64,000 bases of DNA, taken from assembly GCA_053919585.1 (NCBI GenBank), contig CM132815.1; one strand, 5' to 3'. Below are positions 1 through 64,000 of this stretch, piece by piece. This stretch comes from Euprymna scolopes (lineage: Eukaryota). Under the pieces are notes generated by a model. The model was not told the origin of the DNA. It was given only the letters and a program-made list of their open reading frames with translations, and did no database searches. Every line of letters starts with the position of its first letter. Within the stretch, counting starts at the first letter, position 1. The translations under genes were made by a program, and so were the position numbers.

Positions 1-2208
1 CAATATATAACATTTTAATGACTGCCAAACTCAATATATAACATTTTGAACGGACGACAAATTCAATATTCAACATTTTAATGGCTTCCAAAATACAATA
101 TATAACATTTAATGGCTGCCAAACTAAATGTTCAACATTTTTAATGACTACCAAGCTCAATATATAACACATTAATAAACGGAAAAACTTAGATAACATT
201 TTTAATGGGGGATCAAACTCAATGGATAACAGTTTTAATGTTGACAAACACAGTATTCTACATTTTTAATGGTTGTCAACCTCAATATATCACATTTGTA
301 TTGGCAGGCACACTCAATATTCAACATTCTTAATGGCTGCCAAACTAAGAATATAATATTTTTAATAGCTAGCATACTCAATATAAAGATTTTTAATAGC
401 TGTCAAACTCAATATATAACATTTTTAATGGCTGCAAACTCAATATTCAACATTTTAATCGCTATAAAACTCAATATATAAAATGTTTAATAAACAAAAA
501 AAACTATATGTAACATTTTTAATGGTTCACAAACTCAATATGTAACATTTTTAATGGTTGACAAACTCAATATTCAATATTTTTAATACCTGCTAACACC
601 AATATAGAAAATATTAAATGACTGTCAAAGTCAATATTCAACATTTTTATGGCTGCCAATCTCAATGTATAACATATTTAATGGCTACCAAACTCAATAT
701 TCAACAATTTTAATGGCTGACAAACTCAATATATAACATTTTTTTATGGCTGATTAACTTGATATCCAACATCTTTATTGGCTAATAAACTCAATATATA
801 ACGTTTTTAATGGCTATCAAACTCAATATATCACACTTTTAATGGACGATAAACTGAATATTAAACATTTTAATGGCTGCCAATCTCTACATGTAACATT
901 TGTATTGGCTGCTAACTTCAATACGTAACATTTGTAATACCTGTCAAACTCAATATATTACATTTTAATGGTTGAAAAACTCAATATTCGACATTTGTAA
1001 TGGCTGCCAACTTCAATTTATAACATTTTAAATGTCTGGCTAACTCTATATTCACATTTTAATGGCTGCCAAACTGAATATAAAACATTTTTAATGTGTA
1101 TCAAACTCAATATATAACATTTCAATGGCTTTAAAACTCATATATAACATTTTATGTTTGGCAAACTGGATATATAACATTTTTAATTGCTGCCAAATAC
1201 AATATATGACAGTTGTAAGTGTTGACAAACTCAATATTTCACATTTTTAATGGTTTCAAAACTCAATTTACAACATTTAAAATGGCTGCCATACTCAATA
1301 GACAAAATTTTTAATGGCTACCCAACTTAATATATAACATTTAAAATGACAGTCAAACCCATATATTAAATTTTTAATGGCTGTCAAACTCAATACATAA
1401 CATTTTTAATGTCTATCAAACTCAATGAAAACGTTTTTAATGGCTATCAAACTCCATATAAAACCTTTATTTGTTGGCAAACTCAATATTACACATTTTT
1501 AATAGCTACCATACTCAATATACAAAATTTTTAATGGCTACAAAACTCAATAGTTAACATTTTTAATGGCTGTAAACTCAACAGACAACATTTTTAATTT
1601 ATGCCAACATCAATATATAACATTTTTGTAGCTGCCAAAAGCAATATATAAAATTTTTAATTGCTTCCATATCCAATATACAAAACTTTTAATGGCTACC
1701 AAACTCAATATATAACATTTTTGGTGCCTGCCAAACGCAATATTCAACATTTTAAGTTGCCAAACTTATATATAACTTTTTTAATGGACGACAAATTCAA
1801 TATATAACATTTGTATTGGCTGTCAAACTCAATATATTACATTTTTAATAGCTAACAAACTTAATATCTAACATTTTCAATGTTGGACAAACTCAATATT
1901 CAACATTTTGAATGGCTGACAAACTCAATATACAACAGTTTTAATGGCTACCAAACTCAATATATAACATTTTAATGGATGAAAAACTCAATGTATAACA
2001 TTTTTAATGGCTGTTTAACTCAATATATATCTATTTTAATGGTTGACAAACTCAATACATAACATTTTAATGGGTGCTAAACTTAATATATAACATTTTT
2101 TATGGTTGACAAAATCAATATTTAATATTTTAATGGCTGTTAAACTCAATATATAATATTTTGAATGATTTACAAACTCAATATATAACTTTTTAATGGA
2201 CGACAAAC
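1..2208. repeat. Satellite array, 31-32 bp unit (consensus ~AAACTCAATATATAACATTTTTAATGGCTGCC), about 70 diverged copies; runs off the window start
   Basis: Continuous tandem recurrence of AAACTCAATAT..AACATTTT..AATGGCT; ORF 269-481 is a translation of the repeat. Confidence 0.95.
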
Positions 2209-2523
2209 TGTGGCGAAAATTGTGGGAACACAGGCTTAACTCTTAAACGGCCTGGGTCTGCGTTTTGCCGATGCAGCGTCATGATGCTGAAAAGGGTCCA
2301 AGATGGCGCCTACAGCCTTATATAACAATGCAGTCTCTCAGAATCTCGTGTGCTCTTGCACACATATGCAAATATACAAATTTGGAGGACTCTGTTTTTT
2401 ATAAAAACAGGCCACTGAAGCAGATGAGACAGACATGAAAACGAGTCTACAGAAAGTCCCGACGAACGACGCTGCTGCAGTAAGCTGAGGTTTTGTGTAC
2501 TCTTTTTTTTCTTTGCAACGACA
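2209..2523 (+). repeat. 5' LTR of the Gypsy element
   Basis: Starts TGTGGCGAAAA, ends TGCAACGACA; aligns with 6105-6410 at roughly 89% over the first ~165 bp (hand count). Confidence 0.92.
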
Positions 2524-2548
2524 AGCTATCTCAGCGTAATTTTTTACC

Positions 2549-3253
2549 ATGTAAAGCTTCAACCTGAAGCTGATACTAGAGTTTGAATGGCTGAAGAAGG
2601 CCGAGCGCATTTGCCGGTTGCGCAAAATTAAGGATCCTGCTATGGTCATTCCATTGAGGCTCACTAAGGGGGTTTATGCCATGTACCAGCAGCTCGGGGA
2701 TGAGACGACAATGGAGCAGATAAAAAAAGCATTGTACGGAGCATTTGGTGCGGACCCTTTTGTTACCTGGAGGCAATTCTCTGAACGTCGGCTTGGGTTA
2801 GGGGAGACTGCGGACGTCTACCTGGCCGACCTGAAGAAGATTGCTGCTCCCTTTGGCAGTGAAAGCGATCGAATATTGACATGCGCCTTTTTGTCTGGGC
2901 TCCCGGATGACGCCAGTCGGCTGTTGCGGGCGTCGTCGAAGCTCAATGAGCTTGGGTTGGAGGAGTTGTTGACTATAGCCTGAAACATCCTAAAAGACGA
3001 TGTGGAGCAGGTCTCGGCAGCGGTTGACGCACTGGAATCGCCTACAGAGAGCCCTTGGTGCTACAAATGCGGCGGCCCCAACCACTTCGCCAGAGACTGC
3101 AGAAGTGATGTGAAGCGCACCCCGGACTATGGAGCACGGAAACGAGGATGTTGTCACCGATGCGAGAAGCCAGGCCACGTAGCACGAAATTGTCTGGGAA
3201 ATGAGCAAGGGGAGAAAGCCGTGGCGCCAGCACCCTCCCCAAAGCAACACTGA
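2549..3253 (+). pseudogene. gag: Gypsy gag with two CCHC zinc knuckles, broken by stop codons
   Basis: ATG at 2549 is in frame with ORFs 2618-2983 and 3002-3253; CYKCGGPNHFARDC and CHRCEKPGHVARNC. Confidence 0.88.
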
Positions 3254-5870
3254 ACAAAGCGCTTCCTGTAGTGACAGTGCGAGTTGATGGGTGTAAGCGC
3301 TCAGCGCTGGTTGACACCGGATGCACCCAAACCCTCATACACAAGAAATGTTGCACCGCATGGACGAAACAGAAGGTCCCAGTATTAACCGTTGGTGGAG
3401 GCTCGCTGGTGTGTTGTGGGGTGAGCATTGTCCATATAAGCGTTGGCGATGCTCCCCCCGGTGGCTGTGAAGGCGTTGGTGATCGACAGGGAACTTCTTG
3501 GATACAACCTTCTCCTTGGAATGGACACTATTACACAGCTGGGTGGAATCACCGTGGACGGCGCCAGTGACGTGAGGTTTTCCCAATGCAAGGAACAGGT
3601 CTGCGCGGCAATCATTTTTGATGAACCTGACTTCTACACGGAATACAACAAGGGCACAAACGCATGAACCGCGTCCTGGAAGTGGTCGGGCGACCAGCCA
3701 CCAGTGTTCTTGCAGAATCGGCTGATGGAGTATCCCCCTCCCACGTGGATCAGGGGGGCAGTACGAGGCAGAATTCCAGGTTTGGATGAATAATGGTTGG
3801 CTGGTTCCATACCAAGAGGATGAGCTCGGGCCACCAAGGGGGGGGGGCTGATCCCCCTGATGGCCGTCAGGTAAGAGAATAGACAGAAGGTGCACCCGTC
3901 CTGGATTACCGAGAACTCAATGAACACGTCAACCCACACACGGCGGGGGCTGACGTCTGAAACTGAGGGAGTGGTAGCAGCAGGGGGCGTACACAGCAAT
4001 CCTGGACTTGCGAAGAGCCTACCTGCAGATATGTGTCGAAAAATCACTGATGCCGTTCCAGACGGTCGAGATTAAAGGGACTCGCTATTGTTTGACCAGG
4101 CTGGGGTTCGGCCTGAATGTGGCCCCGAACATTATGACAGCGATTCTGCAGGCGATCTAGCGTCATGATGAAGCCGTGCAATAAGCGACATCGTCGTATA
4201 TTGACATTTTCGTGAACAAGAGCCTCATGTTTGCCCAGGCGGTGAAAGAACCCTTTGAGAGCTTCGAACTGTCGTGCAGTGCACCTGCAAGATGGAGCGA
4301 AAGTTCTTGGCTTGCATATGAGCGGCAGCGCACATGGATTTGCTGGGGAAGAAGTGGTGACATCCCGGAAGTTCCATCCAACATCATGCGTCGGAGCGTT
4401 TTTAGCATCTGCGGAAAACTGGTGGGCCACTTCCGTGTGTGTTGGTGGCTCCGGGTGGCGGCCATAAAACGATGTGTGACTTCCATATCAACGGGATGAA
4501 CGATAAGGTGCACAATCCCGCCCCGCGAAGCATGTTGGTGGAAGCTATGGCCAGAGTGACCGAGGACGAGCCCATGCGAGGGAGCTGGTGCATCGACGGG
4601 AGTGAGTTTACAGTTTGGGCGGATGTCAGTTCACTCGCCCTTGGCATTGCTCTGGCAGTCGACGGATTTATCGTAGAAGATGCCTGCTGGCTTTGGCCAG
4701 AAAATGACGCCGGGCATATAAACCTGGCTGAGCTTGATGCTACATTCAAAGGGGTAAGTCTGGTGCTTCAGTGGCAGGCCAGAGTGCTACACATTCATTG
4801 TCACAGACTCTACATGTGTGCATCGGTGGATAACCGATGCCTTGAGTGGGAAAGCACAGTTGACAATGAACGCATCGGCCGAACTGCTAATACGGAGACG
4901 ACTTGCTACCCTGACCGAGATCATCAAGGAATTCAACCTGGCCGTAGATGTGACATTAGTGCAGTCCTCTCAGAATCGTGCGGATCGCCTGACCAGAATG
5001 CCACGCCATTGGCTGGACCTGCCGAAAGAAGTGGATGAGCCGGCACCTGTGAATTGTGCTACGGTGGGGCATAGGTTTAGCCTGGGCCATGATGTCCATT
5101 GCCAAAGCAGGCACCCCGGTGTAAACCGAACCCTTTACTTCACCAGGCTGGTCGACCCCTATGTATCAAAGAGAGACGTGAAATCTGTTGTGAGGAGCTG
5201 CACCTGTCCGGTGGAAGAAGAGAAAACTGAGTGTGAGAGGAAATTGGAACAAGCTCGCAATGGACGTAACTCACCACAATGGTGGGCATTTCTTGACGCT
5301 CATCAGTTGCAGACCGTCTAGATCTACATTGTGGCGGCCCCTTCGCTGCCAGGACTCGGCCGCCGTTGTCTGTGAGCTAGAAAGTGTCTTCTTCGAGTGT
5401 GGTCCCCCTTCTAAGATGCTGACCGACAATGGCACCACCTTTATTAGCGAGCAGTTCAAACAGTTCACAGACAGCTGGGTATACATCTGCGATTTCGGTG
5501 CGCCCATGTGTCTAGCAGAAATGGAATTATTGAGAGAAACCATAGGACCGTCAAGACAATCACAGCTAGGAAGGGGTGTACAGTGCCTGATGCGGTCTAT
5601 TGGTATAACATCACCCCTAAGGACGACATTTCACCCTCTACTGCGCCAGCTGAAGCACTGCACAGGTACTACATCAGGGCGAGAGGCATGGAGACCAGCC
5701 CACTGCCCGAGCTGGAGGCGACGAGGGAGAGTATCAAAGAGGGGGATGTAGTCTAACTTAAGAACCCCCACGGCAAGTGCACCACACGCTACATAACCGG
5801 GCATGTTACTGTGGTGATCAGCCTGCAATTGGTGCAGGTTGACGGGGTGCCCTGTCACATCAAGGATCTT
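3254..5870 (+). pseudogene. pol: Gypsy pol (protease, RT, RNase H, integrase), frameshifted
   Basis: Protease ALVDTGCTQT; RT-like FGLNVAPNIM near 4105-4135; RNase H WADVSSLALG...INLAELDA; integrase HCQSRHPG, LTDNGTTF, NGIIERNHRTVK. Confidence 0.88.
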
Positions 5871-6104
5871 CAATCGACATCACAAGCGCAGCTACCACTC
5901 GGCGATGAGAGCGAGACTAGATCCAAGAATAGTGAACCCTCATTCTGGGTTACGCCGACTTTGTCGGACAGCGACCCTAAGATTAGCAGCCTTAAATTCA
6001 CCGACCCTGAAACCGAGGACGAAAGCACAGGCGAGGACAAAGCACCCGAAGAAAAAGGTCACCGCGTCCCTGCCCTCTCTGTGATGGTGATATGAGGGGG
6101 GGAG

Positions 6105-6410
6105 TGTGACGAAAACTGTGGGAACGCAGGCTTACCTCTTAAACGGCCTCGGTCTGCACTTTGCCGACGCAGCGTCATGATGCTGAAAAGGGCCCAAGAT
6201 GGCGCCTGCGACCTTATATAAAAATGCAGTCTCGCAGAATGTCATGTGCTCTCGCGCACATATGCAAATTTGGAGGACTCTGTCTTTTATAAAAACAGGC
6301 CACTGGAGCACATGGGGCAGACCTGAAAACGAGTCTACGGAAAGTAACGACGGACGACGTTGCTGCAGTGAGCTGAGGTTTTGTGTACTCTTTTTTTCTT
6401 TGCAACAACA
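6105..6410 (+). repeat. 3' LTR of the Gypsy element
   Basis: Starts TGTGACGAAAA directly after the PPT, ends TGCAACAACA, followed by TSD CAAAC. Confidence 0.92.
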
Positions 6411-6620
6411 CAAACTCAATATATATAATTTTTAATGGTTGACAAACTCAATAATTAACATTTTAATAGTTGCTAAACTATATATATGACATTTTTAATG
6501 GCTGCCAAACTCAATATCTAACATTTTTAATAGCTACCAACCTACCTCAATATATAACATTTGTAATGGCGGTCAACCTCAATATATAACATTTTAATGG
6601 ACGGCAATTTCAATATATAA
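6411..6620. repeat. Continuation and end of the 31-32 bp satellite
   Basis: Same unit resumes in register after the TSD (CAAAC TCAATATAT...). Confidence 0.9.
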
Positions 6621-7196
6621 TAGTTTTATATTTGCATTTTTGACAAGTGTAAAGGTAACAATGTTAGCAATAGTAAATAAACATTTTATTAACTAGTATG
6701 AATGTTGGCGAGGGTAATATTAAGTAAATGTCAGGATATCCTGGCGGCAAACAGAAATAGACATGACTGGCATGACTGAAGCAGGATATCGAATAATATT
6801 ACAGAGGGTTGGGGGAGCAGAACAGAGTTTCGCATCAAAGTTGAGAAGTGTCTGATAATGTAGAGGGAATCTAAATGGGTTGCGACGAAACTCTGTCCAT
6901 ACATCGCTCATATTAAGACTAAGTTAGAAAAGCAAGAAATAATTAGAGCAGCGGGTGTTAAAAAAATTAGGTTCCTAAACAAAACACTCTGGAAATGCAG
7001 GTGTAGAAATATAGGTGATGACGTCACGCCTTCGAGGGGAGAAACAAAAGGATTTATAAGAGTTGGAGTCGGAATATGTGATAGACAAGATGCGCCCGAT
7101 AGAGTAGAAATCTATGTGAATATTGCCTCGGGACTCTGCCCGTGCGTCGCCATCTTAAGACTAAGCTAGAAAAACAGTTAAGAAGTTGTTAAAATA

Positions 7197-9150
7197 TGTT
7201 TTACTATAATAAGGGTATGACACCAATGTATTCAACGTTCGTTTTTATAACCACAGTTATAATAACCAACCAATCAGAAGCTTCAAATGTTACTATAAAA
7301 ATGTCGAGTTTGGATTCAATCAGTTTGCCGTCGTCTCTGTCGCGAACCTGCATTTGATTCTTCGCTGCCATCTTTGTTATTAGGAATTACTAAACATCCA
7401 AGATCGAAACTGCGTTTGATTCTTCGCCACCATCTTTGTTACGAGGAATTACTTAACACCAAGCTTGGGACTACATTAATTCTTCGCCGATTTGATTTGC
7501 TGCCGCCATCTTTGTTCAACATAATGTCTCAAAACTTTACAGGTTGTGCGCCCAGCTATCGTCTTTTCTTTGATGGATCGGAATCTAAATTCGAATTGTG
7601 GCAGGTAACATTTCTGGGGTATTTAAGGATTCGGAAACTACACAAAGTTATACAATCTCCAACAGAGAATCCTAACGACCCCGAATTTCTCGAAAAGAAC
7701 GCGATTGTTTTTGCAGAACTGATTCAATACTTAGATGATAGAAGTCTATCTCTGACCATAAGAGATGCCTTGAATGATGGACGGAAAGCATTGAACATAT
7801 TAAGAGAGCATTATTTATCGAATGGGAAACCGAAAAGTATATATCTATATACAGAACTAACGGCTCTAAAACGTAACGAGGATAAAACTATTACCGACTA
7901 CGTTATAAGGGCAGAAACAACCGCCAATGCCTTAAAACTCTCGGGTGAAATAATAAGCAATAGCCTGTTAATATCAATGACCCTCAAGGGACTGAAACCC
8001 ATACATTTCAGTGAATTTAAAGTGGCATTGCACAGCTACGAAGAGACTAATCGTATGCTCGTGGACAATAATAACTCCAGCAATATTATGAAGTTCAAAA
8101 ATGCTTCTCGAAAACAGACACCGCCAAATTGCGCAACTCACCGCAATGTGTTCCCCAAAAGTAATTTTTCCAAGAAAAAGAATAAAATTATCTGCTATAA
8201 TTGTGGACGACCCAACCACAAAAGTTTCCAATGTCGATATAAAAGCTCAAAAATGGACTCCATGAAAAACGTTGAGAACTTTGATGAAGAACATACATTT
8301 CTATTCACATGTAACTTTGACAATACGACAAACAGTACAAATCTTCTTGTAGACTCTGGCGCTACAGCACACGTTAACACAAAGGATTCTGATTTTTTTT
8401 ATTTTGATTCAAACTTTAATCCAGAGAGTCATTTCGTCAAACTGGCCGACGGTAGTCAAATAAACGATATAGTCTTGAAAAGAGGCGATGCTAAAATATC
8501 ACTAAAAAATAATAATGGTGGAATTTGTAACTGTATTCTATAAAATGCTCTTTTCATACCTACATTTTAGGAAGACATATTTCTCGTGCAGGCCGTCATT
8601 AAACAAGGCGCGAATATAAAGTTTGACCAAAACAAGTCAAAATTGATATACCCTAATGGAACTGTATTTGACATTAAAGAAAATGGACGACTATATTATT
8701 TAAAAAGTATGGTTTCCTCAAAAACTGCCCGTCACTACTTGAAAACCTGGCATAAAATTCTAGGACACTGCAATACACTGATATTAAAAAATTACCAAAT
8801 GTAATCGAAAACATGAAAATAATACCTTCAGACGATCTCCCAAATTGTGATCTTTGTAGATTACGATAAAAACAGTCCAGCATATTTAATCTACTTGACA
8901 AAAATGCCACAAAAAAGGTTAGATGTGTAAAAATCAATGATTCATTAAATTTAAAAAAAATAATGAACCAGTGGACTAAAAACGTGAGGAAATATTACCT
9001 AGTATCTTAATCGGTCATCACGATGAAAATATTAATACTGACGACAATTGCGGTAAAACTATTGACGTAAATATTAACCCGATACGTCGATACTTGATAA
9101 GGGAGCGAAAAATCCAGACTTCTGAAAAATTGAAAAGATACAAGACTACG
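7197..9150 (+). mobile_element. Ty1/Copia remnant: putative 5' LTR, PBS, gag-protease and pre-integrase region; integrase core deleted, no RT
   Basis: PBS-like GGTTGTGCGCCCAG (7542-7555, cf. copia GGTTATGGGCCCAG) right after ...TTTACA; CCHC CYNCGRPNHKSFQC; protease LLVDSGATAH; WHKILGHCN; RRYLIRERK tail motif near 9085-9110. LTR start uncertain (TG at 7197 or 7288). Confidence 0.85.
7524..8543 (+). pseudogene. gag: Copia gag-protease ORF (stop at 8543; degenerate continuation to about 8870)
   Basis: MSQNFTGCAPSYRLFFDGSESKFELWQ...ELIQYLDDRSLSL...DGRKALNILREHY, typical of animal Copia gag. Confidence 0.82.
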
Positions 9151-9303
9151 AGTGGATTACTGTTACTCATTTTCGTTTTTAGGGGCAAATAATCTGCTTT
9201 CTGATTTTTGTAGTAACAAAAAGGAAATTTTTTGAACGAATTTTCAATAAAAATAGAATAGAAAATGCTTTTTCCCAGCGTGTTTATAAACAGTTTATGT
9301 TTA

Positions 9304-9331
9304 TCTATATATATAAATTGAAAATGTGTAT

Positions 9332-9387
<56 letters not shown>

Positions 9388-10254
9388 ATTTCCCTACCAA
9401 ATAACTCTGTAAATTTTCGGTCTAAAGACTCGAGATTTGACATCAGGAGTAATGCGATTTGACATCAGGAGTAATGAGATTTGACAAAATCTTTTTAATC
9501 GGTTTTCGGCCAGAAATTTGGCTGTCAAGGGATTAAAGTTCAACAATTTGATCTTTGAGCCTAAACACTTGAAATTTTTAATGTATGGTACTTTGACATG
9601 AATCAAACTTTATAATTTGTATTTGAGCTCCAAAAAATAAATTTTAAGGGGTCTAAATTGGGGGCAAAGTACAAAAAAAAAACATTTGACCCCTGCGGTC
9701 TACCAAATTACTCAGCCAATTTCTGGTCTAAGCATTCGAAAACTTGGTCTGCCAGGGGGTCAACTATAAAAAGATTTGATCTTTGCGGTCTCTAGCAAAC
9801 TACTCAGCTAATTTTGGGTCTAAAAATTTATAATTTATACAAAACAAGTATTCAGACACGCGGCAAGCATTTTAATCAGTTTTGGGGCGAAAATTTAGCT
9901 GCCAAAAGGTCAAAGTTGACCTTTGCAGATTCTACTAAATTTCTCCGGTCTAAAAACTTGAAATTTGGGTCTAAAAACTTGACATTTTTTTTTTAGGTCT
10001 AAAAACTTGAAATTTTAGATGTAGGTAACTTGGACATGAGTAAAACATTTTCTTTTGATTTGAGACCCAAATAATAAATGTTAAGGGTTCAAAATTGGGG
10101 TCAAAGTTAAAAAAAGAAGATTGACCTCTGCGGTCTCTACGAAATCAGATAGTTTTTGGTCTAAACATTTGAAATCTTACATAAAGTGTATTTACACATA
10201 GGGCAAGTTTTGAACAGTACATAGGGCCCGAGCAAAGCCGGGCTGAACGACTAG
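9304..10254 (+). mobile_element. Non-autonomous Helitron carrying a (GT)n microsatellite
   Basis: 5' TCTATATATATAAA after an A; (GT)n at 9325-9386; 3' hairpin GCCCG-AGCAAAGC-CGGGC then CTAG (10251-10254) followed by T; A|T target and no TSD. Confidence 0.85.
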
Positions 10255-11005
10255 TATTCTATATTTTCTATTTCAAGATGCTTCTAATTGCCGCCACTTT
10301 TTCAGCTTCATAATTGGGGTTCGCGTGCCTTTCCATCTTAATAAATAAAAAATAAAAATAAAGCGTGCAAATACCAGCTAGCGCTATCTCGATAACACAA
10401 CATGAGGATGGTCTTTTTACTTTTACTTCCGAGATAAACAAGACCAACAAAACTTAAGAACTTTTTCTCTGGTGAGGGATTTTTAAATCCGAAATTTATT
10501 AGAAAAAAAAAAGAAAAAATGTTTTCGGATTTATAAGCGTGTTTTTAAAACAATTTATCTTTTTATTATATATTTTTCATTTCAAGATTACTTGCTGACA
10601 CTTTTTCGATTACATACATATGTGAGTGTGCGGGTGTGCGTGTGCGTGTGCGTGTGTGTATATGTGTGTGTGCACGTTTTAAAACACAGCGTAAATCATA
10701 AATCTATGACGTCACGTCAAAAGCTTAGTCCGTAGAATATAAAACTAAACATATCAAGGTCTCGATTGGCCTTCGGGACAAGATCAAAGTGTAGTATCTG
10801 TTCTTCAGATGCTGCACTTCTATTTCTTGTTCTCTTTCGTTGGAGGAGAAATCCTTCACGATTGAGACAATTTTTATTTTTGTACCTTTTCTCCACGTTA
10901 AAAAAGACCCTGGTGTCTAACTCTGTCCCGTGGAGAGGCATAGTAAATAGGTACTTTATTTATTTATTTATTTATTTATTTATTATTATTATCATCATCA
11001 TCATC

Positions 11006-11036
<31 letters not shown>

Positions 11037-11191
11037 AGTTTATTTTCTGAAAAAGTAGTTAAGATCTTTGATATTTCGAAATGAGACAACATACGCAATG
11101 TATTTATTAGATTATTTGGAAAAAGTGACTAACAAACAGAGGAATACACACGCACACAAAAACAGAAATTATTATTATTATTATTATTATT

Positions 11192-13698
11192 TACATGGAA
11201 GTCACCACTTATTAAGGCCCGGAGAGCACTCGGGATAAGGGTTATTGCGTGTACAGTAATTAATGAGGCAATATCGTAGTAATCGTTAGTAATGGAGATT
11301 TGATAAAGTGTCTTACTTAAGGGGGCGGTTCCTTAGGAACTTGTTTATGTTGGACTTGAAGACATCCAAGTTGTAATAAGGTGAGAAACAGGCAAACGGA
11401 AGAGAGTTCCACAGGCGTGCACTTCTAAGAAAGAAGATTTGTTCATGAAATCTACGCTTTGATTTAGGCACAGATAAAGAGTGGGGAAAATTACTGACAG
11501 TGGTTTCAGCTAGACGGGTGTTTTTCGTGAAAGATTATTGAGGGGGGACCAGACGAGCACTTGCCATGGAACCTAGATTCCAGTAAAGCAACTGGCCCTG
11601 ATGGCATCCCAATTATAGTGTTAGAAAAGCTTCAACCAGAACTTGCTCCCATACTTACGAAACTATTTAAGCGCTGCCTTGAGGAGAAGTGCTTTCCGAC
11701 TCCCTGGAAGACCTCATCAGTTTGCCCTGTATTTAAGAATTCAGGTGATAAGTCATCTCCCTCTCAGTACAGACCTATAAGTCTCCTGTGTGTTATGAGT
11801 AAGTTGCTGGAATCCATATTAAATAGAGAAATAGTCAACCACCTCAGCAGGAACAACCTTCTTAGTGACACACAATATGGTTTCCGCTCTGCAAGATCTA
11901 CAGCAGATGTGCTGACGGTTATATCCCACAGGATTAGTGAATCTCTTGACAAAGGCTTCCTTTCTAGGGCAATTGCTCTTGACATATCAAAGGCCTTCGA
12001 CAAGGTATGGCATAAGGGTCTACTTCACAAGATTTCCAGCTACGGTATAACTGGAAATGTTTTCTCAATCATTAAATCATTTCTCTCCGATAGGCTCATA
12101 AGAGTAGTGGTAGATGGACAAAAATCGGAGGCCTGCAATATAAATGCTGGAGTCCCTCAGGGGTCAATCCTGGGCCCAACTCTCTTCCTGATCTACATCA
12201 ATGACCTTCCTAAACACATACTTAAATCATTCGTTGACATCTCTGCTGATGAAACGACCATCTACGGCAACACATCAAAGGTTGTAAATGACGAAGTTCT
12301 CTCTGATTCTCTCTCCTCTGATCTTGAGCGCGTGGTTCAGTGGGGAAAGATGTGGCTAGTTACCTTTAATGCATCCAACACCAAACTCCTATCCTTACAT
12401 AATCAATGCTATGACCCCCATCTGGCATCAATTGTGATGGATGGCTCTCGTCTGGGTGAGGCCCCGTGTTTTGACAAGCTTCTGGGTTTGACTTTTACTC
12501 CTGATCTGAAATGGAACACGTACATCAAGTCTGTTGCCAAGGTCGCTGGAAAGTTGGTGGAATCCTTCTACCGCTCCAGAAGATATCTCACTACTGATGC
12601 AATTCTCTATCTATATAAAAACCAAGTACGTCCAAGGATGGAATACTGTTGCCATATCTGGACAGGAGCTGCTAAAAACAGCCTATCCTTCCTTGAAAGA
12701 GTACAAAATAGACTTCGTGGCTTAGTGGGTGATGCCCTTTTCTCTACCCTGCAACCTCTCTCCCACAGAAGAGATGTTGCCAGCCTATCCTTGTTTTATC
12801 GTTATTTCCATGGCAGGTGCTCGTCTGAACTCCAATCTCTGGTCTCCCCTCGCCAATCTTTCACGAAAAACACCCGTCTAGCTGAATCCAGTGTGAAAAA
12901 TTTCCCCCACTCTATATCTGTGCCTAAATCAAAACGTGGATTCCATGAACAAAGATTCTTTCTTATAACTGCACGCCTGTGGAACTCTGTTCCGTCTGCC
13001 TGCTTTCCACCGGACTACAACTTGGATGTCTTCAAGTCCAACGTTAACAAATTCCTAATGAACCGCCCCTTTAAGTAAACACTTCATCAAATCTCCACAC
13101 TAACGTAATGTACTTGCAATAACCCTTATCCCTGAGTGGCTTCCGGGCCTTGATTAGTGGTGATCACTGTGTAAAAAAATAGATAAATAAATAACGATAA
13201 AACGAAGACACGCTCGAACCGTCTCTTCTGTGAGAGAGAGGTTGCAGGGAAGAGAAAAGGGCATCCCCCACTAGGCTACGAAATCTATTTTGTACCCTGT
13301 CAAGGCAGGATAGGCTGTTTTTAGCAGTTCCTGTCAGATATGGCAGCAGTTCTCCATACTTGGGCATACTTGGCTTTTGTATAGGTAGAGAATTGCATTA
13401 GCAGTGAGATATCTTCTGGGGCGGTAGAAGGATCCAACCATTTTTCCAACGACCTTGGCAACAGATTTGATGTACGTGTTCCATTTCAGATCAGGACTAA
13501 AGGTCAAACCCGGAAGCTTGTCAAAACATAGAGCCTCCCCAAGACGAGAGCCATCGATTTCAATTGATGCCAGATGGGGATCATAGCGTTGATGGTGTAA
13601 AGATAGAAGCTTGGTTTTAGATGCATTAAAAGTAACCAGCCACATCAACCCCCATTGTACCACACGCTCGAGATCAGAGGAGAGAGAATCAGAGAGAT
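11192..13698 (-). mobile_element. 5'-truncated CR1/L2-group LINE, split into 11192-11571 and 13191-13698 by a younger copy
   Basis: ORFs 13334-13663 and 13164-13367 match the RT C-terminus; ...TTGCCATGGAA|ATAACGATAAAAC rejoins across the insertion; family 3' end at 11192. Confidence 0.88.
11572..13190 (+). mobile_element. 5'-truncated CR1/L2-group LINE with an open ORF2 RT segment of about 500 aa
   Basis: ORF to 13078: KATGPDGIP, YRPISLL, LDISKAFDKVWH, GVPQGSILGP, ISADET (catalytic YADD mutated), RRDVASLSLFYRYFHG; A-rich tail 13172-13190. Confidence 0.93.
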
Positions 13699-14011
13699 TC
13701 CTACTACTACTGCTACTACTACTAATAATAATAATAATAATAATAATAATATATGGATTTGATAAAGGTTATTCTAACGAAGAATCAGTTATGCTTCTAT
13801 GGCCATGCGGAGCGTTGATCCCTTTGTTGTAGACGGGTGTTTTAGTTTAGAAAACTGTATTTTGATAAATAATTCAGCACACTAACAATCTCCGAACTGG
13901 TCAAAATTTTTATCCATCTCGTCAATTTCCCCATAACTAATCAAATCAAATTTAAACTATCCCAGCGATAATATTTTGGAGAGTGAAACGGAAGAACAGA
14001 TAAAAGCCTAC

Positions 14012-14165
14012 CTGTACGGTAACTTATTCTGAAGTGATTGGTTGCCCAATAATTGCGCAAGTTCAATAAAATGAACAAACCATTCGTCGAGGAAACAAAA
14101 AATAGAGGAACATTTTTTTGACAGTATTTTGCGATTGTTCGTCCATGACGATCAGGGTCTCGAAT
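14012..14165 (-). CDS. CUB-repeat (cubilin-like) gene, exon 9 of 9 seen: C-half of CUB (IRDPDRHGRTIAKYCQKNVP...HFRISYRT)
   Basis: CAG acceptor, GTAGGC donor; 154 nt, phase 0 to 1, matches the preceding exon. Confidence 0.88.
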
Positions 14166-15576
14166 CTGAATAATAACAAAAGAAATACAGTTATTATGCA
14201 ATACTAGACTACTTATCCGCGACCCGTTGGGTCACAATAGCTATAACTTTTTTTCTCTGTTGATTTAATTCGATGTACACTTAAACTACAAGAGTAAAAC
14301 GACCGATATGATTGCGATAATATTTTCATATTTATGCGTCCGTAAGTAAATTAACAACAGCAACATGTTACGTTAAAGGTATATGCGAAATTAATTCCTC
14401 AATGCAAATTCTAAAATAAGTGTACATGTTTAATTTGGAAAAATTTCTACAAAAATTTGAATCGAACAGTTTTTAGGGGGGAGGGGTCACCAAGAGCGAA
14501 TTTGTATTTTTTTTTCGTTGGTAATGGAGAATATTTGTCGATTTTTTAAAAATTCTTTTTGTTTATCAAAAAAAAAAAAACTGTCCAGGCCCCAACATTT
14601 AACTACAAGAATGAATCTAAAATTGTTTAAATGAAAACGAGAAATGATCTTTTTACTCGGTGATTCAGAATCAAACAGCAATTTTGGCTAAGATATATGA
14701 CAGCAGTGTTATTTCCTAGTTTAGTCAACAAAATTATAATCAATTGTTTACATTTTCCTATTATTGTTGTTGTTGAACATTATTTTTTGCTATCAATAAT
14801 TTATATATTGATGCATTCTGGAATATTTTTAAGCGAGACAAGTAAATGTAATTAAACTTAAACAACATTAACAATTAATTAATGATTTCTCTACGTTGTC
14901 GAAGAACAGAATGATTCTTTAGTCAATGATTTAAAATTCCATTTTTACCGGAGAACAAGAGTTTTCTTCCTCTCGTCAGACGAAAGAAATTGCATTTTCA
15001 ACGGTGAACATTTAATTAAATTCCAGTTTGTGGAATATCATATGAAAGGTATGGTCAAATTAATGTGTTATTTTAAAGTACTTGTGCACTTTAGAGCAGC
15101 TTCATCACGATCGGAAGGCATTTTGTCACATCTGATCTTTAACGCCTGGAGGCTCTTGCACTCTCGGATTCACCATTATTCCATATTATTATTTTTAATC
15201 TCTTTTTTTGTTGAATTTTCAACTTTAAACTAATAAATAAAATAAAACATTGTTCTTGTTGTATTGGGAAGTCTGGTTCAAATTATTTTAAAGACGTTGG
15301 CAATTTGTATGATTTAGATTCTTCAGACTACTGGTTTCACCTTGAGTGGTATTTTCAAAACGTTTCGGTCGACGTAATCTTCGATCCTCTTCAGGTGTAT
15401 ATTGGCGAGCTCAGGAATATTTCTGTCGAACTCAGGAACCTGCACGAGACCTCAAAAATTACACTCAAGATGAGAACAGTAGTTGGAAGAAGCTAAATAA
15501 GAAGAAGAATTAATCCCTATCTCAAAAATTCAGAAACGTAATACGTTGGCAATTTGAAATGAAAGTCGTTACTTAC

Positions 15577-15752
15577 CTCCAAGTTAGATAACCCACAAAT
15601 ACTTCCAAATTGAAATTCCAAAAATGTAACTGCGATTCGATTGCCAGCGGAAACATGGATATGCCAGGCACATTGAATGAATTTGTAAAAACCTCTTGGA
15701 TATTTCGGTGAGATGATCACGCCAGAAGGAGACAATATGTCCCCACCACAAC
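15577..15752 (-). CDS. CUB gene exon 8: N-half of CUB (GCGGDILSPSGVIISPKYP...CAWHIHVSAGNRIAVTFLEFQFGSICGLSNLE)
   Basis: TTTCCAG acceptor, GTAAGT donor; 176 nt, phase 1 to 0. Confidence 0.93.
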
Positions 15753-15786
15753 CTGGAAAGAAAAATAAATAAATATGAAACAAAAA

Positions 15787-16131
15787 TGTAGTAGGCAAAA
15801 CAAAAAAAATACAACTAAAAACAGACGGAACAAAAACTCGCTTCTCGCAGACTCGTGGGTCGTAACAAGCACAATCTACTCGCCAGAATCATCTACACAC
15901 AATGTGCAGAACGCCCCCTCTCCTTTCCAGTGTCCTGCCTTTATAGCGGCCGGGAACGACATATTTGCATAATCTCGCGAGAGCAGACGTGATTCAACGA
16001 TAATCACATTGGGTAAACGCTAATAAAAGCCCATGGACGCCATCTTGGAAATCTCTCTTTCGCTCAACCAAAAACAGACGTATCCGAGGTAAGCTCTATT
16101 TCACATTTTGGTTACTGCTAATTCTGCTACA
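15787..16131. mobile_element. Probable solo LTR
   Basis: TGTAGTAG...CTGCTACA inverted termini; internal TATA-like, AATAAA and transcription-factor-like motifs; TSD not convincing. Confidence 0.5.
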
Positions 16132-16134
16132 AAA

Positions 16135-16484
16135 TGTAATAAGAAATTATACTACGAGGTCGAGAATAGAAAAAGTGCAGTGGAAAACGATGGGCGTGTA
16201 AAGTCGAAGACGAGAAATGGCTGTTTATGGCCGGCATGCAGTGAAGCAGGAAGAGAAATGCGAATCAAGGGAGATGGACATGTGGCAGCGAAAGATTTTT
16301 AAGCTAGTGTCGAGACAGGAAGAAAAAAAAGGTAATTAACAACTTCTGTTAACAATGAAAGAAAAGCCGAGTCGAATTCATTTATTTTTGTTTGTTTATT
16401 CGTTTTCGACAGTGCTGAACGGTGTGGGGGTACGAGAGGTTTGAACTGTAACGAACATGGATCGAGCGTAACGGCCACGTTACA
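16135..16484. mobile_element. Probable solo LTR of the family also seen at 26825-27640, about 46500-46870 and about 50180-50400
   Basis: TGTAA...GTTACA termini; GTAACGGCCACGTTA is the reverse complement of the 26829-26843 terminus; shared ACATGTGGCA and AAAGTCGAAGACGAGAA blocks. Confidence 0.55.
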
Positions 16485-16535
16485 TATATAACGGCTTTCG
16501 GATTAAACACCTGCAATACAGTCCACGTCGTTCTG

Positions 16536-16607
<72 letters not shown>

Positions 16608-16609
16608 GA

Positions 16610-17030
16610 AGTTTCAGGAAAATGGGGGTAGTGTGGAGTGAGAATTTCCCTCTACTTTCATCTGCGCATTTCTCTCAGTCATATCTTTGAAAATGTAACA
16701 GAATGTTTATTGAATCGGAATATTCTTTATTACAGAAGAATTTTCGATGGATAGATGTTCTGTACAAGTCCTGGAGATGAAGAATTTTCGGTGGGTAGCT
16801 GTTTTGTATAAGTCTTGCGAGCAAAGAGCAAAAGATCTTTCTCGTGTCGACATGCAAAAATTATGCGCAGGAATTCTAAAAGATTCAATATTTTCAATTC
16901 TGGTTTCTGATTGGTTGCTAGTAGAACTTAGCTCCATTTGATTGGTTAGTTCCTATTGCCAGTGTCTATGACTAGAACCTTACACTTTTTTTTTTATCAC
17001 ACTATGTAATTATATAAAAATATTGTAACA
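16610..17030. repeat. Dispersed repeat (LTR-like, double CCAAT) with a second copy at about 48690-49078
   Basis: Shared CTGGAGATGAA...CTGATTGGTT..CTAG..CTCCATTTGATTGGT...TATTG(T/C)AACA. Confidence 0.65.
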
Positions 17031-17524
17031 ATAACCATCTGTTATGTCGATATTTTATTAATCGGAAATATCTCTATACATTATCCATGCCCCATTGCGA
17101 TAACTGGTGTTTGAAGATAGTAGTCATTAAAGATCTTGTTGATTGAACACTTGTAGCCCTTTGTTTAAATGTTCGTCAGCCTTTGGCTTTCTATAGGTCC
17201 AGTTCGCCATCCCGTGGGAGTCAGGGCACAAGCAGCACCCTAATCTAATTTCAATTATGAAAAAATATTCAATTCCTGAACACTTTTATATTTACGTTTT
17301 TGAATTTTTGAGATCATGATTGGTTATCCGTATAATTTTGAATTTTTCGGACTACTGTTCTCATCTCATATATAGAGTTATACATCTAATAATATATAGT
17401 AATAATATTTAGTAATAAATATGTAATAATATATAATAATATGTAGTAATAAATAGTAATATTTACATCTAGAAAGTAACTAAGTTTAAGGCATTTAAAA
17501 TTCGGACTAGAATTGCCTGCAAGG

Positions 17525-17830
17525 ATCTGTGGTGCAGTTGTTAGAGTTCTTGGAAAAATTCAGTTGTACATCAATATTCTCCTGAAGGTTGAAGGTTCAA
17601 TCTCCAATTGCGAATTACCGAGAACCTCTATCCAATCATGGTTGACGGAATGAGAGCATGCTACCCCCGTGAAGTAAATAAAGGGTCCTGTTCAAAATTT
17701 CATGCAGATTCCAAAATTTGACAGAGAGATTCCAGAGTTCAACAAGATACACCTGACGAAGGTCGGAGGTTACATTGACCGAAACGTTGTGAAAATCATA
17801 TTCAAGATGAAAACACTAGTCCAAAAAAAA
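17525..17830 (+). mobile_element. SINE-like element: tRNA-derived head plus minimal hammerhead tail (family B)
   Basis: A box TGGTGCAGTTG (17530), B box GGTTCAATCTCC (17594), hammerhead-like CAC-CTGACGA-A-GGTCG..TGACC-GAAAC-GTT-GTG (17750-17791); tail recurs at about 9 other sites. Confidence 0.65.
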
Positions 17831-18019
17831 GCCAAATAATACAAACTTTTAGATTTGTATTTCTATAGATCCAGTTTGCCATTCCGTGTCGATCAGGGTA
17901 CAAGCGGCACTTTGGTACAGTTTCAGTTGTGACAAAATATTCAATGATTTATGGCTGAATACTTATAGAGTTTTAGCTCCATGTGCGAACGTAGAATGGA
18001 TTTTATTGTAATAAACATT

Positions 18020-18292
18020 GTTTAAATTGGATAGAGAGCGTGAACAGCATAAGGAGATGTGTGCAAAGTAAAAGACTTCATTGGTTTGGTCACATTGAAA
18101 GAATGGATAAAAGTTCTTAATAAAATGTAGAACAGTCGAGGCAGCAGGGTCAGTTGGAAGGAGGATGAGATGATAAGAATGGATGTGAAAGAAAAAAGAA
18201 TATATAAAGACCTAGGCAGATACAGGTTAGCTTGAAAGTTCCTTTTTAAAAGCCGTCCAACACATGCCAACATGTAAAATAGTCATTGAACC

Positions 18293-18345
<53 letters not shown>
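18020..18345 (+). mobile_element. RTE-clade LINE 3' fragment with (GAT)n tail
   Basis: Translates as SIRRCVQSKRLHWFGHIERMDK (RTE C-terminal RLxWFGH motif); (GAT)n at 18294-18346. Confidence 0.7.
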
Positions 18346-18349
<4 letters not shown>

Positions 18350-18905
18350 TGAAAATTCTTGGGTCAACAGATTAAAATACTAACCATATCTGATGTAAAA
18401 TGAAATCTAAACTCCCACAACTTGCAATACTAATTGATTTCTTTTTCTTTCTTTTTTTTTCATAGAAAATTTCATGTTTCTCTACTAAAAAAAAATAGAA
18501 TTAATAACTATATGTATGATTTGAATTCTTCGGCTACAGTTCTCATCTTGAGTATTATTTTTACAACATTTCGGCTGATGTAACTCCGACCTTCTTCAAG
18601 TGTCTCTTGTTGAACTCCAAAAATGTTTCTGTCAAACTCGGAAATCTGCATGGAATTTCGAACAGAATCGTTTACATGGAGTTTACATGCTCTCGTTTCG
18701 TTATTCGTCATTCCGACATTTCAAAACGAGGCCAAACTTGGAAGCGGCACATAAAACACAACAGGAAGTGGCAACAGGTAATCCCTTACCTTTCTTTACA
18801 GTGCTGAAAGAAAAAAACATCAGTTCTTACCTGTGATTACAGAATTTAAAGGTAAATGCGATTTTAATAGAGATTACAGTGCTGAGAAAAAAGCAAAACT
18901 TTTAC

Positions 18906-19069
18906 CTGGGTGTACAGTACTGAAACTAAATCTGAAGCCTTTCTTCGTCGCCAATACACCACCAGACAGAAACTTTACCACTAACTTGTTGCCGTGAGAA
19001 ATTATTGAGAAGGGTTCCTTTCTGCCGCAATATTTGCCTATTGTAACAAACCCGCTTATTTCGCCATTC
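18906..19069 (-). CDS. CUB gene exon 7: C-half of CUB (NGEISGFVTIGKYCGRKEPFSIISHGNKLVVKFLSGG...KKGFRFSFSTVHP)
   Basis: AAG acceptor, GTAAAA donor; 164 nt, phase 2 to 1, matches both neighbours; this frame is not in the ORF track. Confidence 0.9.
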
Positions 19070-19411
19070 CTTAGAAATGAACAAAAAAGAATTTAAAAAA
19101 AATAAAACAAATATATTAATATCAAAGAAAATGTCATTATTTATAACCGGCTTCATCTATATAATTATAAAACTATGTGGACCGTTCTCGCTTGCTCGTT
19201 TGATTCTTGTCTTTGACGGTCGGACAATTCTATCATTAAAAAAGGGATAACAGCTGAATTTTCGCATCCGGCTTCAAATCTTTTGGCCAGCTGTAATTGT
19301 GATACCCTGCACTGATGCTTCCTGAAAGGATGAAGCAGTAGTGTCTGTAGGTATTAAAAATAATCATAGTAATAATAATATGTCAAAAAATTGTTAATTT
19401 ACTGCCTGCAC

Positions 19412-19545
19412 AGCAGCAGCCAAATAGCGCAACGGTTAGAAGCTCCGACTGTCGTTTGGGTAGTCGAGTTTCGATCCCGGCTTGAGGTAGTTGCTCTAGC
19501 TGCACCGATGAGCTGTGATATAGCGAAACAGTGCTGTATGTGAAT
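19412..19545 (+). mobile_element. Short tRNA-head plus hammerhead element (family A), copy 1
   Basis: A box TAGCGCAACGG (19425), B box GTTTCGATCC (19468), hammerhead 19501-19542, TA tail; homologous to 58646-58785. Confidence 0.78.
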
Positions 19546-19593
19546 ATATATGTATATAAAATTTTAAAAAAGGAAGCACAAGATAAGTGGATA

Positions 19594-19644
19594 GCCCTTA
19601 ATCCGCGGAGTTTCGAAGAAATACTCTCCTTCTCATCAGAGGGC
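19594..19644 (-). ncRNA. Type I minimal hammerhead ribozyme (Penelope terminal repeat)
   Basis: GCCCT-CTGATGA-GAAGGAGAGTATTTCTTC-GAAAC-TCCGCGGA-TTA-AGGGC; copies at 21471-21521 (core CTGGTGA) and 57205-57255. Confidence 0.8.
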
Positions 19645-20650
19645 AGGAATTAGCAAAATGCAGGATCGGATTTTGCATATAAAAGTATTTAATAAAACTA
19701 CAAGTAAGTCACAGATCTTACTTGGTTAAAAAAAAGGGTGAGGTAAGGGGAACAGGAGGCAAAAGAAAAATGATAAAAAGATTTCACATGAATGGATAGT
19801 CCGGTGAAGGGTAAAAATCCAAGAATGGTAAAATCCAAAACGGTCGAATTTAAAATTACAATCCAATGGGTAAATTCCAAATGGTCCAAAATAATCCAAA
19901 AGGCAGAGTTCCTTGGAAAAAGCGCAAATGGAATGAATTCCAAATCATTAAAAGAAAAAGCCCTGGAGAGAATATTTAAAACACGTCTGTCAAGGCTGGA
20001 TGAATCAAAAAAAATAAGGTTTAAAAAAAAAACGAAAACGGTGAAAGTTTAAATTTGAAAAGCAAGGTCAAACAAGCTTAACTCTGCCAATGCCCACTTT
20101 TCAATTAAATGGACCATCCTAAAAAAAGTTAAGTCTTACACTCCAGGATCTAAGTCTTGTCATCTCTGTACATCTGAAGCAATAACTATTATAACCTCCC
20201 CTCAAAGTAGTAATATAATAAACTCTAAAAACGAACTGATCTCCTATTGCAAACATATGTCCAAGTTTAAATATAGTAAATTCGAAATCACATAGCTATT
20301 AATTTAACCCTTCAAATATATATCTTTTCCCATAGTTTTTTTTTTAATATAATCTTATTTTTAAAGCTTTTTATATTTTTAATTTTATTTGCTTTTCTTT
20401 ATTTCTTTGGCCGGTTTTCCATCTGCTGTCTCCGTTTTATGGTATAAGTATACCTATTAATTAAATATATACATCAATCTACTCATTTTTATTCTATGTA
20501 TTTGTTTACTTATATTTTACTATATGCATTTACATACACATTTATTTGCCTTATTCCGGAGTTTGTAGATACCGGCCTCTCCCTCCCCTTATTTTGTATG
20601 TAAGTATGTATGTTTTTGTTTAACTTGTATATGTTTTTGGATATGTGTAT

Positions 20651-20947
20651 NNNNNNNNNNNNNNNNNNNNNNNNNNNNNNNNNNNNNNNNNNNNNNNNNN
20701 NNNNNNNNNNNNNNNNNNNNNNNNNNNNNNNNNNNNNNNNNNNNNNNNNNNNNNNNNNNNNNNNNNNNNNNNNNNNNNNNNNNNNNNNNNNNNNNNNNNN
20801 NNNNNNNNNNNNNNNNNNNNNNNNNNNNNNNNNNNNNNNNNNNNNNNNNNNNNNNNNNNNNNNNNNNNNNNNNNNNNNNNNNNNNNNNNNNNNNNNNNNN
20901 NNNNNNNNNNNNNNNNNNNNNNNNNNNNNNNNNNNNNNNNNNNNNNN
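20651..20947. other. Assembly gap (N run); other gaps at 53645-53812, 54661-54815 and 56346-56557
   Basis: Runs of N; the gaps at 20651 and 56346 fall at the same microsatellite tract of two Penelope copies. Confidence 0.99.
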
Positions 20948-21768
20948 AACTTTGCCATTTATTTGTTCTTCTGATCAGTTTTCTTAATTTAACTCTGGGA
21001 TTTTCACGTTCATATCTAAGCTGACCTAATTATTAACGCTAACTTTCGCGCTTTTTGTCTTTATCAGTTTGACCTTGCTTTTCAAATTAAAACTTTCACC
21101 GCTTTTTGGGGGTTTTTTTTTAACCTTAATTTTTTTGATTCATCCAGCCTTGACAGACGTGTTTTAAATATTCTCCCCAGGGCTTTTTCTTTTAATGATT
21201 TGGAATTCATTCCATTTGCGCTTTTTCCAAGGAACTCTGCCTTTTGGATTATTTTGGACCATTTGGAATTTACCCATTGAATTTTACCATTCTTGGATTT
21301 TTACCCTTCACCGGACTATTCATTCATGTGAAATCTTTTTATCATTTTTCTTTTGCCTCCTATTCCCCTTACCTCACCCTTTTTTTTAACAAAGTAAGAT
21401 CTGTGACTTACTTGTAGTTTCATTAAATACTTTTATATGCAAAATCCGATCCTGCATTTTGCTAATTCCTGCCCTCTGGTGAGAAGGAGAGTATTTCTTC
21501 GAAACTCCGCGGATTAAGGACTATCCACTTATCTTGTGCTTCCTTTTTTAAAATTAAATATGTTTTTTAACTCTTTTTCAAGATGTCTTTTAACATGTTT
21601 TATTAATCATTTGTTCAAATTATAAGCTCTATTTCCTTTTCGGTTTTATTGAGCTTTTACATCTGACTGAGTTTATTTTACTTGTAAATATTAACTCTTT
21701 AATATTTATAATGTATTTTAAGTTTACCATTTTGATTACCTTGGTAAACTTATTGTAATTTTTATTTT

Positions 21769-21820
<52 letters not shown>

Positions 21821-21822
<2 letters not shown>

Positions 21823-22849
21823 TGGGCCCAACTCTTTTCCTGATCTACATTAATGATCTTCCAAATCACATCCTTACATCATTTGTAGACATCTATGCTG
21901 ACGACACTACCATTTATGGTAGCACATCTAAGACAGTAAACGACCAAGTTCTCTCCAATTCTCTCTCCTCTGATCTTGAGCACGTAGTACAATGGGATAA
22001 GGAGTGGCTGGTTACTTTTAATGCATCTAAAACCAAGCTTCTCTCTTTACATCATCAACATTCTGATCCACATATGGCATCAATTGAAATGAATGGCGCT
22101 CGTCTTCAGGAGGCCTCAAGTTTTGACAAGCTTCTTGGCTTGACCATTACTCCTGATCTTAAATGGAACACGTACATCAAATCTGTTGCCAAGGCCGCTG
22201 GAAAAATGGTGGGATCTTTCTATCGATCCGGTAGATATCTCACTGCTGATGCTATTCTCTATCTATATAAGAGCCAGGTACGTCCAAGGATGGAATACTG
22301 TTGCCACATCTGGGCAGGAGCTGCTAGAAAGGACTTGGCCTGCCTTGATAGAGTTCAAAATAGACTTCGTAGCCTCGTAGGAGATGTCCTTTTCTCTTCC
22401 TTGCAACCTCTATATCACAGAAGAGATGTTGCGAGTTTGTCTCTGATGTATCGTTATTTTCATGGAAAGTGTTCGACTGAGCTTCAATCTATGGTGCCCC
22501 CTCGCCAAACTTTCACAAGAAACACTCGTCTAGCTGTAAACACTATCAATAATTCCCTCCACTCTTTATCTGTGTCTAAACATAAACGTAGATTCCATGA
22601 ACAAAGCTTCTTTCTTAGAACTGCACGCCTGTGGAATTGTCTTCCGTTTTCCTGCTTTCCGGCTGACTACAATATTGTTGTCTTTAAGTCTAACATAAAT
22701 AAGTTCTTGATGAGCCGCTCCATATAAGTTATCAAATTTACCAAATTTTCATTACTAATGATTACTATATTGTCCAATTTCTACTGTACACTCTTTAACC
22801 CTTATCCTTGAGTGGCCTCTTTGCCTTGATAATGTGGTGATGCCTATGT

Positions 22850-22852
<3 letters not shown>
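21821..22852 (+). mobile_element. 5'-truncated CR1/L2-group LINE inside a (TA)n tract
   Basis: Starts at LGPTLFLIYINDL, intact YADDTT, ORF 22074-22727, family 3' end, (TA)n on both sides. Confidence 0.92.
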
Positions 22853-22894
<42 letters not shown>

Positions 22895-22897
<3 letters not shown>

Positions 22898-22974
22898 CGT
22901 ATGAGCGTGGCTCAAGGGTTAAGGAATGAGATTTGTATGTTTTGGTTTCGATTCTAGCTAATAGCAGTTAAGTC

Positions 22975-22977
<3 letters not shown>
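22895..22977 (+). mobile_element. Short tRNA-derived SINE-like fragment between (TA)n tracts
   Basis: A-box-like TGGCTCAAGGG and B-box-like GGTTTCGATTC; no full cloverleaf. Confidence 0.5.
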
Positions 22978-23032
<55 letters not shown>

Positions 23033-23112
23033 TTGATCTCACTGCTATATATTAGGTTCAATATAATAATCTATCTATAGAGAAATTTCTCTATAATAAT
23101 AAATACTTAATC

Positions 23113-23822
23113 TGCTGATCTGAAACGGAACACGTACATCAAGTATGTTGCCACAGTCGCTGGGAAAATGGTGAGATCCTTCTACCGATCCAGAAGATAT
23201 GTCACTAACGATGCAATTCTCTATCTATATAAAAACCAAGTACGTCCAAGGATGGAATACTGCTGCCACATTTGGGAAGGAGCTGCTAAAAACAGCCTAT
23301 CCTACCTTGACAGAGTACAAAATAGACTTCGTGATTTAGTGGGTGATGCCCTTTTCTCTTCCCTGCAACCTATCTCCCACAGAAGAGACGTTGCGAGCCT
23401 ATCTTTGTTTTATCGTTATTTCCATGGCAAGTGCTCGTTTGAACTCCAATCTCTGGTCCCCCCTCGCCAATCTTTTACGATAAACACTCGTCGAGCTGAA
23501 ACCACTCTCAATTATTTTCCCCACTCTTCATCTGTGCCTAAATCAAAACGTAGATACCATGAACAAAGCTTCTTTCTTAGAACTGCACGCCTGTGGAACT
23601 CTCTACCGCTTGCTAGTTTCCCTCCTGACTTCAACTTGGATGTCTTCAAGTCCAACATAAACAAATTCCTGATGAACCGCCCCTTAAGTAATGACACTTT
23701 ATCAAATCTCCCATACTAACGAATACTACAACACTACCCAATTGATTACTCTACACACAATAACCCTTATCCCTGAGTGGCTTCTGGGTCTTGATAAGTG
23801 GTGACCCCCATGTAAAAAAAAA
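23113..23822 (+). mobile_element. 5'-truncated CR1/L2-group LINE
   Basis: ORF 23168-23719 is the RT C-terminus; 3' end TAACCCTTATCCCTGAGTGG...CATGTAAAAAAAA. Confidence 0.92.
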
Positions 23823-24438
23823 TTAAAATATCACATTTAAGCGGCGACCTACTAATTCTTTATAAAGTTGAAATCTTTTTTTTTTAATGCAGATGCCTAG
23901 TTGGTATCAGTTTTCTGGCGTTCATTCTCTCTGCGTGGATTAACTGTTATACTGTCACATACACATAGTCTAGGAATCCCGTAACGAAATCAAGTTTGGC
24001 TATAGAACACCTTTCTCATGTAAGAACACTGTTATAAAACTCAAAAGGGATTATGCATCGTAACTTGAACCTGAAGAAATTAAACTAACAGAATATAATC
24101 GCCTTATGAACAAGTAAAGAACAATTGACCGAAAATATGGACATTTAAGTAATAAAACAAAAAGTTGTAACGACGTTATAAAATTAAGCAACGAACCCAA
24201 CATATATTACAATACAAGGGATCTAACTTATTATCAAATTGACAGAACTCCTTTTCACTAACGCTACAATTTGCAACCACTCTGTAATCTGGAAAGGAAA
24301 GCTGATTTTTCTTTTTGAGCCTTATTTCTCAGTGTATTGCTTTGTGCACTTGCAGCCACTATCCTAGTCTCTCAAGTTCTTTTACTGACTAAAAGCAGTT
24401 GATATCCGTTTACTGACGACTATTCTATTTATCTAAAA

Positions 24439-24895
24439 CTAGCGGGGGGGGTCTTTGCCCGGTCGTAAAATACGCTTAAATATGATATTTTAATTTGTCC
24501 AGATTTCGTATATATGATTACAGAGTCGTGATTTCAAAAGTAAAAACAAATATATTTGGGTACCACCAGCTAGAATCGAAACCGAAAGCAAAACTGTAGC
24601 ATTCAAAGCTGGTGACTTTACCACTGTACCAACGTGACACGCACATGAACTGGTAAAAATAAACTAACATGAATGTACAAAATATATAACGATTTTTTTT
24701 TCAATTTGGACCCATTTTTGACCCCTTACAAACTTTTTTTACCTGTTAAAGACCCATAAAAGAACGGCCCATAAAAATCCAATCATTTGAGGTCCCTACC
24801 GCTGCTCTGTGACTTTTAGTTTCGGAAGAGATAGAGTTTGAAAATATTGAGACAGACAGACAGACGGACATGCATAGTGAGTTTTATAAATTAGA
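24439..24895 (-). mobile_element. Non-autonomous Helitron with (CTGT)n and an internal tRNA-like segment
   Basis: Minus-strand 5' TCTAATTTATAAAA after A, then (CTGT)n; 3' GC-rich subterminal segment and CTAG followed by T; related to 43697-44199. Confidence 0.72.
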
Positions 24896-26824
24896 TAAAT
24901 GTTGTATTAGCACACATTCATCGTATGGGAATTCTGTATGATCCATTAATTTCCCTAGTGTCTTTACCTTCTGAGACTTTAATTAGCTTCATGTACTCAC
25001 TGTCACTTTCCTAGTCTCTTGAATTCTAAAATCCATGCAGTTGATATCAGTTTGTTTATGTCTATTCTTTCAACATAAGGTAAGCGTCATAGTGCCACAG
25101 ATACATCGTAGAGTAATCGTGTATGATCCAACCCTTTTCCCTAGCTACCTGTTAGTCTAGCCAATCTTTTGATTATATTGGCGTAAACATCTGTTGATTC
25201 TACTATCTATCTGAATCGGTTTCGTTTTTAATCTGCTTCAAAAGACCCTCCGTTACTCATTTCTATCTGTTCCTCATCTAACTGATCTTCATTACTAGTC
25301 TCAAGGTAGAGAACGAGCACATCTCTGTGTAGAAAAAAAAACTGGAATGAAACTAGCATTCGAAAACTATAATCTTATTTAGTTGCAATATACGAATTTC
25401 CTATGTAATACGTTATCATCAGATTATAGTTTTAGAATTAACGGCTAATAATTATAACGTATGGAATGATAAATGTAATTATAACAGTAATAAGAACTAA
25501 ATCATGTATGGATTTAAATTTACCAGGCAACAACTTCCTGCTTTGAAAATAGTTTGCACTTGCAACTACCTACTCTGAGGGCATGCAAGTTGCATCGTTC
25601 ATGCAACTACAAATTGAATCGAAAGATCCGTTCAAAGGTAAGTGTTCGATCTTTGTGTATTTTGTATCTTCAAGGGTTTTTCATCTTTGCGGATTTCTTC
25701 ACACAGATGAATTCTAGCATAAACAGTCATTCTACAAATTCTTGCATAAGTGGTAGATGAGTGCCAAATGCCTCGGCCCAAGTTCAAAGAATATTTTTAA
25801 AATGGAATACATTTTCTTTATAAAGTTGAACAATTAAATTTAAAGAAATTAACATAAACAACATTACACAAATATTTTCTTTAAAAAGAGTGATCGTTTT
25901 TTTAATAATCCGTAAATAAATTAGACTTAAATAATATTCCACATGTGTTTAAAACAAATTATTTTTTGCTTAAAAACATAATTTCTCATGTTTCTTGCAA
26001 ATATAAACAATATGTAAATACTTATGTTTGGACGATTATTTGAAATTGGAATCTGAAAAAATTGTGCCTATTTTCCGATACTGAAAACGATTCTTTTAAT
26101 TGTTTGTTTATGTTTAAAACTTTTTTTTCATTGCTATTTCTAATGATAACATAATTGATTTCAAACTACCAGCAAAACTAAAATATCTACTCGTTTGTTT
26201 TCTTTTACGTTTTACGGCAAAAGTTTTGGAATCGTCTCATCACTAGTAAATACATTAATCGTAGTTACTTACTCTCTCAGATAATAAGTAACACTTTTTT
26301 CTATGAAATTCCAGAAATATTATTCTTTGAATGGAAACTGACACTGCTAAAGGAGCGGGTATAAACTAGTATAATATCAAAATTTGAAAGCATTCCATGA
26401 AAATTTACTAAGGCAATAACGTGAAGCAAAAGTCTCAAGCATAAAATCTAAAGGGATTTTTAGATTTAAATACTTTGAATGCTAGATTTATTGGGGTACT
26501 TAAAATAATTAACTGGATTTCTAAATATGAAAATTAATTAATATTTCCTCACACTAGATAAGATAGTATAAAATGCAAAGATCCACTGGTTACAGTATGG
26601 GCTACGTAATGAGTTTTTATGATGAATATAACTGATGTTACCAACAAACATTGTGACTTTAAATTTTTCTGAGACCTCGACTTTAACCTTTACCCTTGAT
26701 AGCCTAAAATAGATAGTTGATTCTAACTAGCCAGCCCTAAACATGTACTCAGTGCATGTTGTGAGGACAAGATTAGGCATGACTGAAAAAAGTAAATTAG
26801 CAATAGTATTGTATCTGATAGATT

Positions 26825-27640
26825 TGTATAACGTGGCCGTTACAATTTACTTTAGTAATTTATTAAAACAAAACTTTACTTTAGTAATTCATAAAAATAA
26901 AAGTTTACTTTAGTAATTCATAAAAATAAAACTTTACTTGAGTAATTCATAAAAATAAAACTTTACTTCAGTAATTCATAAAAATAAAACTTTAATAATT
27001 TATAAAAATAAAACTTTACTTTAGTAATTTATAAAAATAAAACTTTAATAATTTATAAAAATAAAACTTTACTTTAGTAATTCATAAAAATAAAACTTTA
27101 ATAATTCATAAAATAAAACTTTACTTTAGTAATTCATAAAAATAAAACTTTACTTTAGTAATTCATAAAAATAAAACTTTACTTTAGTAATTCATAAAAA
27201 TAAAACTTTAATAATTTATAAAAATAAAACTTTACTTTAGTAATTCATAAAAATAAAACTTTACTTTAGTAATTCATAAAAATAAAATTGGAAAGAAAGA
27301 AATTAAAATCTGGGTTGGCATTTTTTCTTTTTGTAACAAAACTAAAAAAACGTCTCTCACTGCCACATGTTCAATTTACATGGTGCGTTTCTCTCTTCTG
27401 ACCGCATGCTGGGCACAACTGGCCCATTCTCGTCTTCGACTTTATATATCTATTTTCTTTGACGTCAACTTTCTTTCTTACCCGAGCACGTGGTACATTT
27501 TTCTCCTTTTTTTCTTGTGCACACTTCCTAATTTGCATATGCACGGTTTTTCGTTTGCTGCTGCTGCTAACCTATTCGTAAGCCAGCCATCCTCTTCTGC
27601 TGCTTATATTTTCCCACGCGCTCATATGCACTATGTTACA
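26825..27640. mobile_element. Solo LTR containing an expanded minisatellite
   Basis: TGTATAACG...TGTTACA termini; near-TSD GATT/TATT; interrupts a local ~110-bp repeat that resumes in register. Confidence 0.68.
26871..27287. repeat. Minisatellite, 29-bp unit AAACTTTACTTTAGTAATTCATAAAAATA with shorter variants, about 15 copies
   Basis: Near-perfect tandem copies. Confidence 0.93.
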
Positions 27641-28204
27641 TATTGATAGTTGATTCTAACTAGCCAGCTTTAAGCATGTGCTCAGAGAAAGTTGTGAAGA
27701 AAAGATTGAAAAGGTCTGACAAATCTTAAATGGCAACAGCATTGCATCTGAAAAGTTGATAGTTGATTCTGACTAGTCAACTTTTAACAAATGCTAGGTG
27801 TCATATTTAGTGTTTTATATATTATTGCACTGAAATGTGCTCTGATGTACTCATAGTACATACTTCCAACTAACCTGACAAGTGGCAAAATCATACCCCT
27901 TCACTGTTTAAATACCTCAATGCCAAAAAGCTTTCTACTCTAATAGTTTATTCCTTTGAACTGATAGACGTTTTTTGCTTCTGATTGTACTAACCTTCTA
28001 AAGTTTAAATCTTGCTGCCCAACTCCCCACAATCCCCTGTTAGACACAATCTTAAATAGTGGCTCCTTAGGTTCCAATCGGCAATATGCCTTGTTTGGCA
28101 TGAAATAGACTTTAAAAAAATGCATACAAATAATTGACGTGATGTGAGATATTATTTAAGAGAAATCACACAAGAAATTGTAGTGCCAGTTTAAAACAAA
28201 GTAC

Positions 28205-28385
28205 CTTTTTTACAAGAACGTCACTACTTATCAAGGCCTGAAGGCCACTCAAGGATAAGAATTAATAAATGTAAAGTGGTTAGTGAGATAACAGCATAGT
28301 GATCAGTAGTAGTGGAAATTGGATGGAATTAGATTATTTAAGGAGACGACTCAGCAATAATTTGCTAACATTTGACTTGAAGCCA
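28205..28385 (-). mobile_element. CR1/L2-group LINE 3' end fragment
   Basis: TTTTTTACA...CTTATCAAGGCC..GGCCACTCAAGGATAAG is the reverse complement of the family 3' end. Confidence 0.7.
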
Positions 28386-28739
28386 CATTCTCATCTGTAG
28401 TGTTATTTTTTAACTTGTTTTAAAGTGGAGTTGAAATTTTATTAGAAAGGACAATTCTTCTGTTATGGCTCCGACTTTAGACATCCAATTGACACTACAG
28501 TGAGGTTAAATTTTATTTGGATGAAGAATTATTCTGTTGAGTGAGACCAGATAATTGGCACTACTATCAATCTCAGAGTCGAGCAGCAACTTTGGACCAG
28601 TACATTGAGCACATCTGTGACTGTTTGACCAAAGTCTCTCCTGCAAGACGTATTAAAATCAGCAACTTGTTGGAGTTGTGTCCCTTGGATCACGTGAAGA
28701 GTTGCTCCCCTTTTCCGTGTATGGGTTTGTGATGACATG

Positions 28740-28960
28740 TACTTTTTAGGTGATCTGTATATAAACGAGTAAAGTTGACCGCTTTTTCTTCTCTTTGTCT
28801 CAGAATGTAAATAAAAGCAAACATTATCTCCGTTTCTGTGTGTAAAACAAAAAACATGTTTATGCGTTAATTTATTTCTTTTGTTGGCGTCAGTGTGACT
28901 TCCATTGTGAATCCTATTTAAAAAAAAAACAAGGTATGTTTTTATTTGATTCTTTAATAA
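28740..28960. repeat. Dispersed repeat with a second copy at about 30830-31020
   Basis: Shared TCAGAAT.TAAATAAA.GCA...GAATCCTATTTAAAA...CAAGGTATGTTTT. Confidence 0.6.
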
Positions 28961-29431
28961 TTAATTAATTAGCCATCAATACGCACCTGATGCAAGACAC
29001 ACACACACACACACACACACACACGATTTTACATCTGGTAACCAGTGAACCAGGACCAACTCTGCAGATGCCCCCCTCGGAAAAACAAACGACAAAATGA
29101 TGAGTCGAAAACAATTCAGTTTAGTGATTACGCTTATTAACCTACTCAAAACACTGCACAGAATTTCAAACGGCACCCGTTATTTAATCCATCGCTGATA
29201 GAACGATAGCATGCTACCTCCGTGGATTAAATAAAGGTTTGGTTAAAAATTCCGAGTTCAACAAATATACCTTAAACAATTACATTGGCTAAAACGTTGT
29301 ACAAACACCATTCAAGTATTCTTGGGGTGATGGACCATCGATAGATTTACTTTTTGTGTTATTAATTTTGTATAATTTTTTACAAGACTGATTATTTAGA
29401 CTTGGCCAAAATTTCCAATAGGAAAACTTAC

Positions 29432-29618
29432 CCGACTGCAAGACTGGCGTGTTTACAGTTGACACCTCCTAGCAGCTCAAAATCAGTGAAGTTAAGTTGT
29501 ATCCGGTTACCCACACGTGCAATAATTGACCATATGCACTGAACATTCCTCGGATAATTCTCAGGGAAGTTTGGAGATGTGACAACTCCACTCGTAGAGT
29601 GCAGGATACCACCACAAG
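29432..29618 (-). CDS. CUB gene exon 6: N-half of CUB (ACGGILHSTSGVVTSPNFPENYPRNVQCIWSIIARVGNRIQLNFTDFELLGGVNCKHASLAV)
   Basis: TAG acceptor (duplicated 27 nt upstream), GTAAGT donor; 187 nt, phase 1 to 2. Confidence 0.94.
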
Positions 29619-29759
29619 CTATATAAAACAATATAAAACCACAAGCTATATAAAACAAAGCAGAGTAAGTGATTTTTTAAAAGTTGTTACGTTTATTAAG
29701 CTGAACCATTATTTGGTGATAAGAGTTACTAGTCTGGGATTTAGGGTTAGGAATGGTTT

Positions 29760-30365
29760 GAGGATTAAGAGTTAGAAAATGTTTGATATTAGATTTGAAG
29801 GACATGTTGCAAATCTCAGGGAAGCAATCTTCTGTTAACGTGTTCCATAAAAAGGAAGTTCTTGGAAACTATGAATCATTTAGATTGTTCACATGGCAGT
29901 TGCCATTTTCACATCATTTCGATTGTTGTACTCTCCGGCCTTCTGTGAGTTTCAAGGTGCAAGTAATTTTCTCGCGTGGTAGAGGGAACCCACCTTCTTT
30001 GTAGCCGCCTTGCCAATATCTTTAAAATATTTACTCCAATTCATGTTGTCTGTGAATGTTAGATCGAGGAGTTTTAAAGATAGGCTCTGAGGTAGTGTTA
30101 TTCGTCTCGGTGGTTGAAAAGAGTTTTTTTTTTGTAGTTGTTAATGGAAAGAAGCCTATTTTTAGTAGAATTAAATGTTACCATCCACGTACATCTCCAT
30201 TTCACTACCGACTAAAGGTCGTTTGCTAGGATTAAGAATAAGAAAGTGATTGACATTAGACTTGAAGAGAACCATGTTGTAGCCCCTAGAGAAGCAATCT
30301 TGTAGCAATGTGTTCTATTGGTAGAAAGCGCTTGAAAACTATAAATTATTTAGATTGTTCATATA
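29760..30365 (-). mobile_element. Two old LINE 3'-end fragments (about 29760-29950 and 30230-30365)
   Basis: Both contain GGATTAAGA...TTAGA(T/C)TTGAAG...GAAGCAATCTT...TTTAGATTGTTCAC, resembling the FP..YN...FKSNVN LINE terminus on the minus strand. Confidence 0.55.
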
Positions 30366-31189
30366 TTTGACAACTTCACTTGAAGGCTACCACCATAAAC
30401 TAAAAAATAAGTTTTTGTAAATTAATTGATTACAAAAAAAATGTTTACTGAGTCATAAATTATTATGGTTAAAAGCAACTCGAAGCAATTGTGTCAAGAG
30501 TCATTAGTTTTAAAATAGCATTTTAGTTGATCTCTCACGCTTAAGTTTGAAACAAAATGCTGGTTGATCCGTCTTTTATAAAGCATTGTTTTATTTCACA
30601 TCTCATGTATTAAACATATATTCCAAACATGCTGTTAAAATTATCAATGCAAATATAGATTTTAGCAGGGATCTTGGTGTTGGAATTTTACAATGTTGTT
30701 AACTGAAATCATGATTTAATGTGAAAGTTGCAAAAGTTGTCTCCCTTTTGACAGCTTCAGATTCATGCTTATTTTCAGTGATAAAAGGATTTTGAGTAAC
30801 TTAGAGTTACTTCCCTTTGTTTTCTCGTTATTATATGAAGTTGTGACTACGTGTATTTTCCTTCTCTTCACTTCAGAATCTAAATAAAGCAGATGCATCT
30901 CTTTGTATCTGTGTGTTGAACGAAAACATGCTTACGTGTTTTTTTTTTGTTGACGTCGGTTACCTTCTACAGTTTGAATCCTATTTAAAACAAGCAAGGT
31001 ATGTTTTATTTAATTCTTAACTTTCATAATTCACCTTCATGTGCATCATTAAAACGAAAGGTTAAGACTTAAAGTAGGGTAAACACTTTTATTTATAGCT
31101 GGCAATAATGAAAGACTAGCAATGTACATTATACAAAGCAATATCAGATATGCAGTTCTTACTGTATCTTATAGGAACGTTGCTTACTA

Positions 31190-33884
31190 GATGGGGATGG
31201 GTTGATTCGAAGGTGTTAGTAAAATGTACATGCTTATATTTACTTGCCTCAATATCAAAGCTGTTCATATGTTAAAGACATGAGCACTCATTCATTTATT
31301 CTAGCTTTAATTATATTTACTAATATACATGGAATCCCATCTCATATTTACAGTGACAACGCCAGATCCTTTATAGCTGATTGCAATCTTATAGAGGAAG
31401 TTTTTTCCTCCTCTGAATTCAATGAAAATTTCCAAGTGTATAACATTAAGCATGTCAGAATACCTCTATATGCTGCATGGGTTGGGAGTACATGGGAACG
31501 CATGATCAGGACTGTTAAATCATGTTTGTATAAAACAATTCGGCATTTCCAAATTAGATATTTTGATCTCCTGACTGTAATTCCAGGTGTTCAAAGTGCT
31601 ATAAACCAAAGACATCTCACTTACAGATGTTCTTCGGATTCAGAACTCGAAGTAATAACTCTTACTTTTTTTTTACACAGTGATCACCACTTATCAAGGT
31701 CCGGAAGCCACTCAGGGATAAGGGTTATTGCAAGTACATTACCTTAGTGTGGAGCTTTGATGAAGTGTTTACTTAAGGGAGCGGTTCATTAGGAATTTGT
31801 TAACATTGGACTTGAAGACATCCAAGTTGTAGTCCGGAGGGAAGCAGGAAGACGGAACAGAGTTCCACAGGCGTGCAGTTCTAAGAAAGAAGCTTTGTTC
31901 ATGGAGTCCGCGTTTTTGATTTAGGCACAGATATAGAGTGGGGGAAATTTTTCACAGTGGATTCAGCTAGACGGGTGTTTAGCTGAATCCACTGTGAAAA
32001 ATTTCCCCCACTCTATATCTGTGCCTAAATCAAAACGCGGACTCCATGTGTTTTCTTCATCCTAACGCTAATTTGGGATTTGTACTGAAATTGGATGATC
32101 AGGATGTTTGGAAATCCGACCCCCCCCCCCTTCAAGACTAAATGCGTTAAAATCTATTGAAGCTCGTGATTCTATGTTGACTAGATTCCATGAGCTTTGC
32201 TATCAGGATTATCTGTTGAGCTTTAGAGAACAGTGTAAAGATTTGCACGAGGTCAATTTTCAGAACGGAATCTAAGTTGATGATGTGGTTTTTGTTAAGA
32301 ATCCTGACAAGTCTAGACCATTTTTGCTGCTGGGAAGAGTATTGGAGTTAATTGTTGGTGACGACAGAAAGATTCGTTCCATAAAAGTCAAGAGAGGTGA
32401 TGGGTCTGTTCAAGTCCATTCTATCAAACTGTTATATCCTCTAGAACTATCATTAACTCATGCCCACCATCATAGAACTATACCAGACTTGAAAGGAGTG
32501 TGTAAAAAAAAAAAGATTGATATTGCAAAATCAAAAGTCGATGTGCCAGATACGAAGAGTGCATCTATTCCGATGAAACAACGTCCTAAGATGACTAAAA
32601 AAATTTAAAATAGTAAAAACCATCCCAATAATCCTTATGTATACTATTAAATTCAGTTTTATCTCAAACATAGTCTTCACATACCTTAGCTTATACGTAC
32701 TTATTGTAAAAAAATAAAATAAAATAAATAAAATAACTTTTGAAGATATCCTACTTTATTATTGAAGGGATGAAATTTCTATAGCCCTATTGGTGCACCA
32801 AAATGAAAATTCTTTACATACAAAATAAATCACTATACTCACTTCTTTCAAACTCTTTGTGAATTCTTCCCCTCTTCTATATTCTAGTTTGAACCCCTTA
32901 AAACAAATGTTTTTCCAACTTTCCTGTGAACCTTCATTATTGGCTATGTTTGCCTTAAAAAAACAATTTTTTTCAACTGTCCTGCAAACCTTAATATGGG
33001 CTTCAAAGGGAGGCAAATCAACGTTTCTGCGACTTTTCATTATGGGATAGTTTGCCTCACAATGAGTCTGCTATGAACCTCCAGCTTAAAAGGACCTGTA
33101 ACTGCAGAGAATTATGTTGCAATGATTCATATTGCAATTTTGTTTTGGGGGAGAATATTGAAATTATTACGGACTCACTGGTGTTGTGCCCTGTGATTGG
33201 ATGAAAAACAACCAATCACGGGCTGCCATTCTAGTTTCCTCCCCGACCCCTATTTGCGCAGTCCCTTCAAATTTTCGTCCTCATTTCCATCAATCCGAAA
33301 TACGGAACCCACGAGAAGTTCAAAGCTGCAATAGCAGCACACACCAAGGCCAACTAAGGACACAGGAAAGATTTAATTGATAATCGGACATATCTGTAAG
33401 ATACGTTTCTCGCAAACCCAACTGTTTGCAATACCTTTCTTTTCCTTTCATAAATACAGTTTTTTTATAGCATTTTACTCTGTGTTTGTCTTTCCTTTCT
33501 TTTTGACGTCGTCAGATTACTTTGTTACCTCAAACATTTGGGAAATCCCAATACTATCGCTGTCACTGCCATTGTGTTGTCACTGCCACTGCTTTCGCTC
33601 AGGATTGAACTCAGCACCTTGGAGACGGCCATGTGTCACTAGGACGATCATGTATCAATTTTTGGGACTGTTAAACCTAAGTTGTTATTATAGGTTCTCT
33701 CTTATGATTAGAGGTTCCCAAATTGTGTTCAGTTCTATACTCGGTTTGCTCAGGAGGTTGCTATGTCCTAGCATGCGTGCTGTTTCTTTGAGTGAATGTT
33801 TTGTATTCATTAAACAAATTGTGAATCAACAGGAATACGACGTTTTCTTTCCATATAATAATTATATTACAAACTTCGGTAACA
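31190..33884 (+). mobile_element. BEL/Pao LTR retrotransposon 3' remnant (integrase, C-terminal domain, PPT, putative 3' LTR 33156-33884)
   Basis: MYMLIFTCLNIKAVH, IYSDNARSF, WVGSTWERMIRTVK, LGRVLELIVGDDRKIRSIKVK...LYPLEL; PPT GGGGGAGAA then TATTGAAA...GGTAACA. Confidence 0.85.
31668..32048 (-). mobile_element. Young CR1/L2-group LINE 3' fragment inside the Pao integrase, with an inverted duplication at its 5' junction
   Basis: Poly(T) at about 31666-31675 then family 3' end; Pao frame LEVITL..CFLHPN rejoins across it; hairpin 31900-32048. Confidence 0.88.
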
Positions 33885-34074
33885 TCAAAGGGAGGTAACT
33901 TTCATATTCTTTTCTAGGTTGTCAGATTGACCATTTTGAAGCCAATTTTCGCGAAGTTGATTTGTCTTGAAGTTCGACCCACAAAAATTGTATTTGGCCT
34001 TTTTCAAAGCGTAAAGTACGGACTAACTAAGAAAAGAAACAAACAGAATATCATATTGATTATTACTACACATA

Positions 34075-37000
34075 TTTTATATCGATTAATACTATACATA
34101 TATTATTAATACTATGCACATATTATATTAATATTAATATTATGTTGATTAATACTATACATATGTTATATTTGATATTAATATTATATTGATTAATATT
34201 ATACATATATTATATTTAATATTAATATTATATCGATTAATACTATTAATATGTTATATCTAATATTTATAGAATATCGATTAATACTATTCATATGTTG
34301 TATTTAAAATTAATATTATATCGAATTAAACTATTGATATGTTATATTAAGAATTAATGCTATATTTAAAACTTATAATGTATCGATATACAATATTCAT
34401 ATGTTATATTAAAAATTAATATTATATCGATTAATATTATTCATGTTATATTTAATATTAATATTATATCGATTAATACTATTCATATGTTATATTTAAT
34501 ATTTATAGAATATCGATTAATACTATTCATATGTTGTATTTAAAATTAATATTATATCGAATTAAACTATTGATATGTTATATTAAGAATTAATGCGATA
34601 TTTAAAACTTATAATGTATCGATATACAATATTCATATGTTATATAAAAAATTAATATTATATCGATTAATATTATTCATGTTATATTTAATATTAATAT
34701 TATATCGATTAATACTATTTATGCGTTATATTTAAAATTAATATTATATCGATTAATACGATTCATATGTTATATTTAAAATTAATATGATATCGATTAA
34801 TACGATTCATATGTTATATTTAATATTAATATTATATCGATTAATACCATTCATATGTTATATTTAAAATTAATATGATATCGATTAATACTATTCATAT
34901 GTTATATTTAAAATTAATATTATATCGATTAATACCATTCATATATTATATTTAAAATTAATATTATATCGATTAATACCATTCAGATGTTATATTTAAA
35001 ATTAATATTATATCGATTAATACCATTCATATGTTATATTTAAAATTAATATGATATCGATTAATTCCATTCATATGTTATATTTAAAATTAATATGATA
35101 TCGATTAATACGATTCATATGTTATACTTAAAATTAATATTATATCGATTAATACCATTCATATATTATATTTGAAATTAATATTATATAGATTAATACC
35201 ATTCATATGTTATATTTAAAATTAATATTATATCGATTAATACCATTCATATGTTATATTTAAAATTAATATTATATCGATATATACTATCCATGTATTA
35301 TATTTAAAATTAATATTATATCGATATATACTATCCATGTATTATATTTAAAATTAATATTATATCGATATATACTATACATATGTTATATTTAAAATTA
35401 ATATTATATCGATAAATACTATACATATGTTATATGTAATATAAATATTATATCTCTTAATACTATCATATTATATAATTAAAATTAATATTATATCGAT
35501 AAATACTATACATATGTGATATTTAATATTAATGAAATATCGATTAATACTATGCATGATATATTTAATATAATTAATTTATCGATTAATACGATATGTA
35601 TGTTATATTAAATATTAATATTATATTGATAATTAGAATGCAAATTTTGTATTTAATATTAATTTAATATCAATTTGTACTATACATATGTTTTATTAAA
35701 TATTAATATTATAACGATTAATTCGATATATATGTTATATTACAAATTAATATTACATCGATTAATTCTATGCATATGTTATATTTAATATTAATATTGT
35801 ATCGATAAATACTTATGATTTGTTTAATTTAATACTAATATTATACAGATTAAATACTATACATTTGCTATATTTAATAATATTGTATTGTTTAATATTA
35901 TTTATATGTTATATTAAATATTTATATTATATCAATTTATACGATATATATGTTACGTTTTATATTAATATTATACGGATTTATACTATACATATGTTAT
36001 ATTTGATATTTATATTATATCGCTTAATACTATATAAATGATATATTTAATATAAATATTATATCGACTAATACTATACACGTAATATTTAATATTAATA
36101 ATATATTCATTAATAAAATACATACGTTATATTTTATATAAATATTAAATCGATAAATATTATACATATATAATATTAATATTATATCGATTAATACTAT
36201 ACATATGCTATATTTAATATTACTATTATATTAATTAGTAATATACAAATATTATATTGATTATAAATATATCGATTAATACTATACATTTGTTATATTT
36301 AATATTTATATTATATCGATTTATTGAATACATATATAATATATAGCATTAATTTACCGGATAATACTATACATATATTATATCAAATATTAATATATCG
36401 ATTAATACTATACATATGTTATATTGAATTTTAATATAATTTCGATTAATTCTATACATATATTATATTTAATATTAATATATCAAATAATACTATGCAT
36501 ATAATATTCAATATTAATATTGTATAGATTAATACTCTTCACATATTATATTATATCAATATTATATTGGTTAATACGATATATATGTTATATTTAATAG
36601 TAATATTATATCGATTAATACCATGCGTATGTTATATGTAATATTAATACTATATTGATTAATACAATTGATATGTTATATTAAAAATTAATATTATATC
36701 GATTAATACTATTCATATTTTATATTTAATATTAATATCATATCGATTATACCTATACACGTAATCTATAATATTAATATTATATCGATTAGTATTATAT
36801 ATATTCTTTATTATATATTGATATTATATCGATCAATGCTATGCAAATGTTATATTTAATATAAATAATATATCGATTTATACTATACATATGTTATAAA
36901 TATTATTAATATCATATCGATTAATACTGTACATATATTTAATTTAATATTACTATTATATTAATTAATAATATAGAAGTATTATATAGAATATAAATAT

Positions 37001-37985
37001 ACCGATTACTACTATACGTATATTATATTTTATAAAAATGATATATTCCAAATTAACTTTTTATCGATTAATACTTGTCATATGTAATATGTAAAATTAC
37101 TATTATATGCAGATGTTAATTTAATATTAATATTATATCGATTTATACTGTATACATAATACAGTTTATAATTATATTATATGTATTGATACTATATATA
37201 TATATATTATATTTAATAATTATATTATAAACTTTAATACGATATATGTGTTATATTTAATATTAATATCATATCGATTAATACTATTCATATGTTATAT
37301 TTAATATTAATATTATATCCAATAATACTATACATATGTTATATTTAAAATTAATACTCCATCGATTAATACTATTTATGCGTTATATTTAAAATTAATA
37401 TTATATCGATAAATACTATACATATGTTATATTTTAAATCAATGTTTTATCGATTAATACTATTCATATGTTATATTTAAAATTAATATTATATCGATTA
37501 ATACTATTCATATGTTAGGTTTAATATAAATATTTTATTGGTTAATACGATATATATGTTATAGTTTACATTAAGATTATATCGCTTAATACTATGCACA
37601 TGTTATATATAATATTAATATTATATCGATTGATACTATGGAAATGTTATATTAAATATTAATATTATATCTATTTATATTATACATATGTTATATCTTA
37701 TATTAATATTATATCGATTTATACTGTTCATCTGATATATTTAAGATTTCTATTATATCGATTAATGCTACACAAATATTGTATTTAATATTGATATTAT
37801 ATCTATTAATTCTATACATGTAGTGTATTTAATATTAATATTATATTGATTAATACGATTCACATGTTATATTTAATATTTATCTTATATCGATTAATAC
37901 GATATATATGTTATATTTAATATTAATATTATATCGATTAATACTATATATGTGTTATTTTTAATATTAATATCATATCAATTAG
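34075..37985. repeat. Very AT-rich satellite, ~42-bp unit (~ATTAATATTATATCGATTAATACTATTCATATGTTATATTTAA), about 90 copies
   Basis: Regular ATCGAT and CATATG spacing; most homogeneous at 34690-35420; ~236-bp higher-order duplication at 34266 and 34502. Confidence 0.95.
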
Positions 37986-38074
37986 TGGAAACAAATCCTT
38001 GCCAACACGGAATGTGAAACTTTGTAAGAAAGCAAAGGAATGTTTTTAAGACAATCCTGGAAGTGAATTCTTAC

Positions 38075-38199
38075 CATTTGTCCGATTGATGGCATGAAAA
38101 ACAGCCTGGAAATAATTGCCCCGGTCACTACTAAGATACGTCACTCGTATTCTGTTGCTTGTTGATGTAAATAAGGGAATAACCTCAGAACCACAATAT
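38075..38199 (-). CDS. CUB gene exon 5: C-half of CUB (YCGSEVIPLFTSTSNRIRVTYLSSDRGNYFQAVFHAINRTN)
   Basis: TAG acceptor, GTAAGA donor; 125 nt, phase 2 to 1; CG+A completes Arg; not in the ORF track. Confidence 0.9.
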
Positions 38200-38869
38200 C
38201 TAGACGAATAAAAAGAAATATTTTAAGGGTATGAATACAAACCATCATTGATGAAATTCACTATCCTTTTTTTGTACAAATAAACTTTAATCTATGCCTG
38301 ACCTATCAACCAAGTTCCAGCCATGAATGTCTAACAGTCTTTATTTTATAACCATTCAACGATATGAGGCGATACTTTAATGCTAGTCTTATCAGTAGGA
38401 ATTATGTTGTGACCCTGTTTAGAGGCACAATATTAAGGTGAAAGAGTTCTGGTGATCATTACGAGCGGTTACCCTGCGTGTGTGCCATTGATGTTTATTC
38501 GTTTCCCTACGAGAACAAGATGTGACACAAGGTCGTATTCAATGTAGGCGAGAACCAGCTACCCCCCCCAAAGAGAAAACTCTGGTAGTGTGCAAAAATA
38601 AAATTGTCTTAGCATAGAAAGGTTTCCTCGTCCTTTGACCAAGAACAATTCCTTTTGGTACAAAGCACGACCAGACCGACCGAGCAGCGAGTGTGCTCTT
38701 CGCTCGACAGCAGAAATATCTGACTCACATAGTGCCAAACGGATCCATATTATTATCAATATAGGGGTGTTACCTACCCCAGAACAAATTATGATTCCGA
38801 ATAGGCTTCACGTTTACAAGTATTCTTTACAATCTACATTTGGGGGCTGTTTAAAAGATTACTGTGGTA

Positions 38870-39110
38870 ACGTGTCGTATATTATTTCAATAGTATTGTT
38901 TGGGATCATGTCGCGTCGATCGATGGGGTTGTTCAGGACCGTGTCATGTTGATTCGATGGTGTTGTTCAGCATCGTGTCGTGCCAATTCGACGGTGTTGC
39001 TTGGGATCGTGTTATGTCAAGTCGACGGTATTGTTCGGGATCGTGTCGTGCCGAGTCGACGGTATTGTTCAGGATTGTGTGGATGAATTGTTCAGGACCG
39101 TGCTGCCACG
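38870..39110. repeat. CpG-rich minisatellite, 34-bp unit (TCGACGGTATTGTTCGGGATCGTGTCGTGCCGAG), about 7 copies
   Basis: TCGA at 38920, 38954, 38988, 39022 and 39056. Confidence 0.88.
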
Positions 39111-39111
39111 T

Positions 39112-39168
<57 letters not shown>

Positions 39169-40122
39169 TTTTATTGACTTAGAACAGATGATGATGATGA
39201 GGGAGACATTTATCACAGACTGGGATGATTCTTATTAACACATATAAAGGGGAGGAGATACTTCACTTATGATGGAGGAGGCACATTACTTGTAAGGGTT
39301 GTACAAAGTTCGTTACAAGATGATGATAAAAACACATTTACCTTTTTTGATTGTGAGGAATGATGACACGAGACAACACAGTTACAAATTATTAATGGTG
39401 ATTTCTTTATTCATCTGTCGGCCGATCGATGATGTTAGGAATTCAAACTTTTTCGACTACAGGGGGCTTCTAAGGGTCTCTCCTCTCCAACTGAATCTAT
39501 CACCGTGTGTGATCTGCTCTGATTACCTGATCCTCATCAACTCTCTAACTTCGAACCCTCAGATTTCTATATTGAGAAATCTCCTTTGTTTATGACGTCA
39601 TAAGTGTTTTTACCAACGTGACTACTTTACGTGGATTTACAAATGATTGTCCAAACACATTTTGGCAAACAAATAATCCTCAATCTAATCCTAACCTATT
39701 TTTAAACAATATATTTTAACTCGCATTGTGCATTCATTTAACTGACATATTTAATATCCAGATTTCCAAAAGAATGGACAATCGACTCTTTTGACGACAT
39801 AAACAATATTTAACTATTTCTAATAGAATTAACAATGGCTTGAATTTCTAGCATTCCATTTTCCATTATATTTAACAGTTGCTTACAGGGTTTGTTTTTT
39901 ACAATTCGATTCTAGCCTTATCCTAATATCATTTTCACTTATCTAGTATTTCTTCTTACTTTCATGTAACATTCCCAGTATGCAACGTTGTGTTATTCAT
40001 AAGACTAGCCGGATTGCTAGTCTTGGATTGTTTGAATCCATACAATTATGAGTGCCTCCACAATCAGACGTAAACAAAAACGTCTCTTGTACTTTTTAAT
40101 AACAAGTAAATTGAATGATTAC

Positions 40123-43021
40123 TGTTGCGGTGTTAGCAATCGAATAATTAACGGGGGAGAACACAGTAACAGTTAAATAAGTATTAACGAAAATACATGA
40201 AAGAGGTAAATCTTTGCTCAACTTCTGAGCCAGTGCGGACGACCATACTCTCCGCGTACCCGTCTCTGACTGACTTGAAAACGTGTAGAGCGTCTTCCTT
40301 CAGTTCGAATCTGGTTATAGCCTTGGTAGATCTTCCGAGACCCGATGAGAATACATCGGGAAATGTTTCCTTAAACTTGCCCTTCAGTCGTTGTGCAACC
40401 GTAGACGATTCTTCTACCCTATGGCAGAATTTGTTCATAGGTTGGTCTCACAATTCAAATCCAATCCGTTCCGAAAAGGTTTTAGGGTGCCTTATGTACA
40501 TAAACTTTCATTTTTTTTTTTTTTTGTAGCGCTATTTAACGTCACAGAGAGTGTTAGTTGTCCCTCAAATTTTACTTTATCGTCTGTCACTTCTCGAGCT
40601 TACTTATTCGTCTTACGCGTGGTTGATTTCTCCAAGCTTTTCCATGTCTGTAGGTTGATAATGGACAGGTCTGAGACAGAGTTCAACTCTAGCCCCACTA
40701 CCTTATTGAGAATGTTGACAGTGACGTATTTCCGCCGGTTCTTCTCCGCTTTCCTGTCGGACCTTATTGGTTTTGTTTCTTTTTGCAATGCGTTGCTTTG
40801 TGGCCTTTCCTGCCACACTCATTGCATATTTTGTTTTTGTAAAAACATCTAACGGGTCAATGTTGTCCGTTGCAACGGTTGTATGGCCTTTTGGGCGAAT
40901 CAGGCTTTGAAGTGGGATGGCTACTCTCTGGTTGTGCCTGGTTTTTCTTCTCGTTTGTTTGTTTTTTTTCCATGAGAGTAATCCTTTGGTCTGAAACTAG
41001 TCCTTAGCACGGATGACACGACTGATTCCTCGTTGTTTCGTGAGTTGTCTTTACACTAACAACACGTTGGTAATCCTCGGCCGATTCTGGAGTGTGAGCC
41101 CTTGTTCACTTTCGAGTCTAGATAGGACTCATCGTTTAATCTTTGTGTGTTTGTTTTTGTTGGGTTTATTTTCGGAGACGAGACCCCGTAAAAAATCAAA
41201 CATTTAAAACCGTCCGCTGATAATTCAAGTAGACAAAAATCGTCACAGTGTTTGTTAACAATAGAACCGAAGGTGAAAGAGTCTTCGTCGTCGTGTTTCG
41301 CCAGGTTGAAGCACTTCTATCTCTTGTGAAAAAGCAGCGTATTCGGGCTGAAGAGTTCAGATAAGAGTTTGACCGCTTCGGAGAACTCCAGTTCGCTAGT
41401 CTTCCTAGGTAAAATATAGTCAACGAACATTCCGCGTTCTATGGTCCCTGACTTCCATAGAAGTAGACGGACCTTTTTAGCATTGCTCCACTCTTGGCAG
41501 TCAAGTGAATAAATCCTCGTATCTCTTACAAAGGGCGTCAAACATCATATCCTGCTCGGGTAGGTAGTTAAACGTATTGATTGAATTCCATATGGTGTTT
41601 TGGGAAAATGCGGTGTTGTCATCACTCCGTTCCGTCTTATTCAACACTTTTTAAAATAATTCCGCGTATCTCTACTGTTGAAGTAGCAATTTCTCGTCTT
41701 GTCCCTTCCGTTGAAGAAAAAATTTCTCGTTTGCCTCTTCTGTTGAAGAAGCACTTTCTTCTCCAACATATATTGCCGCTCTGCTTGTTGTTGCATTTGG
41801 TCTTTAAAACTTTCCTCTAACTTTTGCTGGTAATCCATTTGAACCCTTAGCAATTGCGTGATTATGGCCTTGAAGTCCTCCATATTGGATATCCTTCCCA
41901 GGCTAATGACAAGAATATTTTTTCTGAGACTGGAAAAAGAAAAATCTCGATGTCGAATGTCCTTTGTGTGTGGGGGGGGACTGTCAGATCTCACTCGGTA
42001 CTTCTGTATACAAAGCTTTAAAGGCAAACTAACGTGGAGGGGAAGATAATGTTTCCAAAGATTTACTGCAACGAAAATGACTTCTTTTTTTCTGTTAGCA
42101 AAAACAAATATCCTCGTTTCATAAAATAAAATGTTCATTTCCAACGACGGTCAGGAAAAGAAAAAATATTCAAAACTCGAGAATAAAAACTTTAAAATTT
42201 CAGTTTTCCAGTTCGCAATGAATTAATCAATGAACAAATCAGCTGCAATACACGTGCGCAAAATTAGGTCAACCTTTAAAAATCGACAGTTTCTGTTCTT
42301 CAAAGCAGGAGTTGTGTTTTCTCTTCCAGCTAAAACGCCTAATTTGCGTAGAAAATGGCGAGTTATATTTAGAATTACGGTTAATTCTTTTTTCTTCCTT
42401 GTTCCCACAAAATATAGCGTAACATTTTTTTCTTATTTCTTTTTCTTTTGACACAATTAAAAAGCATTCAAACTACAAAACGCTTTATAACAGAAGTTTT
42501 TTTTTCCGTAAAATAAAATTACTTTTTGCACAACTTAAGAAATAAAAAAAAACATTACCAAAAAATTCTGCTTCAAAGTTCTTTCACTTTTTTCGTAAAA
42601 AGATAAAGAGGGTTTATTTACGACTTAGTCCAAAATTGTCTCGTATTTCAGTCAGAGCTTACTTGTATTGTTCCTTTTCCTTTAAGGGTCCTAGAGTAAG
42701 CTATTTCTAATAGTCGCTGACAAGTTATGTTGATGAAAAATCGAATTATTTCGCCACCAAACAGTTGTCTTCGGGTTCCTTGTGTAAGTTCGAATCCTCG
42801 TCCGCCAGTGCTGTGGTGTTAGCATTTGGATAATTGATGAGGAAGAACACAGTAACAGTTAAATAAATATGTATTGATGAAAATACATGAAAAAGGTCAA
42901 TTGAGCAATATATTTGCCCAACTGCTGGGCTAGTGAGTGACCGACTTTATAAACTGGTCCTCGTAACCCGGAAGTGACGTCATGGACGGAAGTGACGTCA
43001 TGGAATAGTTTATTAGAAACA
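40123..43021 (-). mobile_element. Internally deleted Gypsy (Mag/K02A2.6-like) LTR retrotransposon
   Basis: 5' LTR 42809-43021, partial 3' LTR from 40123, PBS TGGCGGACGAGG (42796-42807), near-TSD ATTAC/ATTAT; gag KKVRLLLWK...YILPRKTSELEF and pol FPDVFSSGLGR fragments. Confidence 0.85.
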
Positions 43022-43696
43022 ATTATTCTCCAGTGACTGATATAGCAAGGAGGAGTCACATGGTGGCGGTGGTGTGCGTGCAAAATATAATGTGTCTGCT
43101 TCCTCCCGCAGTTGCTTCTCTCGTTGTCCGGCTGTCTCTCTTTTATTGGGATGGATGACGTTAGAACATTCCTCCATGCCCTTTTGGTTTATTTTCTGAA
43201 AATGTCCGTCGATCCTGCTGATATCGATCCCCAGGAATTCTACATCCCCATTTTGAACTTCTCTGACGTCATTTCCGGCGCAACTCAATCTAGGATCGCT
43301 GCCCTGGCCGACTTTCCTGGGTCTGGCCTCTATTGACATCTTCCTTACAAATACAGAAACATCTCTGTCACCTACAACTCCACCCCTCCCTCTATAACAG
43401 CAAAGGAGAGACTTGACAGCATGTTTTTTCTAACTGTCACTCTCAATGTTCAGGTTGATATTGTATAACAACTTCCAACACACATACATCAACTTTGCTC
43501 AAATGAGTACCACCAGTTTTTAACAGGTTAAAAAATCTTGTATCATAATTTTTACTAGCAGGACCTGTGGAAACCCCACAGCGGACTCTTTCATTTGTAA
43601 TATATTGATGTTGGTATTCTATGGATGTTCAGCATAAATGGAAGCGCTCTAATATTACTGTAGTTTTTGTTAAAACTACACAAGTATTAATCTAAG

Positions 43697-43904
43697 CTAG
43701 AATGGACGTCTGGCGTAGCCCGGTCGCAAAATATGTATAAATGTGATATTTTAATTCATGCAGATTTCGTATATATTATTATAGAGTCAATTTTCTATCG
43801 ATTCTTATACATTATAAAGTTGTGATTTCAAAAATAAAAAATATCCATATCCATATGACTTTGGTGCATCCGCTTGAATCGAAACCGAAATCAAAACTTT
43901 GAAG

Positions 43905-43940
<36 letters not shown>

Positions 43941-44199
43941 CGAGTTCATTCAGCTATAATCGAAGCAGAAATCAAAACTTATGAAGAATTCTTGGCAAAA
44001 TCATTTATAAGATAAAATAGATGACGTAAGTGCCATCAGCTATAATCGAAGCCGAAACCAAAACTTGTGAAGAGTTATTGGTAAAATTATTTATTACAAG
44101 AAATGGAAAGTTTAAGAATTAAACGAGAATCACTCGCAAGAAAAAAGGTGTAAGCCTTATACACAAAATAACAAATAAGCTATCGTATTAATATAGAGA
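43697..44199 (-). mobile_element. Helitron-like non-autonomous element related to 24439-24895
   Basis: CTAG...GCCCGGTCG.AAAATA..TAAAT.TGATATTTTAATT end shared with 24439; minus-strand TCTCTATATTAATA head; a plus-strand head fragment lies at about 52400-52570. Confidence 0.6.
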
Positions 44200-44367
44200 T
44201 GTTCTTTATAGCAACACGTGTTATACAAGACATGAACGAGGTTCTCAAGTGTGAGGCCCTTCAGCAATAATAAAAAAGAACTACCAAACACTATAATTAT
44301 AATAATGAGATGATGATGATGATGATGATGATGATGAGAAAAAAGATGAAGAATTCATTGAAATTAC

Positions 44368-44557
44368 CGTTGTTCTCTTGCATCACCTTCATTTTGCAGT
44401 GCCAAATAATTAAACAGACATACTGTTGGAAAATGGAAGTGAGTGAAAGTGATACGAATCAGTTTGTCGGGATCCACTATGATGTTCCAGACGCACCTCG
44501 AGGAGGCAATGGGAGCCCTGAAGGTTCCCAACTTTCCATAAAGGATTCCGCCACAAT
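44368..44557 (-). CDS. CUB gene exon 4: N-half of CUB (DCGGILYGKLGTFRAPIASSRCVWNIIVDPDKLIRITFTHFHFPTVCLFNYLALQNEGDAREQ)
   Basis: TTCAG acceptor, GTAATT donor; 190 nt, phase 1 to 2. Confidence 0.92.
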
Positions 44558-44848
44558 CTGAATAAGAAAAAAAATTAGAATGTAGCTTAAAGTTAAAATC
44601 AGATGCGAGAGAAAGAGATTCAACTCGGCTCGGTTTAAAAGAAGGTGGAAGCTCATCTAGAAACTGATTCACTTGTTTTCAGCAATAGAAAGACCCCAGA
44701 AAACAGGGAGCAGCTTATTTCTATCATAATTCACTTGGAAGGCTTTTACTAACCATGTAGAATTTTATTCTGTTTTGCTGTAAATATTGCCTTTTATTAT
44801 TGTTTTTTAGTAGAATCCCCCCACCTCCAACTGATGGAATTAAAATTG

Positions 44849-44907
<59 letters not shown>

Positions 44908-45582
44908 AAATAAAAACCGTCTAAACTCGGGAAGAACGTTAATTAGGATTGCCCATAGTGTGAATGCGGTATTGTGGTGATTGGAACTAGTTTAAAAGAA
45001 CAAACTAAAAGAATATCTTGTGCTACATTTATTTTGCAATTTTTTTAAGTATTGTTTTTTCTGTAAAAAACTTTTGATAATTTTATACACGAATAAATAT
45101 AATCATGTACTTATGATTTGAAAACATATTTTTTTTTACTAATTAGTACAAAGAGGCCTAAAAGCCACTCGACGATAATTGTTAATGAGTTTCCCAGGTT
45201 TGTTCATCTCTGAGTAAAGACAGTTGAGTTATCTTCCCTTGTCTATAAATAAGAGACGTCTTTGCTGTTTCGTCCATCGCCAAACCGGAAATGATGAATG
45301 TTTAAATTAAGGCTAGTCAATTAGAAAAAGGCGATGACTTTCGAAAATATCGGCAAAAAAGCGACCCTTCCCTGTAGAAAGGGCCCAGCTGAGGGTAAAA
45401 GAATTAATGATTTTAGCCAATTTTTCGATATTTGTCGTCCGAAAACGATATCAATCTCGTGAAAATCAGTTGCATCTGTCAAAATATTTAGACATACATA
45501 CATACATACATACATACATTTAAACAAACAGATGAAAATTATATTATAGATTTCGTAATTAATTTATTGATATATATATATA

Positions 45583-46491
45583 GCAACGTTACATATCATT
45601 TTGAAGCGCGTTTTTCGCTCTATCGAATCGTGTTATTTGTTACAGTTCTCAATATCTTCATTCATTTTTTGCAGGCTTTTCAATAGCATTCAAAACAAAA
45701 TTCGAATCCATACGTCTTTCTTGTTCCTATTCAAACTAGACCAAAAAAGCTACCGAGATAGCTCGTGATGTCAATCGTTTTGAGGTATCTTCTACGTTTC
45801 TTCTGCACAACAAAAACAGCCCATTTTTCGAGCAGATTGTCACGTGTGATGAGAAGTGGATCCTCTATGACAACCGGCAATGTTCGGCACAATGGGTGCA
45901 TGCCGGAGAAGCTCCACAACACTTCCTGAAGCCGAAATTGCACAAAAAAGGTTATACAATTATGGTGACTGTTTGGTGGTCTACAGCCAGTTTTATCGTT
46001 CACAGCTTCTTGAATCTGGGCAAAACGATCAGAGCAGGGAATACTGCCGACAAATTGATGAAATGCATCAAAAGCTCAACTGTATGTGCCCGAAATTGGT
46101 CAATATGAATGGACTCATTCTCCTCCATGACAACGCTCGCCCACATGTTGTTCAACTGACCCTGCAGAATTGCACGAATTGGGCTACATGACCCTGCCTC
46201 ATCCGCCATATTCACCGGACCGCTCGTCCACCAATTATCACTTTTCCAGCATTTCGACAACTTCCTGCGTGAAAAATGCTTCAAACGCCGAGATGATGTC
46301 AAATCGGCCTTCAATGACTTCATTGCTATCAGAACATTATATGCTAATGGGATAAATAAACTTGTTTCTGATTGGCAAAAATGAGTCGATCCTAATGGTT
46401 GTTATCTCAATTAATAAAGTTTATTATGAAAGGAGTTATGGTGTTTTGAAGTTGAACGTCAAAAACGACATTATTTTTGCACCAAACCTAA
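45583..46491 (+). mobile_element. Decayed mariner (DD34D) transposon, right TIR retained
   Basis: IVTCDEKWILYDN, LKPKLHKK...VWWS, LLHDNARPH, LPHPPYSPD; TIR-like TTATTTTTGCACCAAACCTAA at 46471-46491. Confidence 0.9.
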
Positions 46492-46884
46492 AAAACCTTC
46501 TTAGTTTTAAAAATTCATTCTTTGCCACATGTTCATTTTACCTGACGCCGTTTCCCTTCATCCGACCGTACGCCAGCCACAGCCAGCCATTTCTTGCCTT
46601 CGCTTTACATGCCCATTTTCTTTGACGTCGAACTTTGCTTCTGTCTGATCTCACGCTGGCATTAGCAGCTATTTCTTGCCTTCGCTTTACATGTCCATTT
46701 TCTACCGAGCACGTATGTATTTTTTCTCCTTTTTTCTACCTTCTTCTACTCACGCACACTTCCTAATTTGCATATGTAGTTTTTCAACTACTGCTGCTGC
46801 TGCTAATTTCTTCCCATCGTTCGCTACTGCTGATATTTTCCACCATGCTCATATACGCTCTCTTATATTATATTTTTATTTGTG

Positions 46885-47265
46885 CCTTCTGCGCTCCAAT
46901 CTATGGTCCCCCTTGCCAAACTTTCACGAAAAACACTCGTCTTACTGAAGCCACTATCAATAATTTCCCCCACTCTTTATCTGTGCTTAAACCAAAACGT
47001 GGATTCTATCAACAAAGCTTCTTTCTAGAACTGCACACCCGTGAAACTCTGTCCATTTTCCTGCTTTCCAATTAACTACAATATGGTTGTCTTCAAGTCC
47101 AACATTGACAAGTTCTCGATGAACCGTCTCTTTAAGTAATCCAATTTACTAAATTTCCACAACTAACGATTACCCCGATATTTCCCCATTGACTACAGAA
47201 CACTCATTAACCCTTATCCTCGAGTGGCCTGGGCCTGGATAAGTGGTGATGCCTTTGGAAAAATA
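46885..47265 (+). mobile_element. CR1/L2-group LINE 3' fragment
   Basis: CCAAACTTTCACGAAAAACACTCGTC...TTAACCCTTATCCTCGAGTGGCC...AAGTGGTGATGCC. Confidence 0.82.
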
Positions 47266-47338
47266 AGAAATAAATAAGAGTAAATATGAGAATACCTACA
47301 CTAAGTAGGGAAAGGACTATAATTCTACAAATAGAGTA

Positions 47339-48636
47339 CATGGTGACCCATAAAGACTTACCCATGGGAAAACTTTAATAAAATTAAAACTAGAAAGGAA
47401 AATGAAAAAATGCTTCATCACTATTGTTTAGAAGTATATTCCAAACCAAGTCAAAAGATTAAATTTCAAAATGGCCGCCTTTTTCTTTGATCATTAGCTT
47501 GATACGTGCTGCCATTAAAGCGTAAGAACGTCGCACCACTTCTTCGTCCAACTTGGTCCAAGCAAAATGAAGGGCTGCCTTCAGGGAGTTCAAATTGGGG
47601 TAGGAAAATCTCGAAACGTCGCTCTCCAAAACAGACCAGATAGCGAAGCCCATACGATTGATATCTGGACTTGCTAGTGGCCACATTTGCTTATCCTAGA
47701 AGCCTGGGAAATAGTCCTTGCACCACCGTTGAGTCACATTCGCTGTGTGAGCTGGAGCACCGTCCTGTGTGAAGATGAAATCATCCCCAAATGATTCAGT
47801 GAGCTACGGCAGAACCTTTTCCTCCAACATATTCAAACAAACTTGACTATTGACTTTCACACCTTCCTCAATCACGATCAGCGGAGATTTGCTCCCATCG
47901 CATGCAACAGCAGCCCAGGCCATGACTGAAGCATGCTTCTGGCGTTTCAAATGGCTTCTGGCGTTGACTGACAAGTCCTTTGGACTTTTGGCATAAACCC
48001 TATCGTTCTGCTTATTGGTCACAGCCTCGACCGTGAACATTTTCTCATCAGACCAGATGAAGACCTTTCCTGTAGCTCGCTCCATCTCTTGCAACATCAA
48101 CTTGCCCTGTGCAGCCATTTCTGCTTCGAGGGTTCCGAAATTAACTGCCGGGACTGTTTTTGTATGGACTTAACTGAAGATCATTTTTAACAATCTTTTA
48201 CATCGAAGATCTTAAGATCTTTGCCTCTTTCGCAATTTTCATCACACTTCTGTGGATTTCGCTCCATCTTCTTTTTCACTGCAGAAGTAACACTTTTGGG
48301 GCGAAATCAGTGCGGGCCCCCATGGATTTGTTTTACCAGAGGTTAAGCCTGTCTCTTGAAACTGTTTCCAGGCATTGAAAACTGTTTTTCGACACACCTT
48401 GAGCTGTTTAACGATGCACTTGTTGCTAACGCCCGCAGTCTTGAGAGCGACAATCTGGTCGCGCTTAACCTTATCAGCCATAACTTACTGAATACCTGAA
48501 AGAAATGAATGAAACATCAGTTCAACATTGATAGATATATAGAGGTTTAATAAAAGAAACGTTCAAATTCCTAAACTAAATGCCTTTGGCAAATAATCAA
48601 CCCCAAATCATGAGTAAATCTTTATGGACCACCCTG
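47339..48636 (-). mobile_element. Full-length decayed Tc1/mariner-superfamily transposon of DD37D (maT) type
   Basis: 28-bp TIRs with 5 mismatches, TA on both sides; HTH ORF 48242-48481, WSDEKMFTVE..NKQNDRVY; 37 residues between QDGAPAH and the third-D position in SPDINRM(G). Confidence 0.9.
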
Positions 48637-49087
48637 TAAAGGAAATTTAACAGTGAAAATGGGAACATTACCCCTTGATGGGAATTCTATTAAATATGAT
48701 TTCTGGAGATGAAAAAGAGTTTTCGGTGAGTAGTTCTTTCTCATCTTCAGGACTTGTACAGATTAGTTACCTGCCGAAATCTCTTTTTAATCTCCAGGAC
48801 ATAGTGAGGAAAAAAATTTGGTGCGTAGCTGATCTACTTAAGTCTTGAACTTTAAAATTTTGTAGACAAAAATCAAAGATCTTTTCTGTGTGGACACAAA
48901 AAACTATGTGCTGGAATTCTAGCAGATTCAATATTTTTATGGATTAATTTCCGTTCCTGATTGGTTACTAGCAGAACATGACTCCATTTGATTGGTATAT
49001 TCCTATCGCCAGTGTTTATAAGCCTGCCAATTTTCTTTAATCATACCTTCTACTTATATAAAAAAAGATATTGCAACAAGTACTTAC

Positions 49088-49247
49088 CGAGATCATTAGT
49101 GGAGTAATTCGCTGAAAAGCCGAGACTATTTGGACCTCCTTTGTATTCAATTCGCATCAAACCTTGGCCAACACTTGCTTGAGGCAGGTTGTCAGAGCCA
49201 CAGTATTTCCCCAATAAAGGGGAGGATTTTGTATCACCATGTCGAAT
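49088..49247 (-). CDS. CUB gene exon 3: C-half of CUB (IRHGDTKSSPLLGKYCGSDNLP...LMRIEYKGGPNSLGFSANYSTNDL)
   Basis: TTTTAG acceptor, GTAAGT donor; 160 nt, phase 0 to 1; not in the ORF track. Confidence 0.93.
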
Positions 49248-49469
49248 CTAAAATAAAGTGAAAAGGGTTAGAATAATAATAATTTAGTAAATGTTCCGGA
49301 TTTATTTGAAAAAAAAATGGAATTCAAACAATTGTTTCTGCCCGTTCTAATCTCTTCGTAACATTCAAGATATTTTTGAAAAATTTTCAGTGATTTTTTT
49401 ACAACCACAATAAGCCATAAAAGAAATAAAACTAAAAATAAACACAACCGCCAACACTACATGAGAATT

Positions 49470-50135
49470 CACTATTCAAATTCCTCGGCTTAACATTCAC
49501 ATACAACATGAATTGGAAAAACTGCATTGAGGACATTGCCAACGTTGCTGCAAATAAGATGGGTTCCCTCTACCGTGCTAGAAATTACTCACACCTAAGA
49601 GTATCCTATATCTCTACAAAGCCATTGTTCGCCCATGCATGGAGTATTGTTGTCCCATTTGGGCTGGTGCATCTATCGCTTGTCTCTCCCTCTTAGATAG
49701 GTTCTGACAAAATCTCAAATCTAATAGGTCCCACACTATCAGCTAAGCTTCAACCTCTGTCCCGTCATTACAATGTAGTATCCTTGTGTCTGTTTTACAA
49801 GTACTTTAATAAAATATGCTCTGATGAACTCATAGTGCTTGTGTCCCCTCAAAGTAAATACATCTGACTAACCTTAAAAGTAGCAACATTCCACCCTTTA
49901 CTGAAAAGGTTAACAAATACCGGAAAGCCTCCTTTTTTTTTCTTTTTTCAAACAGCTAGATTTTTTAATTCCCTCCATTTCTTGCTTCTCAGACTGTACT
50001 AACATATTGAAATTTTAATGTAATGTGAACAGACATCTCGCTACTCAACTCCCAAGATAGTGATCCTGTAGACATGTTCCCAGATAGTAGTCTCTTACGT
50101 CCAAGTGGCAACATGCCTTGTTTGGGGGTGAAAAA
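49470..50135 (+). mobile_element. Older, diverged CR1/L2-group LINE fragment
   Basis: LGLTFTYNMNWKNCIEDIANVAANKMGSLYRAR; RPCMEYCCPIWAGA and LQPLS in a shifted frame. Confidence 0.78.
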
Positions 50136-50276
50136 GAGTCAAAAGAAAAAGTTCTTTTAGCTTAGTTATCCCTTTTTTAGAAAGCAATGTGGCAAATCAA
50201 ATGGGGAAAGAAAAAAAGATTGAAGAGAGCAAACAAACGTGCAATGAAAGAACTAAGCAAAGAAATGGAGGAACGA

Positions 50277-50341
<65 letters not shown>

Positions 50342-51104
50342 TTGAAGTTGTAGAGATTGGTAGTTGTGCTTATTAGAAATGACCACGTTGTAGTAAGGTC
50401 TACATTCATTTGACTGACCTTGCTAGAGATAATCTAAAATGGGTCAGCACAGCTCCATTAAAAAAGAAAAACATTTCTTCTACATTTTTCATCTTGCGTG
50501 TTATTTCCATAACGTTTTCACCGATGTAACCTCCGACCTTATTCAGATGTCGCTTGTAAAATTCTGGAATCTGCATGGAATTTCGAATTCCATTACCCAT
50601 TTTTTAATCCACGGGGAAAGCATGCTCTCATTTCCAATAATGTAGTTTCCCGATTACGATAGAAATATTCCAAGAGACACCTGAAGAAAGCCGGAGATTA
50701 AATCGACCGAAACTTTCTGAAAATAATGTTCAAGATGAGAACAGTAGTCGAAAAAATACAAATAATACGAATGATTCATCCTCATCTAAAAAGATTTCAG
50801 AACCCCCCCCCCAAAAAAAAAGCACACCTGCTTAGTAGTGTTCTAATCGTCCTGCGTATTCCAATGCGAGTCTGGACATGTCGGTGTAAGCCAACCGAAC
50901 CACGTAGTAATAACTATGCGATTGATTACATGTAAATTTAAAATAATTTTTTTTAAATGTTGATACAGAATTACCATGTTTATTGCTTTTGCTTAACTGT
51001 TGCGTTTCTGTCTTTTGTAGATCTTGATCGTTGTTAGTGGACAATAAACGTTTGCAACACAAATAGATTCTGTTCTTATTTCAATGCTTCCGTTCAGTCT
51101 CGAA

Positions 51105-51355
51105 AAACAAAGGATACCCCTGTAGGGGCAGCTGCGCGTGTAATCCCTAACCACACCCCTCCGGAATCAGCACTGTTTGAGTCCAGTGGCAAGGAGAAGT
51201 TTATGACGACTGGAAACAATGCCGGGATAAGGGGAGAGCACATACAGCACCTGGAAGTCTCAAATGGTCACCCACTTACTACTGACCAATTTCAATGTTG
51301 CTTAACTTCGACGATCCAGAGAGAACCAGTGTGTCAACGTTGATTATATCGTACT
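51105..51355 (-). mobile_element. 5S rRNA-derived element (SINE3-like, or 5S pseudogene with extra body)
   Basis: Minus strand of 51241-51355 contains ACTGGTTCTC..GATC..CGAAGTTAAGCAAC...GGTCAGTA...GGGTGACC....GAGACTTCCAGGTGCTGT, colinear with 5S rRNA; followed by a non-5S GC-rich body. Confidence 0.78.
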
Positions 51356-51493
51356 GTTGTTATTTACTTAATCATTTAACTGATACAAAGTTACAAATTC
51401 ACTTCTTGTATCTCACGCTCAAAAAAATATATAATGTAGACGTCTTTAACAAACAAGAAAACACAACTAAAAAATAAGAAAGCACCGGCAGAC

Positions 51494-51693
51494 CTCGACA
51501 TAATCGGATGTGCAATTCTGAAGGGTTTTATTGGATTGGGATTCACCAAATTCATTGAAGAGGAGCGAAATCTTCTTGGTCGAAGGTTGTCGTATAAGAA
51601 ACACACACAATTCATCGGAACTGTTGTCACTGCCAGTTCCATAAAATGGAGTCTCCAGGATTCCGCTTGGATTTATAAAAACACCGCCACAAG
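51494..51693 (-). CDS. CUB gene exon 2: N-half of CUB (ACGGVFINPSGILETPFYG...LCVFLIRQPSTKKISLLFNEFG...NCTSDYVE)
   Basis: TTTTCAG acceptor, weak GTCTGC donor; 200 nt, phase 1 to 0; ORF track shows another frame. Confidence 0.9.
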
Positions 51694-52705
51694 CTGAAAA
51701 GTAAAAAATGGTTCAAGTATTAGGGGAGGCGGGAGTAATCAAGCGGGAGGGGAGTAAACAGGGGAACAAGGGGACATACTCGCAAATGAGGGACATAAAT
51801 AAAAATCCAATATTCAGATTTATCATGAGAGCAGAGAGAAGATAAAAAGAGAGAGACGTAACCAAAGAGAGAGAATGAAAGAAAGAGAGAGAGAGAAAAA
51901 AAGAGAGTAAATAGAGAGAGATAAAAAAAGAGATAGAGAGAGACGGTTAAACAAAGAGATTTTTTTCCACAGAAGTGAAAAACAAAGTCAGTTTCCAGTT
52001 GACAACATCAATCGAAAAGACATTTGATGTGAAATGATTTGTGTACATGAAACAATATGGCTACGCCTCGTATACGCACAATATCGCTTGGCGAAAGCTG
52101 AGGCAGTAAAAAAAAAATCTTATTAAAAACGTTGAATGATGTTTGAAGAGAAATGATTGCGTCGATTAGAAGAGTATCTTAAAGACAATGAATATTCTCA
52201 CTTCTCTGGGGGTTTTTTTCTTTATTACCCTCGCCTGTTAATTAAGCGAGAGTGACAGAAGCAAGAATGATAGATACTGTATAAAGTAAGAAGGTCAGGA
52301 AGGTCAATAAACAAGTCCAGATAAGCTGAGAGAGATAGAAATTTAGTAACAGATTGGTCATTACGTGAGTTAATTGCAAATTGCGTCTAATTGGGACAAT
52401 CTATATATTATTAGAATAGCGTGTGTGCTATTGTGTTGTCATGCTTACATCTTTTTTTTTCTTATTAGTGACTGTCGTTTAATAGTTATGACCTTCCATT
52501 TCTTGTCATAATCAATTTTACCAAGAATTCATCAGAAATTTTGGTTTCGATTACAGCTGATGACACTCAAGTTAAATATGAGTTAAAAACGGAGTAATTT
52601 AAGCAAATAATAAGGTATTTGCGGCTTCTCTTCTCTTTCAATTTTCGGATTTTTAATCATGTCCAAATGCATTTTATTTCCTTTTGTTAGGTTGGCAGTT
52701 GCTAT

Positions 52706-52792
52706 TTCTTCTGATGAGTTAAGGGCAATAGATTCATTGATTGATAAAATTAAGTGAATGGTTTTGTGCTACGAAACAGATACTGTCAAGAA
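52706..52792 (+). ncRNA. Type I hammerhead ribozyme with extended stem II
   Basis: TTCTT-CTGATGA-[55-nt stem II]-GAAAC-AGATACT-GTC-AAGAA; canonical core and GUC cleavage triplet. Confidence 0.8.
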
Positions 52793-52879
52793 TTGTAAGT
52801 GTCAAGTGAATAAAAGGAATAAATTGTAAGATGGTCAACATCATGAAATTTGAAATATATACTTTTGTCATTTTTTCCT

Positions 52880-52918
<39 letters not shown>

Positions 52919-53033
52919 TTGTAATTCAATGAATTTTAAAAAAACTCTCATTGAAATGAAATGAAGTGGTTCAGTTTCTTATCAAAGAATATTTATTATT
53001 CTAAGCAAGACAAAGAATGCTTTAGAAAATTAA

Positions 53034-53081
53034 TCTCCTTAACCTATAGGGTTTCGATGTCTACCATCTCATCAGAGGAGA
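53034..53081 (-). ncRNA. Type I minimal hammerhead ribozyme
   Basis: TCTCCT-CTGATGA-GATGGTAGACATC-GAAAC-CCTATAGG-TTA-AGGAGA. Confidence 0.8.
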
Positions 53082-53873
53082 GAAAATATTAGCAAATAGT
53101 TATAAAGGTATGCACCTTATTTGCTAAAGTCAGTGAGACATGGAAAGTCAAAGTGAAAATAATGCATTTATCAGAAGTCCTGTAGCAGGAAGATTTGTAG
53201 AAAAAGGATATGAATGTTTTTTTTAGATCCAGCTTGCTTGGTAAAATCCATGTTATACGTTCTCTACATCCGTTTTGGTAAAGTTACATATTGGGTAATC
53301 CGCATATGATGGCTACATATGTGGATACATGTTTCCGTGATCACCCGCGTTGGGGGATTACGTTTTCAGGCCAAGAATTATCGTCGGGAACTGATATTTC
53401 AAACCAAAACAGTTTCTTATTTCGTTTACAAAGTTAGAATGTAACATGGGTGTGGGTTATGAGCGGGGAAAGAATAAATAAGCTCTTTGAAGATAATAAA
53501 CCTCTTCTTTTTTACTTCCCTTTTTTATATTACTTTTTAAGTTTATCTATCCCATCTTTTGGTTTTTACTGTATAAGGTACTTGAGAATTTAGTATTTTT
53601 GTCTTGCGGTTAGTAATTAAAAACATTCCTCATGGTTATTGAGTNNNNNNNNNNNNNNNNNNNNNNNNNNNNNNNNNNNNNNNNNNNNNNNNNNNNNNNN
53701 NNNNNNNNNNNNNNNNNNNNNNNNNNNNNNNNNNNNNNNNNNNNNNNNNNNNNNNNNNNNNNNNNNNNNNNNNNNNNNNNNNNNNNNNNNNNNNNNNNNN
53801 NNNNNNNNNNNNTAAATGCAATTGTAGACACCGCACACTTTGCCCAGTCCAAAATAAATGTCTAACAAAAAGT

Positions 53874-54245
53874 GTGGTTTATCAAGCAACAATATTTGCG
53901 AAAGAAAACCCGAATAACAAGAAATATTACATAGGCATGACTTCCTTAGATTTCAAAACCCGATACTATGACCACAAAAGTACATTCAAAAATAAAAAAA
54001 AACACCGTATAAAAACAACACTAGCGAATAAATACTGGGAACTCAAAGAAAGCGGACATTCGCCGGTAGTCGAATGGAAAATAATGAGACAAGTTACCAC
54101 GTGCAGACATTTAGACGACCCATGTAAATTATGCCTCCATGAAAAATTTGCTATCCTGTACTTTAAAGAACCTCAAAATCTATTAAACTGTAGACGAGTA
54201 ATAGCAAACAACTGTGTTCACAAAATAAAACTTACTCTAGGATAG
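53874..54245 (+). pseudogene. Penelope GIY-YIG endonuclease domain (ORF C-terminus)
   Basis: VVYQATIF...KYYIGMTSLDFKTRYYDHKSTF, WKIM, CKLCLHEKFAIL, LLN. Confidence 0.88.
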
Positions 54246-55063
54246 CGATACAAAATTGCTTTAAAACTAACAATAACAATAGAAAACAAACAAACAAATA
54301 AATAAATTAAACAAACATGAATATACATAAACGATCACACATATATGTGTATATATATATGTATATATATGTGCATGTATGTGTGTACACATAGGTATAT
54401 TTATATATATAAAAAAACAAAAAAAGGAAGGAAAAGATCTACCTTAAACCACTAACCTAGTTCTAAAACAGATCCTTTGTTCGATAAAATGCATGCCCAT
54501 TGGCTGATAGGAAGGGGCGCGGTGGATACTAGAAAGCTGATTGACTAACTAGAAATCCTCAACATATATAAAAACAAGAAGCAACCCCAGAATTCACGCA
54601 TAAGCCTGACGGATCCTATAGTGGATGAAACGCAGAATATTCAGTGTAGCTTAATCGCCANNNNNNNNNNNNNNNNNNNNNNNNNNNNNNNNNNNNNNNN
54701 NNNNNNNNNNNNNNNNNNNNNNNNNNNNNNNNNNNNNNNNNNNNNNNNNNNNNNNNNNNNNNNNNNNNNNNNNNNNNNNNNNNNNNNNNNNNNNNNNNNN
54801 NNNNNNNNNNNNNNNAAGATATAGTGAGAGTTAGAGATACATAGAGAGTGAGATAGACTTCAGGAAAGAAACGTTGGTTAACTCAGCTTTAGATACAGTA
54901 TATTAATAGATATTTGTAGTTATTATATTTATTGCCCTCTACCCAATTTTATTTTATCGATTCTCTTATAAAAAAAACGAAAAAACAAATAAATGAAATA
55001 AATAAATTTACACATATTATTAGTGTCTTTAGTTACCTTGTTTCCCTGGTTTGCGACAAAAAG

Positions 55064-55114
<51 letters not shown>

Positions 55115-55117
<3 letters not shown>

Positions 55118-55279
55118 GTAATATATTCATGCACAATTACAGAGCTCCCACGCAATTCTCCCATAATAGACAATACTATTTTGTCACCAAATTATCCTTC
55201 CTCCGACCCTCCCTCTGATACAATTATTAATCCAACAAACGAATCAACCAGCCCCTATATTTTCAATCATACAACTAGC

Positions 55280-55340
<61 letters not shown>

Positions 55341-57346
55341 TTTTTCAAAGCAGCCATCCTAACATTGACAACACTAATTATCCCCTCCAAAACAATCCTG
55401 CTACAATCATTGTCCTACCCTCTGTTCATCAAAATGAACAAAATTTAAATTTTCTCCCCAGTATACATCAACAAATTAATATTAATTCTCGACCCCGAGC
55501 TATTAATAAAACATATACATATATTGGTGCTACTTCAACTTTAATAAAGAAAAGAATTTCAAACCACACTTCTTCTTTCAATAACCAAAATTCAAATAAT
55601 AACCAGGGAACTTCTCTAACTACACTGGTTAAAAAGCTTAATTCTGCCAATACCCACTTTTCAATTAAATGGACCATCTTAAAAAAAGTTAAGTCTTATA
55701 CTCCAGGATCTAAGTCTTGTCACCTCTGTACATCATAAGCTATAACTATTATCACCTCCCCTCAAAGTAGTAATATAATAAACTCTAAAAACGAACTGAT
55801 CTCCTATTCCAAACATATGTACAAATTTAAATATCGTAAATTTGAAATTACATAGCTATTAAGTTAACCCTTCAAATATATATCTTTTCCCACAATTTTT
55901 ATTTTATCTTACCTTCTAAGCTTTTTATATTTTTAATTTTATTTGTTTTTCTTTATTTCTTTGGCCAGTTTCCCATCTGTTGTCTCCGTTTTATTGTATA
56001 AGTATACCTATTAATTAAGTATGTACATCAGCCTACTCATTTTTATTCTATGTATTTGTTTACTTATATTTTACTATATGCATTTACATACACATTTATT
56101 TGTCTTATTCCGGAGTTTGTAGATACTGGCCATTCCCTCCCCTTAAACTGTATGTATGTATGTATGTATGTATGTATGTTCGTATGTATTTGTGTTTATG
56201 TTGTATATGTTTTTGGATATGTATATATGTATGCATACGTGTGTGTGTGTTTGTATATATATGTGTATATATGCGTGTGTGTTATTGTATATGTATGCAT
56301 ATATGTATATATATGTATATGCGTGTGTATATGTATATTATGTGTNNNNNNNNNNNNNNNNNNNNNNNNNNNNNNNNNNNNNNNNNNNNNNNNNNNNNNN
56401 NNNNNNNNNNNNNNNNNNNNNNNNNNNNNNNNNNNNNNNNNNNNNNNNNNNNNNNNNNNNNNNNNNNNNNNNNNNNNNNNNNNNNNNNNNNNNNNNNNNN
56501 NNNNNNNNNNNNNNNNNNNNNNNNNNNNNNNNNNNNNNNNNNNNNNNNNNNNNNNNNTTTTTACTCTTCTTAATATAATAGACGCTCCATTTTATAAACT
56601 TAGCCATTTACCTGTTTCACTAACTCATGTTTCTTAATTTCATTCTGGGACTTTCACGTGCGTATTTAAGTTGACCTAATTATTAACGCTAACTTTCGCG
56701 CTTTTTGTCTGGATCATTTTGACCTTGCTTTTTCAAATTTAAACTTTCACCGTTTTTCCGTTTTTTTTCTTTGTTTTTTTTTTTAACCTTAATTTACTTG
56801 ATTCTTCCGGCCTTGACAGATGTGTTTAAATATTCTCTCCAGTGCTTTTTCTGTGCACATTTGAACTTTTCTTTTAATGATTTTGAACTCATTCCATTTG
56901 TGATTTTTTCCAAGGAATTCTGCCTTTTGGATCATTTTGGACCATCTTCCAGTTACGCGATTCCTTTGGAACTTACCTGTTGGATTGGAAGTTTTTGATT
57001 CGCCCGTGTTTGGATTTTACCATTCTTGGATTTTCTACCCTTCACCGGACTATCCATTCATGTGAAATCTTTTTATCATTTTTTCTTTTACCTCCTATTC
57101 CCCTCACCTGACCCTTCTTTTAACCAAGTAAGATCTGTGACTTACATGTGGTTTCATTAAATACTTTTACATGCAAAATCCGATCCCGCATTTTGCTAAT
57201 TCCTGCCCTCTGATGAGAAGGAGAGTATTTCTTCGAAACTCCGCGGATTAAGGACTATCCACGTATCTTGTGCTTCCTTTTTTAAAATTAAATATGTTTT
57301 TAATTCTTTTTCAAGATGTTTTTTAACATGTTTTATTAATCATTTG

Positions 57347-57350
<4 letters not shown>
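55115..57350 (+). mobile_element. 5'-truncated Penelope-like element, same family as 19556-21775
   Basis: NVIYSCTI...TYIGATSTLIKKRISNHTSSF...CHLCTS; 3' repeat with hammerhead 57205-57255; (TA)n on both sides. Confidence 0.88.
57205..57255 (+). ncRNA. Type I minimal hammerhead ribozyme (Penelope terminal repeat)
   Basis: GCCCT-CTGATGA-GAAGGAGAGTATTTCTTC-GAAAC-TCCGCGGA-TTA-AGGAC. Confidence 0.78.
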
Positions 57351-57387
<37 letters not shown>

Positions 57388-57390
<3 letters not shown>

Positions 57391-57871
57391 GCATCCAAAA
57401 AATCACTGAAGAGTTTTGAGTTTTGAACTTAAACAGATTCTTTACTTTTGATATCTTTCTGTAATTTAAACACAATCTGACTAAGACATTGAGAATTTAA
57501 CTTTGCGTTTTAATTTTTCTTGTGAGAAAATCTTAAGAAAAGAATCTATGTTAACAAACCCCAAACCCTGCAAGAATCGAAGGAAAATATAAGAGAGTTA
57601 AATCGCAATCCAGAGATTCTGCAATCTATCATGAATAATGTTTTGGAAAGAGCACAAATATGCGAACCTGAAAATGGACAACATTTAAAAGACATTATTT
57701 TTCATAAATAAAGATTGTTTGAATTTTGTATTTTTAAAAAATAATTCCCTATGTGTTAGTTTGATTGTGTTAAAATTACAGAAAGATATCAAAAATAAAT
57801 AATCAAAAATAAATAATCAAAAATAAATAATCTATTTAAGTTCAAAACTCGTCAATTATTTTTGGGATGAA
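57388..57871. mobile_element. MITE-like element with ~100-bp imperfect terminal inverted repeats
   Basis: CATCCAAAAAAT...GAGTTTTGAACTTAAA.AGATT...TTTTGATATCTTTCTGTAATTT.AACACAATC is the reverse complement of 57755-57869; sits next to (TA)n. Confidence 0.75.
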
Positions 57872-58282
57872 ATCCGACGATATGAAATTCAAAAGAGTAT
57901 ATTGTTCTTGTTTCATCAACCATGGCGGGTTAAAGTCTTAATCCATTTTTAGTCTATTCTTAATTAGTACCGCATGTAATAAGACTTGAACTTTCAACCT
58001 TTGGAATATTAGACGTTCGGATTGTATGTTTCTCAACGCTTTTATCCGTTGTCCGCATGGCTGTGCGGTGCAAAGAATACGTGTTCACCAATTAATATTA
58101 AAGTAAGCACATAAAACGTTCACATATTGCCAAAGATTTTAACATTTTGTGTATATTATCGTAATCAGTAGCTTGGCATCTATTTAACTGTGATAGGGCT
58201 TTGGAAAGCTTTCGTCACACAACAGACATTTCAATCCTACAATTAAATCCATTACGCAACCAATTCGCTCAAATTGACTTAC

Positions 58283-58439
58283 CAATTCTCCAGTTCAGAC
58301 TGAAACCGACGTATGAAGACGCTTGGCCAGTTTTGAATTTTAACCAGAGACTATTTTTATTGGAAATAATTTCAGGCGGAATTATCTGTCCACAATATCG
58401 ACCGATAAGTGGTGATGTTGGCGTAGAACCATCGCGAAT
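58283..58439 (-). CDS. CUB gene exon 1 of 9 seen: C-half of CUB (IRDGSTPTSPLIGRYCGQIIPPEIISNKNSLWLKFKTG...GFSLNWRI)
   Basis: TTTTACAG acceptor, GTAAGT donor; 157 nt, phase 0 to 1; classic IRDG...GRYCG...LWLKF...GF motif; not in the ORF track. Confidence 0.94.
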
Positions 58440-58645
58440 CTGTAAAAAAAATTACAAAAGCATTAGTTCATAAGGAATTAAAACGCTTGTTTCGAATGAT
58501 AAATTTGTGCTAGGACATTGTAGGAACCGGAAGTCAGTAATTGTGCATATTACAAATCAGATTTCTCGTAAATGCCCGCTTTACAAAAAACAAACAAACA
58601 AAAAAAACAAAGCAAAAATCTGACACCTGTTCACATACCCATCTT

Positions 58646-58782
58646 AGCAGCAGTCGAATAGCGTAACACTTAGAAGCGCGAACTGTCGTCTAGGCGGTTG
58701 AGTTTTAAACCTGGCATGAGGTAGTTGCTTGCCTAGCCGCACTGATGAGCTGTGATACAGTGACACAGTACTGTATGTGGAT

Positions 58783-58785
<3 letters not shown>
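58646..58785 (+). mobile_element. Short tRNA-head plus hammerhead element (family A), copy 2
   Basis: Colinear with 19412-19545; hammerhead CCGCA-CTGATGA-GCTGTGATACAGT-GACAC-AGTACT-GTA-TGTGG at 58737-58780; (TA)n tail. Confidence 0.78.
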
Positions 58786-58824
<39 letters not shown>

Positions 58825-59149
58825 GCGGCCAGACTATAAGGAACAGAAAGAGCGAAGACGTAAATTGTATTACTTAAAAAGTTTGAATTTAATTAAGAAA
58901 AAATAACTGCCTTCTTATCATGTCTCGTGTTTTTGTGCCAACCACTTGACGCTGTCCTCTCGCCTTCCGTCTTGTTATAATATTATCTAAAAGCTACTAA
59001 TTTATCAATATGCAAATTAATCCATATCAAACTACACACACTCGCATGGTCCATCTCGCAGAGACCCATACCCAGGGTTTCTAGACACAACTAGCACACT
59101 ACTCGGCTAGACATAACTAGCTCACACGACACGACGCTGCCAATTTGAA

Positions 59150-59316
59150 ACTCCATTTAAAAACGATGACTTTTTCATAAAATTCAACTGAATCGTATTT
59201 TAATCTCTCCATTTAACAACGCCGACTTTTTTCATAAAATTCAACCAATTCGTATTTCAATATCTCCATTTAACAACAACGACCTTTTTCATAGACTCCA
59301 ATTGAATCGTATTTTA
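59150..59316. repeat. Three tandem ~57-bp units (CTCCATTTAACAAC..GACTTTTTCATAAAATTCAA..AATCGTATTT)
   Basis: CTCCATTTAA at 59151, 59207 and 59265. Confidence 0.8.
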
Positions 59317-59559
59317 AATTTATTTTTTGCCGAAATAGCTTACCACTTTTCCTTCCTCTCGCCTTCGGTTCCTTGCAAAAGGAAATAGAAAAAAAAATAG
59401 CATCAATGTTGGGTGCATTTTTCCTCAGGAAGCTAATATCTTCAGGAAGCCTGATCTGGAAGCACCAGGAAATAATAAAGACTTCTATTTGGATGTTGAT
59501 TAAATAAAGGGTTCAAATTTCATATAAATACTAGAGTTCAACATGAATATTCCTGAGTT

Positions 59560-62500
59560 TGAAAAGAAATGCATTCGAAGTTGATCGGAAGTTACATCGG
59601 CCGAAATGTGAAAATAACAACTAAGATGAGAACAATAGTCAAGACAATCCAAATCCTCATCTAAAAAAAATTAATGTCAACATAGAATAAAATAACTAGT
59701 TAATGAGTAAAATAAGAACTTTTAACAAAAATATAAAGAAGCAGATAATATGTAGCTAAAGAAGGTTGGAGGATATATCGGCCACAACGTGAAAATAAGA
59801 TCTAAAATAGTAAAAATAATCCGGATAATGTAGATAATACAAATTTCATGATAAAAGAAAGCCGACCCCAAATTTACTCTCGGCAAATAAAATCCGATCC
59901 GTAAAAATCCGTACAATTGATGAACTTCAAAGTTAGTCTTCTGTGAAACAACGCACTTGTTAATAGATTCCCTGTGATATTACAGTCAGCACATCAGCTG
60001 TTGATCATTTAGATCATACAAAAATCATTTCATAATAAAAGAAATGCCAACCCAAAATTTACTCTCGGTAAATCTGTAGTCTTTTGTGAGACGGTGGCTC
60101 AAGCCTTATTCCCAGCGATACGAATTAGGAATAACATAATTAACATTTCTACTCGGTCATGGCTTACAAAACTAGAATTATCAAACATCGTGGATTAAAT
60201 AATATAGTTCACCAGAAAAAGATCGGAGATTACATCGGCCGAAATGTTAATAAAATAACTAGAATGAGAATATTAGTTTTAAAAAATCCATATTCCAATC
60301 GTTAAGATTTTTGTAAAGGATGTTCATTAGACAGGAAATGAGTGTCTCGTTCAAAGTTTAAGATTACTGATTTTCATGTACAGAGTGACACATTTGGTTA
60401 TTTTTTAAGGGGGAAAAGAAAGTCATTAAACCATGTAAGCGTCATGCATGTGCGTGTGTTCATCACATAAGAAAACATTAGTTCGAAATAGCATTGTTAA
60501 AAAGAAGAAATAATTCTCGTTCGTTGTGGTACTTTCTCAAGATGAGAATTAAGGTTCATTTACTTGACGGGCAAATCCAAGACAGAGAATTTTAACGCCT
60601 TCCAAGATGGAGTTACTTTAGCTCGTCTCGGGTAAAACAAGAGAAGAAACTGGAATAAAACTAAACTGAACTGATTTGATTTTCGTGGCCTTCTCGGCGA
60701 AGCTGTTTTACGTCTGAATAAACAGAGCCCGGCGTATGTCCTGAGGATGGGCAGCAGTGATGTTTATTCATAGAACTGCATCTTGGGCTGTTTTTATTTT
60801 GGCGGTTCAAACCTTATATGCAGGTGTTGTGGAACATTTCAGTCTGTTTGTTGCATCACTACGCGTAGAGTGCAACGTAGTTCCTATATAGCATGGGTGC
60901 GGATGGGCAAATTACGACGTTGTAATCCTACACGTTCTGATATACGTGGGCGCTGAAACCTTGATTGCTATGAAAATGTCTCTATGGAAAATTTGCTCCT
61001 GTCGTATATATCAGTTTTTTTTTTTTTTTTTTTTTTTTACAAGGTGTCACCACTTATCAAGGCCCAGAGGCCACTCGAGGATAAGGGTTAATAGGTATAC
61101 ATTAGTCATTGTGATTTTAGCATAGTAAACAGTGGGAATTTTGTAACTTGGATAACTTAGAGGGACGATTCAATTAGAACTTGTTCACATTGGACTTTTT
61201 CTTTTTTTTTTTTCATAGGTATCAACTCATTATCAAGGCCAAGAGGCCACTCAAGGATAAGGGTTAAAGAGTGTACAGTAGAAATTGGACAATATAATAA
61301 TCATTAGTAATGAAAATTTGTTAAATTTGATAACTTATATGGAACGGCTCATCAAGAACTTATTTACGTTAGACTTGAAGACAACCATATTGTAGTCAGC
61401 CGGAAAGCAGGAAAACGGAAGACAATTCCACAGGCGTGTAGTTCTTATAAAAAAGCTTTGTTCATGGAATCTACGTTTAGGTTTAGGCACAGATAAAGAG
61501 TGGGGGAATTATTGATAGTGTTTACAGCTAGACGAGTTGCTACAAGATAATATGTATCTGAAGATAGTTTGAAGTTATAGCGTCCGAAACGTGAAGATAA
61601 GATCCAAACTGGGAAAAATAATCCGGATAATCTAGATAATATAAAATTATTTCATAATAAAAGAAATGCTGACCCAAAATTTACTCTCGGCAAACAAAAT
61701 CCGATCCGTAAAATCTGTACAATTGTCTTCTGCGAAACGGCGCCCATGTTAATAGGTTCACTGTGACATTACAATCAGCACATCAGCTGTTGTTCATTAA
61801 GATAATATAAAAATCATTTCAGAATAAAAGGAATGCCAACCCAAAATTTACTTTTGGTAAATCTGTACAGTTGATAAATTTCAAAGTTAGTCTTCTGTGA
61901 GATGAACTAGCAATAAAATAATTAATATTTCTACTCCGCCGTGATCTAAGACTGTGGATTAAATAATATAGTTCAACATAAAAATTCCAGAGTACGAAAT
62001 AAATATACATAAAAAAGGCCGGAGATTACTTCGAGCGAAATGTTAATATAACAAGCCGATCAAGCGGACCCCCCCTCCACGAATGAAAAATAACAACCAA
62101 GATGAGAATACTAGTCCAAACAATCCAAATCCTCGTCTAAAAACAAATAATACCAGCAAAGAATAAAATACCTATTAAATGATTAAAATAAGAATTTTTA
62201 ACGAAAATATAAAGAACTAGATAATAGGTTAAGAGTGTTGAGTCGATGTTCACCATTTCATAATCAAGATTTATCAATTTTCAAGATCGATGTTGCAGGT
62301 GCGGAAATCTCTAGAAGTCGAAAGTAGTAGAGTATCCCCGGGACCGTTAAAGGTAAATTTAACGTAATTTCCGACTTGCAGAAGGTTTTCACCAGACCAC
62401 ATCCTCACCATATAAATTTTTTAAAAAATGTGAATAACTTCGGAAGCACAACGACACTTGACAGAGAACTCGAGATAAATGTATTGAAATGGAAAAACAT

Positions 62501-62720
62501 TTGTTTACGTGTTTAAGAAACATTAATTCAAATTGCTCCAACATTAAGGTTTTTGTAACGAGTGTTCATTGGGCAGGCTCAGTTAAATGAGTGTCTTGTG
62601 GAAAGGGCATGAAGTTTAAGATTTCTGATTTTCATGAACAGAGTGTTATTTTTTTATGGGGAAAAGAAAGCCATTAAACCATGTCAGCGTTATGCATGTA
62701 CGTGTGTTATCACATAAGAA
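59560..62720 (+). repeat. Local duplication: about 59560-60480 resembles 61550-62720; contains degenerate family-B tails
   Basis: Shared AATAATCCGGATAAT...CTCGGCAAA.AAAATCCGATCCGTAAAA, CAGCACATCAGCTGTTG and AAACCATGT.AGCGT.ATGCATGT blocks. Confidence 0.7.
61015..61535 (-). mobile_element. Two adjacent CR1/L2-group LINE 3' fragments (61015-61195 and 61196-61535)
   Basis: Each begins with poly(T) then ..TTATCAAGGCC..GAGGCCACTC..GGATAAGGGTTAA. Confidence 0.85.
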
Positions 62721-62861
62721 AACAGCCGAATATGCGGGGTTCCCCTCCACGAATGAAAAAATTTACTTTCACCATCACTAAAGTTTGTACAAAATTTCAA
62801 AAATAATCCAAGGTGTGGTTATTAAGGAAAGTACAACAAAACGAATGGACCAACGATTCAT

Positions 62862-64000
62862 TTTTTTTTTTTTTACATGGAGGTCATCACTTATCAAGGT
62901 CCAGGGGCCACTCGGGGATAAGGGTTATTGTGTGTACAGTAATCAATGGGAGAGTGTTGTAATAGTATTGGAGAATTGATAAAGTATCATTATTTAAGGG
63001 GGCGGTTCGTCAGGAATTTGTTTGTGTTGGACTTGAAAACGTCCAAGTTGAAATCGGGAGGGAAACAGGCAAGTGGAACAGAGTTCCACAGGCGTGCAGT
63101 TCTAAGAAAGAAACTTTGTTCATGGAATCTACATTTTGATTTAGGCACAGATAAGGAGGGGGGAATTATTGACAGTGGTTTCAGCTAGTCGGGTGTTTTT
63201 TTGAAAAAGATTGGCGGGGGGGCCAGAGAATGGAGCTCAGACGAGCACCTGCCACAGAAATAACGATAAAACAAAGATAGGCTCGCTATGTCTCTTCTGT
63301 GGGAAAGAGGTTGCAGGGAAGAGAAAAGGGCATCCCCCACTAAGCCACGAAGTCTATTTTGTACTCTGTCAAGGCAGGATAGGCTGTTTTTAGCAGCTCC
63401 TGCCCAGATGTGGCAGCAGTTCTCCATTCTTAGACGTACTTGGCTTTTATATAGATAGAGAATTGCATCATTAGTGAGATATCTTCTGGAGCGGTAGAAG
63501 GATCCCACCATTTTCCCAGAAACCTTGACCACAGACATCAAGTGTATGTGTTCCATTTCTAATCAGGAGTAAAGGTCAAACCCAGAAGCTTATCAAAACA
63601 TGGGGCCTCCCGTAGACGAGAGCCATCCATTTCAATTGATGCCAGATGGGGATCAGAGCGTTGATGATGTAAAGATAGGAGCTTGGTCTTAGATGCATTA
63701 AAGGTAACCAGCCACCTCTTTCCCCACTGTACCATGAGCTCGAGATCAGAGGAGAGAGAATCAGAGAGAACATCATCATTTACGGCCTCTGATGTGCTGC
63801 CATAGATAGTCGTGTCATCAGCATAGATGTCAACGAAAGAATTTAGTATGTGTTTTTGAAGATCATTGATGTAGATCAGGAAGAGAGTTGGGCCCAGTAT
63901 GGATCCCTGAGGGACTCCAGCATTAATACTGTGGGCCTCTGATTTCTGCCCATCAACCACTACTCTTATGAGCCTATCAGAGAGAAATGATTTAATGATC
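62862..64000 (-). mobile_element. CR1/L2-group LINE running off the window end
   Basis: ORFs 63559-63960 (GVPQGSILGP, YADDTT) and 63185-63556; family 3' end with poly(T) at about 62860-62875. Confidence 0.92.

What the first reader, a model, noticed from the sequence alone, without database searches (positions are those of the whole stretch)
19412..19545. A ~135-bp element that is just a tRNA-type Pol III promoter fused to a hammerhead ribozyme (family A; second copy at 58646-58785)
Seen: two diverged copies 39 kb apart, each with a tRNA-like head (A box TAGCGCAACGG, B box GTTTCGATCC in copy 1), a short linker and a type I hammerhead, ending in a TA tract. Each copy has different core lesions (CCGATGA in one; GACAC plus a stem II C>T in the other). 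Their consensus is a perfect ribozyme: CGCA-CUGAUGA-GCUGU GAU ACAGC-GAAAC-AGUACU-GUA|UGUG, with a palindromic stem III (ACAGTACTGT). Established: Pol III-driven hammerhead repeats exist (schistosome SM-alpha type retrozymes), and Penelope elements carry minimal hammerheads with palindromic stem III that can cleave as dimers. Inference: this is a minimal self-cleaving SINE/retrozyme, probably copied by the Penelope RT; copy 1 abuts a Penelope repeat. I cannot tell whether the family has been described.
Basis: partly seen in the sequence, partly recalled or inferred. Interest (0 to 1): 0.8.

Follow-up and report, generated by a model that had tools for sequence, protein, structure and literature searches.

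The report
Hammerhead-ribozyme retroelement copies, truncated and dead
The two window sequences are old, 5'-truncated, ribozyme-dead copies of a very abundant ~284-bp non-coding mobile repeat of a 5.9-Gb mollusc genome that carries a hammerhead ribozyme and inserts into (TA)n tracts in the manner of Penelope-dependent "retrozymes": a real and tidy example of a known kind, not a new one.

Summary
Both copies, their motifs and their different core lesions are in the sequence as described. They are not a complete 135-bp element. The family unit is about 284 bp: a 150-nt 5' part, a module with A-box-like and B-box-like motifs, a linker, a type I hammerhead, then (TA)n. The window copies are 5'-truncated (0.6 and 0.5 unit).

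Genome-wide counts, reversed-pattern control 0 in each:
- Family-specific linker: 28,268 places.
- Intact 42-nt ribozyme, exact: 6,683 places.
- Identical head-to-tail unit junction: 4,597 places.

Insertions share one fixed 3' end in (TA)n and run 0.5 to 2.5 units upstream. Units within one insertion share private variants. This is the partial-tandem architecture of Penelope-like elements and animal retrozymes. Sister families keep the ribozyme through a compensatory stem II change.

Not shown:
- Self-cleavage, RNA circles and Pol III transcription.
- tRNA ancestry: tRNA detectors find nothing.
- Rfam membership: hammerhead models score below threshold.
- The partner Penelope element.

Verdict: a new member of a known kind, closest to metazoan non-LTR retrozymes and schistosome SM-alpha. 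The scan has already reached the same conclusion on other windows of this genome (s1-279839, s1-295493).

The parts
19380..19550 (+). Copy 1: a 5'-truncated family-A insertion covering unit positions about 108-284 (0.6 unit). It is about 86-88% identical to intact copies.
   Evidence: BLAST and local alignment to full-length copies.
19425..19477 (+). tRNA-like module of copy 1, with A-box-like TAGCGCAACGG (19425-19435) and B-box-like GTTTCGATCC (19468-19477).
   Evidence: Read directly from the sequence. No tRNA was called by ARAGORN or Rfam.
19496..19550 (+). Hammerhead of copy 1, inactivated. The core has U4>C (CCGAUGA, 19505-19511), the stem III palindrome is broken (ACAGUGCUGU), and stem I is weakened. 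The predicted cleavage site is 19538/19539.
   Evidence: Column-by-column comparison with 56 copies. The hammerhead fold of this copy has a positive energy of +2.8 kcal/mol.
19544..19560 (.). Short TA tract shared tail-to-tail with the 3' end of an unrelated hammerhead-bearing repeat on the minus strand.
58640..58789 (+). Copy 2: a 5'-truncated family-A insertion covering unit positions about 139-284 (0.5 unit). It is about 82-83% identical to intact copies.
58733..58789 (+). Hammerhead of copy 2, inactivated. CUGAUGA is intact (58742-58748), the core has A14>C (GACAC, 58762-58766), and stem II has C>U giving a G.U wobble. The stem III palindrome is intact (58765-58774). The predicted cleavage site is 58775/58776.
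58786..58822 (.). (TA)n tract at the 3' end of copy 2. This is the family's usual target and tail.
   Evidence: The same tract is seen in nearly all sampled copies.

Best explanation
Family A is a non-coding, non-autonomous retroelement of the retrozyme / Penelope-dependent type.

**Unit layout.** The unit is about 284 bp, and each part below follows the previous one:
- A structured 5' part of about 150 nt.
- A degenerate tRNA-like module with A-box-like and B-box-like motifs.
- A linker.
- A type I hammerhead. Its stem III is a 10-nt palindrome, and the predicted cleavage site (GUA|U) lies 14 nt before the unit end.

**Shown here.**
- The master sequence has an intact ribozyme core and stems.
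- Insertions end at one fixed point (GGATGACTATA) in (TA)n.
- Insertions extend upstream for 0.5 to 2.5 units, with a peak at exactly one unit.
- The head-to-tail joins are tight and identical.

**Inferred, by analogy with published retrozymes and Penelope-like elements.**
1. Transcripts that span two ribozymes fold into a double hammerhead through the palindromic stem III.
2. They cut themselves to a unit-length RNA with 5'-OH and 2',3'-cyclic phosphate ends.
3. A tRNA ligase (RtcB) circularises this RNA.
4. A Penelope-type RT / GIY-YIG endonuclease nicks a (TA)n tract. The UAUA at the unit junction pairs with the nicked DNA, and reverse transcription runs around the circle or along a multimer for a variable distance.

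The A/B-box module may let RNA polymerase III start inside an upstream unit, as proposed for schistosome SM-alpha. This step is the least supported.

**The window copies.** Both are single, 5'-truncated and core-mutated, so they are dead relics.
For: **Family size and specificity (reversed control 0 in each).**
- Linker 26-mer: 28,268 places.
- Exact 42-nt ribozyme: 6,683 places.
- Identical head-to-tail junction: 4,597 places.

**Unit and ends.**
- 58 aligned copies define the unit.
- All insertions share one 3' end. Their lengths are 0.51-2.34 units, with many at 1.00-1.03. About half of the full-length copies have an abutting 5'-truncated upstream unit.
- (TA)n flanks both sides.

**Ribozyme.**
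- The core is intact in 35 of 58 sampled copies, and all stems pair in 33.
- All three regions of the unit decay at the same rate, as expected for neutral decay after insertion.
- The dimer fold uses a 10-bp intermolecular stem III at -34.2 kcal/mol. Two monomer minimum-energy folds give 2 x -12.5, and the monomer hammerhead fold is only -7.9.

**Selection at family level.**
- Sister family A2 (3,991 places) has stem II GUUGU/ACAAC where family A has GCUGU/ACAGC.
- A younger sister family keeps an identical ribozyme while its 5' part is only about 80% identical to family A.
- That younger family changes a 5' hairpin pair from A-T to G-C.

**Co-synthesis of units.** In five multi-unit insertions of the younger sister family, both full units share 1-5 variants that are absent from the other four arrays and a sixth insertion of that family.

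**Other evidence.**
- Hammerheads with unrelated stems but the same core occur in the window at 19575-19650(-), 57200-57260(+), near 53075(-), 52706-52792(+) and near 17750(+).
- Machinery is present. There are 15,395 first-look GIY-YIG candidates. One example is an open 806-aa RT + GIY-YIG frame that ends in a minimal hammerhead-like motif and (TA)n.
- The sequence occurs in RNA libraries, including contigs that cross the unit junction.
- Published parallels: (TA)n bias, pseudo-LTRs and tails of Penelope-like elements (PMC8557442), metazoan retrozymes (PMC7229834, PMC7761336), and retrozymes as Penelope derivatives (bioRxiv 10.64898/2026.07.22.740005).
Against: - No cleavage, circle or Pol III transcript was observed. 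The raw-read run showed no pile-up of molecule ends at GUA|U (table 6). RNA-library contigs can contain DNA or read-through transcripts.
- Rfam gives only sub-threshold hits to the hammerhead clan: 18.4 and 22.4 bits against a gathering score of 48.5, and with the wrong topology.
- tRNA detectors are negative.
- The absence of TTTT in the unit is not significant (P 0.22-0.39).
- The one Penelope element read has a different 3' end, so no partner that shares the 3' module is known.
- In the older family A, within-locus unit identity is no higher than between-locus identity. Circle and linear multimer templates therefore cannot be told apart.
- The circular unit fold is only weakly better than shuffles (z -1.5 to -2.0).
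Confidence: 0.8

Rival explanations
1. It is a classical tRNA-derived SINE. Pol III would transcribe it from the A/B boxes and a LINE would copy it, and the hammerhead-like stretch would be an incidental or relic part of the body.
For: A-box-like and B-box-like motifs lie at tRNA-like spacing (43 nt), with D-loop-like and T-loop-like strings. The unit holds no TTTT run. Some copies start just upstream of the A box, such as copy 2 and L027.
Against: - The module is in the middle of the unit, not at its head.
- There is no poly(A) or LINE-type tail.
- Insertions exceed one unit and show partial tandems in (TA)n, which LINE target-primed reverse transcription of a Pol III transcript does not produce.
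- The ribozyme module is the best-conserved part between sister families and shows a compensatory change.
- tRNA detectors are negative.
Confidence: 0.07
2. It is a retrozyme-type element with no Pol III involvement. Flanking Pol II transcription or read-through would transcribe it. The tRNA-like module would be a relic, or would serve another role in the RNA, such as ligase or processing-enzyme recognition or structure.
For: - tRNA detectors fail, and the B-box-like motif departs from the canonical B box, either by an extra T or by two mismatches in gapless register.
- Sister family A2 lacks the 5' half of the A box.
- Reads in an oligo-dT single-cell library lie on both strands and mostly run on into unlike flanks, as read-through would give.
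- Published animal retrozymes need no internal Pol III promoter (PMC7229834).
Against: - The B-box-like string and the GGTTAGAA-type string are kept in all three sister families, although the surrounding sequence has diverged by 20-35%.
- The design matches schistosome SM-alpha, described as a SINE-like element with a type I hammerhead (PMC8490949, citing Ferbeyre 1998).
Confidence: 0.45
3. It is satellite-like DNA that spreads and forms arrays by DNA-level processes such as unequal exchange or replication slippage in (TA)n. Retrotransposition would play no part, and the ribozyme would be irrelevant to spread.
For: Short arrays of 2-3 units with nearly identical units exist. Units of one array share private variants, which gene conversion or duplication could also produce.
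Against: - There are about 28,000 dispersed units on all large contigs.
- They share one fixed 3' end and show graded 5' truncation.
- The arrays are short, of the form partial + N full units, and always in the same polarity relative to the fixed end.
Confidence: 0.05

Closest known systems
Metazoan non-LTR retrozymes (Cervera and de la Pena 2020, PMC7229834; review PMC7761336)
   Same: - Non-coding repeats of 150-400 bp carrying a type I hammerhead.
- Head-to-tail copies and GC content below 50% (44.7% here).
- Thousands of copies per genome, and also known from a mollusc (mussel).
- Proposed life cycle: self-cleavage, ligation by a tRNA ligase, then reverse transcription by another element's RT.
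   Different: - Most copies here are dispersed single or 1.2-2.5-unit insertions in (TA)n, not longer arrays.
- Stem III is a bare 10-nt palindrome, as in Penelope-type minimal hammerheads.
- The unit contains a tRNA-like A/B-box module.
- RNA circles are not shown here.
Penelope-like elements and their non-autonomous derivatives (PMC8557442; Cervera and de la Pena 2014; Lunse et al. 2017; bioRxiv 10.64898/2026.07.22.740005)
   Same: - Partial-tandem pseudo-LTR layout.
- Insertion bias for (TA)n microsatellites.
- A hammerhead near the 3' end with a short or palindromic stem III, expected to act as a dimer.
- The genome holds many RT + GIY-YIG open frames.
   Different: - The unit has no protein-coding part.
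- The one autonomous Penelope element read here has an unrelated 3' end, so a shared 3' module, the usual mark of a partner, is not shown.
- Stem I carries an internal loop and a distal helix, so the ribozyme is less minimal than typical Penelope hammerheads.
Schistosome SM-alpha / Sj-alpha SINE-like elements (Ferbeyre et al. 1998; Laha et al. 2000; cited in PMC8490949)
   Same: A unit of about 300 bp (SM-alpha is 335 bp) that combines a type I hammerhead with a Pol III-type promoter region. The Pol III part is from my own knowledge of Ferbeyre 1998, which I could not read here. Both are highly repeated and occur dispersed and in tandem.
   Different: - Different phylum, and sequence relatedness was not tested.
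- The SM-alpha ribozyme is a fast, tertiary-stabilised monomeric hammerhead with a real stem III. Here stem III is a palindrome that favours dimers.
- The (TA)n targeting and graded partial tandems seen here are Penelope-like.

Membership tests
Hammerhead ribozyme, type I | Conserved core CUGANGA ... GAAA, with a cleavable NUH triplet. | tested here: met
   The family majority has CUGAUGA, GAAA and GUA|U. The core is intact in 35 of 58 sampled copies, and there are 6,683 exact 42-nt matches. It is NOT met in either window copy (U4>C; A14>C).
Hammerhead ribozyme, type I | Three helices around the core, with stem I open and stems II and III closed. | tested here: met
   - Stem I is CCGCA/UGUGG plus a distal UAG/CUA.
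- Stem II is GCUGU/ACAGC.
- Stem III is ACA-GUAC-UGU, or a 10-bp intermolecular palindrome.
- In every pair of these helices, the standard pair or a wobble of it is by far the commonest state.
- Stem II shows a compensatory change to U-A in family A2.
Hammerhead ribozyme, type I | Score at or above the Rfam gathering threshold. | tested here: not met
   There was no hit at gathering on the window. On intact copies the best hit was Hammerhead_3, at 18.4 and 22.4 bits against a threshold of 48.5. Short-stem-III variants are known to be poorly covered, but this remains a failed formal test.
Hammerhead ribozyme, type I | Self-cleavage at the predicted site. | not testable with these tools
   Raw reads showed no end pile-ups, but the library (oligo-dT single-cell, low depth) is unsuited to this test.
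Metazoan non-LTR retrozyme | A short non-coding unit with a type I hammerhead, found in head-to-tail copies. | tested here: met
   The unit is about 284 bp. There are 4,597 identical junctions. Of the first 100 exact ribozyme hits, 30 lie in 13 clusters at 279-285 bp spacing.
Metazoan non-LTR retrozyme | Accumulates as unit-length circular RNA. | tested here: inconclusive
   The sequence, including junction-spanning contigs, is present in RNA libraries. On a tandem reference a circle cannot be told from a multimer, and DNA carry-over is not excluded.
Penelope-dependent non-autonomous element | Pseudo-LTR or partial-tandem insertions with a microsatellite target. | tested here: met
   Insertions have a fixed 3' end in (TA)n, graded 5' ends and abutting truncated upstream units. 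This matches the description in PMC8557442.
Penelope-dependent non-autonomous element | 3' end shared with an autonomous Penelope element of the same genome. | tested here: inconclusive
   Only one autonomous copy could be read (L087), and its 3' end differs.
tRNA-derived SINE (Pol III type 2 promoter) | A recognisable tRNA-derived region at the 5' end. | tested here: not met
   ARAGORN and the Rfam tRNA model find nothing in any family, even at relaxed thresholds. The module starts at unit position about 154 of 284.
tRNA-derived SINE (Pol III type 2 promoter) | A and B boxes at tRNA spacing. | tested here: inconclusive
   The A-box-like motif matches 7 of 9 specified positions (8 of 9 in the young family). 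The B-box-like motif matches 7 of 9 in gapless register, or needs an extra T. They lie 43 nt apart. My rough estimate of the chance of such a pair in 284 nt is about 0.02-0.03.
tRNA-derived SINE (Pol III type 2 promoter) | A LINE-derived or A-rich 3' tail. | tested here: not met
   The 3' end is the hammerhead plus (TA)n.

The most novel reading that the evidence does not exclude
The A/B-box module is a working internal Pol III promoter. Any insertion of at least about 1.5 units would then be a self-contained circular-RNA factory: Pol III start, two flanking hammerheads, then RtcB ligation. That would be a natural counterpart of engineered ribozyme-assisted circular RNA expression. It would also be a retrozyme lineage that has escaped dependence on host promoters. 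Such families may account for part of the unclassified repeats in cephalopod-type genomes reported to have almost no SINEs.
Probability: 0.3. Interest if true: 0.6.

Novelty: new member of a known kind. Interest (0 to 1): 0.35.

Why it matters
It adds a large and well-defined mollusc family to the animal retrozymes, with about 28,000 units plus sister families of thousands.

Its anatomy links three things that are usually described apart:
- Penelope-style insertion into (TA)n with partial tandems.
- A dimer-prone hammerhead.
- An SM-alpha-like box module.

The graded 0.5-2.5-unit insertions, with a peak at one unit and private variants shared between units, are useful data on how Penelope-type reverse transcription copies a circular or multimeric template.

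Practical point: Rfam thresholds and tRNA/SINE detectors miss these elements. They are therefore likely to sit among the unclassified repeats in published annotations of such genomes (PMC13218726 reports almost no SINEs and 40% unclassified repeats in a cuttlefish). I did not establish the species of this window.

Tried and rejected
- **Rfam.** At gathering threshold on the window it found nothing. At permissive E-values on the two window copies it found nothing relevant.
- **tRNA detectors.** ARAGORN was run on the window, on 29 loci and on family representatives down to an 85% threshold, and found nothing. At 80% only spurious calls appeared. The Rfam tRNA model found no hit on intact copies.
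- **Within-locus identity.** In the older family A, within-locus and between-locus unit identity show no clear difference, so this test cannot show co-insertion there.
- **Reads (read laying).** There were no pile-ups of molecule ends at the cleavage site and no clean unit-length back-joints. The few 'goes back' joints do not match a simple 284-nt circle.
- **TTTT runs.** Their absence in the unit, as a sign of Pol III passage, is not significant.
- **Circular fold of the unit RNA.** It is only weakly below shuffles.
- **Penelope partner.**
  - The one autonomous element fetched (L087) has an unrelated 3' end.
  - tblastn of its protein found nothing in the window, and a single short piece (residues 1-33 of 806) among the other loci held.
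- **Unavailable paper.** Ferbeyre 1998 (PMC108972) is not held. Statements about the SM-alpha Pol III boxes therefore rest on my own knowledge and on PMC8490949.
- **Consensus sequences.** A majority-rule string of the non-coding repeat was used only as an alignment yardstick.

Full report
**What is in the window**

The two stretches exist as described and align at about 80% identity.

Copy 1:
- A-box-like TAGCGCAACGG at 19425-19435 and B-box-like GTTTCGATCC at 19468-19477.
- A hammerhead-shaped stretch at 19496-19550.
- A TA tract after it.

Copy 2:
- It has the same layout at about 58640-58789.
- It is followed by about 35 bp of (TA)n.

- Copy 1 has CCGAUGA (U4>C), a broken stem III palindrome and a weakened stem I.
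- Copy 2 has GACAC (A14>C) and a C>U in stem II that leaves a G.U wobble.

Rfam at gathering threshold and ARAGORN report nothing in the window.

**The family is much larger and longer than the finding says**

A search of the window's own 5.9-Gb genome gave thousands of first-look candidates. After a (TA)n tract the element begins AATGCTCCC... and runs about 150 nt before the tRNA-like module.

The unit is 283-284 bp with 44.7% GC. Landmarks in unit coordinates:

| Feature | Unit position |
|---|---|
| A-box-like motif | 154 |
| B-box-like motif | 197 |
| CUGAUGA | 237 |
| Predicted cleavage | after 270 |

Against this unit, copy 1 covers positions about 108-284 (window 19380-19550). Copy 2 covers positions about 139-284. 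So the "135-bp element" is a 5'-truncated piece.

Whole-genome pattern counts, each with a reversed-pattern control of 0:

| Pattern | Mismatches allowed | Places |
|---|---|---|
| Family-specific linker, 26-mer | up to 3 | 28,268 |
| Intact ribozyme string, 42-nt | 0 | 6,683 |
| Head-to-tail junction GTATGTGGATGACTATAATGCTCCCTATC | up to 2 | 4,597 |

**Insertion architecture**

All sampled insertions end at the same point, GGATGACTATA followed by (TA)n, and most also have (TA)n upstream.

Measured against a three-unit yardstick, insertion lengths run from 0.51 to 2.34 units, with a clear pile at 1.00-1.03 units. About half of the full-length copies carry an abutting, 5'-truncated upstream unit joined through the same ...GACTATAATGC... 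junction.

Of the first 100 exact ribozyme hits, 30 lie in 13 clusters at 279-285 bp spacing.

This is the pseudo-LTR or partial-tandem layout with microsatellite targeting that has been described for Penelope-like elements (PMC8557442). It is also the tandem habit of animal retrozymes (PMC7229834, PMC7761336).

**The ribozyme**

The majority rule of 56 copies gives CUAG-CCGCA / CUGAUGA / GCUGU-GAA-ACAGC / GAA / ACAGUACUGU / A | UGUGG-AUGA-CUA. It has these parts:
- An intact 11-nt core and a GUA cleavage triplet.
- A 5-bp stem I, followed by a 4-nt bulge and a 3-bp distal helix.
- A 5-bp stem II.
- A stem III that is a 10-nt palindrome.

The core is intact in 35 of 58 sampled copies, and all stems also pair in 33. 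The three regions of the unit decay at equal rates, as expected for neutral decay after insertion.

Folding energies:

| Fold | Energy (kcal/mol) |
|---|---|
| Monomer hammerhead fold | -7.9 |
| Monomer minimum-energy fold (a different structure) | -12.5 |
| Two-copy cofold with 10-bp intermolecular stem III and swapped stems I | -34.2 |

The monomer hammerhead fold is therefore not the monomer's preferred structure. The two-copy cofold is the classical double hammerhead. This fits published work that short-stem-III hammerheads cleave as dimers (Forster 1988 and Lunse 2017, as cited in PMC7761336).

Rfam recognises the core only below threshold and with the wrong topology: Hammerhead_3 at 18.4 and 22.4 bits against a gathering score of 48.5.

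**Evidence of selection above the level of single copies**

Loose ends in the read layout pointed to other upstream sequences joined to the same ribozyme.

Sister family A2:
- It occurs at 3,991 places.
- It has the same ribozyme and tail, but stem II is GUUGU/ACAAC in place of GCUGU/ACAGC. This is a compensatory pair change.
- It has a canonical-looking GGTTCAATCC and a different 5' part.

Younger sister family:
- Its loci are 97-98% alike.
- It keeps the linker nearly unchanged and the ribozyme identical, while the rest of the unit is only about 80% like family A.
- It changes one pair of a 7-bp hairpin in the 5' part from A-T to G-C.

Six of its insertions were read. Five have the form partial + 2 full units. 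In each of those five, both full units share 1-5 variants that are absent from the other four arrays and the sixth insertion. The units of one insertion were therefore copied from one template, or homogenised later.

The window also holds hammerheads with unrelated stems but the same core. They lie at 19575-19650(-), 57200-57260(+), near 53075(-), at 52706-52792(+) and near 17750(+). So the motif is not a chance string.

**The tRNA / Pol III claim**

Evidence in favour:
- Box-like motifs match 7-8 of 9 specified positions each, 43 nt apart.
- D-loop-like and T-loop-like strings are present.
- The GGTTAGAA-type string and the B-box-like string are kept in all three sister families.

Evidence against, or simply missing:
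- ARAGORN and the Rfam tRNA model find nothing in any family, even at relaxed thresholds.
- The module is internal, not a head.
- A2 lacks the 5' half of the A box.
- The lack of TTTT in the unit is not significant.

I treat Pol III transcription as possible, at about 0.3-0.45, and not as shown.

**RNA evidence**

Four organism labels hold words of the family.

In an oligo-dT metatranscriptome and in raw single-cell reads the family is present, and some contigs cross the unit junction. However, there is no pile-up of molecule ends at the predicted site and no clean sign of a circle. Most raw reads run on into unlike flanks, as read-through transcripts would.

This does not test cleavage.

**The Penelope link**

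The genome has 15,395 first-look GIY-YIG candidates. Open frames reach 870 aa, and many sit in inverted or tandem pairs.

One copy (L087) is an open 806-aa frame with RT and C-terminal GIY-YIG. It ends in a minimal hammerhead-like motif and (TA)n. Its 3' end is unlike family A, and I could not fetch more elements. The partner is therefore not identified.

The repeat beside copy 1 carries a Penelope-type hammerhead on the minus strand and shares the short TA tract tail-to-tail with copy 1. It has two parts:
- 19554-20072 is inverted.
- 20066-21624 is direct, and the same repeat recurs at 55627-57358.

No RT is present in the window.

**Most likely mechanism**

Shown:
- An intact master ribozyme.
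- A fixed 3' end in (TA)n.
- Graded 5' ends, with a peak at one unit.
- Tight, identical junctions.
- Co-derived units within an insertion.

Inferred:
1. Transcripts spanning two ribozymes form a double hammerhead and release a unit-length RNA.
2. A tRNA ligase circularises it.
3. A Penelope-type endonuclease nicks (TA)n.
4. The UAUA at the unit junction pairs with the nicked DNA, and the RT copies the circle or a multimer for 0.5-2.5 units.
5. Microhomology at the next UAUA favours resolution at exactly one unit.

Only insertions with two ribozymes flanking a full unit can seed the next round. Both window copies have one mutated ribozyme and are dead.

**Comparison and novelty**

This is a new member of a known kind. 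The closest known systems are:
- Metazoan non-LTR retrozymes.
- Non-autonomous derivatives of Penelope-like elements.
- Schistosome SM-alpha, in its design.

Earlier follow-ups of this scan reached the same reading for a 321-325-bp sister family elsewhere in this genome. My tests were made independently on family A.

Noticed in passing
window 19554-21624 and 55627-57358: A repeat of about 1.7 kb is present as an inverted 5'-truncated copy (19554-20072, minus) abutting a direct copy (20066-21624), and again at 55627-57358. It ends in a hammerhead: CUGAUGA, a 7-bp stem II, GAAAC and the palindrome UCCGCGGA. The hammerheads lie at 19575-19650(-) and 57200-57260(+). The layout is Penelope-style, but ORFs at and near the repeat (22074-22727, 23168-23719, 54932-55738, 56050-56637) have no Pfam hit.
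   Followed up: partly
window 53020-53090 (minus strand): Another hammerhead motif with its own stems: UCUCCU/AGGAGA, GAUG/CAUC and the palindrome CCUAUAGG.
   Followed up: no
window 52706-52792 (plus strand): A hammerhead with a very long stem II insert.
   Followed up: no
It has a tRNA-like head plus a minimal hammerhead (CUGACGA ... GAAAC-GUU|GUG, with stem III ACGU). It is unrelated in sequence to family A, and BLAST finds about seven fragments in the window.
   Followed up: partly
L087:352-2769 (G000:C12:14502651-14505068): An open 806-aa frame with RT and C-terminal GIY-YIG, which is the canonical Penelope layout. It is followed by a roughly 700-nt tail that ends in a hammerhead-like motif (UUGAAGA where CUGAUGA is expected, stem III ACGU) and (TA)n. 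Many near-identical GIY-YIG hits genome-wide suggest a recently active Penelope family.
   Followed up: partly
window 4439-13078: Remains of an LTR retrotransposon: integrase core (5233-5751), copia-type gag with a zinc knuckle (7374-8543) and an RT (11561-13078).
   Followed up: no
L010:2696-2815, L005:2044-2158, L025:99-217, L026:2672-2797, L018:3012-3126: Matches to 5S rRNA occur close to family-A insertions: 70 and 41.6 bits (above the gathering score of 38) and one at 28.1 bits (below it). Sub-threshold U2 snRNA matches (38.3 and 30.6 bits against 46) occur there too. These are probably 5S-derived and U2-derived repeats, of the kind reported in large numbers in a squid genome (PMC6962438).
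   Followed up: no
family-A alignment (58 copies): The least conserved columns are CpG sites, such as GCCGAAT, GCGCAACGG, GTCGTTT and the C11.1-G12 step of the ribozyme, which gives the recurrent G12>A lesion. This suggests CpG hypermutability of these repeats.
   Followed up: partly
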